Shown here: positions 1 through 64,000 of the stretch, piece after piece
Position numbering within the stretch: the stretch's first letter is position 1
How the letters are laid out: every line of letters begins with the position of its first letter
Source of the DNA: Vermamoeba vermiformis
Taxonomy: Eukaryota
Length of the DNA: 64,000 nt
Assembly (NCBI GenBank): GCA_045837725.1
Contig: JBEWZL010000227.1
Span: forward strand, 186,001 to 250,000
Direction of reading: 5' to 3'
Notes under the pieces: model-generated
Seen by the model: only the letters and a program-made list of their open reading frames with translations
What the model was told of the DNA's origin: nothing
The model's database searches: none
Translations under genes and position numbers: made by a program

Positions 1-367
1 AAAGGGAGCGATAACATCTTTGACCCATGGCTTGGCAGTGTCGTTGTCTAAATATAGAATACGTGTTAATTGTGTTTCTCCTGGCTGGATCGACGTGTCG
101 AACTGGAAAAAGAGCTCTGTCGCGAAACAAGTACGTGCTCGGTAACGAAAACTCGGGCTTCCCACATTTATTTAACTCTTATTATTGCTTTTAAAGGCTG
201 AGCTGAAGAAAGAAGATCACGAGCAACATCCTGTTGGTCGCGTTGGAGTTCCTGAGGACATCGCATCTGCCTGTTTTTACCTCTCGCATGAAGACGCTGG
301 GTTCGTTACAGGTCAAAATATTTTTGTTGACGGAGGTATGACGAAAAAAATGATTTACGTTGAATAA
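1..367 (+). CDS. Short-chain dehydrogenase/reductase (SDR), 3' part only
   Basis: Splicing a GT-AG intron at 131-196 gives [31 protein letters not shown]...[19 protein letters not shown]...[14 protein letters not shown], the classical SDR C-terminal motifs. The 5' end lies outside the window. Confidence 0.9.
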
Positions 368-442
368 ACCCGAGAGCATTATTAATTACAGCAACGCGAA
401 ATTTTAATTTTTTTAGCTGTCACAATCCACGACCATAATAGC

Positions 443-1889
443 ATGTTACTTCTTAGTAATAAAGTTCGAGAGAAGTATGAGCATAAGGCTTTCTCTAGAA
501 TAAGTGTAAGCATACCTGATTATTTTCATAAAAAATGTCATTATTTTAATTGGTTGCTTTGTAGGAATATAGCGTGGCTTATCCTGCCGTTGATGATAAA
601 GGGAAGGAATATTTCGTTAAACAAATAAACGGTTCAATTAGGAATGGACGGATAAGACCTTTGATCTGTCGTGAAATCTTTTTGTTGGAGGAACTGGGGG
701 ATCATTTCAATATTGTTCAGTTGCACGAAATTATAAAAGATGATCCGCCAAGCGATAGATTGAGCCTGATTTTTGAAAAGGGAGGTAGGCATCCGCGTAG
801 AAATTAAATTTAATTATTTATTTATTTTAAATTTCTAGGCTATCCTTTAAGCACTCTTATTAATTTTTTTGGCAATAATGACGAAAATAGAGTTCACACA
901 ATGTATCAACTGCTCTGCGGTCTGAAGTACATCCACAGCGCGGGAATTATTCATTCAGAACTGCGAGTAAGTAGAGTCATTTTTTAGTCATCTTACCTAA
1001 TATATGTATCATTAGCCACAATTTTTGCTTAGAAACAGTGACGATAAGCTTGTAATAACGCATTTTCGACACGCGATGTCAGCCAACAAAAAGCAGCCGA
1101 TCCACGATAAATGCACTTTTCTAATTCAAGAAGATACATGGTATAAGGCTCCTGAATGGTGGTTAAACACTAATAAGTAAGAAAGCGGATTCATTTAAAA
1201 AGCAACAAAAATTGTTGGATGCGACAATTTATTGCTTTCGATTACTTATTTGTTATTTAATTATTATGTACCATAGGGTATCTACTGCGAGCGATATGTG
1301 GGCATTTGGATGTATCGTAGCAGAGGTTTACTTAGCCAAGCCACTATTTAAGAAAACAGCGAATGAAGATCAGCTTAAGAAAATTTTTGAAACGATTGGA
1401 GCACCAAAAGGAGAAGATCTACTATGTTATGATTTGGATTATAGTCTTGAAGAAAAAATTTCAAGCATGGATATCAAGAAAAGCGGATCTCTGCGAGAAC
1501 TATTCGAGAAAAAGCCGTTGGTGCTGGATCTGCTAGAAAAGTTGCTCGAATATAATCCTAGCAAGAGATTAACGGCTGAAGAGGCGTTAAAACATCCTTT
1601 ATTTGAACAATTGCATTTACCAGAGGATGAGCCTCGTTTCGACTTTTCCAAATTTGGAATTGAAGGCGATTGGGAGCGAGCCAGTCTCATTGATATATTC
1701 GACGACAGCAATCAACGGAGGATCGAGATGATTGTTTTAGCTCATAATATCGCAAGAAGTCGGGATGCGTTGGAACTCTTTCCGATCGAGATCTGGGAGC
1801 TCATATTTAAGTTCATTCAGCTGCCAGTTTTTGGTTCATGCCATAAATTAGTCGAGTCCATATTTTCTGAGTGTAAAATGCAACAATAA
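443..1889 (+). CDS. MAPK-like (CMGC) kinase-fold protein, probably a pseudokinase, with a C-terminal F-box-like module
   Basis: About five exons give [56 protein letters not shown] and NPSKRLTAEEALKHP..LHLPEDEP, which is MAPK-like. The catalytic motifs are altered. Confidence 0.85.
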
Positions 1890-2155
1890 ACTTTTAAGTT
1901 TGAAAGATTTGATCGAGGGTTAGGGTTTGCATCCGGTACAAAATAAGATCTACATTCCAATGAACAACGACATGAAAGATTACGGCTCCAAAAATAGGCT
2001 ATAACCAATGCAAGTATATTAATTTAAAAGGAATATTTAAAAGTACGGTCTAATATTTATTTTTGACGAGAGCTTTGGTTACAAGATCCGCATCCACGGC
2101 GCGAATCTTAGTTTGACGTAAAATGATGTGCCAAAGTTCTATGGGTAGTATCGTA

Positions 2156-3833
2156 TTATGTATAGCCAGGTTGTGCACCAACACGATAAAATCGCTGCGG
2201 ATCTGGTTGCGGATATTTTTGATTTTCTTTCAAGACCGGCTCGTAATCTTCCAAGTAGTGATGCGTTCTAAATTTGGTAATATTTTTGTTCTGTCTTAAT
2301 GCTTCTGTGAATTGTTCTTCAATTTCTTCATCGTCCAGGAGTTTAAAAAAATCAAATCTCAGATCCATTTCCATAATTGTCTTGTTGTGCATTACAACGT
2401 TAATGAATGGATCGACATTTTCGTATCTGACATACGACAATTTAAATCGCTTTAAAGTTTCGTTCTTAATTAACGCCTCGCTTAATCTTCCAACCGACTC
2501 CGGGATTGTTGTTCTTTCCTTAATTGTTAAACTCTCCAAATTAGTACAATTCGACTCCAATACTTGTGACAGTATGTCTATGACTTCTTCGGTTATGTCA
2601 GCATCAATTAGTGTCAGAGATGTTAAAATTTTGTTGTTCTTGAGAATATTTCCTAAATAGGAAGTATCGCATCCGGCCATCATATTCTTCAGGGACAAGT
2701 TGGTTATAGTCTTATGATTTTGAATTATTCCGCAAAATGTCTCGACTTCTTGCTGATTCATGTCGCTTTTCTCGAACAATTTGACGGCCAATCGTTGAAT
2801 TTTTGCAGTCCGCAAGTAATCGTTGAATGCATTAGCTCCACCTACGATGTCGTTGATGGTTAAATCTGTCAACGAGGGCATTTCGCGTAAATATTGCAAA
2901 AAATCAGCGAATTCTTCCCCGTTTCTAAACTGACTTAATTCCAACTTGGTAATTTTCTGGTTGGATCTAAGGCCGTGCGTTAAATTGACGTCTATAGTAT
3001 CTTCAAATATTATAGAGGTAATATTGCTATCATTTTCTTGGATGAAGTGATTTAGGGCGATGATTTCACTTTGTTTGAAACTAGAAATTTGGATCTCGGA
3101 CAATTTCGGAGAATTTTTGAGCAATGCCCAAAAGGCTTTTGCATCGCGATCCATTAAACAATGGCTTATTGCTAATGAAGTGATAGTAGGGTGGTTTTGA
3201 AGTGATTCGCATAATTTTTTGTAAGATCCGTCCGTCCTGCTTAATAAATGTAGTTCAAGTTTTAATAACGCGCTCATCGTCCGAATAGTTTGCATAAGCA
3301 TTTCAATATTCGCATCATTGAATGAATGCTCGTAGATGTACAGTGATGTTATTGTTGAATTATTCTGCAAAGTGTTACAAAGCTGGATGAGGCTCTGATC
3401 AGAGCTTTGCGCCTTCTTATGGTTAGTTATCGATAACTCTCGTAAGAACGTCTTATTATTGGCTATAATACTGCTAATGTGATTATAATATTGATCGTTG
3501 TTGCGTCCGCCATTGAGTGTGGAAAATTGAGTTAAAGTGGTGATCGACTGAAAAAAGCGGTCGTGCTCTACGTAATCCTCATGCCAATCTATCAATAAGT
3601 TCTTAACATTTCGAAGAAATCTGGATTCATTGCGAATGTCTCCAAGGCTGCCGAGCTTACGCTGAAAGAAAAGTAAATTAATTTTAAAACAATACGTTTT
3701 ATCCAGATTTTGCACGAACATCGCCAATAAATGCGTAAGCTAATTTTAGGGTATTTATTAAACAATTTTGGAATAACTAAATTGATCTGCCGTGGATTCC
3801 TGAATAATTCCTGTAACTCCGCGGACTTACCAT
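2156..3833 (-). CDS. RNI-like leucine-rich repeat protein
   Basis: 523-aa ORF with repeated LxxNxTITSLxL units. Probable ATG-only first exon at 3831-3833 followed by a GTAAGT intron. Confidence 0.8.
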
Positions 3834-4175
3834 GTTTCTTCTATCTAATATTCGTTCTATAATATTGAATAAAACTAGTTATTGTGCTGCAGTGTTAGGA
3901 ATGTTAACTACAATGCCGGAGAAAAAAGAAAGATGTATGAACCCTGCTTGCGATATGGCTAAAAAAAAGGCGAGATTCGCTACGAAGAATTATGTTTTTT
4001 ATTTCGGTGAGAAGTTATAAATATGCTTAAAGGCATGCACAACTTCACTCGCGACTGTACCTTGCAACGCAAGACGAGTAAGTTGAGTGAATGGTTTCAA
4101 ACTAAGCACATCCTCGTCTCCGCTGAGACCGCTAACCAAAAAAAATGCGCGAAATCATCGTGAGCGTATTGCCGT

Positions 4176-5891
4176 TTATTTCAGTTGATAGATATGATTA
4201 AACTTTTTCTTAGCTTCGTTAGTCACTCCGACGGGCAGCCCAAGACGAGTGAGTTGAGTTAACGGCAGTAACATTAATGCTTGATCGTCATCGATTGGAT
4301 TGACAATAATAAGTTTTCTAAGTGAAGTCAGGGCAGTAATAATGCTTTTGTTCCAAAATCCTAATGAATTCCGAGAATAAATTCGGAGGGCTTTCAGATC
4401 CGTAAGTTTTGTCAAGAACTGAACATCAATATCCACGTTCCTCGCTAAACTCAACGATGTTAGTCTTGTCAATGATTCTATTCCTCGAATAGTGCCATCA
4501 TTAATGAACTTCGTCAAGAGCTGAAGCCGCTCCAAGTTGGTCAGATCCAACAAATTCAAATCTCCTTCGTGTTCTGTAGTTGAGATGTTGAGAGCCTTCA
4601 ATGTTGTAAGCCTTGTTAAATACTTTGCGTCCTCGGTCGCATAATAAAATGATTTGAGGAACGTCAAATTTGTCAGATGCGTCAACCAACCAAAGTGAGA
4701 TCCGTTATAAATGTGGAGTCTTTCGAGTGTTATTAATCGCGAAATTTCTGGTGAAACTGTGACTCGAGCGCCTTTTAATTTTAATTGAGTGAGTTTTGAC
4801 GAGGCAAAGTACGGACAGATCAGATCCAAATCGATCTCTAAATAGAATCCGAAAAACTTTAAACTCTCAAGCGCTGTCAGTGCTGTCATAAAACTTGGTG
4901 CTTCAATATATTTGTTGGGACCATAATTAATAGACAAGGCTCGTAGATTTGTTAGACTTGTCAGTTCTGTTGTTCGTGATGGATCCGCGAACTTAAGATA
5001 GGTCAATTTCGTATTCATATTGATTCCATCTGACAATTTTCCTACTTCTAAACTTTCCAAATTTGGTAATAGCCTTTGCGGGAATGCCTGTCGTGGATTT
5101 AGGCAGACAAAGCGTTTGAGACCTGTCAAAAGTGTCATAATGTCATCTTCAATTTTCATTGTTTCGTGCCCAACGTCATTGATAGTTAGCGAAGTGAGTT
5201 TTTCTGGACATATTAACTCTGGCAATAACTTGATAAACGGTACCGGGAAAAATTCCAGATGTCGTAAATTTGTCAGTGAAAGGACCTGCTGAGCCAACGC
5301 GATGTTATCGTGAATATTAATGCTGACTATATTTGGAAGGGAAGGCAATAATGATCGATAAGGCATTAAGTGTTTGTCTTTGATATCCAGTACTTGTAAA
5401 TTTGTCAAAGTCGTCAAGCGCATCCACCTGGCACGCACTGGCCATTCAAATTCTTGATCAGGAATAGATAATCGGGTTAAGTTCGTCAATATAGATAGCT
5501 TCAAAAATTCATCAACTTCTTGTGGCGCTGCTCTCCAGGACGGAGCTATGCGTGATTTTTTGAATGTGATCCCGATCGGATGTAAATATTCTGACACTCG
5601 CTTGATAACTGCCGGTAATTGCTCTTTTGTGGTATAATAAAATGTAAAATCATCGATGTTTATACTTTTGAGCCAATCTGTGTTCGTTAGACGTGCAGAA
5701 AATCTTGATCTCTCATCCAAATAATCTAAAATTATTTGTAAAATCTCCAACGGCAACGAATCCTATATTATAAGTTATTATGAGCAAATTAAGGATTGAA
5801 ATTGGTTAATTAATTAATTTCCTCTACTTAGCGAGTTTCAATCATTTCAAGTTCAAGTTGTAAGGCCTAAACCATCGTATTTGCTTACCAT
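4176..5891 (-). CDS. F-box + leucine-rich repeat protein
   Basis: MDSLPLEILQIILDYLDERSRFSARLTNTDW F-box after an ATG|GTAAGC intron, followed by many LTxLTNLxxL repeats in a 526-aa ORF. Confidence 0.85.
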
Positions 5892-6006
5892 TAATCTATT
5901 TGTTACTATTGTTGCTATTGGTTTGGACCGGAAAATAAAAAGAAATGTTCGGAGCTTGGCCACGATGGTTATTTTTAAAACCCCACGGATCAATTTACAA
6001 TCCAAT

Positions 6007-7158
6007 TTACAAATAATATCCTTGTTTCTCCATAAGATTTCCGTGTCCAGATTCGTCATAATCATAGCGAGTAATCCAAAAATGATTGCGCCAAAACGGT
6101 TGTGCTAATAACATCGAAGCTCCTCTAAACGTGTTACAGGTTCTACATTCTGCGCTATCTTTTCTGAATCGTATTGTGTTACTATATTTAGGTGCAAGTA
6201 GTCCAAGCTCTTTTGTAAGTCGCGGAACAATTCCAGGAAGTTTCGTGTTACCCCCTGAAAGGACGATGTTTGAATATAATTCGCTATGAATACTAGGCTC
6301 GCACTTTTGAATCGTTGTATGTATCATCTTGTGAACGCCATCTCTTTCAAGACCATATAGTTCCGGCTGGAATATTATTTCGTTGTGTTTGAAAATATCG
6401 TGGTGAAACTGCCAGATCTGACCATCAGCAAATTGGTACTGAAAATTGACTTCATCGTTACTTTTTTTCATTTCGCTATCATAATCTAGTGCTATATATC
6501 CGTGTTTCTCTATTATATCGTTGAGCATGTTTCGTTGTCCGTAAGAATCGTAAGATCCACGACCACTGTCAGTCAACGACTTCGCGAAGGACCCTAGAAT
6601 ATCCTGACGACCTATATCGAGTGTGACTAGGGAGGATAATATGCCCTTGCCGTCCTTAACAGCCATCGAGAATGTAGTCTGTCCGTCGGAGCATAGCACG
6701 ACGCCAGTACCCAAGCCAAGAGCACTGATCGCGGCACTCGCCGAATTCACAAAACACATTCCGGCGAGTTCTAATTCGCCAAATAAATATTCTGCTAATT
6801 TTTTACGAGTGTTTGAAGGTGTAGCTGGGTGTTCTATAAACATCAGTCCTGATTCGGCCGGATCGTGGCGAACTTCGTTGTACAAAGCGTGCCATAATAT
6901 CTTCTCCACAAATTTCCAGTTTGATACTATTCCTCTGGTAATAGGGAATTCCAACTCTTGCACGCCAACTTTGGATAGCGCTTCATCGCCAACGAAAACG
7001 TCTTTGATGCCAATTCCAGCGTTTATGTCTTGCTTGCGACTCGGAGGGTATCCGATGACCGTAGGGAATACATGCTCGGGTATTTCATCGGGTATTCCTA
7101 TTTTTGTGTAGGTTGAGCCAAGATCGATAATTAATGGGTCAAAAGTCGTATCTTCCAT
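6007..7158 (-). CDS. Divergent actin-like protein (paralog 1)
   Basis: Uninterrupted 383-aa ORF with IIDLGS..TKIG, VFPTVIG, DVFVGDEALSK, FPITRGIVSNW and LYSNIVLSGGNT. Confidence 0.9.
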   Translation of the reverse strand: MEDTTFDPLIIDLGSTYTKIGIPDEIPEHVFPTVIGYPPSRKQDINAGIGIKDVFVGDEALSKVGVQELEFPITRGIVSNWKFVEKILWHALYNEVRHDPAESGLMFIEHPATPSNTRKKLAEYLFGELELAGMCFVNSASAAISALGLGTGVVLCSDGQTTFSMAVKDGKGILSSLVTLDIGRQDILGSFAKSLTDSGRGSYDSYGQRNMLNDIIEKHGYIALDYDSEMKKSNDEVNFQYQFADGQIWQFHHDIFKHNEIIFQPELYGLERDGVHKMIHTTIQKCEPSIHSELYSNIVLSGGNTKLPGIVPRLTKELGLLAPKYSNTIRFRKDSAECRTCNTFRGASMLLAQPFWRNHFWITRYDYDESGHGNLMEKQGYYL

Positions 7159-7456
7159 ATCGATAATTCTGATTCTCTGTATTAGAAATAATATTATTAA
7201 CTTTTGAAAAATTACACCATCAGAGGGCAGCTAAATGCAACCTACGCTAAATAAATTCGGCGATCAGATGCCTGTAACGTTAGCTCGCAGATCCAAATGG
7301 TTGTCCTCACAAGATGTCTCTACCTCATGACATTTGTCACGTATAATTATGTAGGTAATGGTTCAATCGTGTCCACAAATGCAACAAAATTGACAAATAA
7401 AAATTTCTATTGGTTGAGGCCATTTACATCACAAGTTAATATTGATACCTCACATA

Positions 7457-8326
7457 ATGTCGAGTAAGTATATTTTAAGGATGGTTGTTTGAGAATTAAT
7501 TCTGATCTGTGAATTTTAGAGAAAGGTCCAATTACGATCTTGCTTCTCGGTTTGACAAACGCGGGAAAAACAACGATTCAATTCCGCCTAAAATTCGATG
7601 AAGTATGCACTACTATTCCAAGTAAGTCTAAGCTCGTTTGGTTCGAATTTGGATTCCAGCCACATCTAAAAATCTGTAAATTAATCAATCACGCTTTTTA
7701 TTGACTCGTACTAAAGTTATACTTATTTAATTAGCCGAGGGCTTTAATTTTCACAATCTCCAATACAAAAAAACGAAAATCGAGTGCTGGGATTATGGAG
7801 GCAGCAAAAGTGTTCAAGAGAAGCTTTGGCCTGAAGCAATTAGCAAAGCCAATGGAATATTCTGGGTAGTAGAAGCTAGTAATACTAGTACTATCAAGGA
7901 ATCGGTTGAAACGCTCGCTTCAGTCGTTGCGAAGTTGCCAACCCAAATCCCGATCTGCGTTTTAGCGAACAAATGCGATCTGCCTAGCGCTATGCCTGAA
8001 GGAGAAATTGTCGAGGAATTTTCAAGATTTCCTGCTGCCAAAGTCTTTCGGGTCAGCGCGATGGAGTCAAAAACTTTACATGCCGGTTAGTTTCGCTCCG
8101 ATCTGAATTGCAAAATTCTAAATTGAAGCTCCAAATTAATATATTTTTAAAGCATTGGAGTGGCTCGTGAACGAAGTTACTGGTAAGAGTAAAGACAAAA
8201 AGAAAGAGAAGAAAGAAAGAAAAGAAGGAAAAGAAGACCAAAAAAGACAAGAAAAACAAGGAAGATAAGAAAAACGAGGAAGTTGAAGTGAAACCAGATT
8301 TTAGCGGACTGAAATTAACGGATTAA
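7457..8326 (+). CDS. Divergent Arf/Arl-family small GTPase with a Lys/Glu-rich tail
   Basis: Four exons give MSKKGPITILLLGLTNAGKTT, TTIPTEGFN, WDYGGS, LANKCDLP, VSA, LEWL and a charged tail. Missed by the ORF track. Confidence 0.85.
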
Positions 8327-8737
8327 CACGAAGTCAAAATAAAATATCTTATGGATCACGAACCAACGTCGACCAGTTGATAGACACGGTCATTCCATGT
8401 AGAAAGTACGCAGCATACGTTCTGCTCCATTCGAAGATTTGAAGAGTACTAGCATGAGTTGCAGTAAGTAAGACATTTCGTCGGATCGTGGATCCTGATT
8501 TGCGCTCTCGTGGAATTCTGGTTTGTCGGTGCGGAACAACTATGTTGTTGATCAGATCTTAGTCGGACTTTCAAAATTATCGAATGAGCAAATTTCGAGT
8601 ATTAATGCCATGCACGTGCTTGTCGGGTGATAGTCCGGGCTCTATCTAAAAGCGACTTTATTTGCTCTGAGCTTTCAATGACAAAAAGATAAAATCGTAT
8701 AAATAACCTGTTATTAACAATACAGTTTGAATTAGTT

Positions 8738-9439
8738 TTAGTAGTAGAAATCGAGCTCAATGTGGTGACTTACGCCTCGGCTTTGGTACTCTTGCGTCAC
8801 CTTCTCTTGACGCAGCTGACTATGCTCACAATCGAGTTGAGCTGCAGCGTGTATGTAATTGAAGCAGTCCATATGACCGTTGCGCATTGCCACACGGCAT
8901 GCCTGACTGGTTAAGGCACATCCGGATTTGTGAGCGTACTTCAAGCATTCTAGTTGGCCACTCTCTGCTGCTGCTGTGCATGTCAATTCGTCCCACGGGA
9001 AATTTCGCTCATCGTGAAGATATTTAAGCACGTGGAGGTGACCATTTTTCGCGGCAGATGCGGGTACCATGCGATCCGCTTCACATCCGTTCTCTATGGC
9101 ATATTTAAGAATTTCCAAGTGTCCTTTTTCAGCCGCAACTATCGTAGTGTGTTTATCCCATTGAGCACCAATTTCTCGCCAATAGATCAAGCCCGAAAGT
9201 TGACCTGTGGACGCGAAATAACTACAGAGAGTATTTCTTGCATTAGAAAAATCTTCATTAGCTGGTAATGGATATAAACTGGTGTATTTTTTGCATATTT
9301 CGTTTAATTGTTTGGATGTACGTCTGATAAAAACGAGTTGGATTCTGATCTCCATCTCGATGCCTATTTGGGAGGCCACTTGTTGGTCAATTATATGCGA
9401 AAATATTTCTTTCCAAATATCACTACTGAGATTTTCCAT
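8738..9439 (-). CDS. F-box-like N-terminus + ankyrin-repeat protein
   Basis: Intronless 233-aa ORF. LSSDIWKEIFSHI is followed by repeats AAEKGHLEILKYAIENGC, AAKNGHLHVLKYLH and PWDELTCTAAAESGQLECLKYAH. Confidence 0.85.
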   Translation of the reverse strand: MENLSSDIWKEIFSHIIDQQVASQIGIEMEIRIQLVFIRRTSKQLNEICKKYTSLYPLPANEDFSNARNTLCSYFASTGQLSGLIYWREIGAQWDKHTTIVAAEKGHLEILKYAIENGCEADRMVPASAAKNGHLHVLKYLHDERNFPWDELTCTAAAESGQLECLKYAHKSGCALTSQACRVAMRNGHMDCFNYIHAAAQLDCEHSQLRQEKVTQEYQSRGVSHHIELDFYY

Positions 9440-9710
9440 AGTGTGCTTCTAAATGAACAAAATTAACAAAATTAAATCAGATGGCTAGATCCGGCGCTGC
9501 GCTTGGCCGAACATGTTAGATTACCTTTGCAACTTCTATTATTTAGTGCTATTATTTTGTTGCAATCAAATCGAGAGCTTCAAAACAAAACAGAAAAACG
9601 AAAACACGAAAATATTGAAACAATATTTTCGAAAATTGTGTGATCTCGACGATTTTCAGGAAATTTACGAGTTAGTACAATAGATAATCGTGTTACAACT
9701 CTTCGCGCTC

Positions 9711-14643
<4,933 letters not shown>

Positions 14644-15404
14644 TACTGTAGAGCAGATCTAGTGACCGGATTGAAAGTTCTTTTGTGTTTGCGCCAGCAG
14701 CGGCAAATAAAATTGACATAAAATAACCATGACCTCGGGAAAACATTTTTTGGAGCGGAACTCGTAATAATCTTCGTGTTCCGAGTATGCGAGAATTCGG
14801 TTGTGTGTGCCAAACTCGCGCGACACCCAAACTCGGAATTACGTCGTGCAAGTAACAATACAAGCGCCATTGTGGCTATGTCCAATAATGATCAAATTTT
14901 GCTCTATTTGCACGGATCGGAATTTTGGAAGTTGTGTGGGCCGATTTTTGTCTGATCTAGCTGGAGATCGATTCAGTCTAAAGAATATTCTAATATTATT
15001 AATTAGTATAACCACGTAAGTATTACATCTCAGAAGGAAGTTGAAGCGCAATCCGATCGGATTTTTTTTGCTTTTTTTCTCCACTTCACGAGCTTCAGCT
15101 TAGTTAATAAAACGATCTATAATAATATGAATATTTAAATCATCAAGCGATTTTTCTCGAATTTTGTTTCATATTTTTACCTGCGAGATTCAAATCCGCC
15201 GAAACGAAGCGGACAAACAGAACACCGCCATAATATTATTGTATTCACGCATTAAATAGTCCGTACATAATATGAAGTTCAGAAGGAAATGTGGTGTACG
15301 GATGCAGGATTTGAAATTTTATCGAAGGGTTCTTCCAAAACAACCCAACACGAGAGGCGACATTCCGTCCTTCAACACGGTTTGAAAGTGATATTAAGAC
15401 CCTT

Positions 15405-20273
<4,869 letters not shown>

Positions 20274-20633
20274 CTCTGGAGCAGATCCCGTCTATTAAGG
20301 TTCTAAGCGTACGCACCTCTGTGTGGCAAAAAAATTAATTGAAATGCTCACCGCTGGTAGAAAAAATTTTTTTTGATCTGCGTAACAATCATGTTACGAT
20401 TGTACGAGAATTTGTCTTTTGTTATGAGGCACCGTAAGTCGGAAGAACATTGTTACGCGGTGTACACAATTTCCAATCTTAAGGTAAGGGGGTTAATTTA
20501 AGCACTTACCAAAGTTAAAGTTATTAAGCCCATTTTTCTATTGCTAACGAACAACTTTTTGACCTGGATTCGTTTCTCATCCATAATCGGCTAAAACGTT
20601 TATATTATTATATACATTGATTTACCTTGCATT

Positions 20634-23548
20634 TCAAGGATTGACAATAAAATCTGTAAACACGGTGTTATCCGTATTAAGGCCGCGAACTCTCAGGTTA
20701 TCCTCGCCGACATCCACTAGAAGTACGAACCTGAAAATTCGTTAATTAGTAAATGAATCGATAACTCTTAGTACTAACGATATTGCTATATTACTAAAAT
20801 ACTTACGTGGCCTGTTGAACTTCCTCGTGGTACCACTGTAAAGTTGGAGGTCTGGATGTGACTCCCCAAGAACCGTCGCCGATATAAACTACTCCCTTAG
20901 TAGTTGAGTTGGCAACCTAATTAAATAAATATACCTTAATATATATTGATTCTATATTTTAAAAATATGAGCAAATCGGTCACTTACTTGACCCTCAAAA
21001 ATAGGCTTGGTTCGCTTGAACGCGTGATCGTGATTTTCAAGGCCTAATGTCAAACCATACCTAAATAACCTTATTAATATACTGCCACCATAGTGTTAAT
21101 ATATTGTACGTACTTTGAAAACACGGGTTCCCAAACTCCTCTGCACGAAGCTGAAGGCTCGGAGTTGAAAGATCGGGCAGAAGGATACATTGGTGCATGA
21201 TAGATCGCCTATAATAGGGGATGAGTACGCTATTCGGGTCATAATAAAATATCGCTTCAGTACTTACTGAAGTGAACTTGACTTGAGCGGGCAAATTCTC
21301 AAACTGTTGGTTGATCCAGTTCAATTGGTCGCCATGAGGAGGCTCCAAAACCCCTATACAAGTACCATTAGCCTCTATTGGCCACCGCGTATAAGTTTAA
21401 GTACTTACATGAGTCGAGTGCCATGAGCATGAAGTGACCAATTACGTGCGAATGGTAGGTCTTCAACTCAAGCGGGGACTTGCCGTTGAGCTCCTCCTAA
21501 ATAACATATCAGTATTTCACATTCGATACGACTATAATCTACGTACGTGAACAAAGTATTGACGGTAGCTGCCAACCTTAACCTCAGCTTGCTCGAAGGC
21601 ACCTACAACGTGTCAGATACAGCTGTCTGTTTGACACTTGCACGTGTCAAAATGTCATTCAAGGACTTACCAGCCTCGTGGTTACCAATGGCAGTGACCA
21701 TAGGCACAGAGTATCCAGAAGGAGTGACCATAATTCTAGTCCACATGTCAAACCACCAATCCCAGCGACTACGGATCCACATTAGTATAGTCAGCTTTTA
21801 AAATACTAATATTACTTACGGATAACACGTGACCATGCCGTTCTCGTAGGGGATGTCGCCACCAATAGCAGCAAACAACAGCTCGTTGTTGGCGGCCAAT
21901 TTGGTCATTGCTTCGACCGCGGGATTAGCACCCATATCACCTCCCGTCACGAATGTATATCCACCTCTGTTAAGCAGTAATCAGCATTCGCCCATATATT
22001 AATAGCATAACATCAACGAACCCTAAGGGAGAAGTTCTAACTTTGCGTTCTTGCGAGTACGTGCTGGCGTCATCACCGTCACCAGCAACAAAGTAGTAAG
22101 TCGTGTTCGGAGCAAGATTGTTCAAAAATCCGTAGTAAACTGCACGAGTACGCTCTGTAATGCGCGTCATGCGATAAACACTTGCGGAGACGGAGGTCGC
22201 GTAACCGGTAATGTCCTAAAAAGGAAAAAAGTGCTAATTAATTTCCATTCTTTACCGATAAACAAAGTTAATCCAAAATTAGACTTACGCTGTGTGATTG
22301 AGTGTCAAAACGAACGGTAGGATTTTTGTAAATCTGGCCCGATTGGAAATGCACGATCAATGAAGATGAAGCGTTGGTACCCAAAGTCAAATAGACAAAG
22401 CAAGGAGCAGATCCGGCTACATTTTTCAATTAATACACGTACTACTTACAATCTTTGTACGTACCGCACGGGTCTTTATAGAAAGATCTGGTGAAGGATG
22501 AAGAAAATTGGATCGGCTCAAAAGTGATGCAAACATCGCTTGTAATTCCAGCAATAAAGAATGCAACTGCGATAACGACGATAAGAGGGATGAGCTATAA
22601 TATAAAACAAAAGGTCAGCGTTGAGGAAAATACAGGTATCAACTGGAAATTTCCAAAACTTTAAATTGAATGAATAGAAGAACCGCTAACTATGACCGCC
22701 TATTAATATCACGTACCTGCTTAACAGCGCGTTTTTTTAAGCGCTTTCGAGCGGCAATGGCCTTCTCACCGAGTCCTCGTCGTTTCATTGAATGATAACG
22801 ATGAGCTTGGACGAAGAAGTTCGTGGCCCAAAAGCCCCAAAAAATCACCAAAAAGATTGTCACCAAGATGCCGGCCACGTACCAGGGGATAAAACTCCAA
22901 GTCGAGAACGAGATCAAGAACCAAGTAAAGAAAAACGCTGTTACCGCATCCGCTGCAATCATTGCACGATGGACGCTAGGTGCGCTGTACACTGGCTTAG
23001 ATCCGTTCGACTCGGAGCTAGTATCAGCAACTTGTTTGTAGCTCTAGGTAAATAAGACAATCAATAAAAAGAACGAGTAAATAATTCTCCGATATTCGAG
23101 CAGTAATCGAGCTAATTTTCGAAGTAGAAGTTGGTAAATTCGAAAATAAATGTATGTGTACACATGACGCGCAAAGTATGAGGATCCTGATTGAATAGTG
23201 ACAAAAATAGATCCTGAATTTAACGGAGATTTATGTATATGAAACCAGCTGCCTGATCGTGATGATATGATTTCTATGCTTATCATAAATACAATAAATT
23301 ACCGAAACGTTATCGGCAATTAATTTTGGTTAATCCGAAATTATTTTTCATTTATTACTTACGCTCGCACTAGCACCGTCATCAACTAATATAGGAATAT
23401 CTTCTGATTTGCGCCATTTGAATTTAATCTTTAAGCCAAGGCTGACAATGAAAAATATGAATGCTAGAGCTCCACAAAACACGTTTGCCGCAATAAAAAA
23501 CGTGGTAGGGATCGAAATAAATAAAAGGTTGTTTACGGGCTCGATCAT
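20634..23548 (-). CDS. Membrane-anchored purple-acid-phosphatase-like metallophosphoesterase (TM helices + FN3-like + phosphoesterase)
   Basis: Spliced exons give hydrophobic N-terminal helices, LNNLAPNTTYYFVAG, FVTGGDMG, IGGDIPYENG, AIGNHEAG, FENHDHAFKR and YIGDGSWG. Confidence 0.85.
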
Positions 23549-24218
23549 AATTGGTTTGGATAGCTCGTTGTAATAAGAATTTTGGGGTCGCGATCCAACA
23601 AGTTATCCACTCTTCTCCTTCTTGTTCGCGGGAATAAATAAAAATGAAATTGAGCTCTGGTTTATCTTTGTGCTCTTTTCCTTGAATGCGGATCTGCGTT
23701 CATAAAGTTTTAAAAACTAAAACGAGCGTTCAGCAGAAAACTCCGGTTTTTTCGACGCGCGATGGCTACACAAATCAATTACTCTAGGCGCAATTAATCA
23801 CCTAACTACAGACCATTTCCTGATCCTCAAATATCCTTATCTTTACCACACGTCGGATGTGTCATTTTCGCTTTTGCGTATTTTTTGTACAAAAATAGTG
23901 AGTCACTCAGCATCACCAACGGTTAATATTAATCACTTTAAGCGCTGCTCGCTTTGGAAAGTGTTTATTGTAGTATACAATTCGACTTTTTAAACATCCG
24001 CTTGTTTTTTCGTTTTAGACGTGGTGCAGGAGTGCTCTGTATATAAGTATTATTCTCGCTACGAAGCACTCCTAAGCGACCAAATAGAACGCGGATCCAA
24101 TCCGCTCCCTCAAAATTTCTATTTTGGCCACCTGTTTCCCAACTTTGTGGTACCACGTGTTAACCGCATTCTAATAATGCACTCGGTGCTCTTTCTCTGC
24201 ATGTTCATAATTGTGCGC

Positions 24219-26653
<2,435 letters not shown>

Positions 26654-27467
26654 AGTGAGTAGATTTAATCGTCAGACTGTTTGTATATGAGCCTTTGAAG
26701 GCTAGTTATATTATAATACACTAAAATAAAACATGTAAGCTCGCTACACGGGGTATTCGCTATTTAAAACTTACAAAAAGAATGGGTGTTTGTTTACAAC
26801 AAACAAAAGTGTTGGATTGAAAGCCTATCGTCACAGACGTATAACAAGCATCTTGCTTGTGTATTATTCCTTGCTTGTTTCGAAATAAACAAACGTTTAT
26901 CGTTTTCGTAGGATTTGGCTGAAAAATAAAATTTTGACGGTCAAAAATTGACCATCAATAAAAATCCACCCAAATTCAAGGCATATTTCGCGCTCTTTTG
27001 CTAATTTATTACCATGTATGGTGCAATCATACGTCATGGAAATACTGCTGGAACCATTTGGCATCGTAACTCCGTTTCTTGATTTGGGACGTCCCTTGAA
27101 GCAAAATCCACTTTTTGTAATCTTCGTGCACGAAACGAGCTGGAAGCGTAATTAATGAACCGTTCCACGAATATTTTTACGCGAGAATTGCACGAAATTA
27201 AGCGTTGGTGCATTCTTGGCTTTCGGAACACGATCTAGATTCGTCTACTTCCGACACCACTCCCCTTACTATTTATTTGAGAATTGGCTGATATGTGGGG
27301 TAGCACTTCCAGTGGCTATTAATTTTATGGACCAAATTGCTTTGAGTTCTTCAAATGTTCGATTGATTCTTTTTTCTTTGTACCCTCAACAAAGTGAACA
27401 GAGCTCCCTGATTAACACTTTGTATATTTAACGTTAGCAATGAAGGGGCCACTACGAGTTATTTAAT

Positions 27468-28649
27468 ATGGGAAATTCAGGGAGTCTAGAAAAGAGACTC
27501 GAGCCAGATGCACCTTTAAAACCGAATCTTACGCCGAGAAAATCGAAGGAAATCGATAGAGACATATCATGCATAACTCCTATCAATATAAAGGACAGTA
27601 CTCTGTCGGAAGAGAAAAAGATCGTAAAAATTAGCATTATCGGAAGTATTTCTGTTGGTAAAAAGACGTTATTTTGCCAATATTTATTCGTAAGTAAAGT
27701 ATTATCATGATATATTTTGCTATTAGAGTATCGCAAAAAGGTTCCCCAAAATTATGTTCTTTGTTTTACGTTTCAATTTAACTGCAATATCTTTTATGTC
27801 ACTAAAACTGTCTTATCACAATATATACATATTAATCCGAATGTTATAAGGGTCGTTTGCCATCTTCAGCGGATAAAAAGCTGGATAACGAAAAGAAGAC
27901 GATTGACATCGATTCCAATTCCGTTATTTTGAATATTTTAGAGATGGGTAAGCTTCTAATACAACTTCTTCATAAAATGACGAATGATAGAGGCTTAATT
28001 ACGCATCGATCTGACTGCTGGTATTTTTAGGGTCAATGTGCGTAACCGAAGATCTGCTGGACCCGCTTATTTACTTCGCGGATGCGGTTATATTGATGTA
28101 CTCCGTCGATAACAAGAAGAGTTTCAACATAATACCCTTATTATTAGCTAAGATACTCAAGTACGTTTCCGAAACTTATTTTAGCTCCGGATCTAATTTT
28201 GGCCTCGTAATAATTGTTTGTGTCGTTTAGTCAAAAGAAGTCAACGAGCTTTCCTATCGCTATAGTAGCAAACAAAATCGATGTAGCCGAGCGCGAGGTA
28301 TGTCACAATATTAGCAACGTTAATAGCGCCGTTTTTAATCGATGCCGCTTTTTTAGATCTCACAAAAACAAGGTTCTGGCTTGGCTGAAAGGTTTGATGT
28401 ATGTAACTGATCTCGTTATATCACTTTTACACGACGTGTATGCGTCCGACTGCATGCTTATCGGAGTTAGAGTAATTCGTTAACTAATCTGGTGTTTAGG
28501 TGAACTATTTTGAGATGAGTGCGAAGAATGGCCAAAATATTGAAGCACCATTCGTTTCATTAGCTACAGCGGTATTGAACGCGAGAAGGAATTCATCGGA
28601 TCTTCCCGATAAGTTAAAGAAAAACTCTTCGTCTGCATTGTTAGCTTGA
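27468..28649 (+). CDS. Divergent Ras-family small GTPase-like protein
   Basis: Exons give MGNSGS, VKISIIGSISVGKKTL, ADAVILMYSVDNKKSF, IVANKID and YFEMSAKNGQNIEAPF. Confidence 0.8.
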
Positions 28650-28829
28650 GGGACACAAAAATAGAGCTTCAATACTTGTATATTACTGCTATTAATTTGT
28701 AAATACTTTGTTCATAAAAATTTTGTGCAGACCTCGCGACTTACATCGGAGGAGATCCTCCGTTTTAGTGTGCTTTGTGTGTTGTTCAGAAGACCTCAAC
28801 AGCATAGTTAAGGAAGTTAAAGGATAATC

Positions 28830-30456
28830 ATGTTGAATAGAGTGTTCTCACGTGCTTGCCGAGCTACTGGCTCCGTGCTTCTTAAGCAAAAGGTAAATCC
28901 GGTAGTATCTGCAACACTTCTCCAAAAATTCAAAATAAATTAACGAATATTTATTTGAAAATAATACACGTGTGTCACTTCACGGCAATATAGAAAACAA
29001 GCGATAAAAATTTTATGGGGTCCAAGCTAAACTCATTTCTGGATCTGACAAATTTCTTACTCCAGCAATTCATTTTGGTCGTAATATTTGCATTTTTATA
29101 ATATTCATATTTATTACAGCCAGTATCATCACTCGCGTCATTATTTACAGGCAGAGTTCGTGGATCAGCCAAGCCTGTCAAACAAAACCATAAAATTATT
29201 AGCCCTGCTGCAACGAAGCCCCTTATTACGCGCTTCTACTGCGAGGTTAAGGTAAAAACTTACGGAGACTCTTTCGTTATTTCTATTACAATTTCAAAAA
29301 TAACTTCTTTCAGTCACGCGATCTGTGACGTTTTTGTATTTCTAAAAAGCAGTAATTAACCATAATTTTGATAGCCTACTGCCGGGGTTGACGACTACGC
29401 AGCAAAAATCAACTATTTAATCAACAGCGGGTTCGAGAAAGATGCCATGAAGAAGTACGAAGAGATGATTGAAAACAATGTCGCACCAAATTTGGAAATA
29501 TTCACCGATCTTATTGGCATGTTTGCTAAGAAAGGAGACGCCGATCAGATTAAGAAACTTATGCTCGAGATGCAAATTAACGATGTAAAGGCTACCACCA
29601 ATATCTACAACATGCAGATTGAAATGCACATTAACAGAGGTATGCTACTTAACGATATTAATAGCATCGATAAAAAATTGAAATATAATACAGGATATAA
29701 GGGTATATCTATATTTGTTACATCAGATCTGTTTCGTGTACTTTTTCGGATCTAACTTTTGGTACCTTTTTATAGGCAGCCTTCGTGAAGCCAATGAGAG
29801 CTATCAAGAAATGCGCGATCAAGGACTCGTGCCCAACACACAGACGTTCAATATTATCATCCCTATCTTCGCTGCTGCTGGTGAAGGTATGTGACATTAG
29901 CATGCTCGCAACATTTTTTAAAATCAATTTACTTACTTAATTCTAAGCCAAAGTTAAGCCAGCAAGATAATTGTTGTTGTTAACGTTTTGGTTATTTTAT
30001 TTTGAGGTTAACGGAAAAATAATCATCCCGTATCTCCTAACGAATTTTTATTTTAAAATACGAGTTGTCGTACAAGTTCATCACTCGTAAAAGGAAATAC
30101 TAATAGTGTTGTCATTAGATATCAAGGCGATGGAATTATTCGAACAAATGCGACAATTAGGCGTGAAGCCCAACGCCACTACTTACAACGCACTGATCAA
30201 CATGTTTTTGAAGCTAGAAGAAGTCGACGAGGCCTTTGCATTGTTGGAAAAGATGCGAAAAGAAGACAATTTGCATCCGAATATGGCGTCATATTATATC
30301 TTCATTAAGAACTTGGTCGGCCGAAATGAAATTGAAAAGGCGCGTGAGTTATTTGACGAGATGAAGCAACAGCCCGGATGCGATCCGTTTTCAGTGAAAC
30401 GAATTGACGCGATGATTGCCAAAGCTGTTTCATCATCACAACAGGAGCAAAAATAA
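28830..30456 (+). CDS. Pentatricopeptide-repeat (PPR) protein, probably mitochondrial
   Basis: Presequence-like MLNRVFSRACRATGSVLLKQK, then PPR motifs such as AMELFEQMRQLGVKPNATTYNALINMF..VDEAFALLEKM. Confidence 0.85.
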
Positions 30457-30594
30457 AAGTAGATATTCCTAATTCTTTATTGGAATCAGTCACGTGATTT
30501 TCCTTAAAAGGTAAGCCTGGTACAAAGAAAATTTTTCTCGTCTTGTTTTTTTTAAAATTAGCACAAACGTATTCGAGACAGCAACACTAACAAG

Positions 30595-30816
30595 ATGAGT
30601 TTGCCTTTTCCTTTCCCTTTCACGCCCTCTATCGGCATGTTGAATACTTTGGACGGCTCTATTATTCCTTTGGGTCCTTTCCCTGCCACATCCACTAGCA
30701 ACCCTGCTCCGGCGACTACTACTACGACTACTATTGCTAGCCCCGACCCTGAACCTTATTATTCTTCTTCAGGCGCTACTGGTAACCAAGGCTATGAAGG
30801 CAGTTTGTGGGATTAA
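30595..30816 (+). CDS. Small Pro/Thr-rich hypothetical protein
   Basis: Isolated 73-aa ATG ORF with higher GC than its flanks. No recognisable domain. Confidence 0.4.
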   Translation: MSLPFPFPFTPSIGMLNTLDGSIIPLGPFPATSTSNPAPATTTTTTIASPDPEPYYSSSGATGNQGYEGSLWD

Positions 30817-31337
30817 AGTTAATTTTCGAAGATCTTCGCGTGTTTCGAAGACAATAGTTATGGCTACTGTTGGTAGAAGTGTAGACTATGAAAATAAATG
30901 ACGCAGTAATTAGACTAATTATACGTAGCGTAATTATTGAGTAAGTAGTAGTTCAAGGAGGATTGCCGAAAAGCTGCTCGAGATAATTATCGATTATTGT
31001 TAATTTCAGCTTGTGCGTAGCGACATATATCTTAAGATATTATATATAATGGATGCACAAGTTGAGATAGTTACTGGCATTGGAATTCAGAACTTGAAAT
31101 TTGTTTATCCACCGTTGCTGATAAACGATCTGCACCTTTAAAGAAACTGGATTGGTAACGTATTGAGGTCAACATTGTTCCTCCACTACGTCACTAGGTG
31201 CTATTGTGAGTCATTAGACCCGTCATCGGTTTTGGTCTTGTTTGGTGACGAGGCGGGCAAAAAAAATTGGCACAGTGGTAGAATCTTTTGCCAGCAAGCA
31301 TCACACCACAAAGGTGAAAAACAATAAGCGCGACTAT

Positions 31338-33589
31338 ATGGAGAGCTCATTGTACTTCATCGATTTGCCCTCAGAGCTGATTTTTCAGATCGTATCTGGC
31401 TTTGAGTTTGATATTCGACACGTCATCAAACTTAGAGCGATCAATCGCGCTCATTACAAAGCATTCGATGTAGAAAATATTCTACAATTATATAAGCGTT
31501 ATCCTCAGCCAAAGGTTGTAGAATTGCAAAAAGGAAAGACTTTTTAGTAAGTGTAAAAATGTTAATTTCAATGCTATTTTATTTAAATTAATTTTAAAAA
31601 AATAATAGCACGCCGTATCATCGTGGTATGAACGAGATTCTCCTCGCATTAGTCAGACAGCTCGCGAAAACAATGACATGGCCACAAATCCGGAATAGTA
31701 CGTCGTTATTCTGCCTTTTTAGGATTAAAATTACTCTAATCGAATAAATATATCTAAATTAAATTATTGGTAATCATCAATTCAAATTTGTAAGGTACAT
31801 CCGAACTTGATCCGGAAATGGTTCCGACTTTTCTTTACTAACCGATTTATATTTATAGAAGTGGCAGAGTACGGAACTTATACGGGCGCTTATGACATAA
31901 GGATAGTTGCTACGTTAACAGCGATCAGATCCAAAAACAAGAACTATTTAACAGAGTTATTGGTGGATGCGCAGTTCGAAGCCGACATTAAAAAGAATTA
32001 TAGATTGAAGGCACTATATAACTGCGTTATGGAGCCTAATGACGAAGAATACACCAAGTTTATGTTCGCACATCCGATCATGGCAAAACACCTTGCTGAA
32101 GTAAGACTCAGTAGCAAATATCTTAGCGGGCTCATTGAGGATTATGTTATTGCCATAAAAGGCAAGCCTATCAAAATGGAAATTATTGCGCAGATTATTA
32201 TGTTATTCAAGCCTGAAGAACTAGCCAGCAATTATAATTGGATCCACGTCGTCACACACGCAAAGTTCGATATGAATATTATTAATGGAATAATGGCATA
32301 TTTATCACCGCCTATTCAGATCATTTACAAGGCACAAATCAAAAAATGTCCGGATTGCCTCTACAGCGCACTTTGTTCAAATTCTTTTGCAAGCTTATTA
32401 TCATTCTGGGAATACGGAGAATTGCCTACATCACAAGCATATTATATTAATGATGCTATAAGTCCTAATGGCTTAGAATGGCTGACAGAAAATATTCGAG
32501 TGGATTCGCAAGGCTATCGTCAAGGCTTAGAATTCCTGACTGGCGATACAGAAACGGAGAAACGAGTATTAATGCAAAGTTTATTACATGCTATTGATAA
32601 GAAGAAGAACGTCATATTCATCAATAACGACCATCTCGAGATTTTCAAAAAGTTAGCGGATCTTGGTCTCAAATTGCCTTTGTGCAGTGTATCTTGGCGC
32701 AAAATTATTGTAGACTCATGTTTATGCATGAGAGACCTATCGAAGATAATTGAAGTCGTTTGGTTGAAATTTCCGGATGTGATCCGAGAATTGCTACCCA
32801 GGATCTTAGTTTGGAGCATGGATATGCCTTATTTAGAATCAGTCGCCAACGAAATAATACAACGAAGTCCTAGCTCAATATTGAACGACTTAAAAGGCAA
32901 CCACTCTGGCTACACTCTGTTGCACGGATTCGCTAATAGCCTGAAAATGGTTACTAACACTCCGGGGCAAGTACTGAAAGTGATAGACTACCTTACAATA
33001 GGCCATGGTATGTTTATTATACTCAATTTATCATATTTTAACTATTCTATTGGCTGATTTAATTTTTTTTTAAGGCATCGATTTGAATACCTTGGACAAG
33101 CAAGGAAGAGCATTTTATGATTATTTCAATGATATTTGGCATCATAATGTGCCTATGGAGAATATCCTATTGTTCGAAGGACTATTAGATCGTGGTCTTC
33201 AATTCCGCTTGCATTCTGGACGGTGGATCTCGCCGTACTGGTTCAATCCTACCTTTCAACTAAATCCGCAAGCAAGGTGCATATCTATGGCTGTTAGAGT
33301 ACGGCCAAAGAAGTATCGTTGCATCGCTACAATTTCCTACGAATTTTTTGAAGGCGAGATCGCGGATTTAAAACTCGAAGCGAACGTTTTTTGGCATCCG
33401 CTTAAAATTCCAGACACAGAGCCTAGATATGTTAATATGGAAGTAATGCCTGGCGAGTATTGTTACCGTTGGATCATTAACTTTCAACCATTTGTTGATC
33501 CGAACTTGCCAATCGTTTTCTCCAAAGAAGGAGCGCAATACAATATTTTGATAGTACCAGAGAATGCAGAGGATAGTATGACATTATAA
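31338..33589 (+). CDS. F-box-like protein with a helical/ankyrin-remnant body
   Basis: IDLPSELIFQIV...IKLRAINR F-box-like start, followed by in-strand exons 31807-33057 and 33083-33589 with GYTLLH and DLNTLDKQGR ankyrin-like pieces. Confidence 0.65.
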
Positions 33590-33786
33590 AAACACTCTTT
33601 TGTCTTAACGGATCTCAGATTTCGAAAATAAATTTCCGGATAAAGCATTACTTAAAGATTTTGCGTATTGGCCATGTCTATCTAGTACTACTACTAGTAG
33701 TGGGTAGTATTATATAAATAGTATAGTCTATGATCCATCCGAGTGATTATCTAGTGCCGAAAATTTTATTCGTTTCTCGTTACAAG

Positions 33787-34935
33787 CTACAACAGACCAA
33801 TAGGACACTTTGATTGGATTATTGAAGGGCCAGATTCGTTATATTCAGCTTTTGTGATCCAGTCAGCGAGATTCAAAGTCGTTGACAGCATCGATGCTCC
33901 AGTGAACGAGAGATCTCGCCGCAAATTCGGGTGAGGACCTGATTCGATCCTAATATGATCACTATACTCTGGTGCTAGTACTTTGAGCTCTTTGATCAGT
34001 CGTGCATCGAGTCCGCGTGTCAAAGAGTTACCACCGGACAGCACGATGTTGTTGAATAGTTCGCTCTGAATACTTGCATCACATTTCTTGATTGAACTGT
34101 AAATCATATGATGAATGCCGTCCTTTTCAATTCCGTACATTTCTGGCTTGAACAGAATTTCATTTTGAGTGAAAAGTTCGTGGTGAAATTGCCACACGGT
34201 GCCACTCGGATCTTCATAACTTGCTGCAACTTCATTCTCGGGCTTCTGCATTTCAGCATCGTAGTCTAGTGCGATATATCCGATCTTTTCGCGCATGTCT
34301 GCCACAATTTCTTGTTCAGCAGAAGTCGAGAACGAGCCCGGATACTTTGTTTCGATGTACTTTACAAGGCTGGTGCTAAGATCCTGAGCACCGATATCAA
34401 GTGTATTTAGTGTATTTATCAAGCCCTTGCCGTCCTTGACGACCATGCAGTACGTTGTCTGTCCGCCCATGCACAGTGCCACTCCAGTAGTGCGTCCAAC
34501 TGCCCTGATGGATGCGACACACGGATTCGCAAAGAAAAGTGCAGGCACGTTGAAATGTTCGAACATGATTTGTGCAGTCTTCTCGCGAGTATTTTTGGGT
34601 GTTAGTGGGTGCTCTAAGATCATCAGCGGATGTTCTTCAGGATCGCATCTGAGTTCGAAGTAAAATGAATGGTGCCAGATCTTCTGAATAAAATGCCAAT
34701 CTGCTATAAGTCCTCGATGAATAGGATATTCAATCACTAATACTCCGCATTTTGATAGCGCTTCGACGCCAACATAGCAGTCTCTTTGTCCCATCCCAAC
34801 CAAAATACCCGGATAAATATATCTTGGGTGTCCGACTAATGATAAGCACTCGGCATTAGGCTTATTATCACCTCCAAATCCAAGTTTTACTAATTGGGAG
34901 CCCAGGTCAAAGATGATTGGCCGAGGTTCGTCCAT
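33787..34935 (-). CDS. Divergent actin-like protein (paralog 2)
   Basis: Intronless 382-aa ORF with VGMGQRDCYVG, YPIHRG, ELRCDPEEHP, AQIMFEHFNVPA, FSTSAEQEIVADMREK, NIVLSGG and WITKAEYNESGPSI. Confidence 0.92.
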   Translation of the reverse strand: MDEPRPIIFDLGSQLVKLGFGGDNKPNAECLSLVGHPRYIYPGILVGMGQRDCYVGVEALSKCGVLVIEYPIHRGLIADWHFIQKIWHHSFYFELRCDPEEHPLMILEHPLTPKNTREKTAQIMFEHFNVPALFFANPCVASIRAVGRTTGVALCMGGQTTYCMVVKDGKGLINTLNTLDIGAQDLSTSLVKYIETKYPGSFSTSAEQEIVADMREKIGYIALDYDAEMQKPENEVAASYEDPSGTVWQFHHELFTQNEILFKPEMYGIEKDGIHHMIYSSIKKCDASIQSELFNNIVLSGGNSLTRGLDARLIKELKVLAPEYSDHIRIESGPHPNLRRDLSFTGASMLSTTLNLADWITKAEYNESGPSIIQSKCPIGLL

Positions 34936-35289
34936 TCTGTTGGATGTAACGCGTTACAAATCGAATCCTATTATTTCATTGAAGTATTAATAAGGAATTC
35001 AGCAGTAAAGTATTATTTGGAACTTTTTTTTTTAAGCGATCAAGAAATAATTGATTGATTAAATTGAGTGGTTTTCAATTTACTGTCCTGCATAAACTTA
35101 CTGATTCGCTTTATATTCCGAATTATACGGCCTTAATATCTAATTGTGATTTTGCCAGTGCTTGTGGTGACACGGAGCAAAAAGAAACAAAAACCAGTTT
35201 TGTTTGCATTTGAATTTGATAGCACGAAACCACGTTTCAAGTGCAATTCGGCATTAAATTAATACCATTATCGATAGCCCTAAGTGACG

Positions 35290-36992
35290 ATGAAAAAAAA
35301 GATGGAGGTAAAAATTCAGTTCATAAATCCGGATGTTAAATTTTATTTTGGTTATTCCTTCTCAAATAAATATTTGATTGGAATATATATCGTATTTTTT
35401 CCTAATATTTTAACTAATTTTAAATTGTGCAGATTGTCGTGCATGACTACGCGGAGCTTGAATTGAACCGCCTACAAAATAGAAAAAAATTCAGATTCGC
35501 TCCAACTTACGCTGCTGGAAATGGTTATATTCTTGAGTTATTTGGAGATTTTGACAATGCTAAGCTATTTATGGGAGCTTTAGAATTTGAAGATTGCCCG
35601 ATCAAACAGATCAAGTTGTCCGGGCGCAAAGATCCGGAAGAAAATCAATTTTCGTCAACACTGAAGGACATATCACCAGCTGGAGGAAAAGATAATAAGG
35701 CAGAATATAAATCACTCATTAAAAGGGCGATCAAAAGCTTGCAGAAAAATAGATCTATTACCTCGCTTATCATTGGTGGCCAATTTGATGGTTTATTCTT
35801 GGAAAATTTATCGGATCTGATCAGCGAAAGAATTAATGAAGTCATGGTGGTCTGTGGCAATATTGTGCCTTTAATCAAAACTGATGTGGTCGACACTTTA
35901 AAAATATTATCAACGAAGAAGCATATTACCAAATTAGGAATTGACTTACAAGTTACATCCGTACATTTCGATATGGATCAAGAGGAAAATATCCGCAATA
36001 GGCATAGCGAAGTTTTAAGCAAATTTCCTAATTTGGAATCGTTCAGGATGAAGATCTACGAGTTCATTTTTTCAATGCGAGTTGTTCAAGTATTGGCCAG
36101 ATCAAATAAGAAGTTACTAAATTTGGAAATTTCGATGAGAGAACTTCACAGACCTTACAGCTTCCCGAGCTTTTTTGAAAAATTTGAAGATTTAATTATG
36201 GCTAATCCTAATTTGGAAAAAATCACGATGGATGGTTTGTTCAGTGAAGTAAATCGACCTCAATTGCAAAGTTTCGCTGAACGAGTGGCATTTTGTCCGA
36301 ATTTGACGTACCTGGATCTGTCTAATAATTATATTCCTCTCGGAGTATTATCGGACATTTTAACCAACGCAAAAAACCTCAAAACTTTGGTGGGTCAGAA
36401 CTTGGTTTTGCACGATAACAACGATGACGATGAAACTGCGAAGTTTGTGGAGGTTCTCAAACACAATAATTCACTGAAAACGATGGATTTCAATAGAACT
36501 GCATTGTCTATTTTCAACGGCATCGCAGATGTGCTCAAAAATAACTCGACTTTGCAACGGATCCGCTTTAAATTGGCATCGCGAGTACCCAATGACTACA
36601 AAATCATATTAGACGCACTTAAATATAACACTAGCATCAATAGTTTTACTTGCAAATGTTTGGCGTTTGAACGGCCGCATGTGTCGGAAGAAATTTTCAA
36701 CGAAGTTACCGCTTGGGAAAAACAAGTAATTCTGCATAACAAGAATTTACGGGAATTTAACGATTACGATGCCGAACTGCGGCCCAATCGAGAACTATTC
36801 CTCAAACAAAAGATAGCCATCTGTTCGTTCATCAAAATGTTTGCTAAAAACACAGCGGGATTTACGAACTATTTACCGATGGAAGTGTGGCTTAGAATAG
36901 CCAAGTTCATGAACGCTCCTGGCTTGCGTAAAATCGATCAATTACTATTGGAGACTTTACAAAGCAACGAACGGCCAGCCCGAAAAGTCTAA
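35290..36992 (+). CDS. RNI-like LRR protein with a C-terminal F-box-like module (tandem copy 1)
   Basis: Short first exon MKKKME plus a 521-aa exon containing NLTYLDLSNN, LKHNNSLKTMDF and YLPMEVWLRIAKFM. Confidence 0.85.
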
Positions 36993-37345
36993 ACGCGCAG
37001 CTTTAAAAAATGCTTTTGCAAAAGTTGATATATTAAAATTTACGTGTAAAAGATCAGTAAGAGATCTAAATATAATAAATTAATAAATAAAAACGAGCAA
37101 GTATTGCAAACAAGCAAATTCTAATCGAGGTACATTCACGATTTAATAATGCCGAATGATTAGAACCGTCAACTAGTATCTATCTCCTTCATCAGTACTA
37201 GTACGAAATTAATATTATTATTAATCAAGCACGTGTGATTTGCTGGGTGACCAAAAACATTGTCATTTTGCTGTGTCATCTTCACGCGACGGCACAACGT
37301 TACAATAATAAGGCCCACGTTCGTTGATAATTATTGGCAGTCATA

Positions 37346-38969
37346 ATGAAGAAGAAAACGGAGGTCCAGGTAACGTGGATTAACACTCAAAAATCTTTAT
37401 TGTCAAATTTTATTTGAAAAAACATAGAAAAGGGGTTAAAATATTATTACGTAGATTGTTGAATCGCATATACAATTATGGAAATGCCTGGAAAAAAAAA
37501 GAAAATTCAGATTTGGATTGGGCGAGTTTGCAGAGCGCTTTACGCCTAATTTATACTTCAAAGCCGAAGATAAATTAATTCTCGACGCCCTAGCATATGA
37601 AGATTGCCCGATAAAGAGCATCAAGCTGTTTGGACATAAAGACCTGTCAAAGAGAGCCTACAAATCCGTTGTCAACAAAGCTATTCAAATTCTGCCTATT
37701 AATACGTCAATTACATCGCTTACAATTGGTCAACTGACAGATAATTTTTTGACAATTTTACCGATGCTGATCAGCCCAAAAATAACCGAAGTCGACATCC
37801 ACCCGGTGAATCCTCCGGAAAAACTTACAAATGTAATTACTATATTAGACATTCTATCAACGAGGAAGCATATCACTAGATTGGGCATCAATATCGACGT
37901 TTATCCTTCTACACACGAACTGAGGAAACTGATCGAGCCATTGAAGAAATTTCCTAATTTGGAATCGTTTAAATTTGTATTGGCCAACTCATCAATGCCC
38001 CTGTTTGGACTTTTCGTTCTCCAAGTTATGGCAAAGACGATGAAGAATTTACTAAATTTGGGAATTTCATCTCGGGGCAGGATCTATCAATCATTCGAGG
38101 AAGAGTTTGTTTTCAATGGACTCCGAGGATCCTCCGAGTTTTTTAACAGCATCAACGAGGCACTATCAGCTAACCCAAATTTGGAAAAATTAACAGTTTG
38201 CTGTTTTTTCAATGAAAACTATCAGCTGCAATTACAAAGTTTCACTGAACGAGTGGCACTCTGTTCGAATTTAACGTACCTCAATATCTCCCACAATACT
38301 ATTCCTGGAAAAGTCTTATTGGCCTTGCTGACGAACTTGAAGAAGCTCAACACTTTAATATGCTGTACTTGCGTTTTGACATTTAGTGACACCGAGGATA
38401 ACAGTGAGGATAGTGACTACGACAAGCTTATGGAAATTCTTAAACGCCACAATTCACTGAAAACGATGGATTTCACTGAAACAGTTATACCTCATAGACT
38501 GCTCAAAGAAATCTTAAAATGCAATTCGACGGTAAATCGGATCAGTTTCCAAGTTGTGTGCAGCGTTGAAAGATACAAAAAGATATTGGAAGCATTGAAG
38601 TATAACACTAGTATCACTAGTTTTAAATGCCACCCAGTAATAGCGGACATTTCAAAAGATGAACGGAGCGACTGCCGAAGATTGGAACAGCAAGTTATTT
38701 TTCATAACAAGAATTTACTGGAATTTAACGATTACGACAGCGAAATGGAGTCAAACAAAGCCCTATTTATCCGCAACAAGATATCAATATCAGCATTCGT
38801 CAAAATATTCGCAAAAAGCACAACTACGTTCACGAATTATTTACCGATGGAAGTGTGGCTTAGAATCGCCAAGTTCATGAACACTCCTTGCTTACCTGAG
38901 GTCGATAAATTACTATTGGAGGCAGTACGATCTTACGAACAAAAACAACCAAGTTCAAAACACAATTGA
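37346..38969 (+). CDS. RNI-like LRR protein with a C-terminal F-box-like module (tandem copy 2)
   Basis: First exon MKKKTEVQ, then a long exon clearly paralogous to copy 1 (EDCPIK, ANPNLEK, HNSLKTMDF, YLPMEVWLRIAKFM). Confidence 0.85.
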
Positions 38970-39370
38970 AATAAATAAGTTCACGTAAAAGCTGTACGTT
39001 TCTTCGGATCCAATTCTTCACCATCAACGACATGCTGTTGCAAGGCTTCGTTCACCTGCATTTGTCCGCTGTGGCCTTACGTCAAATGCAATCTTTAGTA
39101 AGCGGTGCCCGTGTTGCCAAAATTTTTGGATCCGCTTTCAATTTTAAGAAACTGCATCATGTGCCGTATATTTAATTAAGGACACTTTATTTATGTGAGT
39201 TGGGTCTAATAATAATAATACTGTAACTATACTATACAAAAAAGCAAAATACAACGTCGAAGTAGCTAAAAAAAATAAAATAAAATTAGAAAAATGCAAC
39301 GAGCTTATTATTGAATATTACATACCACGGCTAGTATACTGTAATTTGCTTTTTGATATTTAAAATAATA

Positions 39371-42037
<2,667 letters not shown>

Positions 42038-42682
42038 TCTGTAATAATAAGATAATTAAATAAAATTCAGATGCGCAACTACGCTTCAAAATAATAATTA
42101 ATAAATACAATGAGTATAATTACATTAATATAGGCAGTGGGAAATAACCCTTTCCGCAGATTAATAACGATATTTGAAATTCGGAAGATCAGATTTGATA
42201 GTTTAGCCGCCTAAATCTTCGTGGCTAATGCTTACTTTTCTAGGAGCAGAAAAAATAATACTAGGTACTTGTGTTATTGTTAAGATAGGACTGTTTAGAA
42301 AACTAATTCAATTTGAATTTCCGTTTTGTCCAAAAGAGGAGGACATTAGGTCCGCAGTATTACGTGTTATCTTGGAAACAGTACAAGAGCTTGTTGCGCA
42401 AAAAATCAATAAGGCATCGATTAAACATGGTTGTCGGGCCACTGAAGCGCACCGCGAGTTAATCCGATCGGAGAATCAGATTCACAATCAAATTGCTCGT
42501 AAACAACTCTTTTGAACCAAAATATATGAATAGCGATCTATAGGAGTGCTTGCGTAATACTTTAAGACTTGTTTACCACATCCAGATTTACACCATAAAA
42601 ACACCGTGTTTTTATTTTAGCGCTTATTACCGATATAATTCATCCGAAATTCAAGTTATTTTATAATTCAATTAATTTTTCT

Positions 42683-44053
42683 TTACATGTCTTGTTGTTG
42701 TTGCTGTTGCCTTAGCTGAGCTTCTAATTTCCTCTGCCGCCGTCTAGACAAAGGCACAAAAAAAATAAAATTATAAAATTATTCGCTACAAAGCTAGTTG
42801 AAATTGAATATACTATTATAGTAGTATTATAAGCAATAACACGTACCTGTCTAAATAAGTAAATGCAAAACTTCCTCCAACAATCGCTGCTGAAAATCCA
42901 GCCATATATTTAGAAGCCTAAAGCATTATAAAATATTATTAGCATCGTATTATATCGATTTGTAACGATAACGCCCGAAAATTCAAAAGCAGATCTAACA
43001 TCCAGATCCGCGCCAACGGCAGGCGAATAGGGATATTAATGATATGGTAGTACATGTATAATATACATAGTGACTATCTATAATAAGCTATTTAGAGTTT
43101 GTTCAACACGTACCGCGTGTCCAAAATCCTTCTTCATAAACATCGCCACAAAAATCGGGACCATCGGCGTCAGTGTACCTGCTGCAATACCAACAGCCGC
43201 GTGCTTGCCTAATAAGGAAATATTAGCAATGAAGCTTTGCAAATGTTTCTTTGTCTCGTTGCCGCAAATAGTGTTTTAGTCACGTTGAAAATTTTTACCT
43301 TCAGGCAAACTAGCAATGCAATCTGCAACTGAGTTACCAACACCTGCTCCTACAATAGGCCCGAATCCCTATAATTTAATATTAGAATTGAAATCAAAAG
43401 CGGATCTGGTCGGCAAAAATTGTTTCTCGATCGGGATCTCAATTTAAATTTGAATATATCGTGTATATTATAATGAACGTACTCTAACACCTAGTCGTGC
43501 AGCAAAAAATGAGTCCAATGAAAAGCCAGTTAATATGCCAAGCAATAGCAGTGATTGATCCACCAAACCAAATCTCAAAAATCGTTTGAAATTGTCATTT
43601 TGCGTGAAACCAGATGTGCTATTTCGTATTTTTCTAAATAAAGTATTGTTAATAGTGGTTTAATTGCCAAAAAGCCTGGAATAAGCGCTCTTCGTGGATC
43701 TGATGCGCAAAATAAATTCATTATTTCATCAATATTAATTATTTTGCTATATTCAAACGTTCGACAATATTTAATGCAACAGAATGGCGATATTCACAAA
43801 TTATAATATCAAGCTGCAAATTAAATTATTTAATATCACTGTTGCAAAATAATACTGGACGTCCGTAAATCGCAAAATTATTATTTAGGCCATACAATTT
43901 ATAGAATAAATTCAAGATATTTTTTGCGCGCATTTGTAGGGCGTAATGAACGCAGTTAACTCACTCGATGAATCCGCCTTCTTGTTTGGGATCTGTTGAA
44001 GTACTATCCTCTATTGTATTAGATATAGGTGGCTTTTCTTGTACTTTATCCAT
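42683..44053 (-). CDS. Small multi-pass membrane protein, TMEM65-like
   Basis: About six small exons give RFGLVDQSLLLLGILTG, GPIVGAGVGNSVADCIA and further hydrophobic helices. The pattern resembles TMEM65 (GFxDN...GNxxSD). Missed by the ORF track. Confidence 0.6.
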
Positions 44054-45120
44054 ATTATATTACACAATGTCGTTCTGGTGGTCAGATCGAACAGAAAGAT
44101 AAACAGCAGAAATTTATGAACGGCGAAACGACGGAAGGACGAAAAGAAACCAGGTCAATTTTTTGGTGACCGGCACCGTGTAAAAAGCAATTGGTACCGT
44201 TCTTTTGAAATTTCGCTCGATAAATTTATCCACTACCGCTGCCTGGTTATTTCCCGGTTTAATAATTCTAAGAAGTGGGCCTGTTGACCAATAAATTTTG
44301 CTGTTACTACGATAACATCTCACCACCACCACGGCATTAATTTATTTTTATTATTTATTACATCTGGCAAAAAAATGACACAGATCAACGACACTGATCA
44401 GCGTGTGCGCATCAGCTCAAGCTTTTGTGAGCGCCTAAAGGTTTTATATGACCAATATATGTTTACTCCAGGTGCCAAAAGACAAAAACGGACCTTCTAA
44501 GACATCGAGACAATTGGAAGGCAACAGCAAACCTATTTACCTAGGTATGTTTGTTCGCAAATGGAATAAAATAAATTCCTTATAACAATAAGACACGAAG
44601 AATGTGCCTAGCACAGACCATGTGCCTAGCCCAAAGAAAACCTAAGGACCTTGGAATTCAATAAAGCAGCAGACGAAAAAAGCGAAATAGACGATAGAAT
44701 CCATCCGTGGCAAAATATTTCAAAAAGGCACGCACAGAAAAAAGAATAAGGAAAAAGAGTATTTTGCAAAAGACGCCCACGCATCCACCACAACGGAATG
44801 GGGAAGAAAAACAAAAAATGAAGAACATTGAAGAAAAATAGAAGGACCCTGAACGATTTGATTGCAAAAGATGAAGGCTAATATCAGATCACGTTATTGG
44901 CAATTTATCAAAGAATCGAAAAGTATTAAAAAGCATGAGTAAATTTGCATTTTATAAGAAATGTATTTTTTCCTTCTTTTCTGTTCATACTCTGCCCATT
45001 CCTGTTTCTTGTCAGCAAAGAACATTTTCCCACGATTGCTCTCCATTTCCAAGAACAACCATTCTAATCTTTCCATTCTTCCATGCAAACTCTTAAACCA
45101 TTCCTGACCAAGCAATGAAG

Positions 45121-45200
45121 CCCCGCCCGAAAACCCCCCCCCCCCCAACAACCCCCCCCGCCCAACCCCCCCCCCCCAAGACGGCCCCCCCCCCCCCCCG

Positions 45201-45255
<55 letters not shown>
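45121..45255. repeat. Poly-C / poly-G low-complexity tract, possibly a sequencing or assembly artefact
   Basis: About 135 nt of almost pure C flanked by noisy A-rich sequence. Confidence 0.9.
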
Positions 45256-45256
<1 letters not shown>

Positions 45257-45401
45257 ATTTTGAAGTGCCGTTGAGGAGAAAAGAAGAAAAAAAAGAGAGA
45301 GACCAAAACCTATGTTGGCCGTAAGAAGCATACGCCCAATGGCGGATTCCCGGGATGTACTACGCATTATTTTAGATAGTAATTATTTTTTTATTTTAAA
45401 G

Positions 45402-45833
45402 GTCGACCGCTTTTACGAGTCAATGCACCCTCCACTTATTCGACTCTAGTCCGCGCAAATCAACAATGGCCGACCAATTTGAGCCCGTGCAAAAGCTACA
45501 AATCAATTGCATTGAATTTGGACGGCAAATCGAAGTTTCATCTGGATCACTTGGACTATTTTGATGGTAGGCGGCAACAGAACTGTAATCTTAATAACCA
45601 AACGGTTATTTATAGGATACTGTCTTGTTATTCCATTTGGAAAGTTTACTGGTGGCGATCTTGCCTTTCCACAGATCAGCACAGCTCTTCAAGCGAAGCG
45701 AGGCGATGTGGTGTTATTCCATTCAGCGCAACTAGTGCATGGTAACTTGGATAATATAGGTGGCAATCGTCGCTCGATAGTATTTTTTACTCATGATGTA
45801 TTAGTACGACCGTACATCAAAGTTACCAAATAG
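45402..45833 (+). CDS. TET/JBP-family 2-oxoglutarate/Fe(II) dioxygenase, catalytic exons (5' exons unresolved, possibly starting near 44376)
   Basis: Removing intron 45567-45615 gives SIALN..KFHLDHLDYFDGYCLVIPFGKFTGGDLAFP..GDVVLFHSAQLVHGN..RRSIVFFTH, which contains HxDxxD, the distal His and RxSxVxFxH. Confidence 0.8.
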
Positions 45834-46208
45834 TTCGATCTGAAAAATTGATCTCCAAAGTTTGCAGCTCGTTCTTTATTACAAACCATCATCAACCAAT
45901 AAAAAACACATTAAAATGCTTCGCAAGAACCATATTTTTAACTATGCATAACTAATTGTATTACAGCCACTGTCATCAATTTAAATCTGCGGTTGAATCC
46001 ACAGTAGCACTTTTTCATCACACCACGAGTATGAAATTAAGAATATAATATATACGTGGGTAAGCGTAGTTATTGTGATATCATTTAGCACGGTGAGACT
46101 TTTGAATATTTGTAAGTGTGGTTTTTCATCGCGGATCACCGAAGAAAAGAGCTTGATCTTCGCTTTAACATAAATTTATTGATTAAAATACTTTAAATTT
46201 GTAATACA

Positions 46209-46757
46209 CTATATTCTATTTCCTTTAAATTGTCCATCGATAATATTTCCTCGCCATTTATCAACTTTGAACTGAATCGTGATCTCCTGTGCGTGCCAGT
46301 TATATTTGAGAATAAATGGGACCCTCCAGTTCACTGCTGTCATTAATAATGAGAAATCACTATCAAATCCTACACAACCGGCTTCAAGAGTTGGTAAAAA
46401 GTTTCTGATCGCGGCCGTGTCGAAGCATTTGTATGTGGTAATCAGCATGTAGTCCGTGTTAAAAATTCTTCTGCGATTTTTTTGAAGGGTGTAGGTTATG
46501 TTGTTCTGTAAGCTCTTACTGAGGGGTACGTGGAGGATGCGTTTGAAGATCGTGGTTAGCAGGCCATCTTTAACTTTCAGCTGAGAAACAAGTGAATCTG
46601 GATGCATAGCCGCAGAAATAAATGCATCGAGACGAATGGAGGCATCCTCTTCCTCGTAGGTTCTCCCCTCAATTTTGATCACGGGGATTTGGTCAACATA
46701 TTGTTTTAATTGCGCTAATCGATCTGCCTTTAATCTCCGAAGTTGTCTTGCATCCAT
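46209..46757 (-). CDS. Hypothetical protein, intronless
   Basis: 182-aa ATG ORF with globular composition, preceded on the minus strand by CCAAT and TATAAA. No family recognised. Confidence 0.65.
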   Translation of the reverse strand: MDARQLRRLKADRLAQLKQYVDQIPVIKIEGRTYEEEDASIRLDAFISAAMHPDSLVSQLKVKDGLLTTIFKRILHVPLSKSLQNNITYTLQKNRRRIFNTDYMLITTYKCFDTAAIRNFLPTLEAGCVGFDSDFSLLMTAVNWRVPFILKYNWHAQEITIQFKVDKWRGNIIDGQFKGNRI

Positions 46758-47166
46758 TTTAAATATATATACGCTTGAGCTGTGGTATTCATTATGGCTG
46801 GTGTGCGTTTATTTATAGGATTGGTCCGCAGAATTTTTTGGCCGGTTTTTTTCGTTTTTACACGGTTCTACGGGCGGACGATTGACCTGGCCGAGAATTG
46901 CGATTAACCTATTACTCCCTTTGAAAGACATTGTTACGCAGCTTAGAACCGCCACACGAAGTTACCATACTACGTTTCAGCAACAGTTACTTTTTCTGCT
47001 GATCCACAAGCATTACAGCAGCGAAGACTACGGTTATATGCGGCTATCTATGCGAGAATATTTATTGAATTTCACGGAGAAAGAAGACAAAGCAGGTCTT
47101 ATGTTTCTCTCTTTATCAAATTGATACTAAATATTATTACAAACAATTACATAATTATAGCTATTT

Positions 47167-48585
47167 TTAAACATTATCAACGGCATCAACGATCCTCGCG
47201 CTAATTCTCGCCTGATTCTTTCGCATTTCATCGACTTCGTCAACTGTAGTCTCGAAACTAGCTCCACAAGGTCTCGTTAACTTCTTAATATACGCTGTTA
47301 ATGCATATAGCCTTGACAACTTGGCTTGGTGCGTTCTATCGGGATACATCCGATTCCATAGGGCATTACACCAGGCTATTTTTATCGTCGCTATAATTGG
47401 TACCAAAAACGATAAGCAGCCCACAGCTACTGCAGCAATGAGCAATGGATTCGTTTGATCGAAGCTAAGGCACAATGACAGTAATATGACGAATGCTGTC
47501 GCTAAAATTGGCTCGAGTGTGGATGCTGCTTCAGCGGAAAGTTTGAACGGCTCGAAAAAGAACGGACGAACGCAAAGTACGATGCGTGCTAGTGTTGGAT
47601 AGAAGCATACTATTTGCAAGATCATAAAGGCTAGGAAAGCTATAGAACAATACACGAATTAGTGCGACATCCACCGATCGAGAATTCGTTAAATTCTATT
47701 ATTCGAACAGATAGAAAGATTCAACCTCTCAAGATTTCCATAAACGAAAGGAGGGTTGTAATTTCATTTTTAAGAGGTAAGAAGGAAAGATCAAAAGAAG
47801 TTGGGTCGGATCTCGTCAAACGTACCGTGCTGGAACGGACTGTCTTTGAAGTTGTCCAATACGAATCTGCCGTAAGTGAGCAGTATCATAACATACTGCG
47901 CGATATTGATGGACACCCAAAAGATGTAAAGCAAAGAAACCTTCGCTTGCGTCGATCCAGAAATGTAGACGTCTCCAATGTGCGTGCATTTCTCCTCTGT
48001 TATCGGAAAAGGAAGTATTAGGTACATTTGCAACGATTATATTATCCGATAATTAGAAGTAGACAAAATTACGACGAAATTTGGTTGGAAAGAACGCGGA
48101 TCCCGTTCCGTTTGTGCAACGAAATGGCCGCGTTCGCTTCGGACATTCATGTGAAGCGTTATTGATAAATAAATATTATATCATCTTTAATTTCGATAAA
48201 GGCCGCATTTTTCGACTGGATTTGAATTTTTCATAAGAAGCCAATAAAAAATAATCTTTACGTGCGCAAAGAACGTACCTATTTTTTTCCTCTCCTTATC
48301 TCGTTGTAATCTCCGCTTAATTGTCCTCTTTAATACGTGCAGAGAATCAAGGGAATCGTCCCAGCATAAGCCATAGAAATGTTTGTTGACGAATTGCACG
48401 CGGGTCAAGGACTTGGCGTCTAATAATTGGAAAATATAGATGGATATTTCCGGCGGGAGGTACTGTTATGCACGAGATAGTTAATTTTAAGTGAGTTTAA
48501 CGAAAATTACAAGATCGTTCGGATCGAGCAAAAGAGTACTTGCCTGCCAGTAATTGTCTGCTTTAGATAACCCAATAGGCTCCAT
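47167..48585 (-). CDS. F-box protein, possibly joined to downstream multi-pass membrane exons
   Basis: MEPIGLSKADNYWQ|YLPPEISIYIFQLLDAKSLTRVQFVNKHFYGLCWDD is a clear F-box. Same-strand hydrophobic exons lie at 47791-48033 and 47167-47655. The middle splicing is uncertain and this could be two genes. Confidence 0.55.
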
Positions 48586-48904
48586 ACTTTATCTTCGTGT
48601 GATCTATGGTGCCTACTTACTTGAAATGGGTTTGATAAAACGAGCTCACGAGACAATTTTTATCCTTTCCGAGCGGTCTTATTCGAGCTCCGCGAATCAC
48701 AGAAGTTGATACAGCACCACATTATACTAATGTCTTCTTATACTCGAACATGGTGCCGTCCTCCTTTTTGATTAGATCTGGGTACAAGACGAAATTTTGA
48801 GATCAACGATAATCGACCAGGGCTGAAGAAGATTATGCTTCAAAACCGCTTTATTTTAATAATTAATAATCAATAAGTTATAGATAAGCATACCTAAGTA
48901 AAGA

Positions 48905-49562
48905 ATGGCCGATAAATGTGCTTTTTGCAACACCGCCATCTGTTTCGGTGGAGTCGAAGAAAACGGCAAGCAATATCACGCTAAGTGCACTCCTTCTGCT
49001 CGAGGTAATTATTAAAATAATAAAATACATTAATTTATCATAATTTTTGGCGTGGTGCAACTATTCGTTGCCTTTCACCAGCACTCACAAAACAAATAAA
49101 ATATTTCGAAATTAAATTTCAATATTTGGGAATCTTTTCTCAATTGTGTGCATTAGGCATACATTTACTTTACCTTTCGTTCATAAATTAATTCAAGCTT
49201 GATTCAGGCGTTGATTTGGATGCCTTGAAATCTGCCCAAAAAGAAAAAGATCGCCTTGAAGACGAAAAGCGACGACAGGAGTACATTTCCAAGATGCCTG
49301 AGAACCTTGGCTCAATCGAGGTACGTGATAAATCCAATTTTCTATCGCTCACTCGTCAATCGCAAAAAATCTTTGCAAATCTGCGTGCAGAATCTTTTTA
49401 CAAATTTGCGGGGCCATTGTATACTGTCGCTAATACATATCTAATGATTATGAATAGGTTGGTGCTGGTCCTGACGGCAAAAAAGCCGGTATCAGAGTCA
49501 ATCATGTCACGGGTGAAGTGCGACTCGTTGCAGGTCAGCCCAAAGTTTCAAATCACCATTAA
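48905..49562 (+). CDS. Small protein with a single LIM-type zinc finger (half-LIM) and coiled coil
   Basis: Three in-frame exons: MADKCAFCNTAICFGGVEENGKQYHAKC..., a charged helix, and VGAGPDGKKAGIRVNHVTGEVR... Confidence 0.7.
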
Positions 49563-50964
49563 AAAGCAAAGAATTAATCGTTAATGTTCGGTTGAATATA
49601 AAATTGTAATATGTTGTATCATTGTAAGCGAGCGGTTGAGAATTTGTTTTTGATCGCGGGTGAAATCCGCCTTATCGATGAACAGCCGTCAAAAAGACCC
49701 AATAATAATAAGTACATAGCTGATTAGTATTCGGTGTAATGCTGATTACTTGGCGCACATTTCCGTCGGCGAAAATTTAAGCGGATTTGTAAACGATCTT
49801 TGTGTTTCTATTAACTTCAACGCCTTAGCTTCAACGCTGGTGCCAAGTGCTTCTATTAGTGGTAATCGATGCTTTGATGCGGGAAATAGTCCTTAAGTCA
49901 AAAAATTGTTGCTATTTTTACCTTTCAAAATTATGCGCCGAAAAGTCCCTTCAATTAACAATCAAAAAACGATCACGCAACCACAAAGAAACATATAAAA
50001 GCAGCTAGGAGCTATGAAGAGCTGTTAATAGATATTCAATCATCGTTTGACAAAATGTTCTGACTTGCAGACCTGCATTCACTATCAGAAACAATTAGAA
50101 AATAGAAGCGTAGTCATAAATCAAAAATCAAAAAAAGGAGTAGGCCGAAAATATGGCAAACATTGCTTTAGGGTAAATATGAATTTGACTCGAATTATAT
50201 TTGGATTTGAAACATAAAATATAATTGAAAATAAAGATACTCAACCTTTAACGCAGGAATAATAGAAATAGAGATGAGGGAAGTTGGATAGCAGTCGGTC
50301 AAAAGAAAACGGGCGTAGAAATGAAACCAAAGAAAAGTAAGTTCTGATTTCGCTCTACACGCATTCGCGTTGTCCTCAAATTTGTTCCCGCAAGCGAAAA
50401 TAACATGATATATGCATAATTTAAAGCATAGAAATAATATTTTCTGGCTCATACTCAAATTCTAATAGTTATTACGCAAATTTCTCAAGTTAGAATGATC
50501 GAGTAAATCTCGACGAGTAAGAATTATTTTGTGGGCATTATTAATATTCTAAACCAATAATATTTACTTAAAGGCTCGTATACGTAAAAATTCTTTTGTG
50601 CAATATGTTTTTTGTGTTTCAGAAATTTTATTATTTCCCATCCGTTTTATTTGTCATTACACATTTTTAAATTATAATTGTCACGCGGACAAAATCATTG
50701 TTTGTTCACGTAATTTATTTTGGTATTGTCCGGCGATTATATTGCCCACATATCAAGCTGCGGATTACGTTCTTAAATCCGTTGTAATTGCCGCGCGATC
50801 TTGTAACGTATTTAGACGCCCTCAGATAATCTTTTGCATTTGCATATTTGCCATATTATTAATAACTTATTTAAGTGGTATATTGGCATTTGCTAATTGC
50901 TTTATTAGGCTCTCCAGAGAATTCTTTTGGATCGCATCACTCGAGCCGATCTGCAGAGTACGAC

Positions 50965-53900
50965 ATGGGCAATAATAGCAGTACTTCAGCCTCTAATACT
51001 CCTTGTAAATTCTATCAAGTAAGTAGCTAGCTCCTATAATATCTAATTTATATTCAATGAATATTTTGGGCAGTCACAGCCCGGAACAACAACTGACTTG
51101 AAATTGTCTTGCGAATTCTCCCTTTGATATTTTTGGATTTTTAATATTGTTTCTAATATATTACGAGCAAATACAACGATATTTTGATATTAATTCGGTT
51201 TCTTTAATAAATTAGTTAAGGGGTGCAGGTCGTGATTTTTTTTCTTAACGCAAAGAATCTTGTTTAGGAAATGACAATTTAATTAGTATATACCACGTAA
51301 ATATTCGCGTAGTATCATATATACATTATCATCAAGTAATTATTGAATGAGAAAATTGAATCCGGACAACGGGATCCAGCAAAGTACACGAATTAAAAAA
51401 TCAGACACTAATATTTAATTTTGTGGTACAGCTCGGTCAATGCGCTAAAGGCAGCAAGTGCCCCTTCTTGCACAAGAAAATATCAAGTTCTAATCAAATT
51501 TGCAAGTTCTATGCTGGCGGATTCTGCCGCAACGGAGATCGGTACGTGCAATACTTAAAATATACTTGGGTTGGCTCAATTTGTGATTTTAAGCATTGAA
51601 AAGATACGCCAATAATATTTTTTATGGTATTAATGCCTTTTTTGTTATTTTCTCAGGTGTCCTTTTGCGCATGTGAAACCGAACGACGATCTGAGTGACG
51701 AAGTGGAGTCTGAGGACCAGAACTTGAATTTATCTGCCAATGAGCATTCATTAGGCGAGACTAGCTCATCTTCTTACGACAACGCGACTGTTTCTCCTCC
51801 GAATCCAAAATCTCAATTTCAATCACCCCCGAATCCCACGTCTTTTGCTGGAAAGGAATCATCTCCTTATGCCTCGCGAGAATTCAATTCGCCGCCTAAC
51901 AAAAATAACATGCCTAATGGCACGAGCAGCTCTATGAACGGACGACATCCGCATCAAGCCAGTTCAGCTGCAGGATCACATCCAGCTCCACTCGAGATTG
52001 AAGACGACGATGAAGATTTGGACATTTTAATTACCAAGTCTATTGATATGGGCATGGACGACGATGACGACGATTCATCTTACGAAGAAGAAGAGCCCGG
52101 CAAATCCGCGTACCCTACATCCTCTGCAGTTGCGATGGCCCAACGATCGCGCGCAAATAGTCTTCAACATAACTCGGGCAGCTTTGATTTTCTGTTCTTA
52201 AAGAGTGCCTCGCCATTGTCGCACTCGACGTTCTTCGAAGATGTGTTTACCTCGCGAAGTGAGCACATCTGGAAAAATCAAGCTGGATCCGTGACGCAAC
52301 CACCAACTGGAAACTTGATCGCTGGAAATACTTCCAACACGCACAAGGGTAATTCAGGCTTCAATTTGCCGCTCAAGTCACCTATCTTCACTGGCACTAG
52401 TGGTGGATCCGTTCAAAGCCCGCGCTTGTCAGGCTTGAATTCTCCGCGCGAGAACCCACGTACTGGACACGCAGTCTCGTCCTATAGCGGCACTGTGAAT
52501 CAAACTGCCGCTGTGGCTCCACACGGTCTTGCCAAGGCTCATCGAAGTGACAGCAGCAGCTCGTTGTTCTCTGAAAACGATCCTGCTTTTGCACTGCTCT
52601 CGCCGACCACACGCGTCGTTAATCCACCAATCATCAATGCTTCTTCTGGTGGCAGCCAAGTCCAAGTGACCGGCGAAGAAGAGTTCGATCCAATGTTCCA
52701 AGTGCCCTATGATCAACCCACGGACGAGAGTCAGCCTGAGTCATTCGCTGAAGAAGATATCGTGATCACTCCACGCAATGGTGAGAGTCACGTGGTCAGT
52801 GCTAATCGACCAATCATGAACTTCTTGCATCAACCCGTGTCAGTCCCCAGCAGTTTGACATCGCCCTACGGTTCATCATTGCCCAAGCACGGGACAGTCT
52901 CGCCGAACAGTCACATGAGCACGAGTGTCAATAAGATCGTCTTCGTTGAAACAGCAGTCAATAGCAACAAGTTTGGCCACAATGTCAACAACGGATCTCC
53001 CGTCGAACAAATCGAGCCATACGATCAACCCTTTGAAGACATTTCTCCACCGTTCTATTCGGATTCGTTGTCGCAGTCCATGAAGCTCTCGGGAAGTCCG
53101 CCAGGCAAAAAGGGCAAGACGCTGTGCACGTTCCATATTGATGGCAAATGTCGATATGGTGACACGTGCAGAAACATTCACGGAGATGTGTGTGACATGT
53201 GTGGCAAGCCTTGTTTGATCCCCGGTGACACTTCTCAAAACGAGAGTAAGTATCAGCTACAGAGCGATCAGGATCCTGCGATCTGGATGTGGATCCTGTC
53301 AGCCTCGCTTTGATTTTATTAACAGAAGGACGAGTATTAATATATTATCATTAGAGCACATCGCAGTGTGCGAGGAAAAGCAGCAGAGACAACGAGACAT
53401 TGATACGTCAAGAGACTACGAATGTGGCATTTGTAACGAAAGAATTATTGAAAACGGAAGAAAGTTCGGTCTCTTAGGTAAGTTCGTTGATAGAATTTCT
53501 CTCGAATATAACCTTTTTTGGCATTATTAAAGTTGCTAATATGATTTTTTGATAGTGACGTGCAATCACATCTACTGCGTTCCGTGCATTAAACAATGGC
53601 GTCAAGACAACCAATCGTCCGAATGCCCGCATCCCAAGTGCTCGACCGTCAGCACGTACATTGTGCCATCACCGACGTACGTGTCTGAAGGTCCCAAAAA
53701 GAACAGTTTGGTCGCCAGTTACCGCGAAAAAATGACAAAGATACCGTGCAAGTATTTTGACTTTGGAAAAGGAACTTGCAAATTTGGCGATAACTGTCAT
53801 TATGCACACGTGGATGGCAATGGAAGGTAAGTCAATCGAATTTTAATTAGACAATTAGAATTTTTCACGAATCTGTATCAAAAATCTCATTTTGTATTTT

Positions 53901-54027
53901 TAGACCCGTGTCAATGCCGCAAAGAACGTTTATTGACAGCTCGGGTGAATTCCAACATTACGGCGAAATTAAATTAGCGATGTTCCTTGAGCCGCAACTT
54001 GAGAGGAAAAAATCGAACAACGATTAA
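50965..54027 (+). CDS. Makorin-like CCCH zinc finger / RING E3 ligase
   Basis: CKFYQLGQCAKGSKCPFLH, CKFYAGGFCRNGDRCPFAH, CRYGDTCRNIHGDVCDMCG, the RING ECGICNE..FGLL..CNHIYCVPCIKQWR, and CKYFDFGKGTCKFGDNCHYAH. Confidence 0.9.
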
Positions 54028-54242
54028 GACAAAAGAAAACAACAACAAGAAAATGTAAAATTAATACGAACGACAACAAAACAAAACCAACAACCAAAGA
54101 AAAGAAAATTGTATTAAAGTAACTTATTAATTTTGTGCCATAGTTGAAAACAACAAAGAAAACGAAACCAAAACTAATGTACATAAAAAAAAATACCCAA
54201 AATAAAATAATTTTGATTGATTAAGAATTATTAATTACATGT

Positions 54243-56333
54243 TTATTCTCCAGCATTAGCTGATAGCAAACTCGGTTGAGTCTGCATTTTAATGGAGCTT
54301 CGATTAGCTTTTTTGCTCTCGTCGATAGAGCTCAATGGGCCGCACGGTCTTGGCTCTTGAATGGTGAGCAAAATCATCAGACTTGTAAAAGTTGTGGTGA
54401 AATAGGTTGTGAACCACATTCCGTAGTATCCCCAAGGCTGCCAGATCAGATCCGTCAAGCCTCCGATAACGATCGCCGTTAACCATAGAATAACACCTGC
54501 TGTGCTTGTATAGATAAACGTAGTAGCCTAGAATAGAAGACGGAAGTTAGCTTCCGGCGTAAAATTTTTTGACACGTGTCACCACGTACTCTTGTCAATC
54601 GTTTGGCGCGTCCCTGGCTAACCTCGACTTTCATCTTCTTACGTGACCGAGTAAGCTTGACGCCCGTGATATAATAAAATATGATACAAGCCAATCCAAC
54701 AATTACGTAGAATATACCAATGATGATAAGGAAGAGGGTTATCGGAAATGAAACTCCTCGTAAAATACTTTGTGCAAGTTCCAGGGCTAAAAATACCGCA
54801 AATACGGCCCAAAACGGCTTTTTGAACTTCTTTAAATTTCTGTTGATTTTCACCGTGTTCTTGTCCATGAGTTCGTGCCTAATTTGGTTAGACGGTTTGA
54901 CGGCCTAGAAGGACTTACCAATACAAACTGACCAGCATTAAGTTCATGATTAAGAAGGGCCAGTGGGGTGTTATTAATAGATTGTTCAACATGAACGGAT
55001 AAACTCTTCTGGACATGAGCGGATCCACCGCAACTGACAAGAATCGAACTATAAAAAATTTATTAGATCCGCTATTTGACCATAGCATCCTACTTACTAG
55101 TATTTCCGACCATTTCTAACACTAGCATCGTTTGAGTGACGGTAAATTGACCCCGTTGACAGCCCTTGATCTTGGCAAAAACAGCGAATTTGTAAACGGC
55201 CAAAACGAGGCAAGTCAGCGTAAAAGCTGACATAAATACCGAGAAAAATATTACAGCGCCTGAATTCATCATTTCATCCCAGGCATTGTAATCTGGCAAT
55301 GAAATTTTTAGCCCGCGAGGTTGCATCCGATTTTGATTTTTTGCCATAATTGGTTATTCGAATCCACTTACCTCCGGAAGTTATTCTAACTGTAATATTA
55401 TAGCCATCTACTAAGTATTGTTGAAGTTGCGCCAGTCTTGGTGGCGAGGCTTGAACCACAGGAATTGTTACGTCAGGAAAAAAGCCGTATTCTACTACAT
55501 AGTTGTTGATACCAGGAATATCCACTAGAAATATAAATGATAAGTAACATAGCCATTTTTGAATCTGCCGCGGTAGCTTCTTGTTGCCTTGGGAATTTTG
55601 CCAAATAAGGAAAATTTACATTTCGTAAATCGATCAACCGCAACACCGGGCAAACGAAACATTAACAAAATTCGGAATATATATTGAGATGATTGAGTTA
55701 ATTTTACGAAATTGACTTACAGGGACCGAATCCGCTAAACGTGATGATCCCGACGATCGATCCAACTCTATTTACTGTTTCAAGCATTTGTGGGTATCTT
55801 GGGCTGTCGAATATCATAATGCTATAGTTGGAACGATATAAATGCATTAGAATCATAATCTCGAGTTTGAAATTTTGACATTAGATCCAAATCCAACCTG
55901 TTTTCCAGATTTGAGCTATTGTATAGTGCTAATGGTGCTGTAATATTGAACTGAAAATCTTTAGGACCAAAAAGAGTTTGCCGCGGCGTTAGGAAAGTCT
56001 GAAAAACAAGCCGTTAAAACAGCGCATCTCACTAAAAATATTATTAAAATTAAATTTGATACAGATTTGATCAAGTTGAGAATATTATAATGACCTCTTC
56101 CCATTAAATTTTTCGCTTTACTTACAATACCAGCAAATTCTGGCGGGCTTAAAATTTCCAACGCCGTGCTGCTCCATATTAAACCTTTGTATAAATTTAA
56201 TGAGTAATTATTAATACCGTTTTAACGACCCTCCAGCCGCAATTAATGTGACGTGAACGGTATTCGATCCCGCCCCAGCCATGACGTTACTTACACATGA
56301 GTATTATAATATTACGTTGCAGAGACATGGCAT
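54243..56333 (-). CDS. Signal peptide + extracellular (PA-like) domain + multi-pass, about 7-TM, membrane protein
   Basis: MPCLCNVIIILMCLIWSSTA signal peptide, an extracellular part with IPVVQA..LQQYL..ITVRIT..YNAW, then successive hydrophobic helices. Confidence 0.65.
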
Positions 56334-56639
56334 TGTGGTACAGCATGAGGTTCAACTTTCGTGATTTTATTTTTTCGTGTTGTCTGACCCGAGATCTATT
56401 TTTGGTTTCACAAACTTTGAAAAAGGAAATAAGCGATGAACTAACCCGTTTTATTTTATAAATAAACGTTCAGTATAATAATTGAATATTAGTGATATTG
56501 CTTAATTACACTCTTTATCGACAATTAGGGATGCATCTACTCAGAATTTTCTGAGCCGAGTAAAATAAGCGATTGCCACAGTTTAAGAAAAGTTTTCTAC
56601 TCGTTTTTTTCAGTTACTATCTGTATTACAGTACACAAC

Positions 56640-59460
56640 ATGTCCCTCTTCGTAGGCAAGTAAATTTAGCATGCACGCCGATCACTTGAACGTTCTTATT
56701 GTACATCAAACTACCAAATTGGATTTTAAATTTTAAATTACAGCTTAATCTTACTCCTTCCCGTATATTCGATGTTATTCATAATAGTTTACCACAGGAA
56801 GATTACCAAGCGACGTTCGTCAACGAGAATTAGAAGATTTGTTTGACAAATATGGCAAGATCCTCCGTTGCTACATTAAGTCAAGTAGGTTAACGCGATC
56901 AACGTTGTAGTGAAATTATATTTGTAGCTTATTTTTTAGCACGAATTTTGTACTAAGCTTAGAATCTTCCAATATTACCTAATTCAATTCTTGTATGCGT
57001 ACTTAAGCCGTTAGATGGTTGCAGTAATTAAAAATACAATTGTAGACTATGCTTTCATCGAGTTTGAAGACAGAAGAGACGCTGAAGATGCCATTAAGGG
57101 GATGGACGGTTACCGTTTGAGCGGCCGTCCCATCGTCGTTGAGTGGGCTAAGGGCAGTAGAAGGGATAGTGATTCGCGAGGTTAGTGCACTTTACGATTC
57201 TCAAGCCTTGGTGACGAGACTAACTTGAAATCATTTTGTTGCAGATGTCGATCGCGCGTCATGCTTCAACTGCGGTGAGAAGGGTAACTGGGCTCGTGAA
57301 TGTCATATGCAAGCATCGTATTAACATATGACTATGCGACGAATCATTCTAACTGTTGCTTAGTGATGTCAGCCGCCGTCATTCCAGATGTAGATCGATG
57401 TCAAGATCACCCAAGCGATCAAGGTACGTACGCGATACTAGACATTATCGATACTTTTCCCTATGATTCTCGAGTAATTCCTCATTTTTGTGACCGAAAG
57501 TAATTTTGCATTTTTTCTCAAGTCCTCTTTTACACCTAAATCTTTAGATCAACACCACGAATGGAAAAAACAGTAGCTCAAAAATTCGATTATATTGTCG
57601 TATTGGACTTTGGTAAGAAAGATAGGTACTACGATCTAACCCATCCTTGCTAACGGAATTTAAATTGTCAGAGGCGACTTGTGATGAGAAGAAAAATTTC
57701 GGGCCTCAAGAAATTATCGAGTTCCCGTCAGTATTAATCAATACAAAGACCTACCAGGTAAGATCAAGTCGCGAATAAATTATAAAAAAGTTATTTTACC
57801 TTAGATTAACTAAAATAGACCACAAAAATCATTAATGCATTGATTATTATCTATTTAAATATTTTAAGCGAAATCCGTTCACAATTTAATTTTTTTGTCG
57901 CAGGTCGAAAGCGAAATCCAACTTTATATAAAGCCTGTTGCTCAACCACAATTAACCAAGTTCTGCACTGAACTTACGGGCATCACACAAGACAAAGTCG
58001 ACAAGGGCGAGCCATTTTTACCGGTAAGGCTTCAATCTAAACCCTTACACGTGCATCCGCATTGAACCAGCCTTTTTTAACTTTTATTGCTCGTTTTATT
58101 AATAATTACATTATAGTCTTTCGAAAAATATCAAGCGTGGCTGAAGGAAAACAAGCTCTTCGATAAAAAATGGACTTTCTTGACTTGCGGAGGTAAGAGA
58201 TCCGTTCTATGAAAATCTCTCGCCTAGGAAAACGCTTAATATCTATCATATACAACGATATTATAATATTTACGTGTTATTTATGCTCATTATGTTTTTG
58301 TAGATTGGGATCTGCTTCGCATGTTGCCAGCACAAACTAAACTCTCTGGCATTCGAATTCCAAAAGAATTTAAGAGCTGGATTAATATCAAAAAAGTATT
58401 TTCATCATTTTACAACAGAAATGCTGCCGGTACGTTACCTACAAACTTCATTTATTTGCCACAAATTTTTGCACGTGACTGACTTTCGACGGATCTGCTT
58501 AGGCATGGCTGGCATGTTAAATATTCTCGGCATGAAATTAGAAGGTAGACACCACTCTGGTATTGATGACTGCAGAAATATTGCCAGAATTGCTGTTGTA
58601 AGTGTCAGATCTGCCTCGTGACGCGTACCTCTCGCGACATTGAACACTTCCTAACTAACGCCTTTTCCGATCAGCAAATGATGAAAGACGGCGTAATATT
58701 TGATTACACTGAAGCACCTAAAGCTGAGGCTGGAGGCAATGACGCACCTGTTTCAAACTTGCCTTGGGTTGAGGTACGGATCTCGAGCACGAACCTACGA
58801 CCATTAGTGAATTGAGTTCTTAACGCTAACATGCAACAGGTTGGCAAAGGCAAGTTCTGTCTTTTACCACGCCCCAACAAGAAGAAAATTGGCGAGTTGA
58901 AGATGGAAGGCTGTGAAGTACTGGTCACCATGATGACTGATGCCGAAGGAGCCAACCGTACGTACTTAAATGTAATCACGTGACTTATAGCACTGTACTA
59001 ACGACTTGGGACCTACAGTATTTAAACAAGGATGCGAGTTCTCAATGCTCGAGTGGGTTCATTTGCCAATGCCCGCAAAGTCACTCCCTTCACCGATGGA
59101 CAAAGACTTTTTCAAGACTCGTAAGTCCTGCTTATAGTTCGTATTATCTAAGCATTATACTAATGGTATGATTATGTATGCAGGTGTTGCTGAACTGGCG
59201 AAGATGTTGAACGAAGGCCAAAAGATTGTTTTCCACTGCGACGACGGAATCACGCGATCAGCCGTCATTGTTTACGCTGTTTTGCGCAGCTTAGGCAAAG
59301 ACGCTGCTAAGGCTGAAGAGCTGATAGTCAAGTCAAGGTAAAGATATCATGCATTAAATATCCGTATCAAACTAATGTGATCGATAGAGCGCCTGCCGCG
59401 AAAGGATTAACATTTACAGCGCGACAATGGGCTGACGACATTGCAGGCGTTTCTAAATAA
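56640..59460 (+). CDS. Putative chimera: SR-protein-like RRM + Zn knuckle + short RS, ERI1-family DEDDh exonuclease, and CX5R phosphatase-like domain
   Basis: Motifs [97 protein letters not shown] and [10 protein letters not shown]. Exon phases are compatible. The exonuclease could instead start at ATG 57561. Confidence 0.75.
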
Positions 59461-59716
59461 AGCGGAATAACTTTTGTTTTTTAACCTTCGTGCAGTTTAA
59501 GTCCCGACAAAATGAAATTCTGAACCTGCTCAAGTAAGTGGTGGAATAATAAGCGAATCTGATAATCTCTTCAGGAGTACAGTAAGGCTAGAATAGTTAA
59601 TCTGTCACTATCTGTCAAGTAACGTGTCAAATTACGGAAAGACAGCGGACACCGGCAAAAATCTTGGTAAGAAATTTATTCTTTAAATTTCAACAATAAG
59701 CAGAGCAACATAAGAG

Positions 59717-62201
59717 ATGTTAATACGCTCTACTATAATGTTGCTGATCGTTGCGCTGTTGCAACTTAGCCTTAGTTGTAAGTAGATCTCCTGATTAGGG
59801 AATCTGTTTCTTTACTAAACCTGGTTATTTTATAGCAATGGCTCAGCCTACAATTAAGACCGCCTGGGAACAAATTAACGAACTCAGCGGCAGTTTTTAT
59901 CTTAGTGGTAAAACCGAGCCAAGAGTTGCAACTTTTTCGGATGGTCGTTATGTTGTTGTTTATACGGTCCAAACAGCTGGTTCTTATTATAATGCGGTCG
60001 GCAAGATTTATAATGGAGATGGAACCGTATATAAAGCTGAATTTGCTTTGGCTGATAATGTTGCGGCTAGTGATATACATCAAGCTCCAAACGTAGTTAT
60101 TTTCGAAGATGATTCGTAAGTACCTTCAATAAATTGCTTTCAATAAGTGCTAATAATTGCGTAATGTATAGGTTTTTGGCAGTTTGGAGATACGTTAACT
60201 CAGATCCGGATCAAATTAAAGCCAGACGGTTTAATTCTGACGGAACAGCCGCAGGTGCCTCGTTTAATGCTTACGACTCCAATATTAGTCCCTCTTCTGG
60301 TGTAAGCCATTTAATATTATTAAGATTCGCTCACAGAATCAAGGCACGTGATCTGACAGCTATCTTTAGAATTCAATTGAAGTTGTTGCAACTCGATTAA
60401 ATGGCTTTGCTATGGTCTATTCAGCTGCTAGTAGTTGTACTGGTGCTGCAGTGGTGCAATTCGACGCTAACAACAACCAGATCTTTTCTCAATGTTACGA
60501 CTCTGGCACCCTCTCCGTATGTTTTTAATTTACTTGGAAAATAGTATTAATATGATTGAGTATAGGACCCAAAGGCTAGTTTAGTATACGATTCTTATTC
60601 AACAAACGTGTTTTTCTCTCATGAAACGGATTCGGGAGGTTTGCTCGTTGGTGGAGTTGGATCTGACGCCTTAAATCGCTACAGTCAGAGATTTGCATTT
60701 TCTACGGTTGATCCTATGACTTTATCGGAGCCTTCCATTCTTGTCAATGCTCAAGACTCCATGTCAATTTTCTCCGTTGCAAGCAACTCGATCTATGGTA
60801 ATGTCATAGTTTTTCCGCCATTCACTGAAGCATTATTTTATAGCTTTCAGCGTCATTCCACCTCTCCCGGCTCCTGGAAGTGTCAGACAAAATCTTTTTA
60901 AACAAAGCACTACTTCTATCTTTTACTCAAGTCCTCGAACTGTCCGGATCAGCGATGTTAGTACTCTCGTCGCATACAGACTGACAAATATCAATACCAA
61001 CACGAAATATATCGGATGTAAGTAGGCCATATTTATATATACTTAAGGTGCTAACGCCGAGTAGATCAATTGGCGAGCTACACTCCATCCAGCGGACAAA
61101 TTATTGTCGCCCCACTGGGCGATGAAATCACAGGTAAGCAACGATGAAAATTTATCACTTTCAGTTATTTAACAAACAGCGTTCAGCTCAATCCAATATC
61201 GTTGGCTTGTACATGACCGTGCTTCCCAGATCTTCAGAAATCGTGATGGTCGGCAAAGACACTTCGACCCTCGCTGTTATGAGACAGGTTTTGACTTTCT
61301 GTGGCAACGGTGTGCTTGATATGGAGGAGGAATGTGATGGCAGTGCCAACTGTGACACGAACTGCAGATGTTTGGCTGGTTTCTACGGCTTCAATGGCGT
61401 CTGCACGTATCCCAATGTCGAACCTTCGTTGGATTGCGTTGAAGTCCGACAGACCGGATACGTCGTTTATTTCAGTTTTAACAACCGAGATGCTGTTGAT
61501 CATAACATTAACTACGGTTTGGTCAATTATTTTGCTCCAGAAAATTTGGCTGTAAGCAGATCCCGATCCAGATCTTGACCGAGAATACTAATTGAACTGT
61601 TATGTAGACCGATCGTCCTACGCTGTACCCTAGCGGTCAATCGCTTATATACCCTGCATCTCCGTATAGTACTGCCGTGCCTTTCTCCATTTCAACTATC
61701 ACGTGGCAGTTAGGCTCGTACAATTTGACCGTTGATGTCACAGATCCACACGTCTGACACTTTTGACACTTTTGACACTTTGACACTTGAACGCTAATTG
61801 CTTGCTTTAGATCGCTCTTCAGTGACTATAAGAACACTACTAAACGAGCCCAAATTGAATCTGATCTCGTGACTGGCACTCCTGGCACCGTCATCAAAGA
61901 AGTGACACCTGTACCTGGTGGCACCGAAGTTCGCGGTACTCGATCAGATCCGAACACGAATCCACGCACTCCGTCTGGCACTATCACGCCAATCTCAAAT
62001 CCGTCAGATGGACCATCAAGTACCAACCCTGGCTCACCTTCAAGTACCAATCCAAACACGCCGTCCGGTTCTAACCCAAACAATCCGAACTCGCCTGGTA
62101 CTTCCCGAGGACCTGACTCTGCATTGACATCTTCTGCTTCATTAAGTCAAATTTTGTTGGCCAAGTTCTTGTTACTGGTCGTCAGCTTTTTACTTGTTTA
62201 A
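59717..62201 (+). CDS. Secreted/GPI-type surface protein with CGNG..EECD cysteine-rich and EGF-like module, apparently broken near 61755
   Basis: Signal peptide MLIRSTIMLLIVALL, FCGNGVLDMEEECDG..CRCLAGFYG, a Pro/Ser/Thr stalk and a hydrophobic tail. In-frame TGA at 61755. Confidence 0.75.
61755..61790 (+). repeat. (T)TTTGACAC tandem repeat
   Basis: tgacac ttttgacac ttttgacac tttgacac ttga. Related arrays occur at 11701-11731 and 17412-17435. Confidence 0.85.
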
Positions 62202-62281
62202 ATTAACTTTCCAAGTATGCAACTTATTTATTCAAGTAAAAAATGTTACTAAAATATTTCTTTTTAAAATACAATTAAGAA

Positions 62282-64000
62282 CTAGTTCGCGATGAAAGAG
62301 TACAAAATCGTCGCTGCAAAGATAATCAAGCTTTGCGGTCCGATAGTGTTTGAACCTGAAACGGCTATTGGGGTGTTGGACACAGGCGGGGCAGTAGGAC
62401 TGGCGACTGGGCTGGCAGGAGGGCTGGGTGAAGAGTCATATCGATTGCCGCGCACTTCAACTCCTGTTGGCGTTGGTGTGATGTTTTTGATGTTCGTGTT
62501 GGGATCGTAGCCTTGCAACAAGTCCTCGTCAACCTCCGTGCTGTTGCGCTTGTAATCTCCGACTGCTGATCTGTTAATGAAAATCAACGTCAGAACGATG
62601 TCGCCAAAAAATGACATGTTGACACGTGTCACTTTAGAATTTTTTCGCGCTTGTATCTGAAAACGATCATAATGCTTCAAATCGGATCTTAGTCCGATTA
62701 TGATTCCGGTTTGCATATGACGCGTGTCAAAATAATCAAATTATCTTACTGAACGGCTTCGGCAGGAGTTGGTTCTGAAGCTTCAGTTTCATCTAAAAAG
62801 CTACTATTAAAACGGTACAAAAATGAAACGGCCCTGGATCTTGTACGTACTAGCCGGTGCAATGGTAACAATGACGTCATATCTATTGTAATTGGTGGCC
62901 CGTTTTGCAGGAAGAGGGCCGGCAGTTTGAATCGCTTCAGTCGTCAATCGATCAACAGAAATGTTGTACCTGCATAATGATCCTTAGACACTTGTTGTTG
63001 AAGACCGGACATTGCTTACCTTCGCGCAAAGTTGTTCCCGAAGACGTTTCCGTTATCAAGGTAACCTGGTGTTATAACGTCCTCAACGAAGCCAAGAGCT
63101 AATGTGAGATTTTGTTAGTAAAAGATATCACACGTCTGTCCGCAAGTTTGACGTACATGTCGGGCACAAGACGGCAGTAATGTTCGTCAAATCGACGGTC
63201 AAGTTGTACGAGCCGAGGACCCAGTTGATTTGAGTTACAGTTGTAGGGATTGTCGTGACATAGGGCGAGAGAGGATACGTCAGAGTTGAACCAACGGCGA
63301 ACTGTTGAGGTCGGTCGGTCTTTTCATAAAAATAATGTGTTAGTACGGTCGTTAGCAACGTCTTCTGAAAGGTTCCGTGAAATTTCCGACAAAAGACTTA
63401 CAGCAAGGGTGCTAGGTGTAAACAAGTTTGCATTGCCATGTTGCAAGGTCTGAACAACACTATCTTCATTGATAAAGCTGAAGTGGAGATTGTAACCGTT
63501 GTTCGATGTTTCAACACAATCGAGCACAGGCACCACATTTGGCAAGCCGCAGGTACCTTGATATCCAGTCAAACCATACAAGCAGCGACAATTAGCACCA
63601 CAGTTGGCACCTCCGTCGCATTCCTCGTTTAGTTCGAGTTGACCGTTGCCACAGAACGTCAAAACTTGTTGCCAAATGTCACCTCTCAGAGGATTTTTGG
63701 CGACAACTAAAAGATCACCACCAAGCATTGGAACGAATCGCAAATAATGCAAATCGCTGGCAACTAGGTATACAACAGATTAATAAGAGTTAACGTGTAA
63801 TAATCGAAAGTCGTACTGGAGTACTGGATCGGGCTTGCAGAAAATGCCGTAAGTTCGCCATTGAAGCTATAAGTACCAGTGTGATCTGAATATGGTTAAA
63901 ATTTTAAGAGTTGAAATGAAATTTCATGTTTTACGTACAAGCCAAGTGAAAGGAGTTGTCGCTGATGTTGGCATAACGGTAGGCGATAAATGTGCTCACG
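62282..64000 (-). CDS. Paralogous secreted/GPI-type surface protein, 3' part
   Basis: QVLTFCGNGQLELNEECDG..CRCLYG..PNVVPVLDCVE, W.LGSYNLTVD, a PASP stalk and a hydrophobic tail. Convergent with the 59717 gene. The 5' end lies outside the window. Confidence 0.8.

Follow-up and report, generated by a model that had tools for sequence, protein, structure and literature searches.

Fungal TET genes are said to have been linked to KDZ transposons in an earlier description. According to the available part of PMC12730594, the DNA transposons that carry TET/JBP genes in fungi include Kyakuja/KDZ, hAT7, IS3EU, PHISTA, EnSpm/Plavaka and Helitron1, and these TET-carrying elements are multi-copy, encode a transposase and display target-site duplications (TSDs) of 2-8 bp, with Kyakuja being devoid of terminal inverted repeats (TIRs); the word 'Amoebozoa' does not occur in its main text, as far as that text is available. 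Among protists, Naegleria possesses NgTet1, a TET/JBP-family enzyme of ~300 aa with an HxD...H...R core, as described in the accessible portion of PMC12344493.

The window analysed here, i.e. the whole 64 kb stretch of DNA, contains a 2.7 kb segment in which short inverted blocks enclose a TET/JBP-like gene and a convergent ORF of 182 aa (ORF182). As in the fungal TET transposons, the dioxygenase is closest to fungal Tet_JBP expansions, but the locus is apparently low-copy, lacks both transposase and TSD and belongs to an amoeba-like eukaryote. The segment ends, 5'-CA..TG-3', are those of Kyakuja and the CMCT clade in the available part of PMC12730594, whereas the two features by which that part defines the association, a KDZ transposase beside the TET gene and a 7-8 bp TSD, are both absent. 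The HxD...H...R core is common to NgTet1 and the window protein, which are likened here by description; however, NgTet1 comes from a different supergroup, and the nearest relatives of the window protein are fungal, not heterolobosean.

In P and Ac/Ds elements, terminal and subterminal binding sites occur together. Non-autonomous TIR elements, whether MITE-like or carrying cargo, resemble the present segment in their short TIR, in a second inverted block ~15 nt further inward and in the absence of a transposase gene, but the segment differs from them in its lack of a TSD, in showing no sign of many copies, in its 2.7 kb length and in its two expressed genes. The likeness to the shared composite promoters of co-regulated neighbours lies in the same two short boxes, in fixed order and spacing, before a TATA-like box at two adjacent genes; compared with typical cases, there are no further target genes in the 74.5 kb scanned, and the binding factor and the start are putative here. 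The best interpretation, with a probability of about 0.5, is that the blocks make up a conserved composite promoter element situated at the 5' border of each of two co-regulated transcription units.

Exactness and chance level of the paired blocks

The locus comprises the following features, where L001 is a 10.5 kb metagenome contig encoding an ORF182 homologue of 64% amino-acid identity and X1 is a DNA run of the window's own sample.

44150-44159, + strand: left outer block CCAGGTCAAT, exact; a differently flanked DNA contig joins from 44151 (CAGGTCAAT)
44175-44186, + strand: left inner block ACCGTGTAAAAA, exact, 15 nt past the outer block
44220..44229, + strand: left TATA-like ATAAATTTAT, 33 nt past the inner block, a putative core promoter element
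44376..45833, + strand: TET/JBP-like gene, with its probable start at the first ATG past the motifs
44430..45389, no strand: unreliable assembly stretch in the 5' half of the TET gene, garbled, with poly-C
up to 45566, + strand: readable TET-like exon, holding the HLD motif
45567-45615, + strand: putative TET-like intron, GT..AG, 49 nt
45616-45833, + strand: last TET-like exon, with the H and R motifs and the stop codon at 45831-45833
46209..46757, - strand: ORF182, a conserved 182-aa protein without known family
46808..46817, - strand: right TATA box TATAAATAAA, 37-38 nt past the inner block; L001 has TTTAAATAAA
46855-46866, - strand: right inner block ACCGTGTAAAAA, exact; the L001 counterpart is ACCGTGGACAAA
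46881-46890, - strand: right outer block CCAGGTCAAT, exact; at 46889 the L001 similarity stops, as does the alternative junction of X1

The first-pass annotation had described inverted blocks in the same order, separated by unrelated spacers of 15 and 14 nt, and all four blocks proved to be exact on recheck: CCAGGTCAAT and ACCGTGTAAAAA are each present twice in the window, inverted and with 0 mismatches, and their spacers are mutually unrelated. No further 0-mismatch copy of either word was found in the 64 kb window. A combined pattern (at least 6/9 of CAGGTCAAT, a gap of 8-22 nt, then ACCGTG) was searched for in the window and L001, and occurs with the full 9/9 CAGGTCAAT only at the two segment ends and at one L001 site. 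In a post hoc test, two matches of each block word were obtained in 0/100 shuffles.

The exact blocks, 10 nt terminal and 12 nt subterminal, have the form of a terminal inverted repeat. Taken alone, however, this repeat is weak and statistically borderline evidence, since, when whole windows were searched for bipartite inverted pairs of any kind (minimum block length 9 nt, maximum spacer 40 nt, arms at most 6 kb apart), 28/100 and 27/150 order-2 Markov simulated windows reached 22 nt or more in summed length. Under strict criteria (both blocks of at least 10 nt and a spacer difference of at most 1 nt), 2/150 simulations qualify. The real window holds two more 22-nt bipartite inverted pairs, in AT-rich sequence. 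A 27-nt pair at 61297/63656 was set aside because it reflects the coding similarity of two paralogous genes in inverted orientation, a different phenomenon. A hairpin between both blocks was ruled out by z-scores of -0.05, +1.25 and -0.61, and no Rfam match at E ≤ 1 was returned for 43900-47200.

It is very improbable that the left blocks are functionless and match a conserved ORF182 promoter by coincidence. The frequency of equal summed lengths in the simulations and the two AT-rich pairs of the real window agree with such an origin, but the strict form is rare among the simulated windows, the blocks are G+C-rich in a window of 40% G+C, and both ends agree in the order of the blocks, in their spacing and in how far they lie from a TATA-like sequence. 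Moreover, an independent DNA contig departs exactly at the left outer block. Since the L001 alignment starts, and the sample's own contigs depart, at the outer bases, the block pair does not appear to be a product of chance.

The enclosed genes and their transcription

Judged from its sequence, the TET gene is real, with HxD, H and R present and with fungal Tet_JBP proteins as its closest relatives. The readable portion amounts to the C-terminal ~130 aa only (45392-45833), within which the HLD of the exon that ends at 45566 and the VHGN and RRS of the last exon align colinearly with six homologues. Homology searches retrieved 255 representatives with E values of 1e-3 or lower, the best being 6e-12, and the top 10 matches, at 44-52% identity over ~63 aa, include Glomeromycota and chytrid names. 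The Pfam family PF12851 (Tet_JBP) scored 21.5 and 21.2 bits on the last-exon fragment only, below the gathering cut-off of 34.9, and the full-length homologues scanned match Tet_JBP in 10/10 cases, in 6/10 above 34.9 bits. The earlier assignment to TET/JBP is therefore upheld by homology to Tet_JBP proteins and by catalytic residues in register. A word index of public data yielded no close relative of the gene in either length class, nor was one found in public data alongside relatives of ORF182; downstream of the ORF182 homologue of L001, a TET C-terminus was not found within the 250 nt present there.

The 5' half of this gene is poorly assembled. X1 contigs provide no cover at 44429-44609 and 44972-45333, the X1 contig over 44610-44971 displays 11 listed 1-nt or 2-nt insertions and an 82-nt skip, a poly-C tract extends over ~45120-45265, and one X1 contig diverges from the window left of 45389. 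Searches by tblastn with 17 TET homologues gave no match upstream of 45494, in the stretch that is mis-assembled in the window. Because the X1 contigs fail or poorly match at 44430-45389, the 2.7 kb length of the segment is uncertain; the public assembly is faulty within the TET gene, and re-polishing is due before gene annotation.

The convergent ORF inside the blocks had been annotated at first as unknown, and ORF182 indeed has no Pfam family, the best E value among ORF182 and 6 homologues being 0.036. It has no sequence relatives in the PDB (best E 0.56), an AlphaFold2 model from 7 sequences reached a mean pLDDT of 45.8, too poor for a fold search, and the ESM Atlas returned unnamed bacterial clusters only, at 0.89-0.90. 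The viral_contigs and genome_contigs collections contained no relatives. Homologues of ORF182 fall into six clusters at 54-64% identity, all with 182-184 aa; the clusters hold 1-3 member sequences and, in the five with a contig count, 1-7 contigs. ORF182 resembles a cellular gene of low copy number, and the protein family that it represents is uncharacterised and confined to Vermamoeba-like amoebae. Its L001 homologue stands head-to-head with a PARP gene.

Both genes are expressed. RNA contigs of the run X5 cover 45635-45822 (TET) and 46250-46715 (ORF182) with 0 mismatches and leave the intergenic stretch uncovered; those over the two segment genes are exon-only, and for the neighbouring genes the same run contains spliced contigs. 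The RNA contigs are confined to coding parts. The raw-read RNA runs X14 and X16, which carry the same species label and are only 90-95% alike, gave no reads of at least 90% identity for either segment gene except for a 33-nt core. No transcription start is listed in the RNA data, X14 and X16 included.

The conserved region upstream of ORF182

The DNA alignment between the window and L001 begins at L001 position 9605, corresponding to window position 46889, the first base of CAGGTCAAT, and runs through the coding region, with an overall blastn identity of 69.6%, coding region included. From the motif to the ATG, 105/132 aligned bases are identical and the distance is the same in both sequences; the conserved region contains CAGGTCAAT-N9-GTAGAACCGTG and an A-rich/GGCC stretch as well as TATAAATAAACGCACA and the ATG context. 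The 135 nt upstream of ORF182, TATA-like box included, are thus 80% conserved beside a protein identity of 64%. The inner block is identical at 12/12 nt between the two window ends and at 9/12 between the window and L001. Window and L001 are alike only from the motif to the stop codon and have nothing in common outside. By comparison of the two sequences, the conserved stretch has a promoter-like anatomy. The left end of the segment displays an ATAAAT TATA-like box and the same block order and spacing as the right end, its first ATG being found only at 44376.

A 37-aa N-terminal extension in the homologue P0007 matches the in-frame translation of the L001 upstream DNA (WTNE, RP, GYHT, IFKMD), and the upstream region is thus retained in a third lineage, where the first codon of P0007 suggests that the ACCGTG core has changed. 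Conservation upstream of related genes is shown for the ORF182 side, by L001 and the agreeing P0007 extension. The first-pass annotation had considered that the motif pair might be common upstream of ordinary genes, which is not the case within the window and L001 (74.5 kb), where 0 extra occurrences before other genes were found; because the pair precedes no other gene there, no regulon is shown. The motif patterns are absent from the viral_contigs and genome_contigs collections, and searches of viral, prokaryotic-genome and metagenome collections gave no match except L001.

If the blocks belong to promoters, the composite upstream element would consist of CAGGTCAAT, 14/15 nt and ACCGTG(TAAAAA), with a TATA-like box 33-38 nt further downstream; the distance from the element to the first ATG would be 97 nt for ORF182 and 189 nt for the TET-like gene. 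The same DNA-binding factor or factor pair would bind both promoters, and the TET/JBP-type dioxygenase and ORF182 would be co-regulated through the common element. The inverted look of the blocks would then arise because the two genes converge, each with its own promoter copy, and the similarity to paralogous or orthologous loci would stop at the outer base because the element is the most distal constrained part of the promoter. Factor binding, transcription start, co-regulation and the TET start codon are all inferred in this scheme. It presupposes a paralogous locus that shares the individual spacer of each end with at least 90% identity, and the higher mean depth inside the segment, described below, would fit an extra copy instead. 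In addition, a lineage-specific TET gene would have had to acquire an old ORF182-type element, since no close TET relative is present where ORF182 relatives occur. The facts on which the first-pass annotation based its proposal of a mobile element hold, but the upstream conservation with its TATA box fits the promoter module that it had named as the alternative. Should the promoter interpretation be correct, an unusually well-conserved composite element would tie a TET/JBP base-modifying enzyme to ORF182, and this link would point concretely to a partner or a pathway in the oxidation of DNA bases in a giant-virus host.

Alternative junctions at the segment ends

Two X1 DNA contigs part from the window at the outer motif bases, one exactly at 44151 and the other exactly at 46889, and X1 record 4 terminates exactly at 46889. 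The alternative flanks are unrelated to the window and absent from it, and both junctions have T/A in place of the C/G of the window. The 30-nt loose ends of both junctions do not occur in the window at up to 3 mismatches, and an inversion, a fold-back chimera or a local rearrangement was rejected as their source on account of this absence. No contig joint bypassing the segment (44151-46889) was seen. Contig depth is 619.8-776.4 inside the segment and 476.4-633.7 in the flanks, on average somewhat higher inside, with overlapping ranges. The alternative right flank aligns best, within L001, beside the L001 motif, with a weak score of 22 that 21/2000 shuffles reach; because of this resemblance, the right junction may represent a paralogous locus and not a new insertion. 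Of the sharp boundaries at CCAGG...CCTGG that had been anticipated in other copies of a mobile element, only part was found, namely one differently flanked contig per end.

The main rival explanation, on the unlikely side, takes 44151-46889 for a non-autonomous DNA element that ends in CA..TG, inserts without a TSD and is moved by an enzyme encoded elsewhere; each end would combine a terminal block of 9-10 nt with a subterminal 12-nt binding site, and TET/JBP and ORF182 would be carried in between. The exact divergence of the X1 contigs at both outer bases into unrelated flanks is consistent with such an element, as are the T/A at both junctions, as though derived from one other copy, the slightly raised depth inside and the confinement of the L001 likeness to the motif-to-stop segment. 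A TET gene without close public relatives is expected of accessory DNA, X14 and X16 lack reads of at least 90% identity for both genes bar the 33-nt core, and the nearest TET relatives belong to fungal expansions riding on DNA transposons, many of them with CA..TG ends (PMC12730594, available part).

However, the absence of a TSD and of a transposase, already remarked upon in the first-pass annotation, persisted on re-examination. No TSD of 1-10 bp was found at the window flanks with either choice of terminus (left ...GAAAAGAAA(C), right (G)CCGAGAATT) nor between the alternative flanks if these are paired (...GGAGATTTT and ACCACGTG...); no transposase lies inside the segment, and Pfam detected none at E ≤ 0.001 in 9 large ORFs of the window or at E ≤ 0.01 in 6 nearby ORFs. 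The ORF182 family is low-copy and constant in length, the conserved 135-nt region with its TATA box looks like a promoter, and the resemblance of the alternative right flank to that of L001 points to an old locus with vertical inheritance. The repeat as such does not exceed chance, each alternative junction is a single assembled contig, and PMC12730594, in its available part, argues against regarding fungal TET genes as non-autonomous transposons in their own right.

Slightly more doubtful is the specific proposal of an undescribed class of TSD-less amoebozoan mobile cassettes with CA..TG ends, the bipartite termini of which double as promoters and which carries a fungal-type TET/JBP gene with ORF182. 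If true, no mobile element with a TET gene would have been described outside fungi before this one, which a single culture would contain in two different genomic contexts. Mobility of the segment would imply that TET genes travel outside fungi on a type of element without TSD or known transposase, with a bearing on the spread of TET enzymes between eukaryotic lineages.

A structural polymorphism or segmental duplication without dedicated transposition, in which a polyploid amoeba bears the genes on a second haplotype, or in a second copy, with a rearranged context, appears improbable. The breakpoints would meet the motif since exchange between homologous promoters, by recombination or gene conversion, would stop at that point, but breakpoints at symmetrical bases on both sides are unexpected from random rearrangement, no joint bypassing the segment accompanies them and the polyploidy of the host is an assumption. 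Such a polymorphism would nevertheless agree with the occurrence of the alternative junctions within the same sample, with the modest difference in depth between segment and flanks and with the mosaic divergence of X5 around the right end, where the right neighbour gene displays 25 differences and 3 gaps over 704 nt, whereas over 654 nt the two segment genes do not differ from the window.

Bipartite inverted motifs

The window is eukaryotic in character, with about 40% G+C and spliced genes, and contains two actin genes and one F-box/LRR gene. The segment at 44151-46889, which comprises a TET-like gene on the forward strand and a conserved 182-residue ORF (ORF182) on the reverse strand, is bounded by exact inverted blocks, as described in the first-pass annotation. 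The outer and inner blocks are separated by spacers of 15 nt (left) and 14 nt (right) that are unrelated in sequence, and outside the blocks the two ends showed no similarity.

Motif blocks and actin-family ORFs in the window
44150-44159, forward strand: outer block CCAGGTCAAT, exact match
46881-46890, reverse strand: outer block CCAGGTCAAT, exact match
44175-44186, forward strand: inner block ACCGTGTAAAAA, exact match
46855-46866, reverse strand: inner block ACCGTGTAAAAA, exact match
6007-7230, reverse strand: actin-family ORF, Pfam Actin (E 6e-61 and 5e-84 for the actin pair)
33787-34953, reverse strand: actin-family ORF, Pfam Actin (see preceding line for E values)

Two matches to CCAGGTCAAT or to ACCGTGTAAAAA were obtained in 0/100 shuffles each; since this single-word test is post hoc, order-2 Markov simulated windows were searched for any bipartite inverted pair with blocks no shorter than 9 nt, spacers of up to 40 nt and arms no more than 6 kb apart. 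Pairs totalling 22 nt or more turned up in 28/100 and 27/150 windows of two simulation series, and the strict form (both blocks at least 10 nt, spacers within 1 nt) in 2/150. Three other pairs occur in the real window, two of 22 nt in AT-rich stretches and one of 27 nt. The last, the longest bipartite inverted repeat of the window (15+12 nt, spacers 31/31), is explained by coding similarity between inverted paralogues, ORFs 61144-61578 (+) and 63324-63752 (-), which have in common the Cys-rich stretch QVLTFCGNG..EECDG.ANC..NCRCL. Three large ORFs (31774-33057, 35424-36992 and 37455-38969) lack any Pfam family.

Because simulated windows often attain an equal summed length, the inverted repeat is not convincing by itself. 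The motif pair is nevertheless meaningful, given the promoter conservation in a related locus and the boundaries in sample DNA described below, and coincidence is very improbable.

The TET-like gene and its assembly

The last exon (45616-45833) matches Pfam Tet_JBP at E 1.5e-4 to 1.9e-4, with a score of 21 bits that lies under the gathering score of 34.9. When 1.84 billion representatives were searched in full with HMMER, 255 proteins reached E<=1e-3 (best 6e-12, 49% identity); Tet_JBP was found in 10/10 full-length matches scanned, exceeding the cut-off in six, and the named ones among them are from Acaulospora, Rhizophagus and Rhizophlyctis. The exon ending at 45566 and the last exon, presumably separated by a 49-nt GT..AG intron, are colinear with six homologues, with HLD, VHGN and RRS in register. 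By homology and catalytic residues the enzyme belongs to the TET/JBP family, and the original assignment of the gene is upheld by these 255 homologues and motifs.

A search with homologues for the N-terminal half of the gene did not find it. Contigs of X1, a DNA run of the same sample, leave 44429-44609 and 44972-45333 without cover, and the X1 contig over 44610-44971 carries 11 listed small insertions, many of 1 nt, and an 82-nt skip. Left of 45389 the X1 contigs disagree with the window, which also contains a degenerate poly-C tract of about 145 nt (about 45120-45265). The assembly at 44430-45389 is unreliable and destroys the 5'-half reading frame; the missing half probably reflects an assembly problem rather than truncation.

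Upstream conservation and segment boundaries

The sole related locus compared was L001, a 10.5 kb metagenome contig encoding a 64%-identical ORF182 homologue. The blastn alignment begins at L001 9605, equivalent to window 46889 and the first base of CAGGTCAAT, and runs to the gene end (69.6% identity overall, coding region included); no other alignment was found between L001 and the window. From motif to ATG, 105 of the 132 aligned bases are identical, the conserved stretch comprising CAGGTCAAT-N9-GTAGAACCGTG, an A-rich/GGCC stretch, TATAAATAAACGCACA and the start context. A database protein of the family, P0007 (219 aa), exceeds the other members of its cluster by 37 aa, and this N-terminal extension matches an in-frame translation of L001 upstream DNA (L001 9629-9739), opening with ATG where L001 reads CCG, inside the ACCGTG core. 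The start of P0007 is mis-called, the extension representing the conserved promoter in translation, and the conserved upstream region is retained in a third lineage too. At the left end, ATAAAT lies 33 nt after the boxes (the corresponding distance on the right is 38 nt) and the first ATG after the motifs is at 44376. This layout is that of a composite promoter element.

Together with the boundary pattern in sample DNA, the upstream conservation in L001 and P0007 supports a promoter module, to which we assign a probability of about one half. On the other hand, no other gene in the 74.5 kb searched (window and L001) is preceded by the motif pair, no transcription start was seen in the RNA run data, and a lineage-specific TET gene would need to have acquired an old element.

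In L001, a PARP gene (WGR, PARP_reg; 5957-9478, -) lies head-to-head with the ORF182 homologue, with about 260 nt between them, and beyond it are SNF2-helicase and PAH-domain (Sin3-like) ORFs (noted coordinates 2115-3490, -). This neighbourhood is therefore one of chromatin and DNA repair, and shares no synteny with the window.

In one X1 contig the window match starts at 44151 and continues rightwards, preceded by 53 other letters; in a second it stops at 46889, followed by 30 other letters, and X1 record 4 terminates exactly at 46889. Because the two loose ends are both absent from the window, neither inversion nor a fold-back chimera nor a local rearrangement can account for them. At each alternative junction, T/A stands where the window reads C/G. 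An X1 contig also has a 13-nt Illumina-adapter-like loose end that directly precedes 46915, a position 25 nt beyond the right motif. Contig depths are 619.8, 705.3, 773.3 and 776.4 inside the segment and 597.1, 619.1, 476.4, 633.7, 574.8 and 602.3 in the flanks, an excess that is at most modest, with no doubling. An improbable reading, which the boundaries might also indicate, is a structural polymorphism or duplication that stops at the motifs.

The best alignment of the alternative right flank in the whole of L001 is to the 125 nt adjoining its motif, with a score of 22, attained by 21/2000 shuffles. This is a weak lead, since the left loose end also scores 22 at unrelated L001 places. If the likeness is real, the alternative right contig would be an L001-type ORF182 paralogue of the same genome, and the end of its similarity at the motif would share its cause with that in L001.

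The first-pass annotation proposed a mobile TET-carrying element, for which sharp boundaries would speak; these are seen at 44151 and 46889, with one contig per junction and possibly a paralogue on the right. In favour of a mobile cassette, a rather unlikely reading, the symmetrical boundaries are exact in a second context, the TET gene has affinities with fungi while the public data searched contain no close relative, synteny with L001 is absent, and the CA..TG termini are like those of many TET-carrying fungal transposons (PMC12730594). However, TSDs are absent from both the window and alternative contexts, no transposase was found among the ORFs scanned, the cargo family is low-copy and length-constant, the entire promoter is conserved at deep divergence, and one junction, like the other known from a single contig, is possibly of vertical, PARP-adjacent origin. 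The mobile interpretation is partly supported; the shared promoter module, given in the first-pass annotation as the alternative, is the likelier of the two. Failing two defining tests of a class II/KDZ element, TSD and transposase, the segment is not classed as a transposon.

In the literature searched, TET-carrying transposons are described for fungi only; 'Amoebozoa' does not occur in the main text of PMC12730594, and the Naegleria enzyme is the sole one discussed in the passages of PMC12344493 consulted. As a promoter element, the motif pair is of an ordinary kind, yet unusually well conserved, and links a TET enzyme with an uncharacterised amoebal protein family.

ORF182 family and expression

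Homologues of ORF182 (46757->46209) form six clusters (54-64% identity, 182-184 aa throughout), one being a Vermamoeba vermiformis transcript; Pfam and PDB offered no lead, and structure offered none that was usable. The spliced contigs of both neighbour genes show that run X5 is RNA. Its contigs agree with the window at every base in the two cassette genes (45635-45822 in the TET-like gene and 46250-46715 in ORF182, 654 nt together) and in 124 nt of the left neighbour. Over 704 nt of the right neighbour gene (47108-47997, -), X5 shows 25 differing positions and 3 gaps, and none of these variants is present in X1. The divergence is thus mosaic, switching somewhere between 46715 and 47108.

In RNA runs X14 and X16, of the same species label, the left neighbour gene is 90-95% alike, and reads match ORF182 over 33 nt only (46341-46373), with loose ends on either side that, in our reading, look like the L001 gene. 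This pattern likewise points to a second family member, and suggests that the L001-type one is expressed in that strain.

Follow-up and report, generated by a model that had tools for sequence, protein, structure and literature searches.

The last two coding exons of a probable TET/JBP-type DNA-base dioxygenase gene, incomplete as assembled

The locus and its neighbours

The stretch of DNA analysed here as a whole, referred to below as the window, is 64 kb long and comes from a free-living microbial eukaryote. Two short plus-strand open reading frames lying close together within it give, once joined, an open frame of 127 codons that carries the motifs HLDHLD, LVHGN and RRSIVFFTH. A previous, sequence-only reading of this DNA had proposed a 49-nt GT-AG intron at 45567-45615 between these frames and had pointed to the same three motifs, and both claims were borne out by the reading frames and by the sequence. 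The exon start proposed there, at 45402, fits the AG at 45400-45401, which follows a T-rich run. The features of the locus, and the genes on either side of it, are as follows.

~39504-42055, minus strand: gene for a PH-domain and AGC-type protein kinase, upstream of the locus, with at least 8 exons and introns of ~140-200 nt
45113..45256, no strand assigned: C-rich tract with C runs of 13, 12, 15 and 55, ending 145 nt upstream of the exon 1 acceptor
45383..45401, plus strand: T-rich run with AG at 45400-45401, the likely acceptor of another intron lying further 5'
45402..45566, plus strand: predicted penultimate coding exon (exon 1), the product of which comprises a helix, the first strand of the core and HxDxxD (HLDHLD)
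45567..45615, plus strand: predicted 49-nt GT..AG intron, phase 1 (GTAGGC...TTATAG)
45616..45833, plus strand: predicted last coding exon (exon 2), encoding the rest of the double-stranded beta-helix, with the stop codon TAG at 45831-45833
46209-48465, minus strand: multi-exon F-box gene, downstream of the locus and convergent with it, with a 186-nt intron at 47640-47825 that is spliced in a contig of sequencing run X5

The frame of exon 1 (45401-45565) has KFHLDHLDYFD as its C-terminal residues. That of exon 2 (45618-45830) starts with YCLVIPFGKFTGGDL, contains later LVHGNLDNIGGNRRSIVFFTHD, and is terminated by the TAG mentioned above; an AATAAA lies about 65 nt 3' of this stop codon. There is no in-frame ATG among the spliced 127 codons, and the frame of exon 1 is closed just upstream by a TAA at 45380-45382, and an exon further upstream must therefore lead into this coding sequence. 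As determined by tblastn, the TET/JBP locus is present as a single copy within the 64-kb window.

Several other features of the window may be mentioned. An ABC-C-type transporter gene is duplicated in tandem on the minus strand (9753-14505 and 15474-20143), with approximately 84-85% nucleotide identity between the copies, the first of which has short GT..AG introns. Two intron-less minus-strand ORFs of the actin family, at 6010-7230 and 33790-34953, obtained moderate scores with the Pfam Actin model (206.7 and 282.6 bits, respectively), and they are predicted to encode divergent actins or actin-related proteins. Three long plus-strand ORFs, at 31774-33054, 35424-36989 and 37455-38966 (427, 522 and 504 aa), matched no Pfam family at E ≤ 0.001, with faint hints of LRR in two of them.

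Family assignment, exon join and catalytic residues

When exon 2 alone was compared with Pfam, the first family was Tet_JBP (PF12851), at 21.2 bits and E 1.9e-4, under the gathering score of 34.9 bits, and the runners-up were 2OG-FeII_Oxy_3 (E 3.3e-3) and PhyH (E 0.1); no Pfam match was obtained with exon 1 alone. Searching 1.84 billion representative proteins with exon 2 by phmmer returned 255 matches at E ≤ 1e-3, including 6 at E ≤ 1e-10, the best identity being 49%. A word-indexed protein search with exon 2 for longer proteins gave 21 candidates, none at E ≤ 1e-3. We then scanned with Pfam 26 long homologues, chosen from the 150 listed. Tet_JBP was found at E ≤ 0.01 in 24 of them, ranked first in 23 and reached its gathering score in 10; for the remaining two, only 2OG-FeII_Oxy_3 and/or WelO5 were listed. 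Among the five homologues closest over both exons, Tet_JBP was first in every case and reached the gathering score in three (P0090, 51.7 bits; P0084, 44.1; P0050, 40.3).

Comparisons with known structures gave a similar picture. Used as a query against every sequence in the PDB, a profile from the alignment A1 (59 sequences) matched NgTet1 best (5cg8, E 2.6e-15; 4lt5, E 6.3e-15) and then CcTet (7vpn, E 3.6e-9, and a further entry at 4.7e-9), followed by prolyl 4-hydroxylases (E 0.015-0.018), TET2 (0.067) and CMD1 (0.075). The structural comparison relied on P0084, the closest of the full-length relatives, as modelled by AlphaFold (pLDDT 91.2, pTM 0.88). Foldseek of this model against the PDB placed CcTet (E 1.2e-11, TMq 0.68-0.72), NgTet1 (E 3.5e-10, TMq 0.66-0.68) and CMD1 (E 5.8e-9) ahead of a viral prolyl hydroxylase and AlkB (both about 3e-6, TMq about 0.43); TET2 was found at E 4.7e-6. 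No JBP structure was present among the matches listed in the A1 profile and Foldseek searches of the PDB. In a protein atlas queried with P0084, Tet_JBP was carried in 29 of the best 30 clusters. With exon 2 as a query, the first cluster had Tet_JBP in 15% of its members, which serves as a lead only. The nearest clusters of this atlas consist mostly of Basidiomycota proteins with Tet_JBP. One metagenome locus, selected from 479 pattern matches in a scan with exon 2, was rejected as a false positive (GC 0.72, no match to the family HMM).

The HxD...H arrangement, with RxS ten residues past the distal His, is common to many 2OG oxygenases. Hence, one could suppose that the locus encodes a generic 2OG/Fe(II) oxygenase (of the prolyl hydroxylase, AlkB, PhyH or halogenase-like kind), resembling TET in this widespread core only. 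Such a view would be in line with the weak scores of exon 2 on 2OG-FeII_Oxy_3 and PhyH, with the lack of a Tet_JBP match in 2 of the 26 homologues, and with the phmmer search of the PDB with exon 2, which returned nothing but two insignificant matches, one to a leucine hydroxylase (E 0.41) and the other to a putative oxygenase (E 0.84). However, TET entries were ahead of the others by 6 to 13 orders of magnitude, with TMq of about 0.7 versus 0.43, and the TET-specific Asp of HxDxxD is kept together with the V/F/H last strand. As neither AlkB nor prolyl hydroxylases were the best matches, whether by profile or by fold, the assignment to TET/JBP stands, and the generic reading appears largely refuted and very improbable. 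Membership of the TET/JBP family, proposed already in the sequence-only reading, is supported by the agreement of the first rank in Pfam, the A1 profile and the fold search, the predicted fold being that of the relative P0084.

The evidence for joining the two exons comes from a family HMM, built from 78 homologues of at least 200 aa (of the 150 listed), all found with exon 2 alone, and searched with the --max option against all 3205 six-frame fragments of the window. Exon 1, which had no part in finding the homologues, matched HMM positions 131-177 with an E of 2.2e-4 among these 3205 fragments, and exon 2 matched positions 177-244 (E 3.8e-32). The alignment of the spliced product is unbroken over positions 132-244 (145.8 bits), and the matches of the exons abut at position 177 with no insertion or deletion, which argues that the join is more than a product of chance. 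Moreover, exon 1 alone, compared by phmmer with the 150 homologues, found P0090 at E 1.9e-5. In the spliced product the distal His lies 50 residues after the first one, exactly as counted in the NgTet1 row of the profile alignment, in agreement with the NgTet1-like motif spacing noticed previously. The join can be regarded as well supported by homology.

Other introns of the window, delimited by the continuity of conserved motifs, have 55, 65 and about 103 nt in the ABC transporter gene and about 146 nt in the kinase gene, and one of 186 nt was set by a spliced contig. The donor of the 49-nt intron, GTAGGC, is weaker than five other donors in the window (GTAAGT twice, GTGAGT, GTAAGA and GTACGT). 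In a codon-usage scan of 41700-46200 the correct frame was the best of three for both exons, with a weak signal, and no convincing upstream exon was seen in this interval. Our preferred explanation, to which we give a probability of roughly 60%, is that these ORFs represent the final pair of coding exons in a gene encoding a small Fe(II)/2-oxoglutarate DNA-base dioxygenase of the TET/JBP family, similar to NgTet1 and CcTet.

A1 has 12 columns with a conservation of 90% or more, and the spliced product retains all of them (N, H, D, D, C, G, F, S, H, G, R and S), with N, H, D and D residing in exon 1, and the columns of HLD, of the His of LVHGN and of the Arg of RRS are kept in 56-57 of 57 relatives. 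The Fe(II) triad HxD...H is present, and the 2OG-binding Arg lies ten residues past the distal His, a spacing found also in NgTet1. HLDHLD in exon 1 corresponds to two Fe(II) ligands and the Asp that reads cytosine N4 in NgTet1; exon 2 encodes the distal His (LVHGN), the 2OG-binding Arg (RRS) and the V/F/H base pocket. In the A1 profile alignment the last strand, R-R-S-I-V-F-F-T-H, aligns on R-I-G-L-V-Y-F-A-H of NgTet1; for human TET2 the sequence-only reading gave RISLVFYQH. The full pattern RxSxVx(Y/F)xH, put forward in the sequence-only reading, fits this strand, but the short form given there for NgTet1, R..V.F.H, is one residue short, as NgTet1 reads RxGxVxFxH.

According to PMC4678852, the flipped 5mC in NgTet1 is bonded by N147 at O2, by H297 at N3 and by D234 at the N4 amino group; the last residue, equivalent to TET2 N1387, sets the preference for cytosine, and the pocket is formed by A212, V293 and F295. 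The equivalents of D234, V293, F295 and H297 are kept at the locus studied here, that of D234 being the second D of HLDHLD. The statement that the base-contacting positions are conserved was therefore correct for these four, but the equivalent of Asn147 falls in the front half of the domain, which is missing.

If the residues act as their homologues do, the His and Asp of HLD, together with the His of LVHGN, would hold Fe(II), and the first Arg of RRS would hold 2-oxoglutarate. The pocket receiving the flipped target base would be lined by the second Asp of HLDHLD as well as by the last-strand residues V, F and H. By analogy with NgTet1, where the equivalent Asp hydrogen-bonds cytosine N4, the most likely reaction would be 5-methyl hydroxylation of 5-methylcytosine in DNA, with thymine or N6-methyladenine as possible side or alternative substrates. 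The proposal of a protist enzyme oxidising 5mC or thymine agrees with the family and with the retained residues, but it is only the C-terminal ~127 residues that are present, and an activity would have to be deduced from them.

Transcription, the missing front half and the state of the gene

No RNA data set was listed as matching 45290-47300. RNA reads were compared with the window from 45260 onward, the poly-C tract being kept out of the reference. The RNA-seq runs labelled with the organism (X16-X18) yielded 2, 0 and 0 reads on 45260-48300, a coverage too low to judge. Another run, X5, in the form of contigs, bears a different organism label and is presumed to be RNA. It contains a 188-nt contig covering 45635-45822, inside exon 2, with 0 differences. 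In the same run the neighbouring F-box gene is represented by one contig with a minus-strand GT..AG joint of 186 nt and by another, of 466 nt, in the last ORF of that gene, and the intergenic bins are empty. The presence of a spliced contig in the neighbour, together with the empty intergenic bins and the exon 2 contig, suggests that exon 2 is transcribed; on exon 1, the intron and the strand, run X5 is silent, and in none of the runs was the 49-nt intron crossed by a read or contig. The spliced contig of the F-box gene shows 25 differences from the window, to which two other X5 contigs nearby are identical, and this suggests that it represents another allele, strain or paralogue.

As assembled, the gene is incomplete and comprises the catalytic rear half only. 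The relatives carry about 100 residues N-terminal of the encoded part, which form two strands and several helices in the P0084 model. No match to HMM positions 1-130, which would make a complete domain with an N147-type Asn, was found in any frame of the window. Outside the locus, tblastn with the 150 homologues gave nothing better than E 0.009, and the best fragment in the six-frame HMM search scored 4.1 bits; among plus-strand fragments of 42000-45400 the best score was 1.1 bits. The 'G.W' motif of the relatives occurs once in the plus frames of 42000-45400, amid stop codons.

The power of this search was assessed in a control in which the HMM was rebuilt leaving out each of 15 members, one of which was dropped (no strict HxDxx[DN]); for the remaining 14 the N-terminal regions were scored in pieces of 45 residues. 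E ≤ 0.01 was obtained for 11 of 36 pieces, and one or more pieces of this quality were obtained for 8 of the 14 proteins; the top-scoring piece had at least 7.0 bits in each of the 14, compared with the window background of 4.1 bits. Thus, a typical front half encoded in exons of ordinary size would probably have shown. Two candidates for upstream coding sequence were considered and rejected. A KEHFP-like ORF piece at about 45015-45065, taken as a helix of the family, has no GT donor before its stop codon, and exon 1 already covers this region of the HMM. The other was a mini-exon with GTAAGA at 45321 as its donor; the frame that would fit is cut off by a TGA at 45272-45274 and lacks an ATG, and the ATG at 45312 is in the wrong phase.

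The DNA upstream of exon 1 is of low complexity, A-rich and C-rich, and no family-like coding sequence was found upstream of the C-rich tract. The C runs of this tract and one T10 are the only homopolymers of at least 10 in 64 kb. Introns of the window range from 49 to about 190 nt, and the tract therefore sits about where the preceding exon would be expected. It may be a technical fault or assembly gap, a real sequence within a longer intron, or a scar of truncation. We consider it close to an even bet that the ~100 N-terminal residues exist in the real genome and were lost at the anomalous poly-C tract through a gap or misjoin; that they are present and undetectable seems unlikely.

Another explanation would be that the locus is a recently truncated relic, from which a rearrangement or insertion near the poly-C tract removed the 5' half, and which makes no enzyme. 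Neither an ATG nor a detectable N-terminal half was found anywhere in the window, the control described above indicates that a front half should be detectable (14 of 14 members above background), and the low-complexity DNA upstream would be compatible with such an event; among the relatives in the database, too, short fragments are numerous, often with 71-160 aa. On the other hand, the 127 codons contain neither a stop nor a frameshift, all near-invariant residues are kept, and both splice sites of the 49-nt intron are intact, as is the upstream acceptor. When scored on the HMM span common to all, the spliced half reaches 144.2 bits and thereby exceeds 24 of the 78 training members (range 96.6-180.1, median 153.15), and a score inside the range of the training members points to a coding sequence free of decay. 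Exon 2 occurs, moreover, in one probable RNA data set, and the poly-C tract itself looks like a technical anomaly. The relic remains a serious contender, which we hold to be somewhat less probable than not.

If the two exons do belong to a TET/JBP gene, as we prefer to think, they could be the 3' end of a host gene, intact, present once and not carried by a transposon, that encodes a 5mC dioxygenase similar to NgTet1, with its 5' exons concealed by a fault of the assembly at the poly-C tract. This full version is possible, yet we regard it as rather doubtful. Were it true, the organism would carry oxidised methylcytosines and an active pathway of demethylation or anti-silencing. We know of no TET described in the relatives of this free-living microbial eukaryote.

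Comparison with known systems

Among the closest known systems is NgTet1, a Tet-like dioxygenase of Naegleria gruberi (PDB 4lt5, 5cg8 and 5cg9), which ranked first when the family profile was compared with PDB sequences (E 2.6e-15). The two have in common the His-His distance of 50, the His-Arg distance of 10, the HxDxxD motif and a last strand of the form Rx(S/G)xVxFxH. NgTet1 is also a small single-domain enzyme devoid of the Cys-rich insert of animal TETs, a further likeness to the gene in the window, and the Asp at the position of D234 points to 5mC as the preferred substrate, as in NgTet1 (PMC4678852). In contrast to NgTet1, the locus lacks everything N-terminal of the helix that precedes the first core strand, including the equivalent of Asn147. 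The identity is low, the modelled relative P0084 being only 15-16% identical to NgTet1.

CcTet of Coprinopsis cinerea (7vpn, 7w5p and 8jkk) is the best structural match of P0084 (E 1.2e-11, TMq 0.68-0.72) and came second, after NgTet1, in the profile search of PDB sequences (E 3.6e-9). It is larger, with chains of 347-383 residues. According to the titles of the PDB entries, CcTet was crystallised with both 5mC and 6mA DNA, which indicates that the choice of substrate is not fixed in this clade.

A separate problem is whether the gene might be cargo of a DNA transposon, shielding the element from silencing by methylation, as in mushrooms, rusts and truffles. TET/JBP genes encoded by fungal transposons, namely KDZ, Plavaka, hAT, EnSpm, Helitron and others, have been described (PMC12730594). 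They belong to the same Pfam family, and the Basidiomycota proteins with Tet_JBP that dominate the nearest atlas clusters would favour such an origin. However, the locus lies between ordinary host-type genes, those for the PH-domain kinase and the F-box protein, and no transposase family was matched in the flanking ORFs. Neither a transposase, nor terminal inverted repeats, nor a second copy was found within the 64-kb window; nothing from 41700-46200 is repeated at another place in the window, and the inverted repeats present are only short and of low complexity. From what the 64-kb window shows, carriage by a transposon is quite improbable.

Mammalian TET1-3 and kinetoplastid JBP1/2 belong to the same superfamily and have the same catalytic core; JBP acts on thymine. 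TET2 is far more distant from the family profile (E 0.067) than NgTet1 or CcTet, and the locus differs from mammalian TET in having no Cys-rich domain, no CXXC domain and no large low-complexity insert. Enzymes of the TET/JBP family write 5hmC, 5fC, 5caC and 5hmU into DNA, and small genes of this kind have been documented in Naegleria, fungi, green algae, kinetoplastids and phages. As such small genes are already well known in protists and fungi, and as half a gene is visible here, the value of the locus lies mainly in a corrected annotation and in flagging a probable assembly fault. From a live copy it would follow that cytosine methylation exists in this organism, together with a means of removing or re-coding it, and NgTet1 and CcTet would gain a further small and tractable TET for comparison.
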